From NCBI GenBank assembly GCA_014381725.1, contig JACNLC010000085.1:12569-76568 (forward strand): DNA of 64,000 nucleotides, written 5' to 3'. The position numbers were made by a program, and so were the translations under genes. The DNA comes from Fidelibacterota bacterium. GTDB taxonomy: Bacteria > Fidelibacterota > Marinisomatia > SCGC-AAA003-L08 > JACNLC01. Numbering within the stretch: the first letter of the stretch is position 1; every line of letters starts with the position of its first letter. The notes under the pieces are model-generated. The model had not been told where the DNA came from. It searched no databases and worked only from the letters and a program-made list of their open reading frames with translations. Shown here in pieces: positions 1 through 64,000 of this stretch.

Positions 1-952
1 TATCCATTCCGCGATATTTTTTTGGGGCATTATCGTTAAGAGTTGCATTAGGGTGCATAATGTTGATTATGTCAAGATTATTTCGTTCACCCATTTCAAA
101 ATCGTTAGGGTCGTGTGCTGGTGTTACTTTTACACAACCGGTTCCAAATTCTTTATCAACATAACTATCTGCAAAAATTGGGATTTCTCTGTTAGTTATT
201 GGTAAAATTACAGATTTCCCCACAAGATGTTGATATCGCTCATCATCAGGATTGATTGCTACGCCAGTATCACCAAGCATTGTTTCCGGTCTTGTAGTCG
301 CAACTGTTAGAAATTCATCTGAATCTTTGATTGGATATTTGAAATACCATAGATTTCCTTGAGATTCTTGATATATAACTTCTTCATCGGAAACGGCTGT
401 AAGTCCAACTGGGTCCCAGTTGATAATCCGCTCACCACGGTAGATTAAACCATCATTGTATAGTTTGACAAATGTTTCGAGAACTGCACGACTGTATTTT
501 TCGTCCATCGTGAATTTTTCTCGATTCCATTCGCAAGAACAACCTAATTTTTTAAGCTGTTTAATGATAATTCCACCGTATTGATTTTTCCACTCCCACG
601 CGTGTTTTAGAAATTCATCTCTTCCAATTTCCCGTTTACTGATTTTTTTCTCTTTCAGCATTTTGGTGACTTTTGCTTCAGTAGCAATGGAAGCATGGTC
701 AGTCCCTGGAAGCCACAATGTATTTTTGCCAAGCATCCTTGCTCGTCTAACCAAAACATCTTGAATTGTATTGTTTAGCACATGCCCCATAGTAAGGATT
801 CCAGTTACATTTGGTGGTGGAATCATTATTGTAAATGTTTCAGCATCCGAAGTCATATCTGGCTCAAATGCAGAAGATTTTTCCCAAGTAGAATACCACT
901 TATCTTCAACTTCAGATGGATTGTAGATTTTTGCTAATTCTCTGTTTGACAT
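1..952 (-). CDS. valS: valine--tRNA ligase, N-terminal ~317 codons (gene continues past window edge)
   Basis: Absent from ORF track because it runs off the window. Own translation from ATG 952..950: MSNRELAKIYNPSEVEDKWYSTWEKS...IMIPPPNVTGILTMGHVLNNTIQD...GTDHASIATE...TTRPETMLGDTGVAINPDDERY...KVTPAHDPNDFEMG. This shows the class-I HIGH-type signature and ValRS-like motifs. Confidence 0.85.
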   Translation of the reverse strand, partial: MSNRELAKIYNPSEVEDKWYSTWEKSSAFEPDMTSDAETFTIMIPPPNVTGILTMGHVLNNTIQDVLVRRARMLGKNTLWLPGTDHASIATEAKVTKMLKEKKISKREIGRDEFLKHAWEWKNQYGGIIIKQLKKLGCSCEWNREKFTMDEKYSRAVLETFVKLYNDGLIYRGERIINWDPVGLTAVSDEEVIYQESQGNLWYFKYPIKDSDEFLTVATTRPETMLGDTGVAINPDDERYQHLVGKSVILPITNREIPIFADSYVDKEFGTGCVKVTPAHDPNDFEMGERNNLDIINIMHPNATLNDNAPKKYRGMD

Positions 953-1214
953 TTTACTCCTGTCAGTTTTATTCAAATCTCATAAAATTATTACATAAAT
1001 ATAGGTGTAAGTTTACTTGAATTTTATGATTTCTTAAAGAAGGAAATTCTATTTAGTTGAAATTTAGTATTTATTTACTTTTTTCTTATGGAGTTTTAAC
1101 TGCTTTTTAGCTAGTTTTAATCGATCCTTTTCAGATTTGTATTCAATTGGAGATGTAGATTTTTGTTAATCAACTTTAACAAATTTATAATATTGTCAAA
1201 TTCAATCGTGGATC

Positions 1215-3548
1215 TTAAAATTCAATTGTCGTTTCAATAGAAGTTGATGTAATAGTTTCATCTTCACCACTAATTTTTCCATCACCATTTATATCACGAT
1301 AAGATTGTTGGAAAATCCAGCTCATAATTGTTCCACCTCCAATATCAACTGAAACATTGTAGCCAATTAAAGTCCCTTCACTTTTGATTTCCCAAGGATC
1401 ATCCACATTCATTCGATTGATATATGCGCTTGCACTTTTCAATTTTGGAATAAAACTCGGATAAATACTTAGATTTCCTTCAATACCTTTAACTGTTTCG
1501 CTATCGGAAGATCTCATATCTTGATACCCGAATGACAAACTAGCAATATTAAAAATGTTTGAAGATATACTACCAAAAACTCCGCTCATTTTTGTGTCGC
1601 GATAAAGTTGCTCATATTTTGTAATTGGATGAAGTCCAATTGTATCGGTTTCTTCTGTAAGATCAATAAATGATACTCTTTCGACATCATAATTATGATT
1701 AAAGAGTCCATAAACAAAATGACCTGCGGAGCGTCTGTATTCTATATTAATATCAAACAATTTTAGGAATTTAGCTTTCAATCCCGGCATAACCATACCC
1801 CAACCGTAGGAAAGATTGTCGAGTTGTTTATCTATATTGTAGAAATCATATTTTTCACCAAAATATGTCCCGACTTCAGAATATGCAGTTAAATTTACCC
1901 AATCATTGCTGAAAATTGGATATCCAATATCAAAACTTAGTGAATTAAGTGAATGACGATTTTTGTTTACATTGAAAGGAATTGGATTTAATAATATATC
2001 AACATCATCTTCATCAGCATCTAAAATATTATCTCCATCAGCATCAATATCCCAACCACTTTCTGGTATAACCACATCTTCGTCAAAGTGTTCATCAGGG
2101 ATGCCATCTCCATCTGTATCATTATACCATTCATCAATATTTGGGAAGTCATCAACAATATCCGGATATCCATCTCCATCTTTGTCTGTTAATCCCAAAT
2201 ACGGATTAAAATCAGAAATCCATGATGTGCCGAACTTCAATTGCCCAATGTTATAGGTTCCTCTTAAACCTATCAAACCGGAATGCCATTTCAAATCTGA
2301 TATCATTAGCTCAACACCAACCTCATTTGAAGTAAATCCTGTATGCAATCCCAGTTTCTTAACATCTGGATATTCGATGCTATTAGAGTAATTGTTCATA
2401 ATCAAACCATAACCGAGAGTTGCTTTTTCAATTGTTCCAGCTCTTACAAAAAATGGATCTCCTTGTTGACCCCACCGAACATACATGATTTTATCGAAAA
2501 TATCCGAAAATTCGTTCCAGTCTTCGTCTCTGAGATTCCCATCTTGATCCAAATATAAAACTATGTCCAATCCAATACCGAGTTTCCCAAAAGAAATATC
2601 AGGACGAAGTGCAATTTGGTTGTAGAGATCCCCATCAATTGTAACAGCACCAAAACCAGCTTTCATATCAAGATTCTCACCAAATAATGGCTCTGACTTT
2701 TCTTCTTTTGGTTGTTCAGATGTTTCTGGTTGTTCTTGGGTAAGTGCATCTTCTTCAGTTATAGGTTGTATGTTGGCTTCAGTCAATTCTTCTAATTCGA
2801 ATACAGGAGTGGATTGTTCAGTAATAATAGGTTCTGTTTCAAGTAATGTTTGAGATTCTTTTGTAAGAATCTCATCAGGTTCATCAGATATATTATTCTC
2901 GACCAATTCTTCTAGTTCTTCCTTTATTTGTTTGTTTTCATCGATAGGCTCATTTGCTCCAAACTCTTCTTCAGGATCTAATGGAGTTTCTGCTGAGGGG
3001 ACCAACAATAATTCACCCGAATTTGAACATTTGACAGTCTCACCTGAATTTGCTGTGGCGATTTCGCCTGTTGAATTGTTTAACACATCTACAGCTCCGG
3101 TTATCACGCAGATTCTATCAACGCCTAATGGTTTAGACTCAACCCAAAATTCTGTACCTTTAACAGATGCAACCGAAGTTGGAGTAGCAATTCTAAAACT
3201 TCCATTACCGGCTTTTTCATAGCTAGTAAAAACTGTGCCAAAATCAAGATTCATACGATATTGATAAAGCTTTGAATCTGGATCACCTTTCAAACTTAAT
3301 TCTGTATTAGGTCTAAGTTTAATTTGAGTCTTATCATCAAGCAATACAAGAATTAGATAACCGTTCTCTGTTTTTATCTTGTCATTTTCTTCTAAGATGG
3401 TTCCAACTGGAATTCCCTTTGAAAATTCTTTGTCAGTAATTTTCAATAGAAAAACATCACCATAAGTTTTTGTAACAACTGCAATCTTTCCGGCAGACAG
3501 TAGTGAGATAAAGACCATTAAGACAAAAGTTATCGTTGAATTTTTCAT
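1215..3548 (-). CDS. secreted FecR-domain protein with acidic linker, thrombospondin-type-3-like Ca-binding repeats and putative C-terminal outer-membrane beta-barrel
   Basis: Signal peptide MKNSTITFVLMVFISLLSAG. FecR-like segment (SVKGTEFWV). Roughly 100-aa E/P/T/Q-rich linker. D-x-D-x-DG repeats (DKDGDGYPD, DTDGDGIPD, DIDADGDNILD). Long alternating-strand C-terminal region ending ...TTIEF (OMP beta-signal-like terminal Phe). Confidence 0.5.
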   Translation of the reverse strand: MKNSTITFVLMVFISLLSAGKIAVVTKTYGDVFLLKITDKEFSKGIPVGTILEENDKIKTENGYLILVLLDDKTQIKLRPNTELSLKGDPDSKLYQYRMNLDFGTVFTSYEKAGNGSFRIATPTSVASVKGTEFWVESKPLGVDRICVITGAVDVLNNSTGEIATANSGETVKCSNSGELLLVPSAETPLDPEEEFGANEPIDENKQIKEELEELVENNISDEPDEILTKESQTLLETEPIITEQSTPVFELEELTEANIQPITEEDALTQEQPETSEQPKEEKSEPLFGENLDMKAGFGAVTIDGDLYNQIALRPDISFGKLGIGLDIVLYLDQDGNLRDEDWNEFSDIFDKIMYVRWGQQGDPFFVRAGTIEKATLGYGLIMNNYSNSIEYPDVKKLGLHTGFTSNEVGVELMISDLKWHSGLIGLRGTYNIGQLKFGTSWISDFNPYLGLTDKDGDGYPDIVDDFPNIDEWYNDTDGDGIPDEHFDEDVVIPESGWDIDADGDNILDADEDDVDILLNPIPFNVNKNRHSLNSLSFDIGYPIFSNDWVNLTAYSEVGTYFGEKYDFYNIDKQLDNLSYGWGMVMPGLKAKFLKLFDINIEYRRSAGHFVYGLFNHNYDVERVSFIDLTEETDTIGLHPITKYEQLYRDTKMSGVFGSISSNIFNIASLSFGYQDMRSSDSETVKGIEGNLSIYPSFIPKLKSASAYINRMNVDDPWEIKSEGTLIGYNVSVDIGGGTIMSWIFQQSYRDINGDGKISGEDETITSTSIETTIEF

Positions 3549-3731
3549 AATATCCTCTATAATTAAGTGGTTTTGTTAATGAAACTAAATCAATTCTTTG
3601 GTTAAAATTAACTATTATTTATGAATTTTTTACATAATTTCCGAATCGATTTTAAAATAACTAAAAGTTTGAGTTATATTCTTGCGCAATATTGGTGCGT
3701 TTTTCATTAATTTAAAGTAGAAAATATTAAA

Positions 3732-4619
3732 ATGGACAGTTATTTCCACTGGTTTACAAAGTTTTTCACTTATTCATCTATCCAAGTCAAAATTATTGCA
3801 TCCGTATTGGCTGTTTTCGTTTATTTCATTGGTCGAAAAATAATCTTAAAATTTGTGATGAAATCCACCGATGACCCTAAAATTCGGTATAATTGGCAAA
3901 AGACAACAGGATATATCGGTGCTATAATTGTGATGATTATTATAGGACGAATATGGTTTAAAGGAATTCAATCATTAGCAACTTATTTGGGATTGTTATC
4001 AGCTGGTATTGCAATTGCATTAAAAGATCCATTAACAAATATTACCGGGTGGCTTTTTATTTTGTGGCGAAGTCCGTTGGAAGTTGGGGATAGAATTCAA
4101 GTTGGGAAACACGCAGGTGATGTTATCGATGTGAATATATTCAAATTTACTATTATGGAAATCGGGAATTGGGTTAATGCTGACCAAAATACCGGTCGCA
4201 TAATTCATATACCAAATGGGAAAGTATTCACAGAAACTTTAGCAAATTATGGTAAAGGATTTAAGTATATTTGGAACGAGATTCCCGTGCTAATCACCTT
4301 TGAGAGTAATTGGGAAAAAGCTAAAGATATTCTTTCTGAAATTTCAAAAAAACACGCTGAGCATTTAAGTAAAGCGGCATCCAAAAGACTAAAATTAACA
4401 ACGAAAAAGTTCCTCATCCATCAACCCAATTTTGCCCCTACAGTTTATACTAAAGTGGAAGATAGTGGAGTGTTGCTGACTATTAGGTATTTATGTAATC
4501 CAAGGAAACGCCGAGATAGCGAGCAAGATATTTGGGAAGAAGTTCTTAAACAATTTTCTAATCAAAAAGAAATAGATTTTGCATATCCAACAACACGATT
4601 TTATAAGGAAGAAATGTAA
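3732..4619 (+). CDS. mechanosensitive ion channel family protein (MscS-like)
   Basis: Three N-terminal TM helices, then the MscS beta-domain pattern LLSAGIAIALKDPLTNITGWLFILWRSPLEVGDRIQVGKHAGDVIDVNIFKFTIME. Confidence 0.8.
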   Translation: MDSYFHWFTKFFTYSSIQVKIIASVLAVFVYFIGRKIILKFVMKSTDDPKIRYNWQKTTGYIGAIIVMIIIGRIWFKGIQSLATYLGLLSAGIAIALKDPLTNITGWLFILWRSPLEVGDRIQVGKHAGDVIDVNIFKFTIMEIGNWVNADQNTGRIIHIPNGKVFTETLANYGKGFKYIWNEIPVLITFESNWEKAKDILSEISKKHAEHLSKAASKRLKLTTKKFLIHQPNFAPTVYTKVEDSGVLLTIRYLCNPRKRRDSEQDIWEEVLKQFSNQKEIDFAYPTTRFYKEEM

Positions 4620-4852
4620 AGGATACTGAACACCGAATAGAATTATCAGTTACGAATTAAAAAAACACAACAATTATAGCTAAGTAGAAATATAACATAA
4701 ATTCAACTTTTGTATTTTGTGAGAACTAAAGTATCTACTGTCAATTATATTATCCTTGCAAGGTTTCAAAACTCTAGCAAGGTTAGATTGCCTACTAAAA
4801 TATTCCTCACTAAATTATTGTCCGTTGTTAGTAACTAAATGTAAATTGTGAT

Positions 4853-6202
4853 ATGAAGTTATCTACAATTCTATATTTGTTGTTGTTGTTCACATCATTA
4901 TTTTCACAAGGTCCAATTGTTGTTCGTGTTCCAATCGAAGGCACAATTGATATGGGACTTCCATATTACATCGAAAGAGCAATTGATGAAGCCGAAAACC
5001 AAAATGCTACTGCAATCATTTTTGATATTGATACATTTGGTGGGCGTGTAGATGCTGCAACACAAATAAAAGATGCTATTTTGGATTGTAAAATCCCAAC
5101 TATTGCCTTTATTAATCGTAGAGCAATTTCTGCAGGAGCGTTGATTTCGCTTTCATGTGATTCAATATTTATGACAAGCGGAGCAACAATTGGTGCTGCA
5201 ACTGCTGTTGACATTGAGGGCAAAAAAGCATCCGAAAAAGTGATTTCATATATGAGAGAGGAAATGGCATCAACAGCAGAGGCAAACGGTCGTTCTCGCG
5301 ATATTGCAATAGGAATGGTGGACGAAGAAATCGAAATCCCATTTTATATTTCCACGGATGCCGACACTATTTTTGCAGAAAATATTGAGGGATTTAAAGA
5401 AGGTAAACTCATTACACTTTCTACAAAATATGCTTTACTTCTAGGTGTTGCAAATCAAGAATTGGAAACTATTCAGGAAATATTAACTCACCTCGAACTT
5501 ACAAATGCAAAAATTGTTGAAATCGCTGCATCGTGGTCAGAAAATTTAGTTCGATTTCTAACCAATCCAACAGTTGCACCGTTATTGATGACACTCGGAT
5601 TACTCGGATTATTATTCGAAGTTAAATCACCAGGGTTCGGATTTCCCGGAGCATTCGGGTTACTATGTTTGGCATTATTTTTTGGCTCACATTTGTTAGT
5701 AGGTTTGGCAGATGTATTTGAAATGCTACTACTAATAACTGGCATCATTTTGATTCTGTTGGAAATTTTTGTTATACCCGGATTCGGTATCGCCGGAATT
5801 GTAGGGGGTGCATTGGTTATATGGAGTTTGTTCAAAATGTTGGTGGGAGATTATCCTACTCCAAATGATCTGAAAAATGCTTATTACGGACTTTCTTTCG
5901 GAGTTGTTGTCGCGTTTTTTGCTGGAATTATGTTGTTTAAAGCATTAACAAAATCCAAATTATATCAAAAGATTATTCCGATAACATCACAGAAAAAAGA
6001 TGCTGGATACTCTATTTCTAAAGGTTATGAAAAACTTATCGGAAATACAGGCGTTGCAAAAACTGACCTTCGCCCAACAGGTATTGTCATTATAGAAAAC
6101 GAAATTTATCAAGCAATGAGCCTCGGAGATTATATTGAAAAAGAATCTTCAATAGTGGTTTTAGGGATTGACGAGAATCAATTAACAGTTAAAAAAACAT
6201 AA
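4853..6202 (+). CDS. NfeD-family membrane-bound ClpP-class serine protease
   Basis: Signal peptide. ClpP-like domain ([17 protein letters not shown]...[14 protein letters not shown]). Multi-TM middle region. C-terminal NfeD OB-fold ([27 protein letters not shown]). Sits directly upstream of floA, as in known nfeD-flotillin operons. Confidence 0.8.
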
Positions 6203-6222
6203 ATAAAAGAAAGGTAAGTAAA

Positions 6223-7215
6223 ATGGATGGAATTTTAATAGTGGGACCAATTATATTTTTAGTAGTAATTGTCTTCTTCTACCTTGTACCACTCGGGTTG
6301 TGGATACAAACCGGAGTATCAATTGGTTGGGGAAAAGTAGGGATGATCAAATTGGTAGTAATGCGAATCAGAAAAATCCCACCAAAGTTGATTTCTGACG
6401 GAGTTATCAATTTGCATCGTGCAGGTTTGGATTATATAACATCAGAAGATTTAGAAACACACTTTTTAGCAGGTGGTAACATAATCAATGTTGTGGATGC
6501 ACTAATTGCTGCTGACAAAGCAAATATTGAACTGACATTCCAAACTGCAGCTGCGATTGATTTAGCAGGACGAGATGTGAAAGAAGCGGTGCAAACAAGC
6601 GTTTATCCAAAAGTGATTAACTGTCCTAAAGAAGGTAAAGTTTCTGCAGTATCAAAAGATGGAATTCAGCTTCACTCAAAAGCTCGTGTAACTGTTCGGA
6701 CAAATATTGACCAACTTGTAGGTGGAGCAACGGACGACACCGTGATTGCACGAGTTGGGGAGGGAATTGTGAGTGCGATTGGTTCTGCTAAATCTTATAA
6801 ATCTGTGTTAGAAAATCCTGATGATATATCGAGAGCAGTATTATCAAAAGGATTAGATTCAGGAACAGCATACTCAATTTTGTCAATTGATATTGCAGAT
6901 GTTGATGTAGGAAATAATGTAGGTGCGCATCTTGAAGCCGACCAAGCCGAAGCCGACAAAAAAGTAGCTCAAGCAAAAGCTGAAAGTCGTAGAGCAATGG
7001 CTGTTGCAGCAGAGCAGGAAATGCAAGCAAAAGTCCAAGAAATGCAAGCAAAAGTTGTTGAAGCTGAAGCTGAAGTTCCAAAAGCGATGGCTCAAGCATT
7101 CCGCGAAGGGAATTTGGGTATTATGGATTATTACAATATGCAAAATGTCAAATCCGATACCAAGATGAGAGATTCAATTGCTGGACAAGATTCTGAAGAA
7201 AAAACCAACGAATAG
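6223..7215 (+). CDS. floA: flotillin-like protein FloA (UPF0365/YqfA family, SPFH domain)
   Basis: Near-colinear similarity to B. subtilis FloA recalled from memory: ...[27 protein letters not shown]...[10 protein letters not shown]...[15 protein letters not shown]...[12 protein letters not shown]...[27 protein letters not shown]... Confidence 0.85.
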
Positions 7216-7318
7216 ATAATGGTCTCTAAATATAAACCATTAAGATGGTTAATAATCTATTATTTTTCTGTTAACCCACGGCTTAGGTCGTGGGTTACGG
7301 ATCCAGCAGAAATTATCG

Positions 7319-7376
7319 AAACCGTTTTACCTGTCCGTGCTCGCTACTTTACAGGAGCAGGTGGAACGGTTTTTAG
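7319..7376 (+). terminator. long imperfect hairpin followed by a T-run (terminator or attenuator after floA)
   Basis: AAACCGTT (7319-7326) pairs with AACGGTTT (7365-7372). Inner pairing: ACCTG (7329-7333) with CAGGT (7358-7362), plus two U-G wobbles. TTTT follows. A separate 8-bp hairpin, AACCCACG/CGTGGGTT, lies at 7273-7296. Confidence 0.4.
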
Positions 7377-7382
7377 TAAGGT

Positions 7383-7832
7383 ATGCTAGTGGTCTATTTT
7401 GCTGAAATGAGTAATTGGGGTATAATCCTACTAATATGGTGGTTGGTTTCAATGTTTTTGGGCAAGAAGAAAAAGAAACTGCAAAAAACCGGGGACGCGG
7501 AATCATCTCCCCCAGCAGAATCCGACCCATTTGATTTATTCAAAACTATTCGTGAGAATTTACCCGTATCAGAATCATTTGGGAAAACCGCTGAAATTGT
7601 AAAGGAAGAAATTATACGAAATGAAATCCCAAAAGTAGGGGTTGCACAACAACCAATTTCTTCTGAAGATGATTTAGATAATCCTCAATCTAAAGAACAG
7701 GATTTGGATGAATACAAACCGAAAATAAAAGTAAATTCATATAGAAAATTATTAAAGAAAAATGATGATGTCAGAACAGCTATAATTCTTAAAGAAATTT
7801 TAGATAAACCAAAGGCGCGGAGAAGCAGATAG
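7383..7832 (+). CDS. hypothetical membrane-anchored protein
   Basis: One N-terminal TM helix (WGIILLIWWLVSMFLG), then a K-rich stop-transfer and an acidic, low-complexity cytoplasmic region. Start is ambiguous (ATG 7383 or ATG 7407). Occupies the third position after nfeD-floA. Confidence 0.4.
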   Translation: MLVVYFAEMSNWGIILLIWWLVSMFLGKKKKKLQKTGDAESSPPAESDPFDLFKTIRENLPVSESFGKTAEIVKEEIIRNEIPKVGVAQQPISSEDDLDNPQSKEQDLDEYKPKIKVNSYRKLLKKNDDVRTAIILKEILDKPKARRSR

Positions 7833-7859
7833 CTGTTATTAAATTAAGATAATATTTAT

Positions 7860-8453
7860 TCAGATGAATCTGCTATAAAATTCTTCTAACTCATTTTTAA
7901 GTTCATCAATAGTCCCATTATTCTCGATAGTTTCATCAATCAGTTTTCGTTTTTCTTCTTCAGAAATTTGTAGATCCATTCTCTTCAAAACTTGATTTGG
8001 GGAAATATCTCCGCGACTGGTTACCCTCTCAATTCTGTGGTTTTTATTAGCAGTAATTAAGATGGTTTTATCAAATAGATTCTGTAAATCTGCTTCAATC
8101 AAAAGTGCGGCTTCTACAACGAATACCTTGACTTTTTCTTTTTCAGCTTTTTTCATTGCTTTGTCAATCAACACAAAAACTTCCGGCCACATAATCCCAT
8201 TAAGAATTTGTTGGTCAATTTTGTTGGAAAATGCTACTTCTGCCAGTGATTTGAAATTCAATTTATGATTATCGCCAACCACAGCAGAACCAAACGCATT
8301 GATTATTTTATGTTGCAATGCAATCGAATGTCGGAGATGATTTTTAGATTCATCATCTGCATTGAAAATTACTGCCCCTTTATCAGCAAAAAACTGTGAA
8401 GCTGTGGTCTTTCCAGAACCAATTCCACCTGTTATTCCTAGTTTAAACATCAC
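7860..8453 (-). CDS. coaE: dephospho-CoA kinase
   Basis: MFKLGITGGIGSGKTT P-loop at the N-terminus. Length (~197 aa) and overall pattern fit CoaE. Confidence 0.85.
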   Translation of the reverse strand: MMFKLGITGGIGSGKTTASQFFADKGAVIFNADDESKNHLRHSIALQHKIINAFGSAVVGDNHKLNFKSLAEVAFSNKIDQQILNGIMWPEVFVLIDKAMKKAEKEKVKVFVVEAALLIEADLQNLFDKTILITANKNHRIERVTSRGDISPNQVLKRMDLQISEEEKRKLIDETIENNGTIDELKNELEEFYSRFI

Positions 8454-9004
8454 CTTAACTCTTTTCTAAGTAATCTCCAACGGTCGCTGTCAATTATTTG
8501 CTCACCGGAATTTATCTTTTTAATCATAACCATAACATCTTCTATCGATTCGTAAATAAAATGATGGGGAAACATTCCGAGTAGCCAAAGTGGAGTTTTT
8601 TTCTTTCCTCCTTCCATACTGACAAAAATTGGTTTTTTCATTCTAACTGCGGTTACAATTTCTTCAGCACTTCCCCAGCTGGCAACATCTGGAAGTAAAT
8701 GGGCAATTATAAAATCTGACCGGTCAACCAAATTCAAATCATAACTTCTAACTATTTTCATTCTATTAGCAACATCAGAAAAAAGTCCGTTATCCATATC
8801 TGAAAGCATTTTGCGACGAGCTTCCTCGTCTTCTTTCACATCTTTCACAAATGGTTTTTTGTATGGATTAAATACTGTGATGTTCAGTTTTTCCAGTTCT
8901 TCTTCTACATATTCTCGCCAATCTTGTCCGTCGGAATATTGCATGTGACCAACCAAATAAGTTTTGGTGAACTCCAATAAATTTTTGTTGTTAGATATTT
9001 TCAC
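8450..9004 (-). CDS. nucleoside 2-deoxyribosyltransferase-like superfamily protein (function unknown)
   Basis: YLVGHM near the N-terminus, resembling the YLAGP motif. The segment DLNLVDRSDFIIAHLLPDVASWGSAEEIVTAVRMKKPIFV matches the family pattern D-x-x-(I/V)-x-x-x-D-x-(V/I)-(I/V)-A...G(T/S)xxE(I/L)G-x-A...KP(V/I). Overlaps coaE by 4 nt. Confidence 0.45.
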   Translation of the reverse strand: MKISNNKNLLEFTKTYLVGHMQYSDGQDWREYVEEELEKLNITVFNPYKKPFVKDVKEDEEARRKMLSDMDNGLFSDVANRMKIVRSYDLNLVDRSDFIIAHLLPDVASWGSAEEIVTAVRMKKPIFVSMEGGKKKTPLWLLGMFPHHFIYESIEDVMVMIKKINSGEQIIDSDRWRLLRKELR

Positions 9005-9012
9005 AATAAATC

Positions 9013-9654
9013 CTAATTTAATATAGAAGAAATGTTGTTTTTGACCTCTTGAATTGTTCCTAGTCCAATTACAGATTTTACTAAATTTTGTTTAGTGTAA
9101 AAGTCCACAAGTGGTTCTGTTTGTCGGCTGTAAATCTCCAATCTTTTGGTAATTGTTTCTGGCTTGTCATCATCTCTTTGATATAACTCTCCGTTGCACT
9201 GATTGCAGATTCCTTCGGTTTTGGGAGGATCAAACATCAGATTGTAAACTGCTCCGCAATTCTTACAAGAACGACGAGAAGATAATCGTTTTATTACTTC
9301 TTCATTTGCTACGGTAATTACTAATACCACATCCAAATTTTCATTCATCTCTGTGAGAAGTTTATCTAATCCTCTTGCTTGTGGGATGGTGCGAGGAAAT
9401 CCATCAAGAATATATCCATTTTTGCAATCATCTTCTTGCAAACGATTTTTCATCATCCCAAGAATAACATCATCAGGAACAAGTTTACCTGCATTCATAA
9501 ATTTTTGTGCTTCAATTCCCATTTGTGTATTTTTACGGATATTTGCTCTCAACATATCTCCAGTAGAAATCTGTGGAATTGAGTATTTTTCAACTAAATA
9601 TTTAGCTTGTGTTCCTTTGCCTACACCCGGAGGTCCAACCAAAATCATTTTCAT
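9013..9654 (-). CDS. adk: adenylate kinase (zinc-lid type)
   Basis: ILVGPPGVGKGTQA P-loop and GFPRTIPQA motif. Lid carries CKNCG...CNQC (4-Cys zinc lid). The track start is TTG 9672. ATG 9654 has the best spacing to the AAGGA Shine-Dalgarno (SD) sequence; 9660 and 9648 are also possible. Confidence 0.9.
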   Translation of the reverse strand: MKMILVGPPGVGKGTQAKYLVEKYSIPQISTGDMLRANIRKNTQMGIEAQKFMNAGKLVPDDVILGMMKNRLQEDDCKNGYILDGFPRTIPQARGLDKLLTEMNENLDVVLVITVANEEVIKRLSSRRSCKNCGAVYNLMFDPPKTEGICNQCNGELYQRDDDKPETITKRLEIYSRQTEPLVDFYTKQNLVKSVIGLGTIQEVKNNISSILN

Positions 9655-9822
9655 TTTCATAAATCCTTTCAAAATTTAGTTATAATAATTTAAGATAATT
9701 AGCACTATTGATTTTAAAATATGAGAGAAATATTCTATAATGAAATCCCTGCAATTGTAGCTGTTAACCACGATGCAATTGCACTACAAAACATCGCTTT
9801 AATTCCGACGAAATTCATTTAA

Positions 9823-10203
9823 CTAAAACGGATAAGGGAGCAATTCATCAATAGTTGTAGTTTTGTAATTTGTTTGAGAGTTTCCAACATATAGTGGAAT
9901 ATTTCCAGCAAATTCACTGATAATTTGACGACACGCACCACAGGGCATTCCTCCGTCTTTAGTTACTATCGCCATTGCTTTAAACTTATTATATCCTTGT
10001 GCAATTGCAGAGAATATTGCCACTCTTTCTGCACATAAAGTTGTTGGATATGCTTTCGACTCGATATTGCATCCGTGAATGATATCTCCGTTTTCAGTCA
10101 ATAACGCTACACCAACAGGATATTTACTAAAAGGAGACACCGATTTATTCTGTGCCTTTAGTGCTGATTGTATTAATTTTTCGGGTTTCATCTTTTTAAC
10201 CAA
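9823..10203 (-). CDS. cdd: cytidine deaminase
   Basis: Zinc motifs CAERVAI and PCGACRQ. Length of 126 aa is typical of tetrameric Cdd. Confidence 0.85.
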   Translation of the reverse strand: MVKKMKPEKLIQSALKAQNKSVSPFSKYPVGVALLTENGDIIHGCNIESKAYPTTLCAERVAIFSAIAQGYNKFKAMAIVTKDGGMPCGACRQIISEFAGNIPLYVGNSQTNYKTTTIDELLPYPF

Positions 10204-10883
10204 TAAAATTTACCTCTAGAAATTACTAACATAAGCAGTCCACCTGCAACAAATCCTCCAATATGTGAAAACCACGCAACTCCGCCATCGCCGGTGCTAT
10301 ATAAATCTCCAATGCCATTTATTATCTGAGTGGCAAACCAAAATCCTACGACAACTACCGCCGGTAAAATTACCGGAAAAATAAATATTAATGTGTGAAC
10401 TTTCGCAGACGGATATTTTAACATATATCCTGCCATTATCCCAGATATTGCACCAGATGCCCCTACAATTGGAACAACAGAATCTCCCGAAATCCAAACT
10501 TGTGTTAATGTGGCGATTACACCACAAAGTAAATAGTATAAGATGAATTTTTTATGTCCAAGGATACTTTCAACATTATCGGCAAAAATATATAAAAATA
10601 CCATATTCCCCAGTAAATGCATAAAACTACCGTGTAAAAATAGTGAAGATACAGTTGTAATGTATGGATGAACCCAAGTTGAGTATCCCCAATTTTTAAG
10701 AGCCAAACTACCATCGCCTACTATATTATTTGGAATTGCAGAATAGTTTATCAAAAATGTAAAATAGGATTCTTGTGTTAACAGAATTTGATACAAGAAT
10801 ACTAAAATATTGATTCCTAAAATTGTCCAAGTTACATAAGGAACTAAAATTCGAGGATTGTCATCTTTATATGGAATAAACAT
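10188..10883 (-). CDS. rhomboid family intramembrane serine protease
   Basis: Six or seven TM helices. HGSFMHLLGNM motif, catalytic GASGAISG, and a downstream SHIGG His. Confidence 0.8.
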   Translation of the reverse strand: MFIPYKDDNPRILVPYVTWTILGINILVFLYQILLTQESYFTFLINYSAIPNNIVGDGSLALKNWGYSTWVHPYITTVSSLFLHGSFMHLLGNMVFLYIFADNVESILGHKKFILYYLLCGVIATLTQVWISGDSVVPIVGASGAISGIMAGYMLKYPSAKVHTLIFIFPVILPAVVVVGFWFATQIINGIGDLYSTGDGGVAWFSHIGGFVAGGLLMLVISRGKFYWLKR

Positions 10884-11107
10884 AGATTTCTTTCTTTGTT
10901 ATAACCACGAATATGCTAAAATTTCTTCGTGAAATTAACTGTTTATTTTACAAAATATGTACTTGATATCTGGTTTACATTCCCAACATTATCGCGAGCT
11001 TCAATTGTTAATAAATGAGTTCCAATTGGAAGGTTGTCATCAAATTCATAACTAACCAAATTTCGGTATGAAACATATTCGTGTATAATCGTTTGACCAT
11101 CAACTGT
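10876..11107. repeat. direct repeat copy A (duplicate of M23 gene 3' end, spacer and rhomboid start)
   Basis: Aligns base-for-base with 11507-11738 at an offset of 631 nt. I count 8 substitutions and no indels. Confidence 0.9.
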
Positions 11108-11230
11108 CCTGGCAACATCACTATAATAATTATTTCGAGCAGAATTTTGCTCAAACCCGCAATTGACGCAATATTTAGCGTCAATATTAAATTCAATTCC
11201 GCAGTGTTTAATACAGAGGGTTTCTTTGAA
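10943..11230 (-). pseudogene. start-less zinc-ribbon / Ig-like-tail fragment (chimeric remnant)
   Basis: Own translation of the open frame, 95 codons: FKETLCIKHCGIEFNIDAKYCVNCGFEQNSARNNYYSDVARTVDGQTIIHEYVSYRNLVSYEFDDNLPIGTHLLTIEARDNVGNVNQISSTYFVK*. It is bounded upstream by TAA, and no ATG/GTG/TTG precedes the CxxC..CxxC motif. The C-terminal ~55 aa are almost identical to the M23 protein tail. The track ORF 11008..11196 is in another frame. Confidence 0.45.
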
Positions 11231-11237
11231 TTAATTT

Positions 11238-11417
11238 CTATTTACTAAGCACAGATCCTAAATAATACGGCCATAGAATAAGTGAAAATAATAATTTCCA
11301 ACCAGTTATCTTAGCAAATCCTATGGTAAAGAGCCAACCAATAGCCCACAGACTCCCAGTACATTCAATATTTTTTGTTTTACAACATTTATTTTCATCA
11401 CGCTTATCATCACACAT
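11238..11417 (-). CDS. small Cys-rich two-TM membrane protein (59 aa), unknown family
   Basis: AAGGAG lies 6 nt upstream of ATG 11417; the track used the abutting TTG 11423. Product is MCDDKRDENKCCKTKNIECTGS followed by two hydrophobic helices. Confidence 0.5.
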   Translation of the reverse strand: MCDDKRDENKCCKTKNIECTGSLWAIGWLFTIGFAKITGWKLLFSLILWPYYLGSVLSK

Positions 11418-11506
11418 AATCAACTCCTTTTATAATCTAAACAACAAGTAATTTTAGTCACAGTCTATTATACAAATCAAGTAAGAACATTGAATATAAT
11501 GACACT

Positions 11507-11738
11507 ATAAACATAGATTTCTTTCTTTGTTATGACCACGAATATGCTAAAATTGCTTCGTGAAATTAACTGTTTATTTTACAAAAAATGTACTTGATAT
11601 TTGGTTGACATTCCCAACATTATCGCGAGCTTCAATTGTTAATAAATGAGTTCCAATTGGAAGGTTGTCATCAAATTCATAACTAACCAAATTTCTGTAT
11701 GAAACATATTCGTGTATAATCTTTTGACCATCAACCGT
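11507..11738. repeat. direct repeat copy B (genuine 3' end of the M23 peptidase gene plus downstream spacer)
   Basis: See copy A; same sequence at a 631-nt offset. Confidence 0.9.
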
Positions 11739-14348
11739 TATAGTAACATTATTTTCACCATCAATTCCAGAAAATGAATCTTTTACAAAAAATGACAGCG
11801 AAGATAAATTATTATAGGTCCCGCCAATGTCTGGAATTAAATCAATAAGTTCAGGTTTAGTATCTTCAGAAATTACGGCAAATATTTCACCTGATAATGC
11901 GGTTGTTGAGTAGAAATTATCAAGTTTTTCAGTTTCCATATAATACCATTTCTCTTTTTTTGTATCGTAGTAAAATATTCCAGCATTTTGGGATTCACTT
12001 ACCAATCCTTGGACATTAAATGTAATTTTAATTTTATCAGAATAAGGTATCAAATCCGGACCAATAAAGTATGGACCTAACACCATTTTCCCTTCTGGCA
12101 ATGTTGGTGATGATACTTTGTTTATCCAAACCAAAGTTGTATCAGAAAATGTATCTCCATCGCCTGAAACTGTTATTTTATCATCATCAAACGATAATTC
12201 AAACGAACGATTTGGAATGGTTAATTGACTATATAGGTTTGATTTGTAAACAAGGTCTGGTTCACCTAGATATCTTATAGAATATTCTGTAAACTCGGAT
12301 AATTCAGCAGGAGAAAATACTTGCGATGACAATACATTTTTACTACTTCTCTCTAATGGGAATTTTCGTAAAGTGTCAAAATTATCCAATAATAAATCAG
12401 CATTTCTACCACTAAATTCATGCTCGTGAAATTCCAAAATAATTCCGTGTTGATAGTGCATAATTTTTGGAGTCGTCTTCGGATTCAAAACTTGATTAGA
12501 GGAAATAGAAAAATACTGAGATTTACTTTGTAAACCGGAAGAAGCGTTTCCTATAACCTCAACAACTTTATATAAATGATTTGAGTTTTCAAAAGTTAAA
12601 ATACCATTTTCTATTGTAGTGATTATTGGATTCAATGTGTGATTATCATCGTATGGAGTAAGAAGAGTGATATTTGTATGTATTGGCTCTTCCGAATAAG
12701 TAGTTACATTAATTTGTTTTCCGCTGGGAGTTAGAGCGAAAGAAACATCCGGAACAGATGACAATGAAATCACTCCTGAAATCGAAACCAAGTTTTGTGA
12801 AAAGTCCCACGCTTCAATAAGAAAACGATGATATCCACTTTCTAAATTAGGTATTTGTCGAGATGCTTCATCAATAAATGACATTTGACTTGGATTCTCT
12901 GAAAACAGACGATAGAATTTCCCTTTGTTTTCTCTACGAAGCATATAATCACGATGATCATAAAACGAACTATTTTCTTCAAAATCAAAAATATTGAACT
13001 GAGTATTATAAATCAATTCATCATCAACAAACAAGTTCATTCCATACAAACCAAAATCAAAAGATTGCTTATCAATTTTATCTTTAATTTGGATTGCTAA
13101 TCCAAAATCACCTTGTACAGAAATTGTATCAGAAATGTGATAATTACTGTCGTTATTTTTTAGAATCTCTACTATTTTCGTTTGCGGAAACCCATCAATC
13201 AAAGTTTGTTTTTCTATTGGAATTATTGCTAAAGATTGTGGAATTGGTAATTTAGTATCAATAATATTTAAATTCGTCAGGAATGGATTTAGTGGATGGT
13301 TACTCTCATCTCGGATTTCAAAATGTAGGTGTGGACCGGAGATTCCACCTGTATCGCCTGTATATCCAATAATTTCTCCTTTCTTAACCGGATATTCATA
13401 TGGCTCAAAGTAGTGGTCAATTGTATAACTATTTTCTTTATTTTGAATAAATTTAGCAATTTGATTAAAAGTCGGTTTAAATGAATCCAAATGTACATAT
13501 ACTGCGATATTCCCATCTTCTAAACGAATGTAAAGAGCTTTCCCGTATCCCTTTGAACTTGTTCGAATTCGTTCTAAATAACCATTTTCAATTGCATAAA
13601 CTTCAAAACCGATTTTACCAAAAGTACGAATGTCTAGTCCAGCGTGAAACCACCTTTCTCGGAATTCGCCAAAAACACCCGTAATATATTCCCCCGAATT
13701 GCATGGCCAAATATATTTATTGAAAAACTGAGGGAGTTCTCTAACGGAATTGTCAATTGTACTTTCTTGTGTTTGAGTAATCTGCTCTGAATTTTCAGCT
13801 AATTTCAATATTTGTTTATCTAATTCTTGGATTCGCTTTTTATAGTTACTTTCAATTGCTCTATACAGTTTGTATCCCTTTATAAACTGATTCTTCATAA
13901 CTTTTACTTGTTTGTAATGAAACTGTTTTTTTAAAGTTTCTTTGGATAGCTCAACCATTTTATATTCATAATTAATCTGAAAATCATCAGACACTTCTAG
14001 CTCAATATTCTCCAAATTATTTACTTTACAAAATTCTTCAATCTGAATTTCATAATTACGGAATTTTTGAGCGTAAACAGTTTTTAACTTCTTAGTTTTA
14101 GACATTATCTCTTCGGCAACTACATTGTAAAATTCAGCTTTCTCAGCTTCATCTTCAATTGTTACAGCTATATCTTCATAGTTTAGAAGTTTTTTCACAG
14201 AACTTTTCATTTCTTGAGTTAAATATGGACTAGAATATAAAATTTGTGCAAAAATAATACACAATAATAACATAATCCACTTCAATAAATTAAGTTTTGT
14301 TGCAGGTGTATTTTTAAATTTTGGTGTATTTAACATAATATTTTTCAA
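11574..14348 (-). CDS. M23 family metallopeptidase (LytM-type) with N-terminal coiled coil and C-terminal Ig-like domains
   Basis: N-terminal membrane anchor. M23 motifs WFHAGLDI, GYTGDTGGISGPHLHFEIRD. C-terminal Ig-like pattern ITVDGQKI...LPIGTHLLTIEARDNVGN. Confidence 0.8.
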   Translation of the reverse strand: MKNIMLNTPKFKNTPATKLNLLKWIMLLLCIIFAQILYSSPYLTQEMKSSVKKLLNYEDIAVTIEDEAEKAEFYNVVAEEIMSKTKKLKTVYAQKFRNYEIQIEEFCKVNNLENIELEVSDDFQINYEYKMVELSKETLKKQFHYKQVKVMKNQFIKGYKLYRAIESNYKKRIQELDKQILKLAENSEQITQTQESTIDNSVRELPQFFNKYIWPCNSGEYITGVFGEFRERWFHAGLDIRTFGKIGFEVYAIENGYLERIRTSSKGYGKALYIRLEDGNIAVYVHLDSFKPTFNQIAKFIQNKENSYTIDHYFEPYEYPVKKGEIIGYTGDTGGISGPHLHFEIRDESNHPLNPFLTNLNIIDTKLPIPQSLAIIPIEKQTLIDGFPQTKIVEILKNNDSNYHISDTISVQGDFGLAIQIKDKIDKQSFDFGLYGMNLFVDDELIYNTQFNIFDFEENSSFYDHRDYMLRRENKGKFYRLFSENPSQMSFIDEASRQIPNLESGYHRFLIEAWDFSQNLVSISGVISLSSVPDVSFALTPSGKQINVTTYSEEPIHTNITLLTPYDDNHTLNPIITTIENGILTFENSNHLYKVVEVIGNASSGLQSKSQYFSISSNQVLNPKTTPKIMHYQHGIILEFHEHEFSGRNADLLLDNFDTLRKFPLERSSKNVLSSQVFSPAELSEFTEYSIRYLGEPDLVYKSNLYSQLTIPNRSFELSFDDDKITVSGDGDTFSDTTLVWINKVSSPTLPEGKMVLGPYFIGPDLIPYSDKIKITFNVQGLVSESQNAGIFYYDTKKEKWYYMETEKLDNFYSTTALSGEIFAVISEDTKPELIDLIPDIGGTYNNLSSLSFFVKDSFSGIDGENNVTITVDGQKIIHEYVSYRNLVSYEFDDNLPIGTHLLTIEARDNVGNVNQISSTFFVK

Positions 14349-14405
14349 TTTATTTAGATATTTAATATCAAATGTATAATCCTCATTCGTAAATTATCCA
14401 TATTT

Positions 14406-14951
14406 ATGGAATTTAATCTACTCAAATTACGGGCAAAAATACGGTATTTAACCTTAAGAGGCAAAATCGGAAAATTATCTTCTAGAATTGAGCTACCACA
14501 TTTTAATTTTCAGATGAAATCCATTTTGGTTTGCTTCCCCGTAGATGAAGCGTCATTTAGAGTTGCCTCTTATAGTTTAAGAAAATTCAACGAAACATCA
14601 TTATCCCATATCAACTTTATTTTTCTAGTTAAAGAAGAATTCAAAAATCTAATTCATTTCCCTCGAGGGCATGTAATATATTTCAGAATTGAAGACGGAA
14701 ATTTAGATGAACAAATTAGTTCTAAAATAAAATTAATCCAACAAAACAATCATTTTGATCTTGTTATTGATTTAAATCCAAATTTTCAGTTGGAAATTTC
14801 AAAATTAATCAGCAATATTTCATCACAGTATAAGATTGGATTTCGATCTAAACTATCTGACAAGTTTTATAATATACAATTAGATATCTCAAAAACAGGT
14901 TTTCTAGAGAGAGGATATCAGCAAATAAATTTAATGTTGGCAGAATTATGA
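14406..14951 (+). CDS. hypothetical protein (weak resemblance to the N-terminal half of GT9 heptosyltransferases)
   Basis: KSILVCFPVDEAS...DLVIDLNPNFQLEISKLISNISSQYKIGF loosely recalls the GT9 N-domain pattern. ATGA overlap with the next gene. Confidence 0.35.
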   Translation: MEFNLLKLRAKIRYLTLRGKIGKLSSRIELPHFNFQMKSILVCFPVDEASFRVASYSLRKFNETSLSHINFIFLVKEEFKNLIHFPRGHVIYFRIEDGNLDEQISSKIKLIQQNNHFDLVIDLNPNFQLEISKLISNISSQYKIGFRSKLSDKFYNIQLDISKTGFLERGYQQINLMLAEL

Positions 14952-16129
14952 ATATAATAGTTTTTGAAGATGATTTTTATCATCACCTTTATCCGTTTAC
15001 TTTAACACATGCTACTTTTGAAATTAGATGTGGGATATTTACGCACTTAGAACGGCTCCAAACATTGCTATCTGAAAATGATACTCTAACTCTTGTTGTT
15101 CGTCCTGAATTGAAGAATATTACAAAAGAAAGATTTCCTAAATACTTAGTAAATCCAGACATTGTAGAATCAGGATTTTGGCTAAATGGTGCTGTTTTGT
15201 GGACAAAAGAAATGCTAGCAAATGTAATGGAAAAAAGAAGTTTTAGTAATAACAATCGATTGGTTGCCTTTCATTCTGAAAATGATATTCCTTTTAATGA
15301 TGTTACTATTACAAAAGAAAAATCGAAATTAGTAACAAGTCAAATTAATGTAATTCTATTCGAATATCTTTGGGATGCAATTTTTCAAACTGGATCTCAA
15401 ATTATTGAAGATGTTAATAACTCATATTTTGGCAAGCAAGGTATTCCACATCCATCAGTAATTTTGGTTAATGAAGAAGAAATTTATCTAGCGGAAGGTT
15501 GCGGAATTGCTGCAGGGGTCGTTTTAGATGCAACTGAAGGACCAATCATAATTGACGAAAATGCATTTATTGATATTGGAGCATTGATAAAAGGACCAGT
15601 TTATATTGGTAAAAACTCGATTGTGAATCCTGGATGCAAACTAAGACGAAATATCACAATTGGCCCATATTGTAAAATTGGTGGAGAAATTGAAGATACA
15701 ATTTTCCAAGGGTATAGCAACAAACAACACGACGGATTTCTTGGACACAGTTATATCGGAGAATGGGTAAACCTCGGTGCCAATACGAATAATAGTGACC
15801 TGAAAAATAATTACAGTAATATCCGTTTTGAGTTGAATAGAGAAATTATTGAAACAGATCATCAATTTTTAGGTGTTATGATAGGTGATTACACTAAAAC
15901 TGGAATTTCGACCTCGTTCAACACTGGAACTTATTGTGGAGTTGGCGCAAATATTTTTGGATCTGGATTCCAAAACAAAACAATTCCATCATTTTCTTGG
16001 GGGAGTGATGGTCAAAAGATGGATTTAGAGAAATTTCTGGATACTTGTAAAATAGTGAAATCACGAAGGGATTGTCAGTTTTCTGCAGAAGAAAAAGACT
16101 TTTTTATAAAAATATATCATAAATCCTGA
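14948..16129 (+). CDS. putative sugar nucleotidyltransferase / left-handed beta-helix (hexapeptide) transferase, GlmU-like
   Basis: N-terminal MNIIVFEDD...LYPFTLTHATFEIRCGIFT is typical of the putative sugar nucleotidyl transferase family. The C-terminal half has hexapeptide-repeat character (IGKNSIVNPGCKLRRNITIGPYCKIGGEIEDT...GEWVNLGANTNNSDL). Confidence 0.55.
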   Translation: MNIIVFEDDFYHHLYPFTLTHATFEIRCGIFTHLERLQTLLSENDTLTLVVRPELKNITKERFPKYLVNPDIVESGFWLNGAVLWTKEMLANVMEKRSFSNNNRLVAFHSENDIPFNDVTITKEKSKLVTSQINVILFEYLWDAIFQTGSQIIEDVNNSYFGKQGIPHPSVILVNEEEIYLAEGCGIAAGVVLDATEGPIIIDENAFIDIGALIKGPVYIGKNSIVNPGCKLRRNITIGPYCKIGGEIEDTIFQGYSNKQHDGFLGHSYIGEWVNLGANTNNSDLKNNYSNIRFELNREIIETDHQFLGVMIGDYTKTGISTSFNTGTYCGVGANIFGSGFQNKTIPSFSWGSDGQKMDLEKFLDTCKIVKSRRDCQFSAEEKDFFIKIYHKS

Positions 16130-16202
16130 AGTTTTTTCTAAAAATACTTGCCCATATTTTGCCACTCAAGTATATTTCCTGCCCAATATTTCGGAGAAAA
16201 AT

Positions 16203-16604
16203 ATGAAATTTGAAGGTTTAATTTGCCCAATTTGCTCTAACCCTCTTGATGAGGAAAAATTATCAGAGAAATTGGAATGCCCAAAATGTGGTAAAAATCT
16301 AAAACAGAAAAAGTATTTAGCATTTCTTGAATTCTTAATGATGCATGGAATTGTAACAAATATAGATTTTTTCGATCCAAAACTGTACGGTGATGAAATC
16401 AAAAAAGGTCAGCAAGAAAAAGAACTTAAAGATGAAACTGATCCTGATGAATTTGAAGATAAAGCCGAAAAAATTGAACGATACGATGAAAATGTGGACC
16501 TCCAAGAAAAAACTACTGATGAAGAAGAGTTTAGAGACTGGGACGGAGTAGAAGAGGATTGGATAGAATTTAATAAAAAAAATGATGAAAAAAATAAAAA
16601 ATGA
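16203..16604 (+). CDS. zinc-ribbon protein with highly acidic C-terminal tail
   Basis: CPICSNPL...CPKCGKNL, followed by about 70 aa rich in E/D/K. Confidence 0.5.
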   Translation: MKFEGLICPICSNPLDEEKLSEKLECPKCGKNLKQKKYLAFLEFLMMHGIVTNIDFFDPKLYGDEIKKGQQEKELKDETDPDEFEDKAEKIERYDENVDLQEKTTDEEEFRDWDGVEEDWIEFNKKNDEKNKK

Positions 16605-16621
16605 TGATTGGAGAATGAAAC

Positions 16622-16942
16622 ATGGATAAAGAAAATAAAAAACCAAATCAACTTCAAATTGAACTGGACAAGGAAACTGCTCAAGGAGAATATTCTAATT
16701 TAGCAATTATTACACACTCTCCTGCAGAATTTATACTAGATTTTGCTCAAGTTTTACCAGGATTACCAAAAGCCAATGTGAAAGCTAGGATTATTATGAC
16801 TCCTTCACACGCGAAAACATTATTAATGATTTTGCAAGATAATGTTAGAAAATTTGAAGAAAAATACGGCGAAATAAAAATGGTAAAGCCAGGCGGACAA
16901 GGTTTTGAAGTTAAAGTACCTAAAGATACTTTACCTAATTAA
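16622..16942 (+). CDS. DUF3467 family protein
   Basis: GEYSNLAIITHSPAEFILDFAQVLPG...ARIIMTPSHAKTLLMILQDNVRKFEEKYGEI matches my recollection of the DUF3467 core. Confidence 0.6.
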   Translation: MDKENKKPNQLQIELDKETAQGEYSNLAIITHSPAEFILDFAQVLPGLPKANVKARIIMTPSHAKTLLMILQDNVRKFEEKYGEIKMVKPGGQGFEVKVPKDTLPN

Positions 16943-16950
16943 GCATTAAA

Positions 16951-16987
16951 ATTGAACAGAGGGGCAAGCTCCATTGTTCAATTTTTG
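16951..16987. terminator. bidirectional hairpin terminator between convergent genes
   Basis: ATTGAACA (16951-16958) pairs with TGTTCAAT (16975-16982). A T-run follows on the + strand and a T-rich stretch on the - strand. It overlaps the PAP2 stop codon. Confidence 0.45.
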
Positions 16988-17544
16988 CGTCGAGTTTCAA
17001 TCCACATCGTCCAAATAGTAGTTAGTCCAAAACCAAAAATGCATCCTAAAATTATTCCGGTTAAAACATCTGCTGGATAATGCACTCCAATATAAACCCT
17101 CGAAAATGATATAACTCCTGCAAAACTCCAAAAAATCAATTTATATTTCCGATAGATGTAAGAAAACACTATCGCAATTCCAGTGATATTTGCTGCATGA
17201 TTAGACGGAAATGAATAATGCTTTCCTCCTTTACCGCCTAAATGATTTACAACTTCAGTTCCCAGTGCAAACCAAGGTCTGTCTCGTAATTCAAATGATT
17301 TGATAAATCCCCCGGTTTGATCACATAGCAATATAATTAGAGGAATTAAAATAGCCAACTTCCAACGATTTGATTTATCTTTCACCATCAACACAATCCA
17401 CACAATTAGTAGTGGAATAATCCAATTTCTGGCATTGTCAAATATTGGCATTAACCAATCAAACACAGGATTGGACAACGATTGATTGATGAAATGAAAA
17501 AGGTTGAGATCGGCTGATTGTATGAAATTTATGAGAAATTGCAT
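16978..17544 (-). CDS. PAP2-family phosphatase (undecaprenyl-diphosphatase / lipid phosphatase type)
   Basis: PAP2 motifs KSFELRDRP, PSNH, SRVYIGVHYPADV. The start is moved to ATG 17544 because the track's TTG 17565 lies inside the upstream gene's terminator hairpin. Confidence 0.75.
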   Translation of the reverse strand: MQFLINFIQSADLNLFHFINQSLSNPVFDWLMPIFDNARNWIIPLLIVWIVLMVKDKSNRWKLAILIPLIILLCDQTGGFIKSFELRDRPWFALGTEVVNHLGGKGGKHYSFPSNHAANITGIAIVFSYIYRKYKLIFWSFAGVISFSRVYIGVHYPADVLTGIILGCIFGFGLTTIWTMWIETRRKN

Positions 17545-17547
17545 AAT

Positions 17548-17576
17548 AAGAAAAAGGGCAGTCAAAGACTGCCCTT
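17548..17576 (-). terminator. rho-independent terminator of the upstream OMP gene
   Basis: Perfect 10-bp stem, AAGGGCAGTC (17554-17563) with GACTGCCCTT (17567-17576), and a 3-nt loop. A T-run follows on the minus strand. Confidence 0.65.
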
Positions 17577-17596
17577 AAATCAATTAATGTACTAAA

Positions 17597-18493
17597 TTAA
17601 AAATGATAGGAAATACCAAACATCAGTTTTGAACCAGCTGTCTTCAATGGAAACATAACTTTAGTTTTAGAACCATCACCATATTCCGAATATACAAATT
17701 GACTCGAAAGCTCTTCAAAACCTTCTGCAAGTTGATAGTCAGTTGTTGTAGTTACGGGCGTAACACCATCTCCACCAATTACATCTGTGTCAAATTCACA
17801 TTCTCCATATTCTACGCCACCACCAGAACTATAGTTGAAGTTAAAACTAAGATTGTCATTAATTTTGCTTTCGAAACCTAAAATATACTCAACACCAGTG
17901 CCTGTTGTGCTGAATTCTAAAACACCCTGCCTGTCAAATGTAGCACCATAGTATGTGTCAAATAAGTCTGAATTATAATCAATGTATGAACCACTAAGAT
18001 CTAGCGTTAGTTTAGCATCAGCCACATAGTAACCGTAACCAAGTCCAGCATACACTTTACCTTTTTCAGTAACTGGTATATTAACACCCAAGTAGATTGG
18101 CATAGATGTAATAGAACCTTCTGTAGTTTGTTCTTTAATTAGCTCAAGACCCCCATAATCAAGTCCAGTATTTGTAACAGTATTTTCACCACCAGAAATG
18201 AGTGTTTCTGTACGATAATCAGCTCTCACAAAAAACCATCCAAAGTCATAGGTTGCATTTAATGAAAAATCAAATCCTAGAGTTGCTGAATTTGGACTAA
18301 AAACAGTAGTTGCCATACTGTCACTTGCTATTTCATCAGTCAAGTATCCTTTATTTTGGTCATAAAAATCACTTGATAAACCAAACATATCTGCTGTAAA
18401 ACCAGTGTTTACACCTATAGATAGTTTTGATAAATCAAATGATTGGCCAAAACCAAAAGACATTATTATTAAAACTACTAACATTTTCTTCAT
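17597..18493 (-). CDS. outer-membrane beta-barrel protein (unknown family)
   Basis: Signal peptide MKKMLVVLIIMSFGFGQ. Alternating amphipathic strands rich in G/Y/T. C-terminus ...FGISYHF, a terminal aromatic beta-signal. Confidence 0.55.
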   Translation of the reverse strand: MKKMLVVLIIMSFGFGQSFDLSKLSIGVNTGFTADMFGLSSDFYDQNKGYLTDEIASDSMATTVFSPNSATLGFDFSLNATYDFGWFFVRADYRTETLISGGENTVTNTGLDYGGLELIKEQTTEGSITSMPIYLGVNIPVTEKGKVYAGLGYGYYVADAKLTLDLSGSYIDYNSDLFDTYYGATFDRQGVLEFSTTGTGVEYILGFESKINDNLSFNFNYSSGGGVEYGECEFDTDVIGGDGVTPVTTTTDYQLAEGFEELSSQFVYSEYGDGSKTKVMFPLKTAGSKLMFGISYHF

Positions 18494-18648
18494 TTATTTT
18501 CTCCTTATTGTTATTAAATGAACCAATAAAGCTACGAGGAATAGCAAGTTTCAAACAAGTGAAATAATTAGTGTTTATGCTGTAAAGATGGGGTGATGGA
18601 AAGTGAAAGATATGGCAGTAAGCTGTAGGCAGGCTCAATCATAATTCA

Positions 18649-18759
18649 TCAATGTCTCCGAATCAGCCATCTACGGAGGGTAAGAACAAGTACCACAACT
18701 CCAATTACGGTAATCAAAACTCCCAAAAGACGAGGAGAAATTAGCTCGAGGAATTCCAT
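18649..18759 (-). CDS. candidate 36-aa single-TM micro-protein translationally coupled to the Fe-S oxidoreductase
   Basis: Own translation: MEFLELISPRLLGVLITVIGVVVLVLTLRRWLIRRH*. Its ATG overlaps the upstream TAA by 1 nt (TAATG). It is below the track's length cutoff. Confidence 0.3.
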   Translation of the reverse strand: MEFLELISPRLLGVLITVIGVVVLVLTLRRWLIRRH

Positions 18760-20762
18760 TATTTCAATCCGTTTGCTACAATTTCAGCAATATCGAGGAC
18801 TTTCATTTTTTCTTCCTGACCTTTTACACGCATTGCATCGTCCATCATAGTTATACAAAATGAGCAGGATGTTGCAACAGTATCAGCACCGGAATTCATT
18901 GCTTCTTCAAATCTTACAACATTAATTCGCTCACCATCATTGATTTCATACCACATATTTCCACCACCGGCACCACAGCAGAAACTGTTATTTTTGTTCT
19001 GCTCCATCTCAACCATTTCGCCATCATTCATTACTCCTTGGATGATATTTCTAGGAGTATCATAAATATCGTTGTGGCGTCCTAGATAACAGGCATCGTG
19101 GTAGGTTACTTTCCCTGATAAATGTTGATTTGGTTTCAATTGCCCATTTTCTATCAATTCATCAATGAATTCTGTATGATGTTTAACTACATAATTACCA
19201 CCAAAATCCGGATACTCATTTTTGAATGTATGGAAACAATGCGGACAAGGAGTTACAATAGTTTTGAACTCATATTTGCTGAGTGTTTCAATATTCTGTA
19301 AAGCAAGAGTTTCAAACAGATACTCTTCTCCCATTCTTCGAGCAGAGTCTCCAGTGCAAGATTCTTCAGTTCCTAAAACTGCATAATCGATTCCAGCAGT
19401 CTCAAAAATTTTCACCATTGCTTTTGCAATTTGTTGATTTCTTGGGTCATACGCACCAGCACAACCTACCCAATATAGTACATCAGCTTTCTTCTTTTGC
19501 GAAAATATAGGAAGTTCAATGTCTGAATCTTCTGCCCACTTAGTTCTGTCGTTTTTCGGAAATCCCCACGGATTACCGCTTTGCATTGTTTTCTCCAAAC
19601 TTTCGCTCGCTTGTTCGTGTGGTTTACCTTCGGACAAAACCAAATATCGTCGCATATCTGTAAATGTTGGTATATGGTCAATCAGCACCGGGCAAGCTTC
19701 CATACACGCACCACAAGTTGTACACGACCAAAGTTCATTTTCTGTAATTAATCCGTTTATGAGAGGTTTCACTTCTCCGTCGTTCATTTCTGCTGCATAC
19801 AGATTTTTTCGGATATCAGTGATAATTTTCATTGGTGATAGTGGTTTATCCGTATTATAAGCCGGACAGATCGTAGAACATCTAGAACATTCCGTGCAGG
19901 AAACACTATCCAGAAGTTGTTTCCACGAAAACTCTTCAACTTTGCTTACTCCTAGTGAGATATTTTCGATATCAGCTTCTGGATCTTGCATCATTTTACT
20001 TACGAACATTGGACGAAGTAGCCCTCGTTTTTCAGTATTTGTTAATGCAGTATTCAAAATTACAACAATAGCGTGAAACATTTTGGTTTGAGGAATGAGT
20101 GCAATCGCTAAAAGAGAAATTATAGAGTGAATCCACCAAAACGCAGGTTTTACAAATTCCCACGATTCTGGTGAAGCAAGTTTTGATATTGGGTATCCTA
20201 ACCAAGAATATCCAGCATTTTGTGGAGATTCAACTGCTAATCGAGCGGCTTCTGATAAGAATCCTGTTAAACAGATAATCAGTAGAAAAACTAAAATCCC
20301 CACATCGGCAAATAGAATCCCTCGCCCAGATAAATTATCATTTGGCAATGCTTTTGGTTTGTTGAAAATACGACGATAAAGCGCCATTAAAATTCCTACA
20401 GTAAACATCAATCCACCCAAATCGTTTAAGAAAGCAAACCAAGGAGTATCCATAGTTGGAAGATAATCAACAAACAAACCCCATTTAGTAAACATATCCA
20501 CTGATGTAGCAAACAAAAGTTCAAAACAACCCCATCCCAAAAAGATGTGCATTACCGTAGCAAAAGTAAATTGTTTGGAATTAACACGCATCTGTGCAAA
20601 GCCATAAACTACAGCATTGCGAATAATACTTAAGAAATTAAAAGGACGATGTTCTTCCTTTTTCCCAATACGAATGACGAATAATCGCCGAAGATTATAC
20701 AAAAAATAAAATCCTGATAGAATCGCAAAAATATAAAATGAATTTGGTATGTGATGTTGCAT
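18759..20762 (-). CDS. membrane-anchored (Fe-S)-binding oxidoreductase, HdrD/GlpC-like with CCG domains (EtfD-like ETF:quinone partner)
   Basis: N-terminal ~6 TM helices. Two ferredoxin motifs, CTECSRCSTICP and CTTCGACMEACP. C-terminal Cys-rich CCG-type segments (WVGCAG..., FCCGAGGGN). Lies immediately downstream of etfBA. Confidence 0.7.
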   Translation of the reverse strand: MQHHIPNSFYIFAILSGFYFLYNLRRLFVIRIGKKEEHRPFNFLSIIRNAVVYGFAQMRVNSKQFTFATVMHIFLGWGCFELLFATSVDMFTKWGLFVDYLPTMDTPWFAFLNDLGGLMFTVGILMALYRRIFNKPKALPNDNLSGRGILFADVGILVFLLIICLTGFLSEAARLAVESPQNAGYSWLGYPISKLASPESWEFVKPAFWWIHSIISLLAIALIPQTKMFHAIVVILNTALTNTEKRGLLRPMFVSKMMQDPEADIENISLGVSKVEEFSWKQLLDSVSCTECSRCSTICPAYNTDKPLSPMKIITDIRKNLYAAEMNDGEVKPLINGLITENELWSCTTCGACMEACPVLIDHIPTFTDMRRYLVLSEGKPHEQASESLEKTMQSGNPWGFPKNDRTKWAEDSDIELPIFSQKKKADVLYWVGCAGAYDPRNQQIAKAMVKIFETAGIDYAVLGTEESCTGDSARRMGEEYLFETLALQNIETLSKYEFKTIVTPCPHCFHTFKNEYPDFGGNYVVKHHTEFIDELIENGQLKPNQHLSGKVTYHDACYLGRHNDIYDTPRNIIQGVMNDGEMVEMEQNKNNSFCCGAGGGNMWYEINDGERINVVRFEEAMNSGADTVATSCSFCITMMDDAMRVKGQEEKMKVLDIAEIVANGLK

Positions 20763-20884
20763 TTTTACCTCACTATTTCAGTTAAATTAGAAAGTCAAAA
20801 GTATTAGTTTCTAGTAACTTTCATTTTGTCCTGTCCTAAAATTGTTAATCGATATTCTTAAACTTCTCTATGAGTCTCGAATTA

Positions 20885-21844
20885 TTATCGATTTTTTATT
20901 GCTTCAGTCAATTTTGGAACAATCTCAAACAAGTCCGCTATAACTCCGATATCGGCAACTTCAAAAATCGGTGCATTTTCATCCTTATTGATTGCAATAA
21001 TATTGTCTGAACCTTTCATCCCAACCAAATGCTGGACTGCTCCGGAGATTCCTACTGCTACATATAATTTTGGAGAAACAGTTTGCCCAGATGAACCAAC
21101 TTGCCTTTCGTGCGGTAGCCATTCATAATCGACCACCGGTCGTGATGCACCAAGCTCTGCTCCAAGTGATTCTGCTAATTCCTTAACCACCGGTAGATTC
21201 TCTTCTTTACCAACTCCTCGCCCGATAGACAGTATAATTTCAGCTCTACTTAAATCCACTTCACCTTTTGCTTCTTGGAATTTCTCTCCAGGTCGAACTG
21301 TTTGTGCAACGGTGGATAAATCCAATGATAATTCGCGAATAGATGCATTACCCTTGGAAACTTCATCAACTCGATAACTTCCCGGTTGGAAAGATGCCAA
21401 AATCGGTGAACTGCTAACAGAAATATCAGAATTAATTTTCCCTTGATAAATCTGACGAATAAACATTAACTCGTCTTCATTTTTGAATCCAATACAATCA
21501 GCAACAAACGGGACATTAAGTCTCGCACCTAAACGCGGAATCCAATCCCGTGCTTCATAAGTATGAGCAAAAAGCACAATATCAGGTTTCTCAGAATCAA
21601 TTGTTTGCTGAAGTGCAGAAATATAATTTAGCGGATTATAATCCGCAAGTTCAGACTGATTTGCAAGCAAAATTTCCGATAAATTGTAAGAAGTTAAACT
21701 CTGAGCTACATCATTATTAAATGTTATAGCTGATAAATTTCCACCAGTAGATTCAGCGACTTTTTGTGCTCCTGAAAGTGCTTCTAATGATGCACGATTT
21801 ACTGTTCCATTTTCTTGTTGAATAAATATAAATATTTTCATCAT
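20885..21844 (-). CDS. etfA: electron transfer flavoprotein subunit alpha
   Basis: C-terminal FAD-binding region ...SRPVVDYEWLPHERQVGSSGQTVSPKLYVAVGISGAVQHLVGM...IIAINKDENAPIF. Confidence 0.85.
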   Translation of the reverse strand: MMKIFIFIQQENGTVNRASLEALSGAQKVAESTGGNLSAITFNNDVAQSLTSYNLSEILLANQSELADYNPLNYISALQQTIDSEKPDIVLFAHTYEARDWIPRLGARLNVPFVADCIGFKNEDELMFIRQIYQGKINSDISVSSSPILASFQPGSYRVDEVSKGNASIRELSLDLSTVAQTVRPGEKFQEAKGEVDLSRAEIILSIGRGVGKEENLPVVKELAESLGAELGASRPVVDYEWLPHERQVGSSGQTVSPKLYVAVGISGAVQHLVGMKGSDNIIAINKDENAPIFEVADIGVIADLFEIVPKLTEAIKNR

Positions 21845-21845
21845 A

Positions 21846-22625
21846 TTACCCCAATACTTTAATTTCGTTAGTGAGTTTTTCCATCAACTGTTCAACAATT
21901 TCATCAGGAGAACCGGAAATGAATTCTGTTTCCTTAGTTTTTTGTGGAACATAAATCTGCTTGGTTTCTGCTTTTGTAGCGATATCATCTAAATCAATAT
22001 CACTAGCTGACATAGTTTGTAGAGGTTTCTTTTTCATCATCATAATTCCACGAAGAGAAGCATATCGAGGTTTGTTTAATCCAGATTGAATTGTCAATGA
22101 TGCAGGAAGATCAAGCTCTGTCCATTGAGCCCAACCGCCTTCAAGTTCTCGTTTGACTTTTATCACAGTATCACCAACCATTTCAGTTCCAATAACTAAC
22201 GATGAGTGTGATGTATTGAGAAGTTCTGCCAAAATAACACCAACTTGAGCATTGCCAGTATCATCTGATTGCAAACCAGTAAAAATTAAATCGAAATTCT
22301 CATCTTTCAAAACAGATGCAAACACTTTTGAAGTGGCAAGTGCATCAAAATTTTCGAACTTCTCGTCAGTTATCATAATTCCTCTGTCAGCACCTTTTGC
22401 AAGTCCATCTTTAACAACTTGCACAGCGGAATCTTTTCCCATTGAACAAACTACCACTTCACCACCGTGTTTTTCTTTTAGAAGCAACGCTTCTTCGAGT
22501 GCGTAAGTATCACATTCGTTTGTTGTAGATGTTATGCCGTCTTCTATTATTGTCAGGTTATCATCGGCAATTTTGATAAGCGAATCACTATCCGGAACCT
22601 GTTTTACTAATACACATATTTTCAT
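21846..22625 (-). CDS. etfB: electron transfer flavoprotein subunit beta
   Basis: MKICVLVKQVPD start with GGAG 6 nt upstream; the track start at 22643 is probably too long. Typical EtfB pattern ...NECDTYALEEALLLKE...DLIFTGLQSDD... Confidence 0.85.
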   Translation of the reverse strand: MKICVLVKQVPDSDSLIKIADDNLTIIEDGITSTTNECDTYALEEALLLKEKHGGEVVVCSMGKDSAVQVVKDGLAKGADRGIMITDEKFENFDALATSKVFASVLKDENFDLIFTGLQSDDTGNAQVGVILAELLNTSHSSLVIGTEMVGDTVIKVKRELEGGWAQWTELDLPASLTIQSGLNKPRYASLRGIMMMKKKPLQTMSASDIDLDDIATKAETKQIYVPQKTKETEFISGSPDEIVEQLMEKLTNEIKVLG

Positions 22626-22773
22626 TTTTTCTCCAATATTCATTTATAGAATTTCAATATTTACACAAAATTTTGGTTCAAAAATTACGAATAAAACAGG
22701 ATAAATAACTCTTGTTTTTTATAAATCTGATATAGAAATTTTCAATCAACTGGTTAGCTGGGCTCCAAACAAC

Positions 22774-22983
22774 TTATTGGTTTTCTGACCACTCCTCATA
22801 CCAAATCATTTGGATTGACTCCAATATTCCCTCGCTTGATTTTTTAGGGTCATCAGAAAAATCATTGAGTTCAATAATCATTTTATGCAGATCTGTAAAT
22901 CTAACTGTTAATGGATTAATGTCCGGATACTTCTCAGAAAGCTCAAATCCTAAATCTTCTTTATCTTGCCAAGTTAGTTTCAT
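22774..22983 (-). CDS. iscX: Fe-S cluster assembly protein IscX (YfhJ)
   Basis: MKLTWQDKEDLGFELSEKYPDINPLTVRFTDLHKMIIELNDFSDDPKKSSEGILESIQMIW aligns along its length with E. coli IscX as I recall it (..[43 protein letters not shown]..). Confidence 0.8.
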   Translation of the reverse strand: MKLTWQDKEDLGFELSEKYPDINPLTVRFTDLHKMIIELNDFSDDPKKSSEGILESIQMIWYEEWSENQ

Positions 22984-23161
22984 ATTTATTATTCAATCTG
23001 CTAATTTTCTTACTCATAATTTGCAGTAATTTAGAAGAAATAAAAGTACATCCAAAACTAAAATCAAAACTGTTCGGCATTGTTACAATAAGTTACACAA
23101 TAATTTTAGTTTCACATGTTGTTAATATTCTAACTTACTTGATTGAACAGAGAGGGTAAAA

Positions 23162-25315
23162 TTGAAGAAAAATAAATTAATTCTATGGTTAGTAATGTTA
23201 ACTGGAGTTGTTTTCGCAAACTCAGTCAGGGAAAATGTAATTCTATTTTGCTTGAATCAGAATTCAGAATTATTATCCATTTCAAAAACTGAAGATGGAT
23301 TTTCAGTCAATAACAGCGAACTTAATGATTATTTTAAATCTATAAAAGCTACTGATTTAGAGCAGTGGATACCATTTGCAACAGAGGATGATCACGACGG
23401 AGATATCTACTTAAACAGAATTTATCGTTTATATTTGCCTGAAAATAGAACCAAATCACTTTCTCAAATCCTGGAAGAAGTTGCTTCTTTTGAAATTATA
23501 CATTCATCTGAAAAGGAATATATCAGAAAACCATATTATACACCAAACGATCCTCGATACAGCCAGCAATGGTTTTTGCAACAAGTAAACGCTAATTATG
23601 CGTGGAATTTTTGGGATATTGATGGAGGAGACAATCCCGGTAACCAAAATGTATTGCTCGCTTCAGTTGATACTGGTGTAGATTGGGACCACACTGATCT
23701 AAGAAATAATATATGGCAAAATCTCAATGAAGATGCAGATGGTGATGGCCATACAATTGAATATTCTAATGGAACTTGGATACTCGATCCTGGCGATTTG
23801 AATGGAATTGACGACGACGATTGGGATGATAGCCCCACAACTTTTGTGGATGACTTAATCGGTTGGGATGTTGCTGGTTGGAGTGGAGTTGGAGATAATA
23901 ATCCTCAACCAAAAGAAGGAGTATCCAATTGGAGTACTTGGGCTCACGGTACACATGTAGCCGGACTTTTAGCTTCATCAACAGATAATAATACAGGAAT
24001 TGCTTCAGTTGCGTTTGACTGTAGTATAATGTCTGTTAAAGTATCCAGGGGAAATCAATCAGGTGAACCTTATATAACTGATGGATTCTCTGGTATTTTG
24101 TATGCCGCTAAAGCTGGATTTAACACAGGATCATTTGCAATAATCAATAATAGTTGGGGTGGTGGTGGTTTTAACTCATACGAACAAGCAAATATAAATG
24201 TTGCACATGACACATACAATGCAATCATTTTTGCTGCAGGTGGTAATGGTTCAGATTCTTGGCCTTATGGAGAAGAATATACCGCACATTATCCATCAAG
24301 CTATGAAAATGTGATTGCCGTTGCTCCGTTGGGAACAAACGATAATTGGAACCATTGGGGAACCTACCACGAGACAATTGATTTATCATCTCCCGGAGAA
24401 AATATTCAAAGTACAATTATTGGAAATAACTATACTTCTTGGGATGGTTCATCTATGGCAACACCAATTGCCGCAAGTTGTGTTGGTCTGCTAAAATCTA
24501 AATATCCTGATTGGTCTAATATCCAACTAGAAACAATGATTGTTGCAACAGCTGATCCGGTAATTTATAACCAAAATTCTGAATCATACCTTCAAGGGAG
24601 ATTAGGAACTGGAAGAGTTGATATTTTGAAAGCTATTGAAACTGGACTTTTCCCAAAGTTGGAGTTTATTGCTAATGACATTATCCCTGTAACTGGGCAA
24701 GACAACGATGTTAATCCAGGTGAAATAGCAGAATTACGAACTATATTGGTCAATAATGAAGATTGGGGAACTGCTGTTGGTGCTATTGGATTTTTATCAT
24801 CTGAATCAGAATTTGTGACCATCATAAACAATGAAGCAAGTTTTGGAACAGTATCTCCTGGAGATGCGACTTTGAATGAAATTGATCCATTTGTCATTGA
24901 ATTTTCAACTGATACTCCAACCGGAAATGTATCGTTTGATCTTGTACTTACTTCAAACGAAGATGATTATGTTGTTTATACTGACACGCTTACATTTACA
25001 GTTAGAATAATGCCAACTTTGGATAACCTCTCAAGTAATCGCCCAAGCGAATTTTCATTATCTCAAAACTATCCAAATCCATTCAATCCAGTAACAGTTA
25101 TTAGTTATCAACTCCCTGTTCCAAGCTCCGTGCTACTTACTATTTATAATCTACAAGGGCAATTTATTGGAGAATTAGTAAGCAATGTTAGCGTACAGGA
25201 AGCTGGCTATCATTCAGTAGTTTGGGATGCATCAAATTATCCAAGTGGAGTGTATTTTGCAAAACTGCAAACGGATAATTTTACACAAACACAAAAATTA
25301 TTATTATTAAAATAG
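23162..25315 (+). CDS. S8 family (subtilisin-like) serine peptidase with T9SS C-terminal sorting domain
   Basis: Signal peptide. Catalytic triad motifs SVDTGVDWDHTDL, HGTHVAGLL, GSSMATPIAA. C-terminal YPNPFNPVTVISY...SGVYFAKLQTDNFTQTQKLLLLK. TTG start follows GAGAGGG. Confidence 0.85.
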   Translation: MKKNKLILWLVMLTGVVFANSVRENVILFCLNQNSELLSISKTEDGFSVNNSELNDYFKSIKATDLEQWIPFATEDDHDGDIYLNRIYRLYLPENRTKSLSQILEEVASFEIIHSSEKEYIRKPYYTPNDPRYSQQWFLQQVNANYAWNFWDIDGGDNPGNQNVLLASVDTGVDWDHTDLRNNIWQNLNEDADGDGHTIEYSNGTWILDPGDLNGIDDDDWDDSPTTFVDDLIGWDVAGWSGVGDNNPQPKEGVSNWSTWAHGTHVAGLLASSTDNNTGIASVAFDCSIMSVKVSRGNQSGEPYITDGFSGILYAAKAGFNTGSFAIINNSWGGGGFNSYEQANINVAHDTYNAIIFAAGGNGSDSWPYGEEYTAHYPSSYENVIAVAPLGTNDNWNHWGTYHETIDLSSPGENIQSTIIGNNYTSWDGSSMATPIAASCVGLLKSKYPDWSNIQLETMIVATADPVIYNQNSESYLQGRLGTGRVDILKAIETGLFPKLEFIANDIIPVTGQDNDVNPGEIAELRTILVNNEDWGTAVGAIGFLSSESEFVTIINNEASFGTVSPGDATLNEIDPFVIEFSTDTPTGNVSFDLVLTSNEDDYVVYTDTLTFTVRIMPTLDNLSSNRPSEFSLSQNYPNPFNPVTVISYQLPVPSSVLLTIYNLQGQFIGELVSNVSVQEAGYHSVVWDASNYPSGVYFAKLQTDNFTQTQKLLLLK

Positions 25316-25323
25316 GAAATTAT

Positions 25324-28323
25324 ATGAAAAAATTATTGTTAGGAATGTTATTAGTAATTGGTTTTTTAGCTGCAGAAACAGTGGATGTTGAACAAGCAAA
25401 AACTGTTGCAGTGAATCTTTTTACCGAACGGAGTGATTTTGACATCGACAAAATCAGTATTCTTGATATTTCCACAGAAACATTCGGAAAGAATAATTTA
25501 TTTTACATTTTCAATATGATACCTGCGGGATTTGTAATTGTATCCGCCGATGATATTGCAACTCCAATTATCGGTTATAGTTTTGAAGGACAATTACAAA
25601 ATGATAAAATTCCCACACAACTTGCAAATAAACTTGAGAAATACAAATCTGAAATTATTGAAGCTATTCAACAAAATATCTTACCAACTGAAAATATTAG
25701 AACTCAATGGGGATATTACATTTCTGACAATGGTTTTATAATCAATAGAAATTTTCGTTCAGTTTCTCCGCTAATCCAAGCTCGATTTGACCAACCAAAT
25801 CCGTGGAATGCAAAATGCCCGGTAGACCAAAGTGGTCCAGGTGGACGCGCACTCGTTGGATGTGTAGCGGTTTCAATGGCTCAAGTAATGCACTATTGGT
25901 CATATCCAGATTATGGTTACGGTTCTCACAATTATTATCATTGGGATTATGGCAATATATCTGCAAATTTTGGTGATACTCATTATGATTGGTCAAATAT
26001 TCCAAATGCACCGGCAACAGATGATACTCAAACAATTTTATTTCATTGCGGAGTTGCCATTGATATGGGATATGGCCCAGACGGCTCAGGAGCATATGTA
26101 GGTTGGGGAAATCCGTCTGCAATGACAGCAATGGATGATCATTTTCTCTTTGATGATGATATCCATTTTGAAGAAAAAGATAATTATTCAGATGCTTCTT
26201 GGAAAGAACTGATGCAAACTGAACTTAACGAAGGTCGCCCAACAGTATATCGTGGTTATGATATTGAAAGTGGTGGTGGTCACGCTTGGAATATTGATGG
26301 TTATCAAAACGATTATTTCCACTGCAATTGGGGGTGGGGTGGATATGCAAATGGTTATTTTTATCTCAATAACTTAACTGGTGGTGGATATAATTTTTCT
26401 GAAGGCCAAGCAGCAATAATGGGAATTATTCCAGAAAGTTTATCAACACCAAATTTAGTACTTACAGAAACAGCTAGTGAAGAAGTAACTGGTGATGGTG
26501 ATGCGGTGATTAATCCAGGAGAAACTGCAAATATCTTTGTTACTTTGAAAAACCTACCACCTTGGCCAAGTGCAGTTGATGTTGAACTGATTTTAGAAAC
26601 ACAAGAAGACGGAGTTACAATTATTAACGATTATATTTCTTTGGCACAAATTGATTCTGCTGAAACTTATACCAATTTAGAATTTCCTTTTATTGCCGAA
26701 TTTTCATCAGATACTCCTCTTGGTGGTTATTCTTTTAAATTGGTTGTATTAACAAATGACCTACAATACACAAAAGAATTTGACTTTGAAGTCAATATTT
26801 CTCTACATCAAGCTGGATTCCCATTTTACACTTCTGAGCAAGTGAAATCTTCTCCCATTGTAATCGATATTGACGATGATGGAGAAAAGGAGATTATCTT
26901 TGCTGATTATACAGGTTTAATTCATAATTTAAATTATAACGGAAATGAAGAGATAAACTGGCCATTTGATACTGGGAATCAGGTTTGGGGTTCTCCGGCA
27001 GTAGCTGATATAGACAATGATGGAGAGCTGGAAATTATAATTGGATCAAAATCGAAACATCTCTTTGTGCTTACTCCTACTGCTGAAATAAAATTGGATT
27101 TTGAAACTGAGATGTATCTTATGGCTACTGCTTCTATCGGAAACATTGATGATGATGATGAACTTGAAATTATATTCCCTGGATTTTCAACTGCAAATGA
27201 AACTTCCAGTATATTCGCAATAAATCTCGATGGTTCAAATGTTCCGGGATTCCCAATAATTGTAAATGAGAAAATTTTGTATGGATTAGCATTAGCCGAT
27301 TTTAATGAAAATGATAAAGTAGATATCGTATGTACAACTGATGCTGGGAATATATTCCTTTTCTACGATAATGGAATAATTGCCGATGGTTTCCCTTTTA
27401 CAGCTGAAGAACAATTTAAAACAGCTCCATCTGTGTTAAAACTAAACGAACAAGATGAATTTGGTTATGATAAAATTATTGTAGCAGGATCAATGGATGA
27501 TAATTTTTATGCGATTAACAGCGATGGAGGACTTCGTTTCTCAGTTGAAACTGATGGTAATATTCAAACTTCAGCAGGATTTGTGGATATCGAAAATATC
27601 GGACCGGTAATCTTTTTCGGCTCAGATGACGGATATCTGTATGCTGTGCAAACAAACGGATTTAATGCTCCGGGTTGGCCTAAATATCTTAATGAAAAAG
27701 TAACTGTATCGCCTGTCTTTGCGGACATTGATGGAGACAATATCCCAGAGGTTGTGTCAGGTAATGATACCGGAGAAATGTATGTTTTCAATCTGAATGG
27801 TTCTCCATTCCAAAATACTCCAATACCGTCAGAATTTTCCTATAAAAGCACTCCTATGATAGTTGATACCGACAATGATGGTGATTTTGAAATTGTAATT
27901 GGCACTACTCACAACTTAACAAATGTGGATATTAAAAATCTGGGAAACGACGGAGCTTATTGGAAAATGGATAGAGGAAATTCGAAAAGAACTGGATTAT
28001 TTGAAAGCACAATGAATGCTAATTTAGAGACAGATATTTCCAATATAATTATTCATAATTTTGAATTGCATACCGCTTACCCTAATCCGTTTAATCCTAC
28101 AACGGTTATTAGTTATAGTGTGCCGGTAGAGACAAACGGCCGTTTGTCTCTACAAATTTACAACATTACTGGTCAGTTGGTAGAAACATTGGTAAACGCG
28201 CAAGTAGAAGCTGGTTATCATACAGTAGTTTGGAATGCAGAAAATCAACCAAGCGGATTATATTTCGTTAGAATGACTGCTGGAGATTTCGTAAGTACAC
28301 AGAAGATGTTGTTGTTGAAATAG
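25324..28323 (+). CDS. C10 family (streptopain-like) cysteine peptidase fused to FG-GAP/VCBS-type repeats and a T9SS C-terminal domain
   Basis: Signal peptide and propeptide-like N-terminus. Catalytic Cys context VGCVAVSMAQVMHYWSYP and His context GGGHAWNIDGYQ. Repeats DIDDDGEKEIIF, ADIDNDGELEIIIG, ADIDGDNIPEVVSG, DTDNDGDFEIVIG. C-terminal YPNPFNPTTVISY...QKMLLLK. Confidence 0.8.
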   Translation: MKKLLLGMLLVIGFLAAETVDVEQAKTVAVNLFTERSDFDIDKISILDISTETFGKNNLFYIFNMIPAGFVIVSADDIATPIIGYSFEGQLQNDKIPTQLANKLEKYKSEIIEAIQQNILPTENIRTQWGYYISDNGFIINRNFRSVSPLIQARFDQPNPWNAKCPVDQSGPGGRALVGCVAVSMAQVMHYWSYPDYGYGSHNYYHWDYGNISANFGDTHYDWSNIPNAPATDDTQTILFHCGVAIDMGYGPDGSGAYVGWGNPSAMTAMDDHFLFDDDIHFEEKDNYSDASWKELMQTELNEGRPTVYRGYDIESGGGHAWNIDGYQNDYFHCNWGWGGYANGYFYLNNLTGGGYNFSEGQAAIMGIIPESLSTPNLVLTETASEEVTGDGDAVINPGETANIFVTLKNLPPWPSAVDVELILETQEDGVTIINDYISLAQIDSAETYTNLEFPFIAEFSSDTPLGGYSFKLVVLTNDLQYTKEFDFEVNISLHQAGFPFYTSEQVKSSPIVIDIDDDGEKEIIFADYTGLIHNLNYNGNEEINWPFDTGNQVWGSPAVADIDNDGELEIIIGSKSKHLFVLTPTAEIKLDFETEMYLMATASIGNIDDDDELEIIFPGFSTANETSSIFAINLDGSNVPGFPIIVNEKILYGLALADFNENDKVDIVCTTDAGNIFLFYDNGIIADGFPFTAEEQFKTAPSVLKLNEQDEFGYDKIIVAGSMDDNFYAINSDGGLRFSVETDGNIQTSAGFVDIENIGPVIFFGSDDGYLYAVQTNGFNAPGWPKYLNEKVTVSPVFADIDGDNIPEVVSGNDTGEMYVFNLNGSPFQNTPIPSEFSYKSTPMIVDTDNDGDFEIVIGTTHNLTNVDIKNLGNDGAYWKMDRGNSKRTGLFESTMNANLETDISNIIIHNFELHTAYPNPFNPTTVISYSVPVETNGRLSLQIYNITGQLVETLVNAQVEAGYHTVVWNAENQPSGLYFVRMTAGDFVSTQKMLLLK
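28125..28239. repeat. near-identical CTD-coding tract, copy 1 (in the C10 gene)
   Basis: 115 nt matching 30432-30546 with 3 mismatches (28132, 28176, 28199) and no indels. Begins at the perfect palindrome GAGACAAACGG|CCGTTTGTCTC (28129-28150). Confidence 0.9.
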
Positions 28324-28382
28324 TAGAAAATAAAAAATAAACAACGAACAGACGAAATAAAGCAAGTTCGTAACTTCGCCTT

Positions 28383-28416
28383 GTCCGCCAATGTTTTTCA
28401 GGTGGGCGTTTTCGTT
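28383..28416 (+). terminator. weak candidate terminator after the C10 gene
   Basis: GTCCGCC (28383-28389) pairs with GGTGGGC (28401-28407), including two G-U wobbles. 11-nt loop, followed by GTTTTCGTT. Confidence 0.3.
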
Positions 28417-28491
28417 ATAAACCTTAAAACAATTGCTTGCTACTAACAAAACTAACAAAGTAAATTTACTTCTCGAAAACACAATTTAATT

Positions 28492-28596
28492 ATGAAAAGT
28501 TTCAAAATTATATTATTATTATTGACCATTTGGTGCGTTTCCGTTTCAGCACAAGAAACTTCTGCACCTATTTTTGTATATCCAACCATAACTTGA
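28492..28596 (+). CDS. 34-aa signal-peptide-only mini-ORF (possible gene remnant or small secreted peptide)
   Basis: Own translation: MKSFKIILLLLTIWCVSVSAQETSAPIFVYPTIT*. Sec-type signal with an SAQ-E cleavage-like site. No obvious SD. Confidence 0.25.
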   Translation: MKSFKIILLLLTIWCVSVSAQETSAPIFVYPTIT

Positions 28597-28617
28597 CAAA
28601 CTTAAAAAGGAGCAAAA

Positions 28618-30630
28618 ATGTTGAATAACAAAATAACAAAACTAATCAGTGCAATCTGTGTAATCTGTGGTTTGGTTAGCGGTTTGCTTTTTGCAACTAC
28701 AATAAACATCCCGGCAGATTACAGCACAATACAAGCCGGCTTAAACTCAGCAAGCGAAGGCGACACCGTGCAAGTCTCTGCAGGTACTTACTACGAAAAC
28801 ATCACTTGGCCTGCTACAAACAGCATACAACTAATTGGTAGCGGTGAAGAGGATTGCATTATTGATGGTGATTCTCTGGCAAGTGTGATACGCTTTACAA
28901 GCAGTAATATTGACACAACCACGCTCATAACTGGATTTTCAATACAAAACGGTTTTGCACAAGGAGATTATCCATATAATCATGGCGGCGGGATTTATTG
29001 CTCTTCTTCCAGTCCGAGTTTGGCGAATGTGACGATTTCTGGTAATTCGGCTGAAGGTGTTGGTGGTGGGATTTATTGCCGTAATTATTCCTGTCCGAGT
29101 TTTTCATCAGAGAATCGCTGTAATATCTATTCCAACACCATATCAAACAGCAGAGGAGCAGGTGCGGATATTTTTGCAAATAATTGTCCTGTCATTGATG
29201 TTATCGTAGATACATTCACGGTGTTGACTCCAACTGAATATCACGCATCACCTTTGGATAATTTCACATTTGATATTTTGAATTCGATTATTCCAGAAGA
29301 AGATCAAGTCAACGCAGACCTTTATGTTTCGCCGGATGGAGATAACAGCAATGATGGATTAACCGCAGAGACTCCGCTTAAAACGATTCAATATGCAACC
29401 AGCATCATTCTTGCAGACAGCACCAATCCGCATACGATTCATCTTGCGAATGGAATTTACAGTCCAAGCACCAACGGTGAGTATTTTCCTGTGGAAGTGA
29501 TAAACTATGTTTCGCTTGTAGGAGAATCTGAAGATGGTGTGATTTTAGATGCAGAAGGTGTTGCCGGAGTGATGAGATGTAGATATGTTACCTCTGCCAC
29601 AATTTCACATCTGACATTGACAAACGGTTCGGCTTCTTCCGGTGGCGGGATTTATTGCCGTGAATCTAGTCCGAGTTTAGCGAATGTGACGATAAGTGGC
29701 AATTCGGCTTCTGAATATGGTGGAGGGATTTATTGCGAAGAATCCAGTCCGAGTTTGGCGAATGTAACGATAAGTAATAATTCGGCTTCTGAATATGGTG
29801 GCGGGGTTTTTTGCTATAATAATTCCAGCCCTACTTTTGTGAATGTGACGATTAGTAATAATTCGGCTTCTTCTAATGGTGGCGGGATGTATTTGAATAA
29901 TTCCAGTCCGAGTTTGGTTGATGTGACCATAACGGCTAATTATGCTTCTTTTGGTGGCGGAATTTTTTGCTGGGACAATTCCAGCCCGAGTTTGGTTAAT
30001 TGTATTTTGTGGAATGATGCACCACAGGAGGTTTATTTTAATGTATATTCTGACCCAAATTCAATTATGATTGCATATTCTGATATTCAAGGTGGCGAAG
30101 CAGGAATTGTAACAAACGATAACGGCACAGTTAATTGGGAAGACGGCAATATAAATTTAGATCCGCTGTTTGTAGATGAAGAAAATGGAGATTTTCATCT
30201 TCAAGAAAGTTCGCCCTGCATAGATGCTGGCACAGCGTTTTTTGTGTTTGAAGGCGATACTTTAGTTGATATGAGCGAAGATGAATATGTTGGCTCAGCA
30301 CCAGATATGGGAGCGTTTGAGTATGGAGAAATTGCAGGAATTGAGGATGATTACGAATTATTAATAACGAATTACGAGTTAATGAGAGCATACCCAAATC
30401 CATTTAATCCGAGTACAACAATTAGCTATGCGGTAGAGTCAAACGGCCGTTTGTCTCTACAAATTTACAACATTACTGGTCAATTGGTAGAAACATTGGT
30501 AAACGAGCAAGTAGAAGCTGGTTATCATACAGTAGTTTGGAATGCAAATAATCAGCCGAGTGGAATTTATTTTGCTGTTCTGAGTATTGGTGGATTTTCA
30601 GAGACACAAAAACTACTTCTCTTGAAGTAA
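28618..30630 (+). CDS. right-handed parallel beta-helix (PbH1) repeat protein with T9SS C-terminal domain
   Basis: AAGGAG SD and signal anchor. Repeated coils GGGIYC(x)SSPSLANVTISGNSA. C-terminal YPNPFNPSTTISY...QKLLLLK. Confidence 0.7.
   Translation: MLNNKITKLISAICVICGLVSGLLFATTINIPADYSTIQAGLNSASEGDTVQVSAGTYYENITWPATNSIQLIGSGEEDCIIDGDSLASVIRFTSSNIDTTTLITGFSIQNGFAQGDYPYNHGGGIYCSSSSPSLANVTISGNSAEGVGGGIYCRNYSCPSFSSENRCNIYSNTISNSRGAGADIFANNCPVIDVIVDTFTVLTPTEYHASPLDNFTFDILNSIIPEEDQVNADLYVSPDGDNSNDGLTAETPLKTIQYATSIILADSTNPHTIHLANGIYSPSTNGEYFPVEVINYVSLVGESEDGVILDAEGVAGVMRCRYVTSATISHLTLTNGSASSGGGIYCRESSPSLANVTISGNSASEYGGGIYCEESSPSLANVTISNNSASEYGGGVFCYNNSSPTFVNVTISNNSASSNGGGMYLNNSSPSLVDVTITANYASFGGGIFCWDNSSPSLVNCILWNDAPQEVYFNVYSDPNSIMIAYSDIQGGEAGIVTNDNGTVNWEDGNINLDPLFVDEENGDFHLQESSPCIDAGTAFFVFEGDTLVDMSEDEYVGSAPDMGAFEYGEIAGIEDDYELLITNYELMRAYPNPFNPSTTISYAVESNGRLSLQIYNITGQLVETLVNEQVEAGYHTVVWNANNQPSGIYFAVLSIGGFSETQKLLLLK
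29641..30018. repeat. coding tandem repeat, ~78-nt period x ~5 (beta-helix coils)
   Basis: GGTGG(C/A)GGG unit starts at 29641, 29719, 29797, 29878 and 29953 (spacings 78, 78, 81, 75 nt). An earlier pair lies at ~28984-29100. Confidence 0.85.
30432..30546. repeat. near-identical CTD-coding tract, copy 2 (in the PbH1 gene)
   Basis: Matches 28125-28239 at an offset of 2307 nt. The palindrome has one mismatch here (GAGTCAAACGGCCGTTTGTCTC, 30436-30457). Confidence 0.9.
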
Positions 30631-30687
30631 ATTATTTAAAATAGTTTTTCATAAATAGTTTCATAAATTAACTACCGAGTTAATAGT

Positions 30688-32898
30688 ATGGAAATCATAA
30701 AAAAGACTTTTCGAATTGATGGGATGCACTGTGCAGGTTGTGTTGCAAATGTAGAGAAAACACTTAATTCTGTAAATGGCATTATCGATGCATCCGCAAA
30801 CCTTACATTGGAAAATGTTTCAATAGAATATTCTGATAAAAACGCTATCAATTCTGCAGTATCTGCTATTGAGCATATTGGATTTCAACTGATTTTAGAT
30901 AAAAAAGACATACCACCAGCTGAGAAAAAGCAAAAAGAAATTAGTCAATGGAAAACCAAGTTCCTACAAATGGCAGTATTTGGAATTCCCTTACTATTTT
31001 TTGCAATGTGGGAGATGGTTTTTCAAGGAATAGTCTCTAAAAATACATCAATAATTATTCAATTTCCACTTGCAACGGTATTGGTTTTTCTCGGTAGGAA
31101 TTACTATGTAATTGGATTCAAATCATTGCTTAGATTAGTTCCCAATATGGACAGCTTAATAGCTTTGGGAACAAGTGCCGCATATTTATACTCTATTATT
31201 TCTTCAATTAATCTTATTGGAGAATTCGGGATTTCAGGATTTGAAAAACTCTATTTTGAAAGTGCAGGAGTAATCTTATTATTTATAACCTTGGGACGAT
31301 TTCTCGAAGCAAAAGCAAAGGGAAAAACTACAGAAGCACTTTCAAAGTTATTTGAAACCGCTCCAAAAACAGGATGGATTAACAATAATAGTGACTGGAT
31401 TGAAATCCCCGTTGAGGAGATTAAGATTGGCGATACTATAATGGTCAAACCTGGCGGACAAATTCCAGTTGACGGAACCGTTATTGAAGGTTTGTCTTTT
31501 GTTGATGAATCGGCAATTACAGGGGAATCAAATCCTGTGAAAAAAGAGAAGAATGATAAAGTAATCGGTGCAACAATCAATACATCCGGAATGATCATAT
31601 TCGTAGCTGAAAAAGTAGGCAGTGATACAGTATTTTCCAATATTATCAAATTAGTTAAAGAAGCACAATCATCTAAAGCACCAATTCAAACTTTAGCAGA
31701 TAAAATAGCCGGAATTTTTGTTCCAATAGTTTTATTATTAGCAGTTATAAGTTCCGTGGGGTGGTTAGCGTTGGGGCAACCACTTGTATTTTCTCTAAAC
31801 ATTTTTGTATCAGTTTTGATTATTGCTTGTCCTTGTGCTTTAGGTTTGGCTACACCAACAGCTGTAGTGGTTGGAATGGGTTTATCAGCACAAAATGGTA
31901 TTCATTTTAAATCCGCTGAATCTTTGCAATATTTAAGCAAAACTGGTATAGTTGTTTTTGACAAAACCGGGACCCTAACCAAAGGCGAGATAGTAATCAC
32001 AGATATTAAAACATCAATTGACAAAAAAGAATTTTATTCGTTACTATACTCAATAGAAATACCCTCTGAACACCATTTAGGCAAAGCTATTGTCAACCAT
32101 ATTTCCAAAGGTGAAGAATTTGATGAATATTCTGTAAATTCTTTTAAAGCTATATTAGGAAAAGGTGTAAAAGGAATAATTAATAACAGCGAAATTATTG
32201 TTGGGAATTTGACATTTATTAATGAAACAATAAACCAGTTATCGGATGATATTTTAGACTTGGACGATCGACTTAAAAATCAGGGAAAAACAGTAATCCA
32301 CATTGCAAGCAACGATGAATGGCTTGGGCTCGTTGGGTTATCAGATGAAATTAGAATTGAAGCAGAACAGACAATTTATGAGCTCCAAAAAAATGGAGTT
32401 GATTTGTGGATGATTACTGGCGACAATCACAAAACTGCCGAACATGTAGGGAAAACTATAGGAATTAAAAATATACTATCTGAGATTCTGCCAAATGAAA
32501 AATCAACACAAATTACTCAACTTAAAAAAAATGGTAATCTTGTAGCAATGGTGGGAGATGGAATAAATGATGCTCCGGCACTAGCTTCGGCGAATATTGG
32601 AATTGCTTTAAGTTCTGGTACAGATGTAGCAATAGAAACTGCTGATATTGTATTAATGAGATCCGACCTTTCTTTGGTTAAAGGAGCAATGAAAATCAGT
32701 AAAAAAGTTGTTAGTAAAATTAAACAAAATTTGTTTTGGGCATTTATTTATAATGTTGTTGGAATTCCAGTTGCTATGGGAATTTTGTATCCTATAAATG
32801 GTTATTTACTAAATCCAATGATTGCCGGAATTGCAATGGCGTTTTCTTCTGTTAGTGTTGTGAGCAATACATTACTTTTGAAAAGAATGAAGATGTAA
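30688..32898 (+). CDS. copA: copper-translocating P1B-type ATPase
   Basis: N-terminal HMA domain GMHCAGC, CPC metal site (IIACPCALGLATP), DKTGTLT phosphorylation motif and GDGINDAPAL hinge. Confidence 0.9.
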   Translation: MEIIKKTFRIDGMHCAGCVANVEKTLNSVNGIIDASANLTLENVSIEYSDKNAINSAVSAIEHIGFQLILDKKDIPPAEKKQKEISQWKTKFLQMAVFGIPLLFFAMWEMVFQGIVSKNTSIIIQFPLATVLVFLGRNYYVIGFKSLLRLVPNMDSLIALGTSAAYLYSIISSINLIGEFGISGFEKLYFESAGVILLFITLGRFLEAKAKGKTTEALSKLFETAPKTGWINNNSDWIEIPVEEIKIGDTIMVKPGGQIPVDGTVIEGLSFVDESAITGESNPVKKEKNDKVIGATINTSGMIIFVAEKVGSDTVFSNIIKLVKEAQSSKAPIQTLADKIAGIFVPIVLLLAVISSVGWLALGQPLVFSLNIFVSVLIIACPCALGLATPTAVVVGMGLSAQNGIHFKSAESLQYLSKTGIVVFDKTGTLTKGEIVITDIKTSIDKKEFYSLLYSIEIPSEHHLGKAIVNHISKGEEFDEYSVNSFKAILGKGVKGIINNSEIIVGNLTFINETINQLSDDILDLDDRLKNQGKTVIHIASNDEWLGLVGLSDEIRIEAEQTIYELQKNGVDLWMITGDNHKTAEHVGKTIGIKNILSEILPNEKSTQITQLKKNGNLVAMVGDGINDAPALASANIGIALSSGTDVAIETADIVLMRSDLSLVKGAMKISKKVVSKIKQNLFWAFIYNVVGIPVAMGILYPINGYLLNPMIAGIAMAFSSVSVVSNTLLLKRMKM

Positions 32899-32972
32899 TA
32901 TTGTTTCAACAAAGTAGTTCCGAACTTTAGGAATTAGTGCACTTGCTTGCTCGAACCGACTCCCCACATTCT

Positions 32973-34961
32973 TCACTTTCCCCAAATCAATGGAGATTCT
33001 ATTACCTCGTGATTGCCTTTGGTGATATTTCTACCATTCTCGAAAACTAGGTAACCGTATTTTCCGTAGTGTGGAATTTTACGCGCTAAAGGAATAAGTT
33101 CTCGCTGATTGGACGAATAGAACAACAACCCTGATTTACCATTATTTTGTTTAAATGCCCAAACAAAACTGTGGTCGTCGGAAGTCATAGATTGTTTGTA
33201 AATCTCCAATGAACCATTCGATTTAAGATGTTTCAATTTCGCTGGAATTACACCTAAATAAATTAGGGGTATCTCCGGAATTTCATCTGTTGTAAGAAAC
33301 AATTGTAATATATTTTCTTCGTTGATATGTCCGTTAAATGACCGCGCAAGTTCTGTCCATTCATCTGATTTCTCTGGAACAACAAATCCAAATTCAGGTT
33401 CACCTAACAAATGTCTAATAGTCATATCCATTTCGGAATCATCCAAAGTTCGCATAAGATGGTAATTTGGGTCTATTACTACTTTTTCAACTTCGTGATT
33501 TAAATCCAATTTAGTTAACTCAGAATCAAGAAAGATTTTCGATAAGTTTGTGTTTTCTTTTTCAAAAGTTAATACTTCAACAAACATCGGTTTAATACTA
33601 CCTATTTGTTTGACATAAAAATCATCACTTTCTTTAATTAACTCTAATTTAGGATTTCCCTTTTCATCAATCCACTTTTGTTTCAATTTAGTTAAATCAT
33701 TGCCACTTATTTCTTCGAAAGCATTGAAAAATTCGTCATAACCAGTTTTCTGCCATTGATGTTTTTTTATAACTAATTTTAGAGCTTCTATAAATTTGTC
33801 TTGACCAAGATATTCTTCAATCATATGAAAAATCATAGCTACTTTCCCGTAACCAATTGCACGAGATGACATATCAGTTCTGCTTATAAAATCTGCTGGA
33901 GCAAAATCATTTTCAACTGTAGTATAGATTGAATAATCTTTCAACAAATTCTTGCGATACTGTTCTGCATCATTTTTTGATTTTTGCAATTTATATAAAT
34001 AATCTGCTTGATATGATGTTAGTCCCTCGCACCAATTACCGCCATCTCCGACATACACAGAATTACCCCACCAATTGTGCAAAACTTCGTGTCCGAGTGA
34101 TGTATAAACAATAAACGGCAAATGAATAACCGACCGCCCCAAAACAGTATAAGATGGCATTCCATATCCAGTTGGAAAAAAGTTCTCCACAACCGCAAAT
34201 TTTGAGAATGGATAAGGTGATAACATTTCAGAATACATTTGCACAAATTCTATACTTTTATTCAGATAATCTATTGCCAATGATGAATCTTCAGGGAAGA
34301 AATAGGTGTAAAACTCTATATCATTTACAACTTTTTTGCTGATGACCCACTCTGCTGCAGTTACAAAAATCCCATCTACTTTGTGCAGTGTTTCAAACTC
34401 AGATAATGTAATATCCAACATAAAATTTGTTTTACCTTGATGGATTAATTTCCCTTCAGAAACTGCACTCCATTTTTTGGGAAGATAAATTTTAGTATGG
34501 AAAGTTAGCAAGTCCTCATCTGCCATTGGATAATATCCAGCAGATGGCGACAAAAATACGCCTTGTTCAGAAATTGTTGCGTCAATTTCCATCGCAATTT
34601 TTTCGCGACTGAATGTTGATGATTCTGTATCCTGCAACATCACACCTGAATAATTAACAGAAATATCAGCAGTTTTGGATTCCATCATTTTTCGTTGGAT
34701 AACAATTAGATTCAATCCAACATTTTTATCAAATACTTGTTCAAATTCTCGTGTTCTCCCATTGATAGTTAAGGAATGAATTTCAAGTATATCGGATAAA
34801 TAAAATTCGAAATTACCATCAGAAGTAATCTCAAATGTATCTTCAGCAGTTAATTTATTTGATGCTGGATTAATATTCATCAAAATATCGTGATGAGTAA
34901 TAATTGATTCTGAAAATAGAAATCGAATTCCAACTACCAATACTAAAACTAATTTATTCAT
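32973..34961 (-). CDS. M1 family metallopeptidase (secreted)
   Basis: GHEVLHNWWGN (HExxH) plus the downstream WCEGLTSY Glu. Signal peptide starts at MNKLVLVLVVG (ATG 34961); the track start at 35015 abuts the upstream stop. Confidence 0.75.
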   Translation of the reverse strand: MNKLVLVLVVGIRFLFSESIITHHDILMNINPASNKLTAEDTFEITSDGNFEFYLSDILEIHSLTINGRTREFEQVFDKNVGLNLIVIQRKMMESKTADISVNYSGVMLQDTESSTFSREKIAMEIDATISEQGVFLSPSAGYYPMADEDLLTFHTKIYLPKKWSAVSEGKLIHQGKTNFMLDITLSEFETLHKVDGIFVTAAEWVISKKVVNDIEFYTYFFPEDSSLAIDYLNKSIEFVQMYSEMLSPYPFSKFAVVENFFPTGYGMPSYTVLGRSVIHLPFIVYTSLGHEVLHNWWGNSVYVGDGGNWCEGLTSYQADYLYKLQKSKNDAEQYRKNLLKDYSIYTTVENDFAPADFISRTDMSSRAIGYGKVAMIFHMIEEYLGQDKFIEALKLVIKKHQWQKTGYDEFFNAFEEISGNDLTKLKQKWIDEKGNPKLELIKESDDFYVKQIGSIKPMFVEVLTFEKENTNLSKIFLDSELTKLDLNHEVEKVVIDPNYHLMRTLDDSEMDMTIRHLLGEPEFGFVVPEKSDEWTELARSFNGHINEENILQLFLTTDEIPEIPLIYLGVIPAKLKHLKSNGSLEIYKQSMTSDDHSFVWAFKQNNGKSGLLFYSSNQRELIPLARKIPHYGKYGYLVFENGRNITKGNHEVIESPLIWGK

Positions 34962-35015
34962 ATTTTTCCTTTTTCTCTCACGCAAATGCAGAAAGCGTTT
35001 TGTGTAAAATATCAA

Positions 35016-37634
35016 TTATTTGACAATCACTAGGGTGTGATTTTCTGGAAATTGTAGATATTTCTCAGCTACTTTTTGGATATCTTCAACTGTAATCTTT
35101 TCATATTTTTCAAAGCGGTTAAGTGCTTTTTGATAATCGTCAGAATAAAACTCAAAATATCCCATATAAAATGCTTGACCAATCCGAGTGAGATTTCTCA
35201 TCATATAATGACCTTTACTCGAGTTAATAGTTTTTTCGATTTCGTTTTGTGAAATATCCAATAATTTATCCGGATTAAAATACGATTTCATTCCGTTAGT
35301 GGCTATGTCAATATTTTCGATTCCTGTTCCAATTGATGCTGTCAGCCAACCAATATTACCTTCGTAACCGTCTGACATTCCCAACGAATACGCCAATCCC
35401 TGAGTTTCTCGTAAATCAAACATCATACGATACGATAGTAAATCTGTCATTAACGAAAATGTCGGTTTATCGTCTTTCTCAATTTCAAATTTATATCCCA
35501 ATCTAATCTGAGCTTGTTCCTTGCTCATATCAATTATTTTCTCACTAAAGTCAGTTGATAGTTCTACACCAGAATCAAATTTCTTTGTTGGTTCAGCAAC
35601 TTTTGTCCAAATTGAGTTAAAAATGTTAGTTAGTTCAGAATGAGAAATTCCTGATGAAATCGAAATGATATAATTCTCAGGTAAAAAATATCTTTTTTGT
35701 AGCGATGTTAAATTGTCAATATTCATCATTGATACAGCTTCCATCGTGCCACTAACTTTCCCTATTGAGGGATGATTGTTGCCAAGAAATAACCTCCAAA
35801 ACTCTTTTGATGCAGTTTCTCTTGCGGTGCTTTGTTGCATCCCCAATCTCATTCTTGCATTTGAAATTCCTTCACCAATATTCTCTTCTGCCAAAATTGT
35901 GTTGGATAGCATATGGGTCAATAATTTTATTCCTTCTTCTGCATCTTTTTCCAAACATTCAAATCGGATATAACCAAATTCCGGTGAATTGTAATAATTA
36001 TCGTATGGAATAAATCCCATATCCTTGAATTTTATTTTAGCACCAATGGTTTGCAATTTCTTTTGAAGTTCTTCGGCTGAATATTCATCAGTTCCGGATT
36101 CCAACAACGAATGTAAGATTTCCGCTCCACCGGAAAGAGGTCCTTCGATTACATTTCTGTTCTTGATTAAAATGTGCATCCCAAACATTTCTGAACCACC
36201 ACCAGATGCAGTTACTAAAGTCACCCCAGACGGCAGTACCGTTTTATCATAAACTAACTTAGTATCCTTTGTGTCTTTTGTGGTAAGTCCTTTCGGGAAT
36301 ACAAAGTTATAATGCCGATTTGAGATTAATAACTTTTCGCCGGCTTCAATTATTTGTAAAGGATTTAACTCGCGAATGTTTTGCAGTTTTGACAACACAA
36401 ATTCCCCGCCACCCATTGCCAATTCCGGTGCTTTCATCATAGGATAATAATGCAGTTGGTCGAGTAACGATGCTTCTTCTACAATCATTTCATTCACTTT
36501 AAGTGATATCATTTCTGCAGTAATTATCGTTGATAATCTCTGTTGGATTAATGAAAGTTCATCGTCAAATTTTACTAAAATATCCGATGGATTTTCTTCG
36601 GCAGAAGCTGTAAAATCAATAATCACTTTCCCAAAAGATGGATAATTAGTGTAAGAAACATAAGGGCTGTAATCACCAAGAGTTGTATTAAGTTCTTCGG
36701 TTAATACATCTATCAAAAACTCCGTTTCTAAGGAATATTGTTTTGAAAATGCAGGGGCATCAAAAACTATTTGTCCGTGAATCCGGTCTGTTTCAAAATT
36801 CGTTTGGTTGACAGTCATAGATGGAGCGAAACTAACAGGTTGATAGAATTCTACAGGCATAGGTTGATATTGGCCATAATTATTTTCTAACATCAATTTC
36901 AATTGAGTTTCATCAAAACTACCAATAACTGTTAACAGCATATTGTTTGGGACATAATGGTTTTTAAAAAAATCATATACATCGTCTCTGTTGAGATTTT
37001 CTATCGTATTTGGAGTCCCAAGAGTTGGCAGTCCAACACCTGAATCACCAAAATTCTTTCTGTCAAAATAATTCTGGATTTCATATTCGTTTCTGTCTCT
37101 GTCTTTGCGGATTTCTTCAATTACAATGCCGCGTTCTTTCTCAAATTTCTCTTCCGGGATTATCGAATTAAACAGCATATCGGATTGGACATCCATCCCA
37201 TTTTCAAGATATTCAGATGGCATTAGCAAAAAATAATCAGTGAAGAATTTTCCTGTAAATGCGTTTGAATACATTCCATAGAAATCAGTTTCTTCATAGA
37301 GTTCATCTTGAGTTCTTTGTTCAGTTCCATTAAACAGTAGATGCTCAAGCATATGAGACATTCCCGAAGTGCTATAATTTTCGTAAGCTGAACCAACTCT
37401 AACGGACATATTCAAACAAACCATCGGAGAAGCATCGTTCTGAATCGCCAAAACTTCCATCCCATTTTCGAGATAAAATGTTTGAGTATTCTGTGGAAAT
37501 TGTGTTACACTAGGAACTTCAATCTCAGAATTTAACATTTGTTTATTGTGAGTGTTATGTTTGCAAATTGCTTGTTTGTGATGCGCACATCCAAATAGTG
37601 AAATGATTGATATTATTAAAATTATTTTCTTCAT
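35016..37634 (-). CDS. M16 family (pitrilysin/insulinase-like) zinc peptidase, fused two-lobe form, probable lipoprotein
   Basis: Lipobox-like ISLFGC. Inverted zinc motif HMLEHLLFNGT with downstream ...RGIVIEEI. The 872-aa length fits fused active and inactive M16 halves. Confidence 0.8.
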   Translation of the reverse strand: MKKIILIISIISLFGCAHHKQAICKHNTHNKQMLNSEIEVPSVTQFPQNTQTFYLENGMEVLAIQNDASPMVCLNMSVRVGSAYENYSTSGMSHMLEHLLFNGTEQRTQDELYEETDFYGMYSNAFTGKFFTDYFLLMPSEYLENGMDVQSDMLFNSIIPEEKFEKERGIVIEEIRKDRDRNEYEIQNYFDRKNFGDSGVGLPTLGTPNTIENLNRDDVYDFFKNHYVPNNMLLTVIGSFDETQLKLMLENNYGQYQPMPVEFYQPVSFAPSMTVNQTNFETDRIHGQIVFDAPAFSKQYSLETEFLIDVLTEELNTTLGDYSPYVSYTNYPSFGKVIIDFTASAEENPSDILVKFDDELSLIQQRLSTIITAEMISLKVNEMIVEEASLLDQLHYYPMMKAPELAMGGGEFVLSKLQNIRELNPLQIIEAGEKLLISNRHYNFVFPKGLTTKDTKDTKLVYDKTVLPSGVTLVTASGGGSEMFGMHILIKNRNVIEGPLSGGAEILHSLLESGTDEYSAEELQKKLQTIGAKIKFKDMGFIPYDNYYNSPEFGYIRFECLEKDAEEGIKLLTHMLSNTILAEENIGEGISNARMRLGMQQSTARETASKEFWRLFLGNNHPSIGKVSGTMEAVSMMNIDNLTSLQKRYFLPENYIISISSGISHSELTNIFNSIWTKVAEPTKKFDSGVELSTDFSEKIIDMSKEQAQIRLGYKFEIEKDDKPTFSLMTDLLSYRMMFDLRETQGLAYSLGMSDGYEGNIGWLTASIGTGIENIDIATNGMKSYFNPDKLLDISQNEIEKTINSSKGHYMMRNLTRIGQAFYMGYFEFYSDDYQKALNRFEKYEKITVEDIQKVAEKYLQFPENHTLVIVK

Positions 37635-37681
37635 TTGTTTTCCTTTTTCATATCTAATCTGTTTTTAGCAGTGTACAATTT

Positions 37682-38974
37682 CTATTTTCCAGAAACTGTT
37701 AATCCACTAAACTGAATCCACGGGATTATTGATGTTCCATCATTTGTTCGTTCAGAAGAAATGTTTTTGATGTTCATAAACATTTTTGCGATATTACCTG
37801 AAACCATCGTTTCGGAAATCGGGAATTTCACTTTTCCATTCTCAATGTAGTAACTATTTTTAGCAACTCCAGAGAAATCTCCATTTTCACTCGGATTCCC
37901 ACCTGAAAATCGTGCCATTAAAATTCCCTGTTTCACAGATTTAATTAAATCGTCTAGTGATTTGTCTCCTGCATCAATTACGAACGCACCACCACTATTT
38001 ACAGCTTTTTCTAAACCAGTTTTGTTTGAACCATATAGTCCAAGCAAAAATGTTTTCAGTTCGCCTTTATCAATAACTGTACTGTTTTTTGTTTCGTATC
38101 CATCCGAAGTTACAAAATACCCGACTTCAATATCATTTGATACTGGTCTGCAATGTATGGATAGCTTTTTGTCAGCAATCTGCTCATTTAGTTTATCTTT
38201 ATAAATGGATGTTCCGGAGATGAGTGGATAATCACTAATCATAGATTCAAATGCAGAAACAAAATCACCAAAACATTCTGGTGTGATGATTACATCGCCT
38301 ACAAATTTCTCAGGGATTTGTTGAGTTGTAATTTGTTCTTCTGACTGTTTCATTAATAATTCTATGTTCGCATATTCGTGTAGTGATTTAGCAAGTTCTA
38401 TTGATGAAAATCCCGCATAATTAAATGATGAAGTATTCTTGCCATCTTTAGAAGTAAACATCGGGCCAAATCCATACACCCCCTTGTTAATTGTAAAATC
38501 AATACCATTTGAGTTCATCAAAATAGTTTGAGCATAACTAAAATCTAAAATTGCTTGTTCCAAAATTACTTTCGGATATTTGTTATTGGTAAATTCCACA
38601 AATTCTTTTAGTCGAGAATACATTAAATCTAAATTTGGTTCTTTTGATCCTAAATTAAAAGTCTTAGCTGGTTGGAATTCAGAAATGTCGTTTGCTGTGT
38701 CGGGCTTGGTTGAGTTAGTAATATCCATCAATTCAACTATCGCTTGGTCAATAGATTCTTTGTCTAATTTATTTAAACTTATATTTCCCTTTTTATTTTC
38801 TTTGATAGCTTTTAGTGAAAGATTTCTATTAAATGTCGTTCTAAACAAACTTAATTCACCAGCATCAACATTGAGCTCATTTTTGGAGCCCACAGAAAGA
38901 GAGCAACTTACTTTATCTGCACCAGCTTTGATAATTTCATCAATACAATATTTTACAATTTCTCGATTCGTCAT
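37682..38974 (-). CDS. PmbA/TldE-family protein (pair B)
   Basis: C-terminal pattern GDFSGVAKNSYYIENGKVKFPISETMVSGNIAKMF. Start is placed at ATG 38974 (MTNREIVKYC), 1 nt after the tldD stop, with GGAGG upstream. The track's longer start overlaps tldD. Confidence 0.75.
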   Translation of the reverse strand: MTNREIVKYCIDEIIKAGADKVSCSLSVGSKNELNVDAGELSLFRTTFNRNLSLKAIKENKKGNISLNKLDKESIDQAIVELMDITNSTKPDTANDISEFQPAKTFNLGSKEPNLDLMYSRLKEFVEFTNNKYPKVILEQAILDFSYAQTILMNSNGIDFTINKGVYGFGPMFTSKDGKNTSSFNYAGFSSIELAKSLHEYANIELLMKQSEEQITTQQIPEKFVGDVIITPECFGDFVSAFESMISDYPLISGTSIYKDKLNEQIADKKLSIHCRPVSNDIEVGYFVTSDGYETKNSTVIDKGELKTFLLGLYGSNKTGLEKAVNSGGAFVIDAGDKSLDDLIKSVKQGILMARFSGGNPSENGDFSGVAKNSYYIENGKVKFPISETMVSGNIAKMFMNIKNISSERTNDGTSIIPWIQFSGLTVSGK

Positions 38975-38975
38975 T

Positions 38976-40355
38976 TTATCTACCTCCAATATTAATTTTG
39001 CATTTAACTGCAGGGCCACCCATACCAACAGGAATTTGTTGCTTTTTCCCGCACATTCCACCACTTGACCAAGCCATATCATCTGAAATCATTGTAATGG
39101 TTTTGAGCATATCAAAAGCAACACCAGAAATTGTGGTATTGCGAATGGCTCGTTTAATTTTACCTTTTTTTATTTCGTAACCCAGCACAACTCCGAACAT
39201 GAATTCGCTGGTAGAATCCGCCTGCCCGTTACTCGATTTAATCAAATAATATCCATCATCAATTGATGCAATCATTTCTTCAAGTTTACTAGTTCCCGGA
39301 ACGATAGCTGTGTTTCGCATTCTAACGAGTGGTTCGTCATAAAATCCAAATGCTCGAGCATTCCCGGTTGGAGACATTTTGAGTTTCATTGCGGTTTCTT
39401 TATTGTGCATAAAATTCTTTAAAATTCCGTTTTCGATAATAACCACATCCTCACCAGTTGTGCCTTCATCATCTACATAAAGTGGAACTGGACAAGTTTT
39501 ACCGTGTGCAGTATGGGCATAATCGATTAAAGTAACCATTTCTGAAGCTACTTTTTGATTGAGATAATCGCCAGCAACAGAGCCACCCAAAACTAAATCA
39601 CCTTCAGTTGTATGTCCAATGGCTTCGTGAGATAATATTCCTGCAAGGTCTGCATCTAAGATAACATCTTTATAACCTGCTTCTGCGTGAACTCCTTCTG
39701 ATTTTTTCATTAGATGTTCATATTGTTCAGCAATTTTTGGGAACAAATCTTTTGGAGATGTAAACAAATCCTCAAACTGTCCTAATCCACCATAAACATC
39801 ATACAAACTAATTGGTTCTCCATTTACTACAACCGTCATATCGATATAAAATATCACGCGTGGAATCATAGAATAACTATGCGAACCGGTGGAAGTAATT
39901 ATTAATTTCTCCATATCTAAACCTGACATCGTTACCGCTCGCGAATCAAGATTTGGATAAGTTTTATTAATGTGATCATCAATTGTTTTGAGAAATTCTA
40001 TTAACTCTTTACGAGATAATTTTTGTTTTTTAGTTGAAAAATCAATGTCATAATTTCCAGTGGTAAATGGTAAATCGTTCATCATCAAATTTTCTTTTGA
40101 ACTCAAGAATGTTGCATTTCCTGAAGCTGATTTTATTACTCGTTTAATCTCTTCGTCAGAAACATTTGGATTTGATGCAAGTCCCCAATTCCCTTCGCTA
40201 TATACTCGTGCTGACACACCACTTTTAGCAGACTTGGTATTTCCCCAAATATCTCCTTCAACTATTGATATACCATCACTACGATTTTCTTGAACTCGCA
40301 ACTCTGTATATCCTTTGAATAAATTTGTAAACTGTGTTAAATCTTTTCTAATCAT
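38976..40355 (-). CDS. tldD: TldD-family metalloprotease (pair B)
   Basis: HEAIGHTTEGD (HExxxH) and C-terminal GMCGKKQQ...VGMGGP typical of TldD. Confidence 0.8.
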   Translation of the reverse strand: MIRKDLTQFTNLFKGYTELRVQENRSDGISIVEGDIWGNTKSAKSGVSARVYSEGNWGLASNPNVSDEEIKRVIKSASGNATFLSSKENLMMNDLPFTTGNYDIDFSTKKQKLSRKELIEFLKTIDDHINKTYPNLDSRAVTMSGLDMEKLIITSTGSHSYSMIPRVIFYIDMTVVVNGEPISLYDVYGGLGQFEDLFTSPKDLFPKIAEQYEHLMKKSEGVHAEAGYKDVILDADLAGILSHEAIGHTTEGDLVLGGSVAGDYLNQKVASEMVTLIDYAHTAHGKTCPVPLYVDDEGTTGEDVVIIENGILKNFMHNKETAMKLKMSPTGNARAFGFYDEPLVRMRNTAIVPGTSKLEEMIASIDDGYYLIKSSNGQADSTSEFMFGVVLGYEIKKGKIKRAIRNTTISGVAFDMLKTITMISDDMAWSSGGMCGKKQQIPVGMGGPAVKCKINIGGR

Positions 40356-40485
40356 AATTTTCCTTTATTAGTTAATAGCAAGGAGCTGAATCTCGCAAAG
40401 TCGATAAGACCCAAAATAATCTACCTTTGGTTTCTCTTTTCCGATTTTGACTTTATAAGCTTTCTACTTTATAAACTTTCAACTC

Positions 40486-41808
40486 TTACAGTGTAAGTGA
40501 AAACGATTTTAGCAAAATTCCAGGACAAACGACTCCACCTAAAGCTCTACCTTCGTAAGTTTCAACATCTAGATTTAACTTTGCTACATTATCCACTTCT
40601 TCTAAATTTTCTCCGAAGAAATTATACAAACTATCATCAAATCGCATTGTTTCGATTGGTGCTACTATTTCTCCATTTTCTACCCAAAAACAGGCGTATC
40701 GTGTCATCCCTGTAATTCTTCCGCCGATGTTGTCGCTCCAATTTAGATAATGCAGATTGCTTAAATAAATTCCTGTGTCCAATTTTTGGAAAATGTCTTT
40801 TTTGTCTAAAGTTCCCGTTTTCATTATTGGAGATCTAAGTGATTCACCTTCACCAGCATTGTTGGATTTTTTTTCATATTCTTTAGCGGTTCGTGTGCTA
40901 ACCAATGTATTTTCAAGATTGCAGTTTTCGATAAGTGATAACTGTTCCGGAGCAATTTCTCCGTTTCCATTAAATCGTGGAACAAGTCCTTTCCTGAAAT
41001 CTTCAGATAATCCAAACAAAGGAGATAGTTTTGCATTTTCGTTTCGCATTTTCCCGAAAGCACTTTGTCCCTGTTGAATTGATGCTTCGCTGATACCATT
41101 CCACGAGAACATACCCAAAATATCTGCTACACCTGCTGGAGCGATATAAGTCCGATAATTACCGGGTTTAAGTTTCTTAGCAGGTTGTTCCATCATTCTC
41201 AATTTTTTGATGGAATCTGCCATTGTTGTTTCGTAATCTTTTTGATTCCATTCAGAACCAGCAAAGGTTGTTTTCACCATTTTCTCATCTGATGTGATAA
41301 GAGAATAATCTAAAGAAAATGTTTCTGTGGAAAACCAATGTTTCTGCCCTGCTGAATTTGCATTGCCTATAAATATTTTCCCTGATGCCCAAATACCGGA
41401 TAAATCCACACCTTGCATTGCTGGAGTAAGAGCATTTACAGCATCTTCAATTGGTAATAAATTACCTTTATGTTCTTCCTCACTTGAACCTGTATCTTCT
41501 GGTAAAACAATATAAGGATCTTCCGGAAGATGAACAACTTCCTTGCGAAGTCGCTGTAATTCTTGTTGCACATTAGCAATATCAGATTTTTCATCGCTGG
41601 TAACGGTAATTCCACCACTACAGGTTTTGTTTTGGTGAATTAGTTCGAGGGAGATGCTCACTTCGTCAACCAATCCTGTTTGTCGGATTTTGGATTTACT
41701 AAACCTAATAAATTGGCTGTTTTCTCCACTAAATGATATTTTTAGATGCTCATCTTTTGAAATCTGATTAAGTAATGCATCACTTATTTTATTAAATAAC
41801 TTTTTCAT
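40486..41808 (-). CDS. PmbA/TldE-family protein (pair A)
   Basis: C-terminal GGRITGMTRYACFWVENGEIVAPIETMRFDDSLYNFF pattern. No HExxxH motif. Confidence 0.7.
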   Translation of the reverse strand: MKKLFNKISDALLNQISKDEHLKISFSGENSQFIRFSKSKIRQTGLVDEVSISLELIHQNKTCSGGITVTSDEKSDIANVQQELQRLRKEVVHLPEDPYIVLPEDTGSSEEEHKGNLLPIEDAVNALTPAMQGVDLSGIWASGKIFIGNANSAGQKHWFSTETFSLDYSLITSDEKMVKTTFAGSEWNQKDYETTMADSIKKLRMMEQPAKKLKPGNYRTYIAPAGVADILGMFSWNGISEASIQQGQSAFGKMRNENAKLSPLFGLSEDFRKGLVPRFNGNGEIAPEQLSLIENCNLENTLVSTRTAKEYEKKSNNAGEGESLRSPIMKTGTLDKKDIFQKLDTGIYLSNLHYLNWSDNIGGRITGMTRYACFWVENGEIVAPIETMRFDDSLYNFFGENLEEVDNVAKLNLDVETYEGRALGGVVCPGILLKSFSLTL

Positions 41809-41885
41809 ATTTTCCCTTATTTACAATAATTTTTACCACAAAGTTGTTACAATATTCATACTTGAAATTCGGTCTCCTGCTTCCC

Positions 41886-43325
41886 CTACACTCCGCCAAA
41901 AACTTCAATATCTTCAAACAGACAAACCGGTGATGCGTGTCCAACTCGAATCGCCTGATTTGGTTCACCTTTTCCGCAATATGGAGTCCCATACATTTTG
42001 AAAGTGTCTTTATTCCCAACCATTTTCAGATTATTCCAAAATGGAATAGTAATTGCTCGATAATTCGGATTTTTTACTGCTTTTGTGAATTTACCGTTTT
42101 CGATTAATTTACCATATTCACATCCAAACTGGAATTTGTTGCGATAATCATCAATTGACCACGACCGATTTGATTCCATATACACGCCTTTTTCTATTGA
42201 TGATATAATTTCGTCAAACGAAGATTCTCCCGGTTCAAGATTCAAATTCGCCATACGGTCAATCGGAGCACGATTCCACGAACTCGCTCTGAAATTTGCT
42301 ACCCCCTGCATACCAGAACGAACTTGACTTTCCATCCCACCTTGAGGTCTGAGTAAAACACCATCTTTGATGATATATTCTTTTGTAGCTTTCATCCCGC
42401 CATCATCAAAATTATACGATGCGTGTTGGTGTTCAATCGTTGGGTCAAAAGTGATGTTCATTAATTTTGAGCCGTATTGCAAATTCCCAAAATCTTTTTC
42501 TCGGACGAAACTCCAACCTGCATAATTTCTTTCATCGCCTAAAATTCTGTCAAGTTCAGTCGCGTGACCTACACTTTCGTGTATTTGTATTAACATTTGA
42601 TCAGGTGATAGTACAATGGGCAATTTCCCTGTTGGACATTCCTCAGCAGTTAGCAACTCTATTGCTTGCTTGCTGACTTTTTCAGCATTTTGAAGAATTT
42701 CATCTTCATTGATAGTTTCCATCCCAACTTGGTGACTGTTTGCCATCAATCCGCCATCTGTGCGAGTTTGTGTGATAATACCATCTTGAGCCGTTGCAGA
42801 AAAATCGCTTGAAATAATTAGAAGTTTTTGTTCAACATCGCTTCCGTTTGAGCTGACATATTTCATTTCAGACTCAACGAATCTGAAAAGACTAAACGCA
42901 CTAACGATTTTATCGGATAATTTCAATTTATCATAAGCTTTAAGAAGTAAATTGTTTAAGTCTCCTGCAGAATATGTGTTCAAATCTTGCGAGTAAGACG
43001 AAATATATTTGCCTTTTGCAATTGGTCGAACTTTGTCTGTAAAATGATGAAGCGAATACTTGGATGCAATGTTCGCCTGCTTCAATGCTTTTTCAGCGGC
43101 TTTTTGGATTGCGCTACGAGTAAGCTGATGTGTTCCATAATATCCAAACTGACCGTTAGATAAAACTTCAACCATAACTCCGTGAGTTGTATCTTTAGAA
43201 TTTGCTTGTGGTTTACCATCACGGATAACTCTGTAAGTTGTCGATTCACGAACTTCGCGTAACCCAATCCATTCTGCATTGATATTAATTCCGCTAATTG
43301 CTGATTTTATGTCGAAATGATTCAT
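41886..43325 (-). CDS. TldD-family metalloprotease (pair A)
   Basis: HESVGHATELD (HExxxH) and C-terminal CGKGEPNQAIRVGHASP. ATG 43325 follows GAGGGA; the track used TTG 43337. Confidence 0.8.
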   Translation of the reverse strand: MNHFDIKSAISGININAEWIGLREVRESTTYRVIRDGKPQANSKDTTHGVMVEVLSNGQFGYYGTHQLTRSAIQKAAEKALKQANIASKYSLHHFTDKVRPIAKGKYISSYSQDLNTYSAGDLNNLLLKAYDKLKLSDKIVSAFSLFRFVESEMKYVSSNGSDVEQKLLIISSDFSATAQDGIITQTRTDGGLMANSHQVGMETINEDEILQNAEKVSKQAIELLTAEECPTGKLPIVLSPDQMLIQIHESVGHATELDRILGDERNYAGWSFVREKDFGNLQYGSKLMNITFDPTIEHQHASYNFDDGGMKATKEYIIKDGVLLRPQGGMESQVRSGMQGVANFRASSWNRAPIDRMANLNLEPGESSFDEIISSIEKGVYMESNRSWSIDDYRNKFQFGCEYGKLIENGKFTKAVKNPNYRAITIPFWNNLKMVGNKDTFKMYGTPYCGKGEPNQAIRVGHASPVCLFEDIEVFGGV

Positions 43326-43534
43326 TGATTCCCTCAAAAATAATAGTTGTTCTGTAAAAATACGACGAGAATTTACGGTATAAAGTCGTTGCAGACCAAA
43401 ATAATCTCTTTAAGTTTCCAGTATATAAAAATCTGTCCAAAACGATTTCAATTATTTCTGTTCGGCAAATGATTCTAGTTATTTTATTTCACATTATAAC
43501 TTTCTTAACTTTTACATATTGATAGGCGAGTAAT

Positions 43535-44581
43535 ATGACTTCAAAGAAGATAAAATTAACGAGTTTTAGTTCGGGTGCTGGCTGAGCATGTAAATTAAGT
43601 CCATCGGACTTAGCTCAAGTTTTGAGCACATTAAAATCAACTACACCTGGAAATGTTATCGGATTCGATTCATCAGAAGATGCAGCTGTGTATCCGATGA
43701 ATGATGATCAATTTCTCCTGCAAACTGTGGATTTTTTCACTCCGATTGTAGATGATCCATTTACATTTGGACAAATTGCGGCGGTGAATGCACTCTCCGA
43801 TATTTATGCGATGGGTGGAAAGCCACTATTTGCATTAAATGTTGTCGGTTTCCCAAGTGATGATTTACCGATTTCTGTCCTATCTGATATTCTGCTTGGC
43901 GGAGAAGATATTGCATCAAAAGCTGGAATTTCAATTTTGGGTGGGCATACAATCAAGGACAAAGAACCAAAATACGGAATGGTTGTTACAGGAATTGTTA
44001 ATAAAGAAAATATGACTAGAAACGATTCTGCAAAACAAGATGATTTGCTGGTTTTGACTAAACCACTCGGTTCTGGAATTATTACAACTGCAATCAAACA
44101 AAATTTTGCAGATGAACAGATGATTGAGTCTGTGCAAGATGTAATGAAAACTCTCAATAACACAGCTTCTGAAGTGATGACAGATATTGGAGTAAATGCT
44201 TGTACAGATATTACCGGTTATGGATTATTGGGACATTTGTTAGAGATGTGCAAATCCAGTCAGGTTACTGCAGAAATTGGGTTTAGTTCGATTCCATTTT
44301 TGGAAGGTGTATTTGAATTTGCTCAAAAGGGCATTGTACCTGGTGGTTCAAAACGAAATTTTGAGTTTGTTTCTCCTAACATTAAGTTTGATAATGCACT
44401 TGCAGACCATCAAAAATTGATGCTTGCTGATGCACAAACTTCAGGTGGATTGTTAATTTCTGTATCGGAAGACAAATGTCAATTACTCATACAAGAATTG
44501 AAAAAACAAAATGTAACACCAGTTGCAATAATCGGTAGAATTATAGGAAAGACTGATAGTTTTATAAAAGTTCACAATTAG
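43535..44581 (+). CDS. selD: selenide, water dikinase (selenophosphate synthetase) with in-frame TGA = selenocysteine at codon 17
   Basis: Own translation from ATG 43535: MTSKKIKLTSFSSGAG[TGA 43583-43585]ACKLSPSDLAQVLSTLK..., continuing in the same frame into the track ORF at 43622. The GAG-U-xCK loop corresponds to E. coli SelD SHGAGCGCKISP. Downstream motifs DAAVY, DFFTPIVDDPFTFGQIAA and TDITGYGLLGHL match. Confidence 0.85.
43596..43612 (+). promoter_or_regulatory. candidate bacterial SECIS hairpin for the selD UGA
   Basis: TAAGTCC-ATC-GGACTTA forms a perfect 7-bp stem beginning 10 nt after the UGA. This is comparable to the ~11-nt spacing known for E. coli fdhF. Confidence 0.5.
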
Positions 44582-44663
44582 TAAATTCCCATACACTTCT
44601 GAAAATAAATAGGGACAAATCAACGACTCACACTACTTTTTGCTTTCACCTTTTGACTGATGT

Positions 44664-47534
44664 TTATTTCAATAACAACAATTTTTGTGTTTGTGTAAAA
44701 TTCTCAGATTGCAGTTTTACAAAATAAATCCCACTTGGATAATTTGATGCATTCCAAGTTACTTCGTGATATCCAGCTTCTTTTATACCATTTAGCAAAG
44801 TTTCTATCAATCTACCATTTATATCAAACATTTGTAGAGACACTCGGCCGTTTGTTTCTACCATTGGAACACTATAACCAATAACCGTTTTGGGATTAAA
44901 TGGATTTGGATAAGCATTTAGCAATTGATAATTAACAAATGATAATTGAGAATTATTCTCCAATTGTTCTTCTCCAAAATCGTCCATTACAACTTCAACA
45001 AACTCCTGTGCAGAACTGGTTTCCATAAAATAGAGCGGAAATCCAAGAACGAAGACTTTATTCTCACCAATTGATCTAATTCCGCAGACTTCGTTCTCCC
45101 ACTCGGAATCATCGGAATCAGAATCAAAACGATAAATTGGTTCAGCACCATTCAACGGAACAAATTTATTAACATTTCTTAATTTATAATCCCATTGAGA
45201 CGGAGCTTTTGAAGAATCAACTTCCATATTTGCGAAACCAGTATCCCCAAAAACACCAAAGAAATCTTCTGAAGTATTAAACTCGATATTTGCAATATGT
45301 AAATAATCCTGCAAAAATGCTTCATCTTCATTCGATAATTGTTTCCAAGATGAAAGTAGTAAATTCCCACCCGCATCAATATACTGTTTTAGATTGTATG
45401 TATCACTATCAAGCGGATTGTTGTTGATGTCGTCATTATGCCACACAATTGAAGAATACTTTGCCATTTCGAATAATTCAGGCAGTCCTTGATCGTCTGC
45501 ATCCCAATTTGTGGTTAGATAATTAGATAACAACAAATCGTAAAAGTCGTCAACTTCTTCATCTGTTGGAAATGGATTACTCTGAGAATTATCTTTTGTC
45601 TTATCCACAATTAAAATTCCGTTATCAAATGTAAACTCCACAGGAATCATTGAAATTTCATTTGAGAATTTACTAAAATACTCCAAATTCGTGTCAAGTA
45701 TTGCAACAATTTTATATTGGTATTCTGTTCCTGAAATTACATTTGTGTCATTATAATCGTTTTCAGTAATTGGCTCAGTATTGATTTGTGTCCATCCTTC
45801 TGAATCATATTTTCGATAAACATTAAAACCTTCAATTGTTGGATCAAAATATTCTTCCCACATTAACATAACAGAGCCATCGCGATTACTATTAGCTTCT
45901 TCGATTTCTGGAATTTGCTCCGAAAATCCGTGATCCAATACCCAATTATTTGGGTCCCAATCAATGTTTGGGAATTCTATTTCAGAAAAATATGTGTAAA
46001 TATTTACACCATCTTCACTCCAAACAGAATATTCTACACCACTCATTTCAAACGGAATTGGCATATTAAAAGATGTTGTTTCACTTCCATAAGAAACCAA
46101 AGTAATTTTTATAGAATCTGTCAACTCGGAAGAATATGTTGCATAGTCATAATCCGGACTTCCAATACCATAAATCCACTCTTGGAAAAACCAATTTAGG
46201 TCGCTTCCATAGTGTGATTCAAATACACTTTGTAAATCTTCTGTAACTGCATTTTGGTAGGCATAAATTTCAAGATAATCCTGAAGTGAAGCAAAATATA
46301 TTTCATCTCCCACCACTTTTCGCAACATATGGTTTACCCACGCCCCTTTGTTGTAAATAATTCCGTCAAATATATCCCAAACTCCTATTGTATCAATCGT
46401 GAACACTGATCTCGAATCACCCCATCCAAACTCCATACTATTCATATAGTTGTGATATGAATTTACACCACTCGTATTTTCTACATAGAGTGCCTCGGAA
46501 TATGTTGCAAATCCTTCATTAAGCCATCCGTGTTGCCAATCTCTGCAAGTTACTTTGTCACCAAACCATTGGTGAGCAAGTTCGTGAACCTGCACTATTC
46601 CGCTCGTTGTCGCCGTGGTTACACAAGTCTGATGTTCCATAGCCCAACTACTATTTGTGACTTTAGCAATCGCAAATTTCTCATCGACAAAAGGATATAG
46701 TCCATACAAATCAGAGAAGATCGGAAGTGCCGTTTCAACATCGTGAAATCCTGATGGAACCGTGCCAGTTGTATAATAAATAATAGGCATCGAGTCATTT
46801 TCGGCGTAATGAAAATATTCTATTGTTTCTAAATACGGATAAACATTCACAACAAACAGGTAAGTTGCAATTGGATAATTTTCTAACCAATGGTGAGTTT
46901 TTGTGTCATCGTAATTATTGATTATCTCTTGGAGAACACCGTTTGAAGCAACAATCAAATCATCTGGAACTGTAAGTTTTAAATCAACATAATTTGCTTT
47001 ATCAGATGGATGATCTTTGCAAGGCACCCAATCGGATAATCCGTAAGGACAGTTAAGAGAATAAAACCCTCCACTAGAATATACAATGCCACCTTCCCAC
47101 GCCACGCCCGAACCAGTAGCGCCTGAATATTCAATTGTAATTGATAGAGTATCATTTTCCAAAAAATTACTTTCAAAAAGCAAATTAATACGATTGTTAA
47201 AATGATTTTCGGATAAAACTGATATTTGATTATCATCTACAAACACTGACACATTTTCAATATCTAGATGGTCTTTAGCGTCAAGAATTATTTCATGTGT
47301 CTCGTTTTTTATGGATACATCTATAATTACTGAACCATCAACTTGTTGAGTTTCTGGATCAATTTGGATATCTAGCACATAGCTTAGTACATCATAATCA
47401 TTTTGTTCTGGTAATAAATCTCGATGAAATTCAATTGGATTTGAATTTTGATTCTTGATTTGACATTCTTTTGTTGGAATGTTAGATGAATACAGAAATG
47501 TAATAATTGACAATATAATTATAATTTTCTGCAT
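44664..47534 (-). CDS. M1 family aminopeptidase (aminopeptidase N-like) with C-terminal extension and T9SS sorting domain
   Basis: HELAHQWFGD and WLNEGFATY motifs. Signal peptide starts at MQKIIIILSIITF (ATG 47534, AGGAG upstream). C-terminal YPNPFNPKTVIGY...SGIYFVKLQSENFTQTQKLLLLK. Confidence 0.8.
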   Translation of the reverse strand: MQKIIIILSIITFLYSSNIPTKECQIKNQNSNPIEFHRDLLPEQNDYDVLSYVLDIQIDPETQQVDGSVIIDVSIKNETHEIILDAKDHLDIENVSVFVDDNQISVLSENHFNNRINLLFESNFLENDTLSITIEYSGATGSGVAWEGGIVYSSGGFYSLNCPYGLSDWVPCKDHPSDKANYVDLKLTVPDDLIVASNGVLQEIINNYDDTKTHHWLENYPIATYLFVVNVYPYLETIEYFHYAENDSMPIIYYTTGTVPSGFHDVETALPIFSDLYGLYPFVDEKFAIAKVTNSSWAMEHQTCVTTATTSGIVQVHELAHQWFGDKVTCRDWQHGWLNEGFATYSEALYVENTSGVNSYHNYMNSMEFGWGDSRSVFTIDTIGVWDIFDGIIYNKGAWVNHMLRKVVGDEIYFASLQDYLEIYAYQNAVTEDLQSVFESHYGSDLNWFFQEWIYGIGSPDYDYATYSSELTDSIKITLVSYGSETTSFNMPIPFEMSGVEYSVWSEDGVNIYTYFSEIEFPNIDWDPNNWVLDHGFSEQIPEIEEANSNRDGSVMLMWEEYFDPTIEGFNVYRKYDSEGWTQINTEPITENDYNDTNVISGTEYQYKIVAILDTNLEYFSKFSNEISMIPVEFTFDNGILIVDKTKDNSQSNPFPTDEEVDDFYDLLLSNYLTTNWDADDQGLPELFEMAKYSSIVWHNDDINNNPLDSDTYNLKQYIDAGGNLLLSSWKQLSNEDEAFLQDYLHIANIEFNTSEDFFGVFGDTGFANMEVDSSKAPSQWDYKLRNVNKFVPLNGAEPIYRFDSDSDDSEWENEVCGIRSIGENKVFVLGFPLYFMETSSAQEFVEVVMDDFGEEQLENNSQLSFVNYQLLNAYPNPFNPKTVIGYSVPMVETNGRVSLQMFDINGRLIETLLNGIKEAGYHEVTWNASNYPSGIYFVKLQSENFTQTQKLLLLK

Positions 47535-47624
47535 AGATATTCTCCTTATTTTCAAATCTAACTTAATTGAGTTGCAAAAACACAGCAACAATAACACAAA
47601 ATATTATGCAAGAAAATTACTTAT

Positions 47625-48920
47625 CTATGAGTAGGCGTGCAGTCCCCCGAAAAAATAGTTACCATAGAAAGTAATAAAAATCATCACAGTTCCAATAACT
47701 GACAAAATTGCTAGGCGACCACCGCGCCAATCGCGATTATATCTTGCGTGGAGTGCTGCAGAATAGAAAAACCAAACCAACAATGCTCCAACTTCTTTTG
47801 GGTCCCAACTCCAGAATGAGCCCCAAGCTTGTTCTGCCCAAATCGCACCTGCAAACAATGCTCCAACAGTATAAAGCGGATAGCCCAAAGAAACTGCTCG
47901 GTAATTGATTTCATCAAACAAATCTTGATTACCTTCCATTTTATTAATTTTTGGACCAAGTTTTATGTAAATGAAATAATACAAAATTGGAAATAAAACA
48001 AGAATCAGAACATATACCGAACCTAAAAATTCAAAGAAACGCCAAATACTTCCTTGATGTTGTGCTGGAGTAATTAGAATCATTCCATTATGCGACAAAA
48101 TACCAACAATCAAACTTCCTAAAGCAAACGATAACATATAAATTGCGAACAAAATTCCACCATAACCAGATTTATCTGATTTTTGCTTGAAAAAGTAACT
48201 AAATATTCCAAGCATCGGAACCATTAACAATCCGAGAATAGCAACCAATTGCCCTAAAATTGTTCTAGCAGAATCATAATCAATCCTTGAAGTAAATTTC
48301 TGCATTACTAAATACGCAGTATGATGTGGTGTTAAATTTGTAATTTTCAAAATCAAAAATATTACCAATGGGATATACACCATAAAAATCATCGCTTGCG
48401 AAAAGAACATCTTTTTTTGCTCACCAATCTCGGAACTATATTTGTGATCTTTTAATAAATACAACAGACTAACAGCTCCTGCAACAATAAACGCCCCCGA
48501 ACCAAGTGCCGCCATAGAAATATGAATTGTCAACCAATTACTTTGTAGCGCTGGCATCAAATTTTCTGCAGGAGTGCTATCCAGTAAAGCTGCAGCTGCG
48601 TTCAGCATTACAATTATTGGTGAAATAATAACTCCCACAATCGAACTTTTATAACGGATGATTACAAATATCATAATTCCAACTCCTGCCCAAGACATTA
48701 ACATCAAATGCTCAAACATATTTTGGAAACGAATACTACCTACTATCCCCCATTTTACAACGAAAGCGAAAGTTTGTAGAAACAATCCAACTGCAAACAT
48801 CCATAAACCAGTTTTTTGGAAGATAGCTTTTTTGAATGAAAAGAAGAAGGCATAACTGAAAAATCCAATCAGATACGCAATAAACATAAACCAAAATAAG
48901 TCTTGATATAATTTTTCCAT
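47625..48920 (-). CDS. ccsA: cytochrome c biogenesis protein CcsA/ResC (System II heme handling)
   Basis: Polytopic membrane protein with the Trp-rich WWD motif WGSFWSWDPKEVGAL and flanking His residues. Confidence 0.8.
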   Translation of the reverse strand: MEKLYQDLFWFMFIAYLIGFFSYAFFFSFKKAIFQKTGLWMFAVGLFLQTFAFVVKWGIVGSIRFQNMFEHLMLMSWAGVGIMIFVIIRYKSSIVGVIISPIIVMLNAAAALLDSTPAENLMPALQSNWLTIHISMAALGSGAFIVAGAVSLLYLLKDHKYSSEIGEQKKMFFSQAMIFMVYIPLVIFLILKITNLTPHHTAYLVMQKFTSRIDYDSARTILGQLVAILGLLMVPMLGIFSYFFKQKSDKSGYGGILFAIYMLSFALGSLIVGILSHNGMILITPAQHQGSIWRFFEFLGSVYVLILVLFPILYYFIYIKLGPKINKMEGNQDLFDEINYRAVSLGYPLYTVGALFAGAIWAEQAWGSFWSWDPKEVGALLVWFFYSAALHARYNRDWRGGRLAILSVIGTVMIFITFYGNYFFGGLHAYS

Positions 48921-49432
48921 TATTGCACCTTACCAATTTGAATAGTCGCCATTTCTATGATATATTTTCCGTCAGTAGTTTTTTTATAACCTTGATATCC
49001 CAAGAATTCCACAAAATACTTTTGTTCAGGTTTTACTGTATGCATCCCCGGCATTTGACTATAACAAATTTGATAATGTTTAAACTCACCGTTTTTCTCA
49101 AAATGCACCTTAATTGCTGGATTCATTTCTGCATCTGATTGAGAATTTATCTTCCCATTTCCAATTGGTTCAACCAACATACAATGAGGTTCAAATTGAA
49201 TAATTTCTACGCCCCATTCATCATCAATTTGATATTTTTCTCCAAAGGAAATTTCCACATTTTCTTGGATAATTTCCATTTGTGGTTGTTCTGCGTGTTG
49301 ATGTGGCACAGCCTCTTGCGGTAACATTTGATGAGTTGGCGATTTCCCTATAAGCTCATCTTTAAATGCGATTACAACCAAAACTATAAATAATATTATA
49401 GCAGGAATGACAAAAACTTTGTTATTTTTCAT
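48920..49432 (-). CDS. hypothetical membrane-anchored periplasmic protein inserted between resB and ccsA
   Basis: N-terminal TM anchor (VFVIPAIILFIVLVVIAF). His/Gln/Pro-rich stretch HQMLPQEAVPHQHAEQPQ, then a ~110-aa beta-rich domain. ATGA overlap with the resB stop and TAATG overlap with the ccsA start. Confidence 0.5.
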   Translation of the reverse strand: MKNNKVFVIPAIILFIVLVVIAFKDELIGKSPTHQMLPQEAVPHQHAEQPQMEIIQENVEISFGEKYQIDDEWGVEIIQFEPHCMLVEPIGNGKINSQSDAEMNPAIKVHFEKNGEFKHYQICYSQMPGMHTVKPEQKYFVEFLGYQGYKKTTDGKYIIEMATIQIGKVQ

Positions 49433-50568
49433 AAACTTCTAATCCTTTCGCTCAATGTAATTAATTCTCTTTCAAATGATATTTTGTTTTTAGTAGTTCT
49501 TCCACCTATGTGAATTTTATGTTTTGTAATTGCAATAAAAATATCTTTCCTCCAAAAGAAGAATGACATCATCATACCTACAACTCCAAACAACATTCCT
49601 AAATAAATTATGGATTTACCACTATTTTTTTTCAAACTGAAACCTGTAATCCAATTCTTTCTATCTTTCATATTTTTTCGCATTTCTTGAATTTGTTTCC
49701 AATTTGGATTGTTTTGAATATACTCAAGTGGTTTATAATCGGATTGATGGATACTTAAATTTTTATACAAAAACGGACTATTTACAGTTACTTCGTGATT
49801 TCTGATTTTGTCTCCATTATGGTCAAATACTTGTATAAATGAACGGAAATCAGAAATATCTGTACCAATTCCGCCTTTGTAATAACCTAAACGAAAACTA
49901 TCAACAACAACTGTAATAAATTCATTTTCTGCAGTTGGAATATTCCACGCTGAAAAACTCGGATATTTTTCGATGAATTCTGTGAAATCAGATTTATGTT
50001 CTTTAGCAATCATATATTGGAATTCTTTTTTCGCAGTTGTGCTATATATCATTCCACCAATTACAATCACAAGTAATCCGATGTGAGTTATTAAATGTCC
50101 TAAATTACTCCACCTTAATTTAGTTGCAGAAATTTGAGTAGAAACATCATCATATTGAGTATCTATAGAATAGAATTGCTTTTTCAACAATTCAATTATT
50201 TTAACGGAGCTATCGTCAGATTTCTTTTTGACGGATAAATTTAATTTCATTTTCTCAATTTCATCAGCAGGTTTTAAGTTTGGTTTATACATAGATTTGA
50301 AAACCGGCTTTACATTTTGTATAACGCATAGAAACAAAGATAATACTAATAGCCAAATCAATGCCATATACCACCAAGAAGAATATGGAGAATGTTGTTG
50401 CAACATTGTGTATAAAATGGAAGATTTCCCGAAGAAGTCTGGATATTCGTCCATCAACATTGATAGTAGCGATACAACACCCAATACAATTAGGATAATT
50501 ATCGCAAATTTCATTGAAACCAGTAGATTCCAAAGTTTAGTAAATATATTATTATCTCTTTTGCTCAT
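49429..50568 (-). CDS. resB: cytochrome c biogenesis protein ResB/Ccs1 (short form)
   Basis: N-terminal LVSMKFAIIILIVLGVVSLL segment typical of ResB. Two to three N-terminal TM helices, a periplasmic loop and a C-terminal TM. Operon context with ccsA. Confidence 0.7.
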   Translation of the reverse strand: MSKRDNNIFTKLWNLLVSMKFAIIILIVLGVVSLLSMLMDEYPDFFGKSSILYTMLQQHSPYSSWWYMALIWLLVLSLFLCVIQNVKPVFKSMYKPNLKPADEIEKMKLNLSVKKKSDDSSVKIIELLKKQFYSIDTQYDDVSTQISATKLRWSNLGHLITHIGLLVIVIGGMIYSTTAKKEFQYMIAKEHKSDFTEFIEKYPSFSAWNIPTAENEFITVVVDSFRLGYYKGGIGTDISDFRSFIQVFDHNGDKIRNHEVTVNSPFLYKNLSIHQSDYKPLEYIQNNPNWKQIQEMRKNMKDRKNWITGFSLKKNSGKSIIYLGMLFGVVGMMMSFFFWRKDIFIAITKHKIHIGGRTTKNKISFERELITLSERIRSL

Positions 50569-50731
50569 ATACCAAATTTTCTATATAATCAAGTTTATCG
50601 AAGTGTGAAATTTAAGATATATCAATCTACTTTTGGAAAGATTATTGGCAGGATTAGAATGTTCTAATAGATTAAAGTAATTTACAGGAAATAGATATGC
50701 TTAGTTTTGTTATATAATAACACGAATTTGT

Positions 50732-51535
50732 TTATTCAAAATATTCCCATCTAACGTCCTTTGTAAAATATTGTACATTCTCATATTCATCAATAGCGAC
50801 AATAATCTCAAAACTTGCAACCTCCCCTGGTTGTAATGCACAATCAGAAATAACTTCAGATGAATAAACAATTTGAGAACCATCTACAAATGATGAATCA
50901 ACACCAACTAGCTGGGTATCTTCTGCCCATAATTTGTAAATCACACGGACGAAATCAGCTCTTTTCTGCCCATCATTTATAACTATACCCTTGTATTTCC
51001 TTTGGTCAGAGTAGATTTCTTCAATTGCTTCACCTTCAAAAATGACATTTGCTACTGGTACAGCAATTTCTTGTATATCTGTAATTTCGCCTTTCTCGAT
51101 TGTTAGTTGTCCAATTTGTGTTTGAACAATCAACCTGTCTGCGTTCTCGTGAATAATCGCACCTTGTACAATCGTTCCGTTGGTTAAAGTAATTTCGTGT
51201 TTTAGTTGTGGAATTTTTATGAGTTTCAAAATATCAGTATTGATTTGTGGAGCACTTAAACGAGATTCATATTCAATGACCCTGGCTCGTAATTCTGCAA
51301 TTTCATCTTCCACATCTTCTACTTTTTTCTGAAGTGGATAAAACTTTGCATCAATAGAATACCCTTCGCCAGATAAAGCAGAACTATCACCAACCTTAAA
51401 TAAATCATCTTGTTGTGAAATAAACTCATTTTGGGTTGTTTTAACAGAATCTTCAGGTGAAGGTTTATCCTTTTTTCCGAAACAATTAAGTCCTGCAAAC
51501 ACAACTATAAATATTAAAATTGTAATTTTTTTCAT
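50732..51535 (-). CDS. hypothetical lipoprotein
   Basis: Lipobox FAGLNC and a short coiled-coil (VEDEIAELRARVIEYESRL). No family recognised. ATGA overlap with the upstream HEAT-repeat gene. Confidence 0.4.
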   Translation of the reverse strand: MKKITILIFIVVFAGLNCFGKKDKPSPEDSVKTTQNEFISQQDDLFKVGDSSALSGEGYSIDAKFYPLQKKVEDVEDEIAELRARVIEYESRLSAPQINTDILKLIKIPQLKHEITLTNGTIVQGAIIHENADRLIVQTQIGQLTIEKGEITDIQEIAVPVANVIFEGEAIEEIYSDQRKYKGIVINDGQKRADFVRVIYKLWAEDTQLVGVDSSFVDGSQIVYSSEVISDCALQPGEVASFEIIVAIDEYENVQYFTKDVRWEYFE

Positions 51536-52647
51536 TGTCCGTTTACCTCATTATTGGTTTTAGTTTTCTGAATTGCAATATAAGACGCCATCCGTAATTT
51601 ATCTTTATATTCTTCGAATTCGTTCAAGTTATTTACAATTGTTAGAATTTCATCATAAAAAATGTAATTTTCGGGATATTCTAACATGCTAACTAAATCA
51701 TCCAAAACTGTTGTATCATTAAATTTCGACAGATTTCTTATGGCTTTTAGTCGTAGTGATTTCGGAAATTCATTTGACTTTGCAATTTCAAGAAGTGCAG
51801 GTTTTAGTGTTGGATGTTCAAATTCGTCCATTGCTAATAACAATGTATTCAACAATTTAAAATACTCTTTTTTTCCTGATTGATAGGATTCAACCAATGC
51901 TAAAATCATTCTTTCTTCGCTAATATCACCCATTGCATTATACGCGAAATCTTTTAGATTGATATTGGATTTTGGGTCACCTAAAACATTTAAGAAAAAA
52001 TCTACAACTTCAGGTGCATTTTTTTTACCCAAAATCTCAATCGCCTGATTTCTAATTGCAATATCAATATCGGAATTATTCGCAATTTCTATTAATACTG
52101 GAATAACTCGTTCATCTCCAATCGTTCCAAGAGTTTGAGTAAGAAGTTTATCCATCCGAGCGTGGTTAGAACGACTAATTTCATACAAATCAATAAGTGT
52201 CATAATTTCATCTTCACTACCGATTTCCCCGATTGCATTGATAATAGTTTCTCGAATTGTTAAAATTTTCACTTCAGTAGTTTTAAGTCCTGTAATCAAG
52301 GATTCAACAGACTCAGAAGAGTCATACTTTGCCAATAAATCAACTGCTTTCGTCATTAATTCTAATTCAAGGAGGTTTGTGGTAGCAACCGATTCTCTAA
52401 TAGCTTCTAGCGCGAGTGGATGTTTGGTTTCCGAGATTGCTTCCAAAGCTGAAATCCTAACATCAAAAGGTTGGCTAGTATCTCGATAAACATCAATCAA
52501 GACAGACAAGGATTTTACTTTTCCTTTATCATAATAAGTTAAACGATGTTTTTCAACTTCTTCAAGCGTAAGTGTTGTTTGATGCGGAGCACATCCAAAG
52601 AAAAACATCAATGTTAGAAAGGATGAAATAAGTGTTTTTGTATTCAT
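51532..52647 (-). CDS. HEAT-repeat lipoprotein
   Basis: Lipobox FFFGC. Repeated ~30-aa helical units (VRISALEAISETKHPLALEAIRE; IRNQAIEILGKKNAPEVVDFFLNVL; LRLKAIRNLSKFNDTTVLDDLVSML). Confidence 0.55.
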   Translation of the reverse strand: MNTKTLISSFLTLMFFFGCAPHQTTLTLEEVEKHRLTYYDKGKVKSLSVLIDVYRDTSQPFDVRISALEAISETKHPLALEAIRESVATTNLLELELMTKAVDLLAKYDSSESVESLITGLKTTEVKILTIRETIINAIGEIGSEDEIMTLIDLYEISRSNHARMDKLLTQTLGTIGDERVIPVLIEIANNSDIDIAIRNQAIEILGKKNAPEVVDFFLNVLGDPKSNINLKDFAYNAMGDISEERMILALVESYQSGKKEYFKLLNTLLLAMDEFEHPTLKPALLEIAKSNEFPKSLRLKAIRNLSKFNDTTVLDDLVSMLEYPENYIFYDEILTIVNNLNEFEEYKDKLRMASYIAIQKTKTNNEVNGQ

Positions 52648-52782
52648 AATTTATTAATTCTCTCTTTACAAGTTGATAAATGATACTAATATCTTGACTG
52701 TAATTTAATGAAATTATTTAATCGATTTTACAAAAAAGTGATATTGAATGTTATGAAATAGAAATAGTCTATTATCATAAAA

Positions 52783-53517
52783 TTATTTCCCATAGCTTTC
52801 TTGAGTCCAACCATTTTCATCTAATTTTGTAAGGGTAAGATGCTTTAGCCAATCACCCAAATGGATGAGTTTATGATTATCTTCTGAAAATATTCCTGTT
52901 TGGTGATAATGGCCCATTAAAACTGTATCGTATCCTTCTGCCCATTTCCCCTTGGCAAATTGCACCAATTCTTCTAGCATTTCGTCTTGATTACCAAAAG
53001 TTCGACATTGCTCATTACTAGTTTTTGAAACAAAATTTGCCAAAGCACAACCCCAATCAGGATGCAATATTTTAAAAAGAAAAATACTGATTTTGCTTCT
53101 TATAACTTTTTTCATAAATCGGTATCCATTATCTCTCTTTAATATACCATCACCGTGAGTTACCAAAATTTTCTTATTATCAACTTCAAACTCGAAATCA
53201 GTTTTATGAACTATTGCACCAAACTTTTTTGTAAAGTAACCAAAATCCCAATAATCGTGATTTCCAACCACATAGTGGATTTCTATTCCGTTATGCCGTA
53301 ATGATTCTAAATTTTCGAAGATATCCGAATAACTTTTTGGTGAGACAAAATTATAATCAAACCAAAAATCGAAAAAATCTCCACCGATGATGAGTGTTCC
53401 ACCTGTGGATTTAATTTCAGAGAATAAGTTAAACAATTTTTGTCTTCTAACTTTTTCTTTATGGTCGTAAGTCATTCTAAAATGACTGTCTGACACAAAA
53501 TAGATTGGGTATTTCAT
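52783..53517 (-). CDS. lpxH: UDP-2,3-diacylglucosamine diphosphatase-like metallophosphoesterase (LpxH family)
   Basis: Motifs colinear with E. coli LpxH: YFVSDSHF, IGGDFFDFW, VVGNHDYW, THGDG, GHYHQ, HLGDW. Confidence 0.65.
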   Translation of the reverse strand: MKYPIYFVSDSHFRMTYDHKEKVRRQKLFNLFSEIKSTGGTLIIGGDFFDFWFDYNFVSPKSYSDIFENLESLRHNGIEIHYVVGNHDYWDFGYFTKKFGAIVHKTDFEFEVDNKKILVTHGDGILKRDNGYRFMKKVIRSKISIFLFKILHPDWGCALANFVSKTSNEQCRTFGNQDEMLEELVQFAKGKWAEGYDTVLMGHYHQTGIFSEDNHKLIHLGDWLKHLTLTKLDENGWTQESYGK

Positions 53518-53662
53518 AACTATAAAAGTTACGGAGATTTCTTAAACACTCTAAAGAAGAATTTTGCTGATTTCACTCATCTCAATTTTATCTAAAAACA
53601 TAACACCATAATTCGTTAACTTTTATACAAGAACTTTTGAAAGATTCAGACATTACCAAATT

Positions 53663-56600
53663 ATGAAACACACAAAATATTTACTGATTTTTCTTACAAC
53701 AACAATTCTACTTGGGCAATTTGGACAGAATATTGTCCAATATGATAACTTCGATTGGAAATATCTACAATCTAAACATTTTGACATTTACTATTATGCA
53801 AATGGTAAATCGCACGCTGAATTTACAGCTATTGAATCAGAACGAGCTTATGACAAAATCTCCTCACGACTCAATTGGGATTTGAAAAATCGAGTATCTA
53901 TAATTGTTTACAATTCGCATAATGATTTTCAACAAACGAATGTTGTTGATTCTTATATGTACGAAGGTATAGGTGGTGTTACAGAACTTTTCAAGAACCG
54001 AGTTGTAATTCCATTTGACGGCTCAAACAAAGAATTTAAGCATGTGATTCATCACGAACTCGTTCACGCTTTTGTGACAGATTGCGTTTATGGTGGAAAT
54101 CTACAAAGTCTGATTACACGCCAAATAAAATTTTCAATTCCAATGTGGATGAATGAAGGATTGGCAGAATATCTTGCTTCTCGCTGGGACACAAACTCCG
54201 ATATGTGGATGAGAGACCTCGCCATAAACGGTGGAGAATTACCTCCAATCGAATTTTTATACGGATATATGGCATACCGTGGAGGTCAATCTGTTTGGAA
54301 ATTTATTACAGAAAAATGGGGTGAAGAATCTATTGCTGAAATATTTTATCAAATAAAACGAACAAAAAGCGTTATAAAAGGAATAAAAAAAGCTTTGGGC
54401 TTAGATATGAAAGAATTATCAGAACAATGGCATACTTATCTCAAAAAAGAATATTGGTCGGACATTTCAACTCGCAGTAGTCTAAAAGACATTGCACGAC
54501 AGCTAACAGACCACGAAGAACTTAAAAACTCATACAATGTAGCACCTGCAATTTCTCCTGATGGAGGTCGAATTGCAATTTTTTCCAACAAATCCGGGAG
54601 TATGGCATTATACTTAATTTCAGTTGACGATGGAAACTTCATTAAAAAAGTGATTCAAGGCGAACGAACAGCAGAATTTGAAGAATTACATATTTTGAAA
54701 CCGGGAATTTCGTGGTCTCCTGATGGTAGCAAAATTGCGTTTGCAGGAAAATCTGGAAAATCTGATGCACTGTTCATCGTTGATGTTGCCAGCGGCAGTC
54801 ACCAAAAATTCCGATTTGATATGGAGGGTATATTCCGTCCTGCGTGGAATCCAATACACAACGAAATTGCATTTATAGGAAATAATGGAATTACAAGCGA
54901 TATTTATCTATTCGATTTGAAATCTGAATCTCTAACTAATTTGACTGACGATTGGTTTACAGATGACCAAATTTCGTGGACACCAAACGGAGAATCTCTA
55001 TTGTTTATTTCTGATAGAAATGGAGTTTTAAACCAGAAATATCCCGAAGAAATCGAGTTACATAATATCGATCAAACCGACATCTATAAAATCAATCGGG
55101 ACTCAAAATTAATTACTCGATTAACCAATACCCCATATAATGAAACATATCCACTAATTTCTCAAGATGAACAATCTATAATTTATATTTCAGATGAGTC
55201 TGGGATACACAATATCTACATCCAAAATGATACACTCACACATCCAAAGCCAATCACAAATGCCCTAACTGGAATTACTCAATTAACTTGGAGCAAAGAT
55301 AATTCTGCATTACTGTTTTCCGGAATGGAAAAAAGTGGTTATGATATTTATTTGATGTCAAACCCATTAGACAAAATTTCGGATTCGCTGACCGTTGAAC
55401 TTGCAAAATGGAAAAGTCAAAAGGAAGTATCTTCACTATTCACTCGAGAAGATTTAATCAGAGATACCAATGGTGATGTTTCTTATGAGAATTATATATT
55501 TTCAGAATATGCACAATCCCATCCAGATACTACATCTCATAAAGTTGAATTGACGGAAGAAACTACACAAGACAGTGCAGGAAATTTTATCAGTCACAAT
55601 TACAAGACAAAATTTACGCTGGATTTAATTCAGGGATATTTTTACTACAGCACAATGTATAATCCCGAAGCAATGGCATTTTTTATGTTTAGTGATATGC
55701 TTGGTGACCACAAAATTTATTTGGCAACTGAAATGCAAATTTCTCTGAAAAATTCTAATTATTATTTATTGTATCGTTATCTTCCAAACAAATTGGATAT
55801 CAATTTTCAATTATATCACAATGCAGACATTTATCCATATTCTTACGATGAAGCTATTCGTCTGCGACAACTTGGGTTAGGGACTTATCTATCATATCCA
55901 TTATCAAGATTCCAAAGATTTGAATCTGGTTTGGATTATCGTTATGTTGAACAAGCAGAGCTTGAAGTCGATTGGGATGGAGCTGTGAAAGATTCCATAA
56001 TTGATTATTTGAATGTTGCAATTCCGTCGGTTGGATATGTATGGGATAATACGATTTGGTCTCAAACCTATCCTGTTAGTGGTTCGCGGATGTTTTTGAA
56101 ATATGAGATGAGTCCGAAATTATTTGATAGCAGTTTAGATTTTCAAACTATAACTTTTGATTTACGAAAATATTTTAATGCAGGTAGAGGAATTAGTTTT
56201 GCAGCTAGACTTTACGCCGGGACAAGTTGGGGAGACAATGCTGAAAAATTCAGAGTTGGAGGTTTACCTTGGGCGGTTTCAAATGAAACAGATTATTACA
56301 GCTCAACGCCTGACTACGACAATATTCTTCAAGAAATCTTTTTTACCAAATATGTGATGCCAGTTCGGGGAGCACAAATTAACGAACGATTTGGTGAACA
56401 CACATTATTGATCAACGCTGAAATGCGATTTCCTTTTTTGGTTTATTATTTCCCAACTATAAAATATATTGGACAGATTAGTGCTGTTATATTTTCCGAC
56501 ATTGGCTTGGCTTGGGATGGGCAATATCCACAATATTGGGAAGATGAAAGCTGGAAGTCCAGTCCAAAAGATTTTGTATGGACATACGGTTTTGGTCCAA

Positions 56601-56707
56601 GATTCATCTTCTTAGGAATGCCTTGGAAACTCGATTATGCGTGGGAGTTTAATCCCACTAAAAAAACAAAACGAATGTGGTATTTGTCAATTGGTCTTGA
56701 TTTTTGA
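53663..56707 (+). CDS. large outer-membrane fusion protein: MA-clan peptidase-like domain + TolB-type beta-propeller repeats + Omp85/surface-antigen-like beta-barrel
   Basis: Signal peptide. HHELVHAF...MNEGLAEYLAS (HExxH plus Glu). PD40/TolB-like repeats (ISPDGGRIAIFSNKSG, WSPDGSKIAFAGKSG, WNPIHNEIAFIGNNG, WTPNGESLLFISDRNG). C-terminal barrel region ending WYLSIGLDF. Confidence 0.6.
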   Translation: MKHTKYLLIFLTTTILLGQFGQNIVQYDNFDWKYLQSKHFDIYYYANGKSHAEFTAIESERAYDKISSRLNWDLKNRVSIIVYNSHNDFQQTNVVDSYMYEGIGGVTELFKNRVVIPFDGSNKEFKHVIHHELVHAFVTDCVYGGNLQSLITRQIKFSIPMWMNEGLAEYLASRWDTNSDMWMRDLAINGGELPPIEFLYGYMAYRGGQSVWKFITEKWGEESIAEIFYQIKRTKSVIKGIKKALGLDMKELSEQWHTYLKKEYWSDISTRSSLKDIARQLTDHEELKNSYNVAPAISPDGGRIAIFSNKSGSMALYLISVDDGNFIKKVIQGERTAEFEELHILKPGISWSPDGSKIAFAGKSGKSDALFIVDVASGSHQKFRFDMEGIFRPAWNPIHNEIAFIGNNGITSDIYLFDLKSESLTNLTDDWFTDDQISWTPNGESLLFISDRNGVLNQKYPEEIELHNIDQTDIYKINRDSKLITRLTNTPYNETYPLISQDEQSIIYISDESGIHNIYIQNDTLTHPKPITNALTGITQLTWSKDNSALLFSGMEKSGYDIYLMSNPLDKISDSLTVELAKWKSQKEVSSLFTREDLIRDTNGDVSYENYIFSEYAQSHPDTTSHKVELTEETTQDSAGNFISHNYKTKFTLDLIQGYFYYSTMYNPEAMAFFMFSDMLGDHKIYLATEMQISLKNSNYYLLYRYLPNKLDINFQLYHNADIYPYSYDEAIRLRQLGLGTYLSYPLSRFQRFESGLDYRYVEQAELEVDWDGAVKDSIIDYLNVAIPSVGYVWDNTIWSQTYPVSGSRMFLKYEMSPKLFDSSLDFQTITFDLRKYFNAGRGISFAARLYAGTSWGDNAEKFRVGGLPWAVSNETDYYSSTPDYDNILQEIFFTKYVMPVRGAQINERFGEHTLLINAEMRFPFLVYYFPTIKYIGQISAVIFSDIGLAWDGQYPQYWEDESWKSSPKDFVWTYGFGPRFIFLGMPWKLDYAWEFNPTKKTKRMWYLSIGLDF

Positions 56708-56817
56708 TTTTACCACAAAAGGCACGAAGATAAATTAATATATATTTAATGTTCAACGTTGAAAAAAAACCGGAAGGAACTCTACGAATAACGCCAAGAA
56801 CGCAAGGGAAATAAATT

Positions 56818-58161
56818 ATGAAAAAGAAAACTGTATTTTTATGTAATGATTGTGGTGACGATTTCGCCAAGTGGGCTGGGAAATGTCCAACTTGCGGTGC
56901 GTGGGGGACATTATCTGAGATGACTATTACTGAATCTTCACGGACTAAATCACCTGCAGCTGAACCTCGAAAACCAGTTTCATTAGATGATATCCTAACA
57001 GATGAACCTACAACACTTCTTGACACTGGAATTAGCGAAATTAATAATGTTCTCGGTGGTGGACTAACTTTATCATCTATAGTATTACTAAGCGGTGAAC
57101 CTGGAATTGGGAAATCCACTTTGGCATTTCAACTAACCAAACAAATCCAGTCAACGCTATATATCTCCGCAGAAGAAAGCGAATCCCAAATTGCAGTTAG
57201 AGCAAAACGGCTGGGCATTACTTCAGAAAAACTCAATATTTCTAGTGAGAATCGATGGGAAGCCATTAGCAAATTACTGGAAATCCACAAACCGGATTTA
57301 CTGATTATCGACTCAATCCAAACAATTTTCACTGAATCGATTGATGGTTTGCCAGGCTCATTGAGTCAAGTTCGCGAATGTGGTTCACAGATTCTTAATT
57401 TTTGCAAACCACGAGGAATTACAACTATTCTCGTCGGACATATAACAAAAGATGGGAAAATAGCCGGTCCTAAAATGCTTGAGCATTTGGTTGATGTTGT
57501 GTTGAATTTAGAAGGCGATAATCGAATGGATTTCAGAATTTTACGCTGCACAAAAAATAGGTTTGGGGCAACACACAATACCGGAATTTTCGAAATGACA
57601 GAAGCTGGTTTAATAGCTGTTGAAAATCCAAGCCAAATGTTCCTTGCAGAACGCTCTGTCCAGACTTCCGGCTCAGTAGTGGTGCCGGTAATGGAAGGAA
57701 ATCGCCCAGTTTTGATTGAAGTTCAAGGATTAGTATCTCCGGCAACTTATGGGAATCCTCAACGGAACGCAACTGGATTTGATATGCGTCGATTATCTAT
57801 GCTATTGGCAATTTTAGATAAACGACTGGGATATCAACTTGGCACGCAGGATGTTTTCGTTAATATGGTTGGCGGTCTAAAACTAACCGAGCCTGCACTC
57901 GATTTAGCAATAGTGTTAGCGATTGCATCGTCATATAGAGATATCCCGATTGATGAGAAAATTGTGTCAGCAGGGGAAATTGGATTATCCGGTGAAGTTC
58001 GTGGAGTTCAACATCTAACCCGTCGGATAAAAGAGGCGGAAAGATTGGGGTTTGAAAAATTTATTTGCCCGGCATCGAATTTGCAGAAATTCAATCAGAA
58101 AACTAAAATGAGATTAATTGGCGTATCCAGTGTTTACGAAGCAATTGAAAAATCCATCTAA
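56818..58161 (+). CDS. radA: DNA repair protein RadA (Sms)
   Basis: Zinc finger CNDCGDDFAKWAGKCPTCGAWG, Walker A GEPGIGKST, the KNRFG motif and a Lon-like C-terminal domain. Confidence 0.9.
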   Translation: MKKKTVFLCNDCGDDFAKWAGKCPTCGAWGTLSEMTITESSRTKSPAAEPRKPVSLDDILTDEPTTLLDTGISEINNVLGGGLTLSSIVLLSGEPGIGKSTLAFQLTKQIQSTLYISAEESESQIAVRAKRLGITSEKLNISSENRWEAISKLLEIHKPDLLIIDSIQTIFTESIDGLPGSLSQVRECGSQILNFCKPRGITTILVGHITKDGKIAGPKMLEHLVDVVLNLEGDNRMDFRILRCTKNRFGATHNTGIFEMTEAGLIAVENPSQMFLAERSVQTSGSVVVPVMEGNRPVLIEVQGLVSPATYGNPQRNATGFDMRRLSMLLAILDKRLGYQLGTQDVFVNMVGGLKLTEPALDLAIVLAIASSYRDIPIDEKIVSAGEIGLSGEVRGVQHLTRRIKEAERLGFEKFICPASNLQKFNQKTKMRLIGVSSVYEAIEKSI

Positions 58162-58164
58162 TAT

Positions 58165-59301
58165 ATGAAATCAATTTTTAAAATTCAAAAATTAAATTCT
58201 ACTACATCTGCAAGAGCAGGAGTTGTTCAAACAGGTCACGGAGAAGTAGAAACTCCATTCTTTATGCCGGTTGGAACTTATGGTGCTGTCAAAACACAAT
58301 CCTCAGAAGAAATAGCAGATTTACCAAGTAAAATATTATTGGGAAATACTTACCATTTATTTCTTCGCCCGGGAACTGAAATTTTGCAACAAGCTGGTGG
58401 TCTTCACGGATTTATGAATTGGGATGGTGCTATTCTGACAGATTCTGGAGGATTCCAAATTTTCAGTTTGGAAGGTTTTCGTAAGATAACTGATGATGGC
58501 GTAACCTTTCAGTCACACCTTGATGGCTCAAAACACCATTTTACTCCGGAGCGTATTGTTGACATTCAAAGAATTATCGGCTCAGATTTTATGATGATGC
58601 TCGATGTTTGTCCGCCAGGTGACGCTGATAATAAAGTCTGGATGGATGCTCTAAAACAGACAACCGCTTGGGCAAAACGCGGGATGGAACATTATCGAAA
58701 TTCCGAACCGATTTATGGTTACCACCAAATTTTATTACCAATAGTTCAAGGAGGGACAAATTCTGAAATGCGAAAACAGTCTGCTGACGAACTAGTTGAA
58801 CTAAATGCAGAAGCTTATGCAATCGGTGGACTTGCTGTTGGTGAACCTAAACCTAAAATGTTAGATACTGTTCAGTTGATGGATGAGTGTTTACCTAAAG
58901 AGAAACCACGATATTTAATGGGAGTTGGAACCCCTGCTGATTTAGTGCGAAATGTAGCTCGTGGAGTTGATATGTTCGATTGCGTGATGCCTACGCGGAA
59001 CGCTCGAAACGGACAACTTTTTACCGCAAATGGAAAAATCAATATCCGTAATGCAAAATTTAAAAATGATTTTAATTGCATTGACGATTCTGGAATTTCT
59101 CCAATGTCAAAAATTTACACTAAATCATATTTACATCATTTGTTCAAAACTGAAGAAATTTTAGGATATCGAATTGCAACTCAGCAAAATTTGAAATTTT
59201 ATGTTTGGTTGATGAATAAAATGAGGAAAGAAATTCTTAATGAATCTTTTGAAAAATGGGCAAACGATTTTCTAATGTGTTACGAGGGAGAAAAGCTGTG
59301 A
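58165..59301 (+). CDS. tgt: tRNA-guanine(34) transglycosylase
   Basis: TPFFMPVGT, LGNTYHL, TDSGGFQ, GLAVGE and the zinc site CxC..C (CVMPTRNARNG...). Confidence 0.9.
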   Translation: MKSIFKIQKLNSTTSARAGVVQTGHGEVETPFFMPVGTYGAVKTQSSEEIADLPSKILLGNTYHLFLRPGTEILQQAGGLHGFMNWDGAILTDSGGFQIFSLEGFRKITDDGVTFQSHLDGSKHHFTPERIVDIQRIIGSDFMMMLDVCPPGDADNKVWMDALKQTTAWAKRGMEHYRNSEPIYGYHQILLPIVQGGTNSEMRKQSADELVELNAEAYAIGGLAVGEPKPKMLDTVQLMDECLPKEKPRYLMGVGTPADLVRNVARGVDMFDCVMPTRNARNGQLFTANGKINIRNAKFKNDFNCIDDSGISPMSKIYTKSYLHHLFKTEEILGYRIATQQNLKFYVWLMNKMRKEILNESFEKWANDFLMCYEGEKL

Positions 59302-59759
59302 CAAATATTGTTGTTAGAGTAATTGATTGCCACATCGTTCGGTGGAATAATGATATTCCAGAATTTTTGTTGTTGAAACGAGCGGATAATGTTATCTATC
59401 CAGGAATCTGGCAATGTGTTACAGGGAAAATTGAACAAAACGAAAAACCATATCAAACGGCTATCAGAGAATTACACGAAGAAACAGGATTGCAACCACA
59501 AGCAATGTGGACGATTGATCAAGTAAATCACTATTACGAAGCAGAATTGGATAGAATGAATTTTATTCCAATTTTTGGCGTGGAAGTTTCTGAGAGTAAA
59601 ATTTCTTTATCCGACGAACACACCAATTACAAATGGTGTCCAATCGAAGAAGCCTCAGATTTGCTTTTGTGGACACAACAAAAAAATGGATTACTTGAAT
59701 TTCACAATATGCTTACAACCAAAACAGAAAAATTGGATTTAACGAAAGTGAGTGTTTAA
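59298..59759 (+). CDS. NUDIX hydrolase
   Basis: Nudix box GKIEQNEKPYQTAIRELHEETGL. GTG 59298 overlaps the tgt TGA and follows GAGGGAG; the track's earlier ATG at 59256 lies inside tgt. Confidence 0.7.
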   Translation: MTNIVVRVIDCHIVRWNNDIPEFLLLKRADNVIYPGIWQCVTGKIEQNEKPYQTAIRELHEETGLQPQAMWTIDQVNHYYEAELDRMNFIPIFGVEVSESKISLSDEHTNYKWCPIEEASDLLLWTQQKNGLLEFHNMLTTKTEKLDLTKVSV

Positions 59760-61546
59760 TGAAAAATAAATTACTATCAATAATCATCTTAATTGCAATA
59801 TGGAATTGCGGAACTCTAACCAAAACTTCCTCATCTCCGGAAATTACTATTGAAGAATTACGAGAGCATATTGGATTTTTGGCATCGGACTCACTAAAAG
59901 GACGGAAACCAGGAACTCCCGAAGGTAGAATCTCTGCAGAATACATCACAGAGCAAATTAAAAATTGTGGATTCCAGCCAATAGGTGATAATGGTTGCCA
60001 GTATTTTGAAGTTGTTACATCTTTGAATTTAGGAATAAATAATTCTCTCAACTTTGGAAATTTCACAGGTGTTATCAACACAGATTTTACTCCACTGGGA
60101 TTTACCGCAAACGCATCTGTTTCTGCTCCAGTAGTTTTTGCTGGATATGGATTTAACATAAACGAAGATTCTCTAAAGTGGAACGATTATTCTAATATTG
60201 ATGCATACGGGAAATTGGTTATTATTCTAAGAGGTGATCCTGAACTTGAAAATTCGGAAAGCAAATTTATCCCATATTCTTCCGAAAGAAAAAAAGTGAT
60301 GATTGCACAAGATTTTGGTGCGGTTGGAGTTTTATTTGTTTCAGGTAATGAAATGGATGAGCAAGATGAACTATTACCACTAATTTATGATCAAGTTCCA
60401 TCTAGAGCTGAAATTTCTGCTATTCATATTACGCGAAATGTTGCCAATCAACTTTTGGGAAATTCATCTACTACAATTTCGGATTTAGAAGCAACGCTAA
60501 ATGCAAATAGAAATCCAATTTCTTTTGAGATTAATCAAATTATCAACGCTCAAACAGATGTTCAATTAACACCGGTAACAACACAAAATGTAGTTGCAGT
60601 TTTGCCTGGCTCTGACCAAATTTTAAAAGACGAATATATTCTATTGGGAGCTCATTATGACCATCTCGGATTTGGCGGCCCAGGAACAAGTTCAAGAACA
60701 CCGGAGCTTCACGAAATACACAATGGTGCGGATGATAATGCGTCAGGAGTTGCAGCAATTATTGAATTAGCAGAGAAACTTTCTGCTAATAGAAATAACA
60801 TAAAACGGAGTATTTTATTTATGTCTTTCGGAGCAGAAGAAATGGGACTTCTCGGTTCTAAATACTTTACTAAAAATCCGTTAATAGATTTAGAACAAAT
60901 AAAACTGGTTTTCAATCTTGATATGGTTGGTCGGCTGAAGCCTGATTCAAAAGAACTTATCATTGGCGGCACTGGAACAGCACCCGAAATGGAAGAATTT
61001 CTGAATACTCACTCATCTGAAAATTACTTTATTCCAAAATTTTCTCCGGGAGGTTATGGGCCATCCGACCACGCTTCATTTTACTTGAAAGACATTCCAG
61101 TTCTGTTTTTCTTTACAGGAGTTCACGATGAATATCATACTCCTGCTGATGATATTGAAAAAATCAATTTTGAAGGTGAAAAGCACATTGTAGATTTTGT
61201 TTACAGCTTGATTATGGATGCCACAAATCGCGAAACTAATCTTACATTCCAAGAATCCGGTCCAAAGGGGAATTCCGGCACTCGCAAAAAATACAAAGTG
61301 AAACTTGGAGTTGTTCCTGATTTCACATTTTCCGGTAATGGGTTTGGAATTGATGATGTTGTTGAAAATGGTCCTGCTCATATTGGAGGAATGCAAAAAG
61401 GTGATGCAATCATTTCAATGGAAGGGAAATCTGTCAGCAATATCTATGATTATATGAATCGATTGGCCGATTTCAAAGTTGGACAACGAATTAGCATAGA
61501 AGTGTTGAGAAATAATGAAAAAATAATTTTAATAGTTGATTTATAA
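59759..61546 (+). CDS. M28 family aminopeptidase with PA domain and C-terminal PDZ domain
   Basis: HYDHLGFGG, GADDNASGVAA, FGAEEMGLLGS, NLDMVG, GPSDHASF. C-terminal PDZ-like GFGIDDVVENGPAHIGGMQKGDAIISMEG. TAATG overlap with the NUDIX gene. Confidence 0.8.
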   Translation: MKNKLLSIIILIAIWNCGTLTKTSSSPEITIEELREHIGFLASDSLKGRKPGTPEGRISAEYITEQIKNCGFQPIGDNGCQYFEVVTSLNLGINNSLNFGNFTGVINTDFTPLGFTANASVSAPVVFAGYGFNINEDSLKWNDYSNIDAYGKLVIILRGDPELENSESKFIPYSSERKKVMIAQDFGAVGVLFVSGNEMDEQDELLPLIYDQVPSRAEISAIHITRNVANQLLGNSSTTISDLEATLNANRNPISFEINQIINAQTDVQLTPVTTQNVVAVLPGSDQILKDEYILLGAHYDHLGFGGPGTSSRTPELHEIHNGADDNASGVAAIIELAEKLSANRNNIKRSILFMSFGAEEMGLLGSKYFTKNPLIDLEQIKLVFNLDMVGRLKPDSKELIIGGTGTAPEMEEFLNTHSSENYFIPKFSPGGYGPSDHASFYLKDIPVLFFFTGVHDEYHTPADDIEKINFEGEKHIVDFVYSLIMDATNRETNLTFQESGPKGNSGTRKKYKVKLGVVPDFTFSGNGFGIDDVVENGPAHIGGMQKGDAIISMEGKSVSNIYDYMNRLADFKVGQRISIEVLRNNEKIILIVDL

Positions 61547-61586
61547 TATAAGCTACAATTTTCACAAATATACACGAATATTATTG

Positions 61587-62612
61587 ATGACAATTAACAA
61601 AAAATCAAAAAACGAACGAAAAACACTATACCAATGGACAGTCAGAAATTCTGTTCAACTTGGAGTGTTGCTCATTACCATTTTTATCGGGATACAATTT
61701 TATCTATATGTTCAGCAGGTTGTTGATGGCGATGTCATAACAATTTCACGACCTCCGGGAGTTGAAGGATTTCTACCAATCGGTTCACTAATTGGTCTTA
61801 AATATTGGTTATCAACCGGAACATGGGATTCAATTCACCCAGCAGGGATTGTAATTATGGGGTTTGCAATGCTAATCTCTTTATTCTTCAAAAAGGCATT
61901 TTGCGGGTGGTTTTGTCCCGTTGGAACAATATCAGAATGGTTATGGAAACTCGGGCGGAAAATATATGGAAAAAACTATCAGTTATCAAAATGGTTAGAT
62001 ATTCCACTAAGGAGCATTAAATATCTATTGATGCTGTTTTTTGTGTGGGCAATTTTGAAAATGAGCATCCCTGCATTAGCGGAATTTTTACAACTTCCAT
62101 ATTGGAAAGTTTCTGATGTGAAAATGTTGGCATTTTTCACTGATATGTCATTGGTTACTGGGATAATTCTAATTTATTTGGTTTTTATGTCATTGCTCAT
62201 TCGGAATTTCTGGTGCAGATATTTATGTCCCTATGGAGCATTTGTTGGATTGTTTTCGCTAATAAGTCCAACAAAAATTAAAAGAAATGAAGAATCGTGT
62301 ATTGACTGTAATCTTTGCGAACAGGCGTGTCCTGCATATTTGCCGGTGGACAAAAAATCGCAAATTTTAAGTGCAGAATGCACTGGGTGTATTTCGTGCA
62401 CTGAAGTTTGCCCTGTAAAAGATACACTCGAATTTCAGATGATTGGAGTAAAATCCAATTTTTGGTCACCCACAAAAATATCAATAGTTGTAGTTGGTGG
62501 CTTTCTTTTGTTTTTGGTTCTTGCCAGACTCACCGACCACTGGAACAGTTCTGTAACTCCAGATGAATTACAGAAGTTAATCCCGTTTATGGACGGGTTT
62601 GAGCATATTTAG
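61587..62612 (+). CDS. membrane 4Fe-4S binding protein (NapH/MauN/YccM-like)
   Basis: CGWFCPVGT and CRYLCPYGA membrane motifs, plus two ferredoxin motifs CIDCNLCEQACP and CTGCISCTEVCP. ATG 61587 (MTINKK) is preferred over the track's TTG 61536. Confidence 0.7.
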   Translation: MTINKKSKNERKTLYQWTVRNSVQLGVLLITIFIGIQFYLYVQQVVDGDVITISRPPGVEGFLPIGSLIGLKYWLSTGTWDSIHPAGIVIMGFAMLISLFFKKAFCGWFCPVGTISEWLWKLGRKIYGKNYQLSKWLDIPLRSIKYLLMLFFVWAILKMSIPALAEFLQLPYWKVSDVKMLAFFTDMSLVTGIILIYLVFMSLLIRNFWCRYLCPYGAFVGLFSLISPTKIKRNEESCIDCNLCEQACPAYLPVDKKSQILSAECTGCISCTEVCPVKDTLEFQMIGVKSNFWSPTKISIVVVGGFLLFLVLARLTDHWNSSVTPDELQKLIPFMDGFEHI

Positions 62613-62623
62613 GAAAAGATTTT

Positions 62624-63361
62624 TTACCAACTCCATACTAAATCAAAGACAGGAACAATATCCAAATCTTTTCCGTCAGTATATTCTCCATACACTAATT
62701 TATAACCCACAGCAGTTTGAAATCTATTTGACTTATTCCAAATTAACATAGATTTATGCTCAATAAATGTGGTGTTTGTGTCTTCTGGCAGATAAAAAAT
62801 ATCAACATCGGCTAAAATGTCCAACTTGCCAAAACTATGTCTAATATCCAGTCCTGAATTAAATCCGTGGCCATTGTAGAAAACATTTAGTCTTTGATAA
62901 ATCGTTGGAAATTCAATTTCAGTTCGTGAATCTAACTCACCTCCAAATTTAGTTGCAATTGAAAATCCTGCTTTTGCGGTGATTATGGTCGAGCTGAAAG
63001 ATTTTGTAACCAAAAGTTCCTGCCTTATCGATACCATATGTGGAATTCCCGGTATTGTTGGGTCTGGTGCAATCAATCCACCGGATCCTTCCCGAGTTAA
63101 TAATCTTAAAAGATAGGTCGGATAGTAAATTGAAAAGCGTGCAGCCGTGCCATCACCAACCTTATTTTTGATTGTTAAATTTGGCATTAAGAAAAATGCT
63201 AATGGATGAGTAGATAGCTCAACTTTTTCGGTCATCCCATATTTTAATGGTTGAAATAGTCCTACCTCAAATTGTCCTTTAGGAATAGTATTCGCAGTTT
63301 CTGAATTAGATAATGCTAAAATAAATGATAATGAAATTAATAATAATATTGTGTTTTTCAT
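62624..63361 (-). CDS. putative outer-membrane beta-barrel protein (unknown family)
   Basis: Signal peptide MKNTILLLISLSFILALS. Alternating strand pattern. C-terminal ...VFDLVWSW with a terminal aromatic. Confidence 0.4.
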   Translation of the reverse strand: MKNTILLLISLSFILALSNSETANTIPKGQFEVGLFQPLKYGMTEKVELSTHPLAFFLMPNLTIKNKVGDGTAARFSIYYPTYLLRLLTREGSGGLIAPDPTIPGIPHMVSIRQELLVTKSFSSTIITAKAGFSIATKFGGELDSRTEIEFPTIYQRLNVFYNGHGFNSGLDIRHSFGKLDILADVDIFYLPEDTNTTFIEHKSMLIWNKSNRFQTAVGYKLVYGEYTDGKDLDIVPVFDLVWSW

Positions 63362-63362
63362 C

Positions 63363-64000
63363 TTAATTCTCCAGTGATAATGTTGAGGTCAACGGTGCAT
63401 GATCAGATAAATCCATTGTTTCTTGATGTGTTGAATCTGAATTTTCTACCCAAGTTAAATTTGTAAACAAATAATCTAGTTTTCGGCTCCAAAAACCTTC
63501 AGGTGGACCTTGAACAGTATGAGAATAATGGTTAAATTGTGTTTCTTCAGTTGTTCCATATTTATCCAAAGTTACTGCGGGTTCATAATCTGTGTAGAAC
63601 TCATCTAACCACTCAGATTCTTCAGAATAATCGTCACCTTGAAAATCTTCATCCTCACAAATACTATCATCAAATTCGTTCACTTTTATTGTGTTTGGAG
63701 GTAACGAATTAAAATCTCCACCTGCTATAAATAATTCATCTGAACTATCCAAAAAATCAAGTTCATCTTTGAATTGATCTAGTTGCAATTTTTTTGTGCC
63801 ATCGTTCGAATAGGCAGATGCGTGTATATTTAATGCCCACAAATTATCATAGCCAAGCAAATCAATTTTTGCCTTCAAAATGTTTCGTTTGAGATAAAAA
63901 TACTGAGTCAGAGCATCATCTTCTGAAATGAGCGGTAAGGCAATTCTCTCTGCATCAGTAAGTGCCCATTTTGACAAAATTGCATTCCCAGATTCCATCT
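63363..64000 (-). CDS. endonuclease/exonuclease/phosphatase (EEP) family protein, C-terminal part (open to window edge)
   Basis: GNAILSKW, IAGGDFNS and the C-terminal LSDHAPL motif. The frame stays open to position 64000, so the N-terminus is outside the window. Confidence 0.65.
   Translation of the reverse strand, partial: MESGNAILSKWALTDAERIALPLISEDDALTQYFYLKRNILKAKIDLLGYDNLWALNIHASAYSNDGTKKLQLDQFKDELDFLDSSDELFIAGGDFNSLPPNTIKVNEFDDSICEDEDFQGDDYSEESEWLDEFYTDYEPAVTLDKYGTTEETQFNHYSHTVQGPPEGFWSRKLDYLFTNLTWVENSDSTHQETMDLSDHAPLTSTLSLEN

Follow-up and report, generated by a model that had tools for sequence, protein, structure and literature searches.

In-frame double-foot REP palindromes and probable gene conversion in the T9SS sorting domains of an uncultured marine Neomarinimicrobiota bacterium

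REPINs of Pseudomonas and E. coli are intergenic doublets, present in tens to hundreds of copies per genome together with a flanked, single-copy RAYT gene. Rickettsia palindromic elements (RPEs), of about 100-150 nt, lie in frame in ORFs, to which they add a peptide segment. The double-foot REPs, which go with subclass 2.4 of TnpAREP/RAYT (RAYT group 4), are palindromes bearing a 5' GT[AG]G and a 3' C[TC]AC, and in-frame REPs have been described inside the RAYT/TnpAREP genes themselves (Quentin, Siguier, Chandler and Fichant 2018, PMC6006769). Intragenic REPs are palindromic repeats that are translated within apparently functional proteins (Di Nocera et al. 2013, PMC3733652). Among paralogous genes for secreted proteins, conversion and domain shuffling are known from the gingipain/haemagglutinin adhesin modules of Porphyromonas gingivalis (PMC5266723).

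We analysed a 64,000-nt stretch of DNA (hereafter the window) from an uncultured marine Neomarinimicrobiota bacterium, in which two of these known processes are probably superimposed, namely an in-frame double-foot REP and gene conversion between the C-terminal sorting domains (CTDs) of T9SS cargo genes; we estimate the probability of this reading at about 0.7. Both are known kinds of event, so that the locus would be a clean example for which no new mechanism is needed.

Four proteins of the window match the T9SS CTD profile (PF18962 Por_Secre_tail / TIGR04183) with 36.7-42.5 bits for a cutoff of 27, and all four matches stop 3-4 residues short of the stop codon, i.e. at the extreme C-terminus. 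All four domains are of type A. On the + strand, an S8 protease gene (23162-25315, CTD 25070..25315) is followed by a C10 peptidase gene (25324-28323, CTD 28078..28323, Por_Secre_tail 37.6 bits at residues 919-995) and by the gene of a DUF1565/Chlam_PMP repeat protein, PbH1 (28618-30630, CTD 30391..30630, 37.9 bits at residues 592-666). The fourth, on the - strand, is an M1 aminopeptidase gene (44664-47597, CTD 44664..44912, 42.5 bits), whose product is named 'T9SS type A sorting domain-containing protein' by NCBI. A preliminary description of this DNA had recognised the C10, PbH1 and M1 domains and had missed that of the S8 protease, which has no REP and a loop of canonical length. The AlphaFold2 model of the C10 CTD (pLDDT 90, pTM 0.80) shows seven strands and no helix, that is an all-beta sandwich, in which residues 25-30 form a loop and residues 31-37 a strand.

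The CTDs of C10 and PbH1 are direct repeats, 2.3 kb apart. Over 115 nt, positions 28125-28239 align without gaps to positions 30432-30546 with three differences (28132 A/T, 28176 G/A and 28199 C/A), and the identity reaches one base more in the 5' direction, to 28124/30431. The tract of 115/116 nt thus occupies 28124..28239 (+) in C10, from the REP to the end of the EAGYH..VW.A block, and 30431..30546 (+) in PbH1. Its flanks, in codon alignment, are about 60% identical (5' flank 42/69, 3' flank 47/81). The count of differences, the absence of indels and the diverged flanks are as first described; the 5' indel, given then as 3 nt, measures 6 nt, i.e. two codons, with TAT AGT GTG CCG GTA in C10 and TAT GCG GTA in PbH1. 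Differences number 3/114 in the tract compared to 61/150 in the flanks (Fisher p = 2e-14), and an identity run as long as the tract was obtained in none of 100,000 permutations (p < 1e-5). Where both genes encode the same amino acid, the codons are identical in 35/36 cases in the tract and in 12/32 cases in the flanks (Fisher p = 7e-8). We also compared C10 with the gene at the syntenic position in a sister species, its true ortholog (L170; 76% identical to C10 at the nt level over the whole gene). On the 3' side of the palindrome described below, C10 matches PbH1 at 84/86 positions (98%) compared to 58/86 (67%) for the L170 ortholog. The tract is read here as a recent interlocus gene conversion and not as ordinary paralogy, because synonymous sites are identical within it and diverged outside. 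A recent conversion or exchange between the CTDs had been proposed at the outset, and the synonymous identity, the paralogs being closer than the orthologs and the mosaic structure of the domains all speak for it.

Considered together with their relatives, the four CTDs are mosaics with different junctions. The S8 and M1 domains are 84-88% identical over their 3' 90-120 nt only (88% in the last 90 nt), which would mark a second, older conversion, and the C10 and M1 domains are closest in their 5' part. A third mosaic partner was found on a metagenome contig, L083, in an unrelated S8-like gene. Its CTD has a PbH1-like 5' part (66/73), the common middle (81/86) and a C10-like 3' part (74/83), and it still matches C10 at 88/94 positions downstream of the stop codon. 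In the window, this corresponds to the 3' part of the C10 CTD and 108 nt beyond the stop (28240..28431, +), which are 89-94% identical to the tail of L083.

In this reading, the 115/116-nt tract would have passed recently and non-reciprocally between the CTDs of C10 and PbH1, presumably by RecA-type recombination and probably from a CTD of the PbH1/L083 type into C10. The CTD-coding 3' ends are alike enough for homologous recombination, which gives rise to mosaics. The ends of the tract would fall where the homology between diverged CTDs starts and stops, on the 5' side at the REP, an identity island directly preceded by the 6-nt indel, and on the 3' side where the EAGYH..VW.A block, kept in all four CTDs, comes to its end. 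As with the P. gingivalis modules, homologous modules would be exchanged among T9SS cargo genes, with mosaics and with paralogs more alike than orthologs, whereas the module is here the CTD sorting signal of about 80 residues and the tracts measure about 90-120 nt. The sorting domains of this uncultured marine phylum would then evolve in concert, short tracts being copied between cargo genes, and CTD sequences would therefore be poor markers of gene history. Gene content varies as well at a CTD-CTD junction, at least in the case of PbH1, and CTDs may serve as portable homology for the shuffling of secreted enzymes.

Alternatively, the two near-identical tracts could stem from a reciprocal event that duplicated its crossover region, either an insertion of PbH1 with its CTD into the C10 CTD through homologous recombination or an unequal crossing-over. 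In L170, the C10 ortholog is followed by the ATPase gene with no PbH1 gene in between, and the alignment of the L170 contig runs in the C10 CTD as far as 28233 and starts again in the PbH1 CTD at 30454; the L083 domain, with a PbH1-type 5' part joined to a C10-type 3' part and downstream sequence, is what such an event could leave. Nevertheless, the chimeric pattern expected in the 3' part of the L170 CTD is not visible, this part being no closer to PbH1 (0.60) than to C10 (0.56), identities that are also uninformative on which 3' part is ancestral at the C10-ATPase junction, and a deletion of PbH1 between two direct CTD repeats in the sister lineage fits the synteny equally well. A reciprocal event is thus unlikely, and it differs from gene conversion only in the form of the homologous recombination.

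The conversion tract begins at the palindrome GTAGAGACAAACGGCCGTTTGTCTCTAC (28126..28153), which is perfect, lies in frame in the C10 CTD and encodes VETNGRLSL. It had been described as a perfect palindrome of 22 nt (28129-28150); the perfect pairing stands, and the length is 28 nt (14+14). The copy in the PbH1 CTD (30433..30460) encodes VESNGRLSL and carries a single mismatch (A to T at 30439). The copy in the M1 CTD (44834..44861, coding strand -) is degenerate and encodes VETNGRVSL; its three mismatches to the C10 copy are not compensated, and 11/14 positions pair (8/11 in the 22-nt core). For both copies, the pairing is the one initially reported. Besides the C10 element, no palindrome of the window exceeds 16 nt, and 200 shuffles of the window never gave one above 24 nt (12+12). 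The C10 element folds, as RNA and DNA alike, into a 12-bp stem with a GGCC loop, with z = -4.1 for the 90-nt RNA around it, a strong local hairpin of the kind that the preliminary description had suggested looking for by mRNA folding, and with -11 kcal/mol and z = -5.4 for the DNA hairpin. The three occurrences of CGGCCG in the window are all within the REP element; as a restriction-site signal this count is uninformative, since 1-2 are expected from base composition.

The palindrome, which had not been recognised as a REP in the preliminary description, belongs by its sequence to the very large double-foot REP family, whose partners are HUH tyrosine transposases of subclass 2.4 in Bacteroidota and their relatives. 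It reads GTAG...CTAC, in agreement with the feet defined in PMC6006769, and it is short (20-40 nt) and stem-loop-forming, as REPs are. The C10 28-mer is identical to the copies in L004, L009, L083 and L020. In a genome scan, exact or near-exact copies were found in unrelated Bacteroidota, namely in Saprospiraceae (L020, L025), Chitinophagaceae (L022), a Fluviicola (L041) and Flavobacteriia (L015). In L041, where the exact variant of the 28-mer co-occurs with the dominant variant of the family, two REP variants are located between convergent genes and one of them is flanked by A8 and T8 runs. Metagenome contigs scanned with the pattern GTARAGAC-NNN-CGGCCG-NNN-GTCTYTAC contained at least 131 copies with ten different inner triplet pairs, and among the metagenome matches listed these free triplets are complementary in all copies but one. 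Over 21 distinct family sequences, four stem pairs vary on both sides, and the covariation score is 0.29 compared to 0.11 for shuffled sequences, none of 500 shuffles having reached 0.29. The C10 28-mer itself matches the dominant family sequence at 22/28 positions, the six differences forming three compensatory pairs. A RAYT-type gene was present on at least 18 of 120 metagenome loci among the matches listed, mostly with the REP in frame, and these genes carry a YIxNNP-type feature, the hallmark of subclass 2.4 and double-foot REPs (PMC6006769). In-frame copies were also found in further T9SS CTDs, confirmed by Pfam, in L077, L088, L091, L020 and three genes of L121. An odd lone palindrome is thereby tied to a very widespread REP family, and the loops of T9SS CTDs are added to the sites of in-frame REP translation, with at least seven further Bacteroidota genes and several Neomarinimicrobiota CTDs.

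In the source genome, the 64-kb window and its flanks of about 40 kb (L162, L165) contain no REP copy besides those of the C10, PbH1 and M1 CTDs, all intragenic and at homologous CTD positions. A genome-wide enrichment of the palindrome, raised in the preliminary description, is thus not seen in the ~100 kb scanned. Over the same ~100 kb, an HMM built from 8 RAYT proteins detected no RAYT gene, and the contig L004, from a related species, showed only a weak Y1_Tnp-like gene of a different type. The exact core of the palindrome was not found in viral contigs, and a literature search for the exact 28-mer or its peptides gave nothing relevant. The element shares with the double-foot REPs of subclass 2.4 (PMC6006769) the perfect palindrome and the feet, and some of the contigs with identical or near-identical copies have a RAYT gene too, whereas in these ~100 kb it is neither repetitive nor extragenic and has no RAYT gene nearby. 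With the REPIN/RAYT systems it has in common the GTAG-headed hairpin and the HUH-Y1 enzyme family, and the intergenic doublets, the high copy number and the flanked RAYT gene are all absent from the window.

In the type A CTD, the REP is located at the beta1-beta2 turn, where in the model the turn is formed by VETNG and strand 2 starts with RLSL. This placement of VETxGRxSL on a beta-turn and a strand start may be the reason why a REP is tolerated there. Compared to canonical CTD loops, such as VPKNGTVSLIVYN, which resemble VETNGRLSLQIYN, the REP-bearing loop is 0-3 residues longer, hence the element would have replaced loop codons. The element resembles the intragenic REPs (Di Nocera et al. 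2013, PMC3733652) and also the RPEs in being translated at a site, a loop or linker, where the protein tolerates it. In contrast to the RPEs, the 28 nt replace a native beta-turn with little or no change of length, and the host is a secretion-signal domain; a recurrent use of T9SS CTD loops by palindromes was not found in the REP/RPE literature searched.

Considering that ~100 kb hold just three CTD copies and no RAYT gene, the REP looks in this genome like a relic lodged in coding sequence, which the CTDs carry along as they spread, and since the three copies are at the same position in paralogous CTDs, they would owe their spread to the paralogy and conversion of the CTDs rather than to transposition. 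The original event would be the in-frame capture of a REP by a CTD. In this Neomarinimicrobiota lineage, the element would then act as CTD coding sequence rather than as a dispersed repeat, moving along when CTDs duplicate or convert each other and decaying where it is not refreshed, as in the M1 copy and the sister-species orthologs. The hairpin probably has no present-day function. However, the perfect 28-mer is kept at 28/28 positions in C10, L083, L004 and L009 while nearby synonymous sites differ, and between L004 and C10 it lies in a 38-nt island of 100% identity with 61-63% on either side. Such conservation is not obviously expected of a pure relic and needs either a very recent homogenisation or some constraint. 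In the sister-species orthologs, the outer 7-8 nt 'feet' are kept and the centre is unrelated but of the same length, which a uniform neutral decay does not predict. The 28-mer is perfect in some lineages and reduced to its feet in others.

A role of the palindrome in the exchange had been raised as a speculation. The palindrome would then be an active initiator of recombination, through a RAYT-type nick at the GTAG foot or through breakage or stalling at the extruded hairpin, followed by repair from a paralogous CTD, so that tracts begin at the palindrome and the element promotes the exchange of CTD cassettes. The 5' end of the C10/PbH1 tract does lie at most 3 nt from the 5' end of the palindrome, the L004 identity island ends about 8-10 nt on its 3' side, and in the sister-species orthologs the centre of the element is replaced between kept feet. 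But the 5' end of the C10 tract stands alone among the independent junctions in lying at the palindrome, and there the 6-nt indel, where homology ends, would stop heteroduplex extension anyway. The other junctions are elsewhere, about 55 nt downstream of the equivalent position for S8/M1, S8 having no palindrome, about 86 nt downstream for the 3' junctions of C10/PbH1 and L083/PbH1, and about 88 nt upstream for the start of the L004/L009 identity. Additionally, the window and flanks yielded no RAYT gene, and SbcCD-type cleavage is known only from palindromes far longer than 28 nt. The initiator role is thus quite unlikely, and the early speculation gains no support. A broader form of the idea, in which the hairpin is not inert and has been domesticated as a built-in recombination site for swapping T9SS sorting-signal cassettes, we regard as very doubtful. 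If it were true, a RAYT-type HUH enzyme would recognise the GTAG/CTAC feet, or the hairpin would be prone to breakage, and sequence from other copies would repeatedly take the place of the REP centre and of the CTD sequence next to it; this would account for the start of the tract at the palindrome, the 38-nt island shared by two species and the sister orthologs that retain only the feet.

It is highly improbable that selection maintains the hairpin for some function in the mRNA or DNA of these cargo genes, for example to pause translation, to impede mRNA decay or to bind a protein. The strong local fold in RNA and DNA, the 28/28 conservation despite nearby synonymous divergence and the terminator-like positions of related copies in Bacteroidota would suit such a function. 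Yet the stem mismatches of the PbH1 and M1 copies are uncompensated, and the palindrome is wholly lost in sister-species orthologs whose genes are intact. A protein search using just the CTD gave 120 homologs, of which 119 lack the motif, the one that carries it besides the query being from L004; this also rejects the palindrome as a general feature of T9SS CTDs. As an intrinsic terminator the C10 hairpin was rejected as well, being followed by no T-run and not flagged as such, and no Rfam family matches anywhere in the window.

A chance origin of the palindrome, from the codons used for a conserved peptide, is effectively refuted on sequence grounds, even though part of its sequence would be dictated by the protein given the likeness of the canonical loops, by the 14+14 pairing that shuffles never matched above 12+12, by the recurrence of the exact 28-mer in unrelated genomes and contexts and by the compensatory differences from the dominant family sequence. 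The preliminary description had already judged it unlikely to arise by chance, to which the copies in the CTDs of relatives (L004, L009 and L083) and the huge family now add.

Among the multi-copy loci of the family, a CRISPR repeat was considered and rejected, their spacing being irregular. The dominant family sequence contains inverted GAGACG/CGTCTC sites, and a library or adapter artefact was therefore considered; it was rejected, since independent assemblies (ENA, NCBI, JGI and Logan) contain the copies with unique flanks and in the reading frame of intact genes.

The window holds four genes whose products end in a T9SS type A C-terminal sorting domain (CTD), one more than the three of the preliminary description; the addition is an S8 protease gene (23162-25315), whose CTD has no palindrome. 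The others encode a C10 peptidase (25324-28323), with a perfect palindrome copy, a PbH1 protein with DUF1565/Chlam_PMP repeats (28618-30630), and an M1 aminopeptidase (44664-47597, minus strand), with a copy carrying three mismatches. The C10 and PbH1 domains match Pfam Por_Secre_tail above threshold. Inside these two CTDs, positions 28125-28239 and 30432-30546 align without gaps and with three mismatches (28132, 28176 and 28199), as had been described, with one more identical base on the 5′ side; the indel directly upstream measures 6 nt, not 3 nt. Near-identical window-like contigs are present in independent assemblies.

Where C10 and PbH1 encode the same amino acid, they use one and the same codon in 35 of 36 cases in this tract versus 12 of 32 in the flanks (Fisher p = 7e-8), and they differ at 3/114 nucleotides versus 61/150 (p = 2e-14). 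No run as long as the tract arose in 100,000 permutations. The true orthologs in the sister species are syntenic, with about 75% DNA identity, and 3′ of the palindrome C10 equals PbH1 at 84/86 positions and its own ortholog at 58/86. Paralogs that are closer than orthologs are a classic mark of concerted evolution. These comparisons support gene conversion as the origin of the tract, and the recent event first proposed is borne out by the synonymous codons and by the greater closeness of C10 to PbH1 than to its ortholog.

CTD exchange comprises more than one event, the domains being mosaics with incongruent similarities. The S8 and M1 CTDs share 88% identity confined to the last 90 nt; S8 is probably the recipient, because its ortholog has a different tail, into which sequence has been inserted, and the M1 ortholog resembles both (about 0.70). 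The C10 CTD is closest to that of M1 in its 5′ part. In the metagenome contig L083 (33% GC), an S8-like gene carries a three-part mosaic: PbH1-like in its 5′ part (66/73), the shared tract in the middle (81/86) and C10-like in its 3′ part (74/83), the last likeness running 94 nt beyond the stop codon (88/94). Window positions 28240-28431 cover the last third of the C10 CTD and 108 nt of the non-coding DNA beyond it; they are 89-94% identical to L083 6700-6896, the tail of this unrelated gene. As the likeness spans the CTD end and the downstream DNA, such a module is common to different cargo genes. In the sister-species contig L170 (124-5389, versus window 25324-32898), the C10 ortholog is directly followed by the HMA P-type ATPase gene, with no PbH1 gene in between. 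A CTD-CTD junction is therefore the place where PbH1, as an entire gene, is found in one species and missing from the other; it was either inserted in the window lineage or deleted in the L170 lineage, between direct CTD repeats.

Other repeats were observed in the window. The PbH1 gene contains tandem coding repeats of 78-81 nt (29639-30027; 62-75% identical) that match Chlam_PMP/DUF1565 units. A 264-nt direct repeat, 92% identical, occurs at 10876-11139 and 11507-11770, 631 nt apart; one copy spans the 3′ end of a 924-aa M23-peptidase-like ORF (11574-14348, minus strand) and the second is found in the gap next to the start of a rhomboid gene (10188-10883).

The palindrome of the C10 CTD, GTAGAGACAAACGGCCGTTTGTCTCTAC, is perfect, as the preliminary description had it, and is 28 nt long (28126-28153) instead of 22. 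It is the only palindrome above 16 nt in the window; shuffles never exceeded 24 nt and the 28-mer recurs in other genomes, which upholds the view that chance is an unlikely source. A search across species, each represented by a single genome, with a pattern open to every codon choice for E[TS]NGR.SLQ, found it exactly in two CTDs (L004 and L009) of another Neomarinimicrobiota genome, so relatives' CTDs do carry it, and exactly or with 1-2 mismatches in unrelated Bacteroidota (Saprospiraceae, Chitinophagaceae, Fluviicola, Flavobacteriia). Fluviicola (L041) has two variants in the space separating convergent genes; an A8 run and a T8 run enclose one of them, an arrangement resembling that of a bidirectional terminator. 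A compensated variant, GTAAAGACAAACGGCCGTTTGTCTTTAC, is in frame (VKTNGRLSL) in a 1683-aa non-CTD ORF of Saprospiraceae (L025, 2880-2907).

A metagenome scan with GTARAGAC-NNN-CGGCCG-NNN-GTCTYTAC gave at least 131 copies in at least 120 contigs of 33-65% GC. Among the matches listed, the dominant sequence GTAGAGACGCACGGCCGTGCGTCTCTAC makes up 95 of 131 copies, and in every copy but one the two free inner triplets complement each other, ten different triplet pairs being represented. The covariation score of 21 distinct family sequences was 0.29 versus 0.11 when shuffled (0/500 shuffles as high). The window 28-mer matches the dominant form at 22/28 positions, the remaining six being three compensatory pairs. 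An HUH-Y1 transposase-like gene (MPNH[LI]HA ... [WF]Q ... YIxNNP) was found at at least 18 of 120 loci among the matches listed, and the best NCBIfam match of these genes is 'REP-associated tyrosine transposase', slightly under cutoff. The family at these loci is the exact counterpart of the 'double foot' REPs of TnpAREP subclass 2.4, with 5′ GT[AG]G and 3′ C[TC]AC, which also occur in frame within tnpAREP genes (Quentin et al. 2018, PMC6006769). GTAG-tagged REPs within ORFs were reported earlier (Di Nocera et al. 2013, PMC3733652). The exact 28-mer was not found in the searchable literature. By sequence, the palindrome belongs to this known REP family, and it is built in frame into a T9SS sorting domain; gene conversion and in-frame REPs are known phenomena, and what is new is the example and its host context, not the kind of system. 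GTAGAGACGCACGGCCGTGCGTCTCTAC is identical in contigs spanning 33-65% GC, in many cases forms the tip of a longer locus-specific inverted repeat (e.g. L155 10442-10499, L142 4764-4821) and is often followed by partial tandem copies, ACGGCCGTGCGTCTC (metagenome loci L042-L161).

We found no good evidence that the palindrome drives CTD exchange, a role raised in the preliminary description. The C10 tract does start within 3 nt of it, but this is one independent junction, exactly where the 6-nt indel ends homology; the tract's 3′ end is the close of the EAGYH..VW.A block conserved in all four CTDs, other junctions (e.g. S8/M1 and the 3′ junction of L083/PbH1) lie elsewhere, and L004/L009 identity starts about 88 nt upstream. 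Homologous recombination between diverged repeats should end tracts at identity islands, and since the conserved 28-mer forms one, a tract end there is expected. The palindrome folds into a strong hairpin, as had been suggested; it has no T-tract in the window and no Rfam family match, and the hairpin is dispensable in relatives.

In the window and about 40 kb of flanks the element does not act like a dispersed repeat: beyond the three CTD copies, none occurs there, so that the proposed check for enrichment turned out negative for this stretch. An HMM built from RAYT (REP-associated transposase) proteins had no match in the window. In NIOZ-UU68, a related Neomarinimicrobiota genome, a 201-aa Y1_Tnp-like protein (L004 6661-7263; MPNHLHYIA ... 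YLHENP; Pfam 27.4 bits vs cutoff 23) is encoded 6.5 kb from a REP-bearing CTD.

The three changes of the M1 copy are all uncompensated. At the REP site, GTAGAGAAAAGTCAAGCAGTATCTCTAC stands in the sister-species ortholog of M1 and GTTGAGACCCATCGCAATACTTCTCTAC in that of C10, both of unchanged length, with a non-palindromic centre and only the outer feet kept; more distant orthologs have a canonical loop. The entry of the element into the CTD lineage therefore predates the split of the two species. Some copies have decayed, and the perfect one of C10 is younger than the C10 gene itself; in the simplest reading, conversion from a PbH1/L083-type REP-bearing CTD would have reinstalled it. The 28-mer is identical (28/28) in C10, L083, L004, L009 and one Saprospiraceae gene, and between L004 and C10 it lies within a 38-nt island of perfect identity, with 61-63% on either side. 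Both this perfect 28-mer and the survival of feet alone in the sister species can be explained by protein-level constraint on residues of the strand, combined with recent homogenisation; a process specific to REPs that replaces the sequence between the GTAG and CTAC feet is improbable.

Metagenome REPs in long open frames are read, among the matches listed, as VETxGRxSL (49) or RDxRPxVST (14), and the third frame holds TAG. Seven further genes have an in-frame REP in or adjoining a T9SS CTD (L077, L088, L091, L020 and three in L121; Pfam-confirmed), and that of L091 occupies the window's position, directly before the strand with the conserved 'D..G' motif. The L121 genes (3115-9564) are tandem paralogous cargo genes with a REP in the same CTD loop, between low-complexity runs (QQQQ, HHHH). 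When the C10 CTD is modelled with AlphaFold2 (pLDDT 90), P25-G30 (PVETNG) form the beta1-beta2 loop and R31-Y37 (RLSLQIY) strand 2, a placement by which the element would encode a turn and half a strand. Among 120 CTD homologs in public data, a single further one, from L004, carries the motif, and the remainder have a canonical loop of almost equal length, such as VPKNGTVSLIVYN. The element took the place of loop codons, without adding 9-10 codons. Insertions of 10-20 residues in the beta1-beta2 loop of three homologs (P0057, P0102 and P0117; e.g. SRAPAREEGRDPASGGE) might originate in other palindromic repeat families.

Follow-up and report, generated by a model that had tools for sequence, protein, structure and literature searches.

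A modular array of two distinct TldD/TldE pairs and predicted exported M16 and M1-like peptidases in Candidatus Marinimicrobia: a candidate peptide-catabolism cluster

About 60% of bacteria and almost every archaeon possess TldD/TldE proteins, and their physiological role is still called elusive (PMC5810440). The window analysed here, a stretch of 64,000 nucleotides from a Fidelibacterota bacterium, carries two tldD/tldE pairs in a row, followed by genes for an M16 and an M1-like peptidase. What, if any, process do these six genes share? An earlier note on this DNA had described six minus-strand peptidase genes, and the open reading frames, coordinates, Pfam families and motifs all bear this out. 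Positions 32973-43325 of the minus strand hold six co-oriented genes in the order (5' to 3') TldD1, TldE1, TldD2, TldE2, M16 and M1, and every one of their products is matched by Pfam family profiles (E-values of 1e-31 to 8e-55 for the TldD/PmbA proteins). The features are as follows.

43326-43621, minus strand: non-coding region upstream of the array and, in the other direction, of a plus-strand AIRS-family gene
41886-43325, minus strand: TldD1, 479 aa from an ATG, the start being that of the public gene call
40486-41808, minus strand: TldE1 (PmbA1), 440 aa
40356-40485, minus strand: spacer between pair 1 and pair 2, 130 nt
38976-40355, minus strand: TldD2, 459 aa
37682-38974, minus strand: TldE2 (PmbA2), 430 aa
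35016-37634, minus strand: M16, predicted lipoprotein, 872 aa
32973-34961, minus strand: predicted secreted M1-like metallopeptidase, 662 aa from an ATG

The genes are separated by gaps of 77, 130, 1, 47 and 54 nt (in gene order), and no terminator-like hairpin or intrinsic terminator was found in any of them. The tldD2/pmbA2 junction reads GGAGGT-AGA-TAA-A-ATG, in agreement with the earlier description of a start codon 1 nt after the tldD stop and a Shine-Dalgarno sequence inside tldD2; judged by this junction, pmbA2 is translationally coupled to tldD2. A motif search located AGATTATTTTGG twice, in the spacer between the pairs (40411-40422) and upstream of tldD1 (43396-43407). This spacer is 10-40 nt long in most relatives with both pairs, compared with 130 nt in the window; this length and the repeated motif may mean that a separate promoter drives pair 2 and everything downstream of it. 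The region upstream of the array (43326-43621) contains only short, unconvincing open reading frames and is likely the promoter region; the element GTAGATTA(T/C)TTTG, upstream of tldD1, is also kept in the relative L087.

The earlier claim that a whole pair had been duplicated in tandem does not hold. TldD1 and TldD2 share 23% identity, and BLAST detected no similarity between TldE1 and TldE2, so a tandem duplication was rejected as their origin. Near-identical copies are thereby ruled out; the array instead places two distinct, anciently diverged clades side by side. Both TldD proteins have the three-domain PmbA_TldD architecture, with PF01523, PF19290 and PF19289 all above threshold. For the metal site, we took a cysteine as the third ligand following PMC3497727 and PMC5810440, and judged it here from sequence conservation. 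TldD1 carries HESVGH at residue 249 (HExxxH in 92 of 92 TldD1-type sequences) and a PYCGKG motif whose cysteine, C450, is invariant in alignment A1. TldD2 carries HEAIGH at residue 243 (HExxxH in 85 of 85 TldD2-type sequences) and a GMCGKK motif with an invariant C435 (alignment A2). We therefore predict each to be the catalytic subunit of its pair, TldD1 belonging to a divergent TldD clade and TldD2 to a widespread 'archaeal-type' clade. Against the NCBIfam equivalog models, TldD1 scored 143 bits (cut-off 635) and 96 bits (cut-off 513), while TldD2 reached 270 bits with archaeal TldD (cut-off 635) and 171 bits with the other (cut-off 513), so both are family members rather than equivalogs of E. 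coli or archaeal TldD. The best PDB sequence match of TldD1 was E. coli TldD (4.5e-24), over the C-terminal half only; TldD2 matched the same protein at 1.8e-45. More than 120 homologues of TldD1, mostly from Marinimicrobia, are 64-85% identical to it, and cyanobacterial homologues 54-59%. The TldD1/TldE1 clade comprises 383 clusters (50% identity, E <= 1e-30) and is one that Marinimicrobia share with Cyanobacteria and Bdellovibrionota; homologues of TldD2 at 58-68% identity come from Cloacimonadota, Firmicutes, Spirochaetota, Elusimicrobia and Marinimicrobia.

The HExxxH motif occurs in none of 92 TldE1-type and none of 66 TldE2-type members, and both TldE proteins of the array contain PF19289. 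TldE2 is readily placed by PDB sequence matches to the PmbA/TldE chains 1vpb, 3qtd, 5nj5_B and 6j6a (E down to 2.6e-27) and is predicted to be the non-catalytic partner of pair 2. TldE1 gave a Pfam PmbA_TldD_3rd match (2.4e-23) and no match in the PDB sequence search. Its AlphaFold2 model (pLDDT 95, pTM 0.91) superposes on TldE/PmbA structures with TM scores of 0.77-0.81 (0.81 for E. coli TldE) and on TldD chains with 0.70, at a sequence identity of 14-16%; the model thus predicts a TldE fold and, for TldE1, the role of non-catalytic partner in pair 1. TldE1 directly follows TldD1 in 65 of 68 genome loci from four phyla, and the dyad is kept in Marinimicrobia, Cyanobacteria, Bdellovibrionota and Betaproteobacteria. 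For pair 2, TldE2 comes directly behind TldD2 in almost every one of 80 loci, a dyad kept in many phyla. Such strict adjacency across phyla implies cognate pairing, D1 with E1 and D2 with E2, and each pair would presumably form a heterodimer. The four TldD/E proteins have neither an RR motif nor an N-terminal hydrophobic segment and are predicted to be cytoplasmic.

How far pair 1 lies from characterised members, given the 143 of 635 bits for TldD1 and the missing PDB match for TldE1, raises the thought that its substrate might not be a peptide and that it works as an amidohydrolase, resembling the TldD/E-type N-deacetylases of lincosamide biosynthesis, in an array that mixes unrelated chemistries. 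To go by the title of the 2022 review by Vobruba et al., cited in PMC10885120, N-deacetylases reportedly do fall within the TldD/E family. We regard this as very unlikely in view of the invariant HExxxH and cysteine ligand in TldD1, the superposition of the TldE1 model on E. coli TldE, and a genomic company of peptidases and peptide transporters.

The fifth gene product is predicted to be a fused two-lobe M16B-type metallopeptidase and a lipoprotein. It matches Pfam M16 (9e-27) and M16_C (1e-25), with PF00675 and two stretches of PF05193 detected, and the P0243 contig encodes an orthologue that matches M16 and M16_C in its C-terminal half as well. The HMLEH motif at residue 94 is kept in four of four orthologues, and the PDB sequences nearest to it belong to bacterial M16B proteins, to MPP-beta and to PqqL. 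Its lipobox is LFGC, with cleavage between MKKIILIISIISLFG and C; orthologues show SINC and LSNC, and the lipobox cysteine is kept in L087, L089 and L007. Its orthologues are limited to Marinimicrobia/Fidelibacterota (47-82% identity, against ~33% outside). The last gene product matches Pfam M1 (PF01433, 6.6e-11) over profile positions 71-218 only, which make up the C-terminal portion of the catalytic domain. The gluzincin motif HExxH-(x)n-E is present (HEVLH...E; HEVLHNWWGNSVYVGDGGNWCEG), though by our count the glutamate lies two residues nearer than the canonical x18 spacing would place it, and PDB matches are to aminopeptidase N and tricorn factor F3 (1e-9 to 1e-7). The protein has no G.MEN (GxMEN) motif, and Pfam did not detect the N-terminal PF17900 domain; for these reasons we call it M1-like, a name that does not imply aminopeptidase activity. 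Its N-terminus is a Sec-type signal peptide, kept in orthologues. The lipobox-like signal and the secretion that had been ascribed to these two enzymes thus hold up in the window and its relatives, and the TldD/E proteins have no such signals. The M1-like gene adjoins M16 in eight of nine M16 contexts examined (the exception being L179), making M16-M1 a dyad of Marinimicrobia/Fidelibacterota.

The earlier note had asked whether the arrangement is conserved in relatives, and it is. The full six-gene order is found in three lineages, with TldD1 identities of about 68-100%: besides the window, in L087/L088 (TldD1 85% identical) and on the P0243 contig (M16 71% identical; gaps of 12, 36 and 1 nt), where both flanks differ. 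Recurrence in two further lineages with differing flanks is more than chance. Other relatives combine the genes in other ways, as pair 1 with M16-M1, as pair 1 with pair 2, or as M16-M1 with a TonB-dependent receptor and further peptidases. The first of these, a four-gene version, occurs in at least three further lineages, and a degenerate M1-like gene follows pair 1 in the more distant lineage L024. In the majority of Marinimicrobia loci, pair 1 stands by itself. Among TldD2-anchored loci, 15 of the 56 with at least 1.4 kb upstream have both pairs without M16/M1, and none of the 34 with at least 3 kb downstream has M16. The array is therefore made of three modules (pair 1, pair 2 and M16-M1), each conserved independently and variously combined, and to see it as a single indivisible operon design is wrong. 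The pair 2 proteins of all other double-pair Marinimicrobia form a clade that does not include those of the six-gene clade, so pair 2 may have been recruited beside pair 1 twice independently, which, if true, argues for selection on the juxtaposition.

Because the modules separate so easily, they may not depend tightly on one another in function, and the adjacency could be coincidental. Pair 1, with or without pair 2, would then be a housekeeping system turning over signal peptides, antitoxins or misfolded fragments, and M16-M1 a separate periplasmic nutrient-acquisition dyad; in one Marinimicrobia clade they would have come to lie side by side without functional coupling. The conservation of each module alone and in varied combinations fits this explanation, as do the persistence of pair 1 in phyla of quite different lifestyles (Cyanobacteria and Bdellovibrionota among them), the split between cytoplasmic TldD/E and exported M16 and M1 products, and the finding that several tldD/tldE pairs per genome are common (PMC3497727). 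Set against it are a six-gene block that persists while both flanks change, the recurrence of pair 1 with M16-M1, the degenerate M1-like gene of L024, and partners that are all peptidases, with peptide transporters as neighbours in relatives. On balance we consider coincidence possible, though on the unlikely side.

The wider neighbourhood bears on what a shared process might be. Around the array, the window encodes an AIRS-family protein, a Cu-ATPase, T9SS peptidases and cytochrome c biogenesis genes, together with peptidases of the S8, C10, M1, M23, M28 and MA-clan types, several with T9SS sorting domains. No TonB-dependent receptor (Plug or barrel domain in Pfam) was found among the window ORFs scanned, every ORF of at least 600 aa included, nor any peptide transporter among the scanned ORFs. 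In four-gene relatives, an Opp oligopeptide ABC transporter lies divergently beside pair 1 and M16-M1. In others the order is TonB-dependent receptor, PorV-like protein and M16-M1, then M1-T9SS, S66, decarboxylase and M55. The M16 orthologue lies downstream of, and in the same orientation as, a TonB-dependent receptor gene in L176 and L177 and is likewise encoded next to one in L179; Tricorn_N/PD40 proteins are its neighbours in L177 and L179.

Of the two readings that the earlier note had offered, this context fits import and degradation of peptides, by way of the transporter and of the receptor with further peptidases in relatives and the T9SS peptidases in the window, and leaves the processing of a particular peptide substrate unsupported. 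The latter would make the array a RiPP maturation system, in which TldD/E remove a leader, as for microcin B17, or act like the homologues of ammosamide and biphenomycin biosynthesis, and M16 and M1 trim the leader further. All three families are indeed documented as RiPP leader peptidases (PMC10885120), and TldD/E homologues sit within some biosynthetic gene clusters (PMC12424672, PMC12707348). We consider this most improbable here: the array and its surroundings hold no precursor-like ORF (the earlier note had likewise found none in the gaps, where the ORFs are short and non-conserved), and cyclodehydratase, radical-SAM, MNIO, PEARL, lanthipeptide and exporter genes were absent from the neighbourhoods examined in the window and relatives. 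Moreover, M16 and M1 are exported, against a usually cytoplasmic leader removal by these families, and neighbours vary between lineages.

We favour, with a probability of roughly 0.55, the view that the array serves peptide catabolism, as a modular cluster particular to one lineage of a marine heterotroph that lives on protein, Candidatus Marinimicrobia, a group described as degrading protein and dissolved organic matter (PMC8359207). In such a cluster, proteins would be cut outside the cell by the T9SS-secreted endopeptidases encoded around the array, and the oligopeptides would be shortened in the periplasm or at the membrane by the M16 lipoprotein, a putative clam-shell oligopeptidase, and the secreted M1-like peptidase. 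Once inside the cell, the peptides would pass to two different cytoplasmic heterodimers, D1E1 and D2E2, acting as closed chambers that admit only unfolded peptides and chop them processively (for the mechanism, see PMC5810440), jointly bringing them down to short fragments. Co-transcription of the array, its actual substrates, the formation of heterodimers and any division of labour between the two chambers are what we infer. The gaps free of terminators and the translational coupling in pair 2 count in favour of the cluster, and the location of its products in different compartments, a window without a peptide transporter and the possible separate promoter before pair 2 count against it. A further point against is that the known roles of E. 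coli TldD/E are housekeeping and maturation, not nutrition.

More doubtfully, the two TldD/E chambers of Marinimicrobia, long diverged, may be non-redundant and deliberately expressed together, differing for example in entry-channel or product-length preferences, and in one clade they may be wired to exported M16/M1 as a compartment-spanning, ATP-independent 'peptide disassembly line'; if true, TldD/E would have a nutritional role. The value of the locus lies in TldD/E genes that stand among functions of nutrition and peptide degradation in an abundant uncultivated ocean phylum, with two old clades systematically side by side, that of TldD1/TldE1 uncharacterised. It offers concrete candidates in which a catabolic role of TldD/E, and specialisation among its paralogues, could be tested.

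Compared with known systems, the array is no new kind of system: all six proteins come from known peptidase families, and the arrangement is modular and particular to one lineage. Like the RiPP clusters of ammosamide and biphenomycin (PMC12424672, PMC12707348, PMC10885120), it has clustered rather than scattered tldD/tldE-like genes; unlike them, it has peptidases as its only partners, with no precursor peptide, modification enzyme or exporter. With PqqL/YddB and FusC/FusA (PMC6793856, PMC6071955) it shares a fused M16 with four domains, about 870-930 aa long and exported to the periplasm (predicted here). PqqL and FusC are among the PDB sequence matches of M16, weakly (E about 1e-11 to 1e-12) and over the N-terminal domain only. 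The TonB-dependent receptor next to M16 that typifies those systems is missing from the window and present in L176, L177 and L179. Unlike theirs, the array M16 is a predicted lipoprotein paired with an M1-like peptidase, and nothing at the array points to an iron-protein substrate. The archaeal tricorn/F1-F2-F3 cascade, with its M1 factor F3 (PDB 1Z1W), may be likened to it in concept only, as an ATP-independent series of peptidases yielding ever shorter peptides; the array has no tricorn core protease, and its components are split between periplasm and cytoplasm.

Closest to the pairs themselves is E. coli TldD/TldE (PmbA; MEROPS M103; PDB 5NJ5; PMC5810440), likewise a subunit with HExxxH and a cysteine ligand plus a catalytically dead paralogue, with the same three-domain architecture as both pairs and a cytoplasmic location (predicted here). 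Unlike E. coli, in which tldD and pmbA are unlinked single genes, the array has adjacent D-E dyads, two different ones in tandem, and their similarity to the E. coli proteins is low (14-16% identity for TldE1, alignment of TldD1 over its C-terminal half only, and both pairs below the equivalog cut-offs). The earlier note had not recognised the arrangement as a described operon; the array itself stands, and more than one tldD/tldE pair per genome had already been documented (PMC3497727). Sulfolobus solfataricus likewise has two distinct pairs, Sso0660/0661 and Sso1151/1152, each apparently adjacent from their consecutive locus numbers, and Sso0660 shares the HEAIGH active-site motif with TldD2. 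The Sulfolobus pairs lie at separate loci, whereas the window and many Marinimicrobia have one pair immediately next to the other, followed in one clade by M16 and M1.

Six genes lie between positions 32973 and 43325, all on the minus strand and in one shared orientation. Their ORF coordinates, Pfam families and motifs confirm the six-gene peptidase array that an earlier note, made from the sequence alone, had claimed:

41886-43325, minus strand: TldD1, 479 aa; Pfam TldD/PmbA, three domains
40486-41808, minus strand: PmbA1, 440 aa; Pfam TldD/PmbA, C-terminal domain only (2.4e-23)
38976-40355, minus strand: TldD2, 459 aa; Pfam TldD/PmbA, three domains
37682-38974, minus strand: PmbA2, 430 aa; Pfam TldD/PmbA
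35016-37634, minus strand: M16, 872 aa; Pfam M16 and M16_C
32973-34961, minus strand: M1, 662 aa; distant Pfam match to M1

The HExxxH motif and a conserved C-terminal cysteine are found in TldD1 and TldD2 and in neither PmbA1 nor PmbA2, and none of these four TldD/E proteins (TldD1 and PmbA1 forming pair 1, TldD2 and PmbA2 pair 2) has a hydrophobic N-terminus or a twin-arginine motif. The active-site motifs of the remaining two proteins are HMLEH in M16 and HEVLH...E in M1. Both export signals are conserved: the M16 N-terminus, MKKIILIISIISLFGC, carries a lipobox cysteine kept in three orthologues, and M1 begins with a Sec-type signal. The tldD2/pmbA2 junction reads GGAGGT-AGA-TAA-A-ATG, with the single intervening nucleotide described before. 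Identical array proteins are encoded on contig JADHUP010000002.1 of GCA_016784485.1, labelled at NCBI as a Candidatus Marinimicrobia bacterium MAG, and on several marine metagenome contigs.

The two pairs had been read as a tandem duplication, which our comparisons do not bear out. TldD1 and TldD2 are 23% identical, and PmbA1 and PmbA2 have no similarity detectable by BLAST, which rules out a recent tandem duplication with decay. Profile comparison gave homology along the full length of the D subunits (99.2% probability, 25% identity) and a weak link between the E subunits (61% probability, E 8e-5). Pair 2 is nearer to characterised family members than pair 1, with TldD2 matching E. coli TldD at 1.8e-45 and PmbA2 matching PmbA/TldE structures down to 2.6e-27.

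Because TldD1 matches E. coli TldD over its C-terminal half only (4.5e-24) and the PmbA1 sequence has no match in the PDB, we modelled PmbA1 from an alignment of 31 family representatives. This model reached a pLDDT of 95 and a pTM of 0.91 (single-sequence model, pLDDT 31), and superposed on TldE/PmbA chains (5njb_B, 1vl4 and 3qtd) with TM scores of 0.77-0.81, compared with a lower 0.70 for TldD chains. Judged by this predicted fold, pair 1 is a genuine, though uncharacterised, TldD/E clade, and PmbA1-type proteins make up 383 clusters (50% identity, E ≤ 1e-30). We give little credence to pair 1 being a non-peptidase amidohydrolase, a role that neither its intact metalloprotease motifs nor its genomic company suggests.

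Relatives were collected by a TldD1-anchored genome scan and a TldD2-anchored metagenome scan, the counts from which describe samples rather than frequencies. The first returned at least 80 loci, from Marinimicrobia, Cyanobacteria (TldD1 homologues of 54-59% identity), Bdellovibrionota, Betaproteobacteria and others. Among its listed loci with enough downstream sequence, PmbA1 directly follows TldD1 in 65 of 68, TldD2 is never downstream of pair 1, and M16 is downstream only in locus L007. TldD2 homologues (58-68% identity) occur in Cloacimonadota, Firmicutes, Spirochaetota, Elusimicrobia, Fermentibacteria and Marinimicrobia, with PmbA2 almost always following among the 80 listed metagenome loci. 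M16 orthologues (47-82% identity) are confined to Marinimicrobia/Fidelibacterota, identity falling to 31-35% elsewhere, and an M1-like gene follows M16 in eight of the nine contexts examined, the exception being L179.

The cyanobacterial pair 1 (L021-L058 and others) is from heterocystous or filamentous Cyanobacteria and is surprisingly close to that of Marinimicrobia for such distant phyla (E subunits 47-50% identical, D subunits in the range already stated). In the pair-1 tree these sequences cluster with locus L022, beside Marinimicrobia.

All six genes are found together in the window, in L087/L088 (TldD1 85% and M16 82% identical) and on the contig of protein P0243 (M16 71% identical; gaps of 12, 36, 1 and -1 nt), so the arrangement recurs in relatives. 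Both flanks on the P0243 contig are unlike those of the window, and the six-gene block has therefore been kept through rearrangements. On that contig (JGI 3300072015) gene calling places a 45-aa ORF at 11621-11758, in the interval separating M16 from M1; the window has no counterpart, its M16/M1 interval being just 54 nt.

Smaller combinations are also found. Pair 1, M16 and M1 occur without pair 2 in L089/L090, L007 and L178; L089 and L178 also encode an Opp oligopeptide ABC transporter next to this four-gene block, in divergent orientation. The double pair occurs without M16 and M1 in L091/L092 and in 17 of the 80 listed TldD2-anchored metagenome loci (15 of 56 counting only those with at least 1.4 kb upstream); M16 follows pair 2 in none of the 34 listed TldD2-anchored loci that extend 3 kb or more downstream. 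M16 and M1 occur without any TldD/E in L176 (Fidelibacterota CP070787.1) and L177, where a TonB-dependent receptor, a ~1000-aa protein without a Pfam match and a PorV-like protein lie upstream, and M1-T9SS (L176), S66, Orn/Arg decarboxylase and M55 genes lie downstream. The long co-directional cluster from the TonB-dependent receptor through M55 (L176, 2384-18912; also L177) appears to be a counterpart of a PUL for the utilisation of peptides. Since every module is also found alone, we treat as serious, though less likely than a functional link, the alternative that housekeeping TldD/E genes and a nutrient dyad are adjacent by coincidence.

In L024, a more distant Marinimicrobia MAG (MED589), a secreted M1-like protein directly follows pair 1 (12765-14684). 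Its identity to the window M1 is 22% across 677 aa. Having lost HExxH, it may be a pseudo-peptidase; its position suggests that the link of pair 1 with the M1-like family predates the six-gene clade. On six very low-GC (26-29%) metagenome contigs (L127, L128, L134, L138, L143 and L167), pair 2 is of the double-pair type of Marinimicrobia and nests in that clade, apparently without an upstream pair 1, which may reflect a secondary separation of the two pairs.

Lineages with the double pair, with pair 1 only, with four genes and with six genes are intermixed within Marinimicrobia in the concatenated pair-1 tree, whose deep nodes are weak (37-54%). Pair-2 trees (neighbour-joining, 100 bootstraps) were built without pair 2 of the third six-gene lineage, that of the P0243 contig. 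The double-pair TldD2 sequences form one clade, and the six-gene pair 2 falls outside it with 81% support for TldD2 alone (98 taxa) and 100% for TldD2 with PmbA2. Its sister is the double-pair clade at ~49% versus stand-alone Cloacimonadota-like pairs at ~51%, the neighbour-joining sister being P0162, a stand-alone pair on a 5-kb contig. Two histories are considered: insertion of pair 2 between pair 1 and M16 in the ancestor of the six-gene lineages, or an old double pair that the four-gene lineages have lost. Insertion would be consistent with the spacer between the pairs, which is 130 nt in the window and 107 nt in L087, against 10-40 nt in most double-pair loci.

No intergenic gap of the array holds a terminator-like hairpin, and tRNA and Rfam scans gave no match across the window. 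When the array was scanned for sigma-70 promoters and terminators with a tool that does not model FCB-group promoters, counts were at or below shuffled expectation. Co-transcription of the six genes is plausible because of the hairpin-free gaps, the translational coupling of pair 2 and the shared orientation; a second promoter may lie ahead of tldD2. Two exact copies of the 12-mer AGATTATTTTGG lie on the minus strand, ~70 nt upstream of the tldD1 start (43396-43407) and ~55 nt upstream of the tldD2 start (40411-40422), and both run into a similar G(G)TCT...CGACTTT stretch. This could be a promoter or operator element; the pair is statistically weak (at least two matches at one mismatch in 37 of 100 shuffles), and in L087 the copy upstream of tldD1 is conserved and that upstream of tldD2 is not.

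Four large secreted proteins with C-terminal T9SS sorting domains flank the array on both sides (23162-30630, plus strand; 44664-47534, minus strand). One is an S8 subtilase and another a C10 peptidase that has an I69 inhibitor prodomain and an FG-GAP propeller; the others are a DUF1565/PMP-repeat protein and an M1 aminopeptidase of 956 aa. A 1014-aa ORF (53663-56707, plus strand) combines Peptidase_MA_2, PD40/DPPIV-type beta-propeller repeats and a C-terminal Omp85-superfamily barrel; such a peptidase, held in the outer membrane by a barrel of its own, would be unusual. A System II cytochrome c biogenesis pair, ResB-like and CcsA-like, occupies 47625-50568 (minus strand), with a conserved 170-aa ORF without a Pfam match between the two genes, as in L087.

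The comparative context points to peptide catabolism as the function of the array, because the window is dense in peptidases and the modules lie beside Opp or TonB-dependent uptake in relatives. The window peptidases comprise S8, C10 and M1 enzymes with T9SS sorting domains (the DUF1565/PMP-repeat protein, likewise T9SS-sorted, lies among them), together with M23, M28-PDZ and the MA-clan/PD40/Omp85 fusion. Consumption of protein and dissolved organic matter is documented for Marinimicrobia, and extracellular peptidases are encoded in their genomes (PMC8359207). The TldD/E heterodimer forms a closed chamber that only unfolded peptides can enter, where they are shortened processively whatever their sequence (PMC5810440), and M16 enzymes are clam-shell oligopeptidases (PMC12731061). 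In the most economical model, proteins would be cut outside the cell by secreted endopeptidases, the M16 lipoprotein and M1-like enzyme would act in the periplasm and, after uptake, the two cytoplasmic TldD/E chambers would finish degradation. That the array is instead RiPP maturation machinery is highly improbable. Our ORF search, in keeping with the earlier report of no precursor-like small ORF in the gaps, found no precursor in or around the array, and modification enzymes and exporters were absent from every context examined; on this lack of precursor and modification enzymes we rejected a RiPP cluster. M16 and M1 are, moreover, exported.

Our literature search found no description of a systematic two-clade TldD/E tandem in Marinimicrobia, of its M16-M1 extension in one clade, or of the TldD1/E1 clade. 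The array is a useful starting point in the search for a physiological (nutritional) role of TldD/E and for paralogue specialisation. It does not represent a new type of system. Genomes with several tldD/tldE pairs were already on record (PMC3497727), as was the coupling of periplasmic fused M16 enzymes to TonB-dependent receptors (PMC6793856).

Follow-up and report, generated by a model that had tools for sequence, protein, structure and literature searches.

Among prokaryotic selenoprotein families, selenophosphate synthetase (SelD) is the second most widespread (PMC13188914), and it ranks among the most widespread selenoproteins of the GOS marine metagenomes, where 357 selenocysteine (Sec) forms have been recorded together with 558 Cys homologs (PMC2398784). 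Sec-SelD genes equipped with a bacterial SECIS element (bSECIS) are documented (PMC4561486, PMC2398784, PMC13188914), and that element has itself already been described (PMC4561486). The mis-annotation of such selenoprotein genes is a textbook problem (PMC1088965), and bacterial SECIS predictors miss atypical elements (PMC12013277). In the bacterial Sec-SelDs, the Sec residue lies in an N-terminal glycine-rich loop, and its in-frame UGA is followed by a stem-loop within the coding region. Native Aquifex aeolicus SelD is one of these enzymes, carrying Sec at the catalytic position of the N-terminal loop. E. coli SelD, which has the same N-terminal LT-x-S-x-GAG-[C/U]-x-CK-[IL]-SP loop as the protein described below, differs from it in having Cys (TGC/TGT) instead of UGA/Sec at position 17, without a recoding signal.

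In bacterial Sec decoding, SelB, loaded with GTP and Sec-tRNA(Sec), binds a coding-sequence hairpin at its apical loop and brings Sec to the UGA that occupies the ribosomal A site (PMC13188914, PMC12013277). As far as it is summarised in one of these accounts (PMC13188914), the bSECISearch model of such hairpins comprises an apical loop of 3-9 nt on a stem of 4-16 bp, a G within the first two loop positions (usually as G[G|U]), a distance of 16-37 nt from the UGA to the apical loop, and a minimum free energy no higher than -7.5 kcal/mol. The SECIS of E. coli fdhF serves as the reference element, and we confirmed its sequence against 5,419 genomes of E. coli. Its minimal hairpin opens 11 nt past the UGA, places its loop at 18 nt, and folds at -4.2 kcal/mol when taken alone.

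Here, we analysed a selD gene in a 64-kb stretch of DNA (hereafter, the window), in which the gene had been cut short by the list of open reading frames. Read from ATG 43535-43537, the frame gives MTSKKIKLTSFSSGAG-TGA-ACKLSPSDLAQVLS and stays open until the TAG at its end (Table 1), so that the start codon, the TGA and the coding frame are all where the initial annotation had placed them. It had likewise noted that the gene was truncated at TTG 43622, and indeed the ORF list holds a product of 319 aa that lacks the first 29 codons. The public gene call on the identical sequence (P0001) is of the same length and also begins at this TTG, a codon that falls inside the 3′ arm of the second of the two hairpins described below. 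The missing part has SelD homology, as both the profile models and the E. coli SelD structure sequence (3u0o) cover the N-terminus; since residues 1-29 align to SelD together with the catalytic loop, they are genuine SelD sequence. In addition, the nearest relative (L001), a metagenome-assembled genome (MAG) sharing 82% identity, opens at the same ATG. Protein hits in the databases fall into two length classes, of about 311-321 aa and about 345-350 aa, as would be expected if gene callers systematically truncate the Sec forms.

Table 1. Features of the selD locus, in window positions.
Feature	Position	Strand	Description	Basis
Full selD CDS	43535..44581	+	348 codons; Sec = codon 17; stop TAG 44579-44581	translation, profiles, alignment
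In-frame TGA, putative selenocysteine residue 17	43583..43585	+		3u0o alignment, 157 loci, four assemblies
Hairpin 1, UAAGUCC-AUC-GGACUUA	43596..43612	+	7 bp (8 with U43595-G43613); loop 17 nt after UGA	
Hairpin 2, GCUCAA-GUU-UUGAGC	43613..43627	+	6 bp; loop GUU 43619-43621, 33 nt after UGA	
TTG miscalled as start, SelD Leu30	43622..43624	+		ORF list, public 319-aa calls P0001 to P0003

The assignment of the product to SelD is firm. With residue 17 entered as Cys, the 348-aa product scored 397.6 bits against the SelD equivalog TIGR00476 (cut-off 125) and, over residues 1-342, 385.8 bits against a second SelD equivalog, NF002098 (cut-off 299), while the Pfam domains AIRS (PF00586) and AIRS_C (PF02769) occupy residues 48-155 and 168-345, respectively; two NCBIfam equivalogs above their cut-offs and both expected domains thus bear out the identity proposed at the outset. 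The E. coli sequence 3u0o aligns over residues 2-312 (E = 2.6e-75), with LTSFSSGAG-U-ACKLSP of the window standing over LTQYSHGAG-C-GCKISP, so that the TGA lies opposite Cys17, Lys20 is conserved, and the second Cys of the E. coli C-G-C-K motif is retained in the U-A-C-K of the window. The A. aeolicus SelD chain (PDB 2yye/2zod) belongs to the same family (E = 2e-64). Known Sec-SelDs, from A. aeolicus and from the marine GOS/Sargasso data, share with the window the Sec position, the glycine-rich loop and the in-frame UGA with a stem-loop behind it in the coding region, and differ from it solely in lineage and in sequence details. The equivalog-level homology implies that the enzyme would synthesise selenophosphate from selenide in an ATP-dependent manner.

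Comparison with relatives places the TGA exactly at the catalytic Cys/Sec position. We collected 80 loci from GTDB species representatives and another 80 from metagenomes, and counted the 157 that have an intact, ungapped N-terminus. At codon 17, 88 of these carry TGA and 69 carry TGC or TGT; no other codon occurs, so that close relatives with a residue other than Cys or Sec at this site, which would have spoken against recoding, are absent from the set (0/157). In the relatives, the TGA is flanked on both sides by conserved residues, LT-x-x-S-x-G-x-G before it and x-x-K-[ILV] after it. L001 shares the TGA, and the next closest sequences, at 53-58% identity, come from MAGs of Candidatus Neomarinimicrobiota (SAR406). 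Considering the profile matches, the alignment and the codon distribution together, it is very likely that positions 43535-44581 encode a complete 348-residue selenophosphate synthetase (selenide, water dikinase) with Sec at residue 17.

Two other meanings of the TGA have to be weighed against Sec insertion. If it were a true stop, the gene would be a pseudogene or would yield a SelD-like protein that lacks its N-terminus and begins at TTG 43622, which is the model that standard gene callers provide, and the failure to find Sec machinery within the 64-kb window would agree with it. However, the 16 codons preceding the TGA are conserved as SelD, the 82% relative having the same ATG and mostly synonymous differences; the Sec/Cys17-Lys20 loop, which the start of the SelD models matches, would be missing from the shortened product; and 88 relatives from many phyla retain the TGA along with a covarying hairpin. 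This makes a genuine stop highly improbable. Less probable still, and effectively refuted, is that TGA is a sense codon throughout the genome or an assembly or sequencing error for TGC or TGT, even though either of these lies a single base away. In agreement with the initial annotation, which had regarded TGA as an ordinary stop elsewhere in the window, it terminates 11 of the 41 ORFs of at least 150 aa, those of tgt, resB and the ORF at 14406 among them, and the Pfam matches of tgt, CoaE and the rhomboid protein reach the end of their models just before the TGA stop. Because TGA closes this share of the long ORFs, at points where the domain matches are complete, the codon at position 17 is recoded and does not reflect a variant genetic code, as had been supposed; furthermore, scanning of the long ORFs of the window found no other credible in-frame TGA. 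Against an error stands the recurrence of the sequence, since contigs of four separate sample accessions agree letter for letter over the TGA and 161 nt surrounding it, and the window matches the 130.5-kb ENA contig ERZ24794654 NODE_310 without a difference across 20,960 nt. We therefore retain Sec insertion at UGA 43583-43585 as the reading of the TGA, which we infer from the conservation of the codon and its surroundings.

Downstream of the TGA, two hairpins directly abut each other (Table 1). Hairpin 1, the perfect 7-bp hairpin to which the initial annotation had drawn attention, is present as described, beginning 10 nt past the TGA with the arms TAAGTCC (43596-43602) and GGACTTA (43606-43612) around ATC. 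It exceeds chance: its fold of -7.5 kcal/mol corresponds to z = -4.3 against dinucleotide shuffles, and a mere 1.6-1.8% of synonymous recodings drawn with the codon usage of the window fold as well or pair as fully. Hairpin 1 reaches -6.5 to -7.5 kcal/mol and hairpin 2 alone -5.0 to -6.5 kcal/mol, values weakened by the AT-rich genome (about 34% GC). The two folded in tandem reach -12.5 kcal/mol, compared with -11.9 kcal/mol for a single long hairpin. A search of the whole window against Rfam at gathering thresholds returned no relevant match, and one at E values up to 10 on 43480-43720 gave only chance hits of snoRNA type, although Rfam may hold no suited model.

Because the hairpin region is codon-aligned without gaps, Sec-type and Cys-type genes can be compared column by column, and we did so for 80 distinct Sec-type segments (A1) and 68 Cys-type segments (A2). 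The cells of hairpin 2 are paired in 84.6% of cases in the Sec-type and 44.9% in the Cys-type genes, whereas for hairpin 1 the figures are 66.4% and 59.2%. Hairpin 2 is fully paired in 53 of 81 Sec-type sequences and in none of the 69 Cys-type ones, hairpin 1 in 9/81 and 1/69, respectively. When each gene was measured against its own peptide and codon usage, the excess of pairs in hairpin 2 was 1.79 for the Sec-type and 0.16 for the Cys-type genes (p = 1e-15), and that in hairpin 1 was 0.73 and 0.36 (p = 0.008); these p-values are inflated, since the sequences are related and not phylogenetically independent, yet the contrast between the two classes and the multiple pair types remain robust despite this kinship. 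Even where the same x-Q-[VI]-L peptide is encoded, hairpin 2 is fully paired in 17 of 23 Sec-type genes and in 0 of 11 Cys-type genes. These pair-specific counts and per-gene recoding controls replaced a test of raw folding energy, which discriminated weakly between the classes (p about 0.01-0.02) because the Cys class is GC-richer.

The pairs of hairpin 2 also change in concert. Compensatory changes occur at five of its six pairs in the Sec-type genes; pair 33-43, for instance, is U-A in 23, C-G in 21, G-C in 13 and U-G in 6 of them, and it joins the synonymous third base of an Ala/Thr codon to the first base of a Ser/Gly/Arg codon. None of 500 column shuffles reached the covariation score observed for hairpin 2 in the Sec-type genes, and the same shuffling revealed no covariation excess for it in the Cys-type genes. 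The GGUC/GACC core of hairpin 1, on the other hand, is largely a by-product of coding for G-P-x-D-L. In Sec-type clades that lack hairpin 2, hairpins are placed differently and have GGU, GGA or GGUU loops, in keeping with the variability known for SECIS elements of bacteria.

Further evidence comes from the structural consensus. The bSECISearch model, which is reportedly due to Zhang and Gladyshev, accommodates hairpin 2 in its loop, stem and spacing rules as summarised above, with a GUU loop, a 6-bp stem and 33 nt from the UGA, the last being near the upper limit of 16-37 nt. For the energy rule of that summary (-7.5 kcal/mol), the outcome depends on the segment folded, with -5.0 to -6.5 kcal/mol for hairpin 2 alone and -12.5 kcal/mol for both hairpins. 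Like hairpin 2, the fdhF SECIS is a coding-region stem-loop on the 3′ side of the UGA with a small GU-containing apical loop, and its apex, GCAGGUCUGC, is nearly identical to the consensus apex of the hairpin 2 family, GCAGGUUCUGC, of which the window has an AT-rich version, CAA-GUU-UUG (CAAGUUUUG). The two elements differ in that no bulged U is evident in the window, and in their distance to the recoded codon, as the GU-loop hairpin of the window starts 27 nt past the UGA, has its loop at 33 nt, and leaves an interval that hairpin 1 fills. Taken together, covariation, Sec-specificity and loop sequence point to hairpin 2 as the probable primary SECIS and the best candidate for the SelB-binding apex, with hairpin 1 being probably an accessory or spacer helix. 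What the initial annotation had called a SECIS-like hairpin is therefore a real structure, as its z-score attests, and is probably not the main SECIS, given the missing loop G and the weak Sec-specificity.

Hairpin 1 may nevertheless be the functional SelB-binding SECIS, leaving hairpin 2 with an accessory or other role. Its offset resembles that of E. coli fdhF, with the stem starting at 10 compared with 11 nt and the loop lying at 17 compared with 18 nt; within the window, its stability exceeds that of hairpin 2; it is perfect in both the window and L001, with p = 0.005-0.018 in recoding tests; and its Sec-specific pair excess, albeit small, is significant. While its size and spacing (3-nt loop, 7 bp, 17 nt) agree with the bSECISearch rules in the available summary, its AUC loop contains neither G nor GU and departs from the loop-G rule given there, reading C-A even if the closing pair opens. 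Moreover, hairpin 1 is missing from many Sec-type relatives with a perfect hairpin 2, such as L004, L093, L104 and L112, where only two of its seven pairs are formed, and its core, largely determined by the peptide, occurs in Cys-type genes almost as often as in Sec-type ones (59% and 66%, respectively). On balance, we consider a SelB-binding role for hairpin 1 unlikely, and even more so a single long, E. coli-like hairpin in which UGAGC (43583-87) and GCUCA (43613-17) would form a lower stem that closes an internal loop below hairpin 1 as the upper stem. When the 43-nt segment is folded, this structure has the lowest energy (-11.9 kcal/mol), and its lower stem is paired at 5/5 positions in the window, L001, L002, L029 and L058. 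The tandem fold, however, is slightly more stable (-12.5 kcal/mol), and position 43615 covaries with 43625, its partner in hairpin 2, rather than with the A of the UGA, which is invariant; most relatives are therefore mismatched in the lower stem. On average, this stem is paired to a similar extent in the two classes, at 3.69/5 in Sec-type and 3.31/5 in Cys-type genes, and the lower helix of the E. coli element comes apart once the UGA reaches the A site (PMC13188914). In view of the 43615-43625 covariation and the energy of the tandem fold, the long hairpin was set aside.

The reading that best explains the locus overall, with a probability of roughly 0.88, is thus a Sec-SelD with the recoded UGA at 43583-85, hairpin 2 as the likely SelB element and hairpin 1 as an accessory. 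According to this reading, SelB carrying GTP and Sec-tRNA(Sec) would dock on the apical loop of the coding-region hairpin, most likely that of hairpin 2, 33 nt from the UGA, and would compete with release factor 2 to bring Sec to the UGA in the A site; where delivery by SelB fails, translation would stop after Gly16. Hairpin 1 might stabilise or position hairpin 2, or might shorten the effective distance. More speculatively, and in our estimate with odds well below even, the signal of this selD lineage could be a bipartite element of tandem hairpins, in which the SelB-binding GU-loop hairpin lies unusually far from the UGA. The helix in the gap would then be fixed in part by the G/S-P-x-D-L peptide and further tuned through codon choice, and, when folded, it would cut the distance to roughly the 11-nt spacing of E. 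coli or would pause the ribosome. Were this so, it would represent a solution to spacing that has not been described for the reference fdhF SECIS.

A SelD that depends on Sec implies a complete Sec-decoding machinery in this organism, and a need for selenium. In the 64-kb window, ARAGORN found no tRNA and hence no tRNA-Sec, and Pfam searches of the long ORFs together with precomputed hits yielded no selA, selB, selU/ybbB or known selenoprotein families; selA, selB and selC would accordingly be located in other parts of the genome. In distant relatives with a TGA-type selD, tRNA-Sec is encoded upstream of this gene, at about 300 nt or less in two of them (L140 and L148) and at about 2.1 kb in a third (L150). 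Two scans of the window for other genes split by TGA, one of long frames and the other of small frames in intergenic gaps, produced no accepted case: the long-frame candidates were overlaps with neighbouring genes or opposite-strand artefacts, and four small-frame candidates either had no convincing hairpin or had a normal ATG just past the TGA (16601-16942). Concerning the remaining gene content, the window is rich in peptidases and in proteins with a T9SS sorting tail, which would agree with a placement among the Neomarinimicrobiota.

Sec-SelD being well established, the gene described here is a correct re-annotation, refined by the identification of which hairpin is the conserved SECIS; its main value is for annotation, and no concept is changed by it. 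Known Sec-SelD genes have been mis-annotated in the same way (PMC1088965, PMC2398784, PMC4561486), and our search of the literature on Sec use in Marinimicrobia found nothing specific. With the clean, codon-aligned set of 80 Sec-type and 68 Cys-type sequences, the Sec-specific covariation can be assigned to one of the two adjacent hairpins, and the set is also of use in training or checking bacterial SECIS predictors. The organism is also likely to possess further selenoprotein genes that its annotation splits or truncates. As the public models of this selD and its relatives (319-322 aa) are devoid of the catalytic loop, selenium use would be scored wrongly in metabolic reconstructions of this Marinimicrobia-like marine lineage.

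Directly upstream of selD and divergent from it, peptidase genes lie in a row on the minus strand (32973-43337; see the table), among them the PmbA/TldD paralog at 37682-39082, whose start in the mechanical ORF list gives an overlap of ~100 nt with the neighbouring gene and a product of 466 aa, versus 430 aa in the public gene model. Four large secreted proteins, encoded within 23162-30630 (+) and 44664-47597 (-), carry a T9SS C-terminal sorting domain (Por_Secre_tail), a set consistent with a proteolytic bacterium of the FCB group or of Marinimicrobia.

Two more gene groups are found on the minus strand, with System II cytochrome c biogenesis genes at 47625-50568, and EtfB and EtfA genes at 18759-22643 followed by that of a 667-aa protein with one 4Fe-4S dicluster domain and two CCG (heterodisulfide-reductase-like) domains; the latter group is apparently an Etf-linked oxidoreductase module, of the membrane or iron-sulfur type. 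NfeD and SPFH/flotillin proteins are usually paired in an operon, and the plus strand shows this arrangement at 4853-7215, where a flotillin-like FloA gene (507 bits) comes after that of an NfeD-family membrane protease. A small ORF in a gap between long ORFs (16616-16942, +; ~108 aa, MDKENKKPNQLQIELDKETAQGEYSNLAIITHSPAEF...) is not a selenoprotein candidate: what brought it into the TGA scan was solely an in-frame TGA that falls just upstream of its ATG.

Features of the window and of related selD loci (L140, L148, L150)
Feature	Sequence	Positions	Strand	Remark
M1 peptidase gene	window	within 32973-43337	-	
M16 peptidase gene	window	within 32973-43337	-	
PmbA/TldD-family paralogs, four in tandem	window	37682-39082, 38976-40355, 40486-41808, 41886-43337	-	
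CcsA/ResC-like Cytochrom_C_asm protein	window	47625-48920	-	System II
Unannotated 170-aa ORF	window	48920-49432	-	between ResB and CcsA/ResC-like genes
ResB	window	49429-50568	-	System II
S8 subtilase	window			Por_Secre_tail
C10 peptidase with FG-GAP and beta-propeller repeats	window			Por_Secre_tail
DUF1565/PMP-repeat protein	window			Por_Secre_tail
M1 peptidase	window			Por_Secre_tail
tRNA-Sec (anticodon TCA)	L140	9856-9951		upstream of TGA-type selD, within ~300 nt
tRNA-Sec (anticodon TCA)	L148	9655-9750		upstream of TGA-type selD, within ~300 nt
tRNA-Sec (anticodon TCA)	L150	571-667		upstream of TGA-type selD, ~2.1 kb

No selC-selD linkage is seen in the window or in the Marinimicrobia-like loci. 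Three distant relatives, at 49-51% identity, have a tRNA-Sec gene upstream of TGA-type selD (see the table), which suggests such linkage in their lineage.

Hairpin 2, our best SECIS candidate, is missing from two clades of Sec-type SelD, each with another hairpin elsewhere: the K-I-N-P-K-D-L-G-x-I-L clade (L008, L011, L081-L084, L086, L098) and the G-P-K/T-V-L-D-Q/R-I-L clade (L032, L037, L079, L152, L153, L156), which includes Nitrospirota MAGs. The alternative hairpins take the form AAGAUCUC-GGN-GAGAUUUU, with the loop ~27 nt past the UGA, or GGUCCAAA-GGUU-UUGGACC, with the loop ~19-20 nt past it, and all have G-rich loops. These differently placed hairpins argue that the SECIS position has moved several times within a single protein family, SelD.
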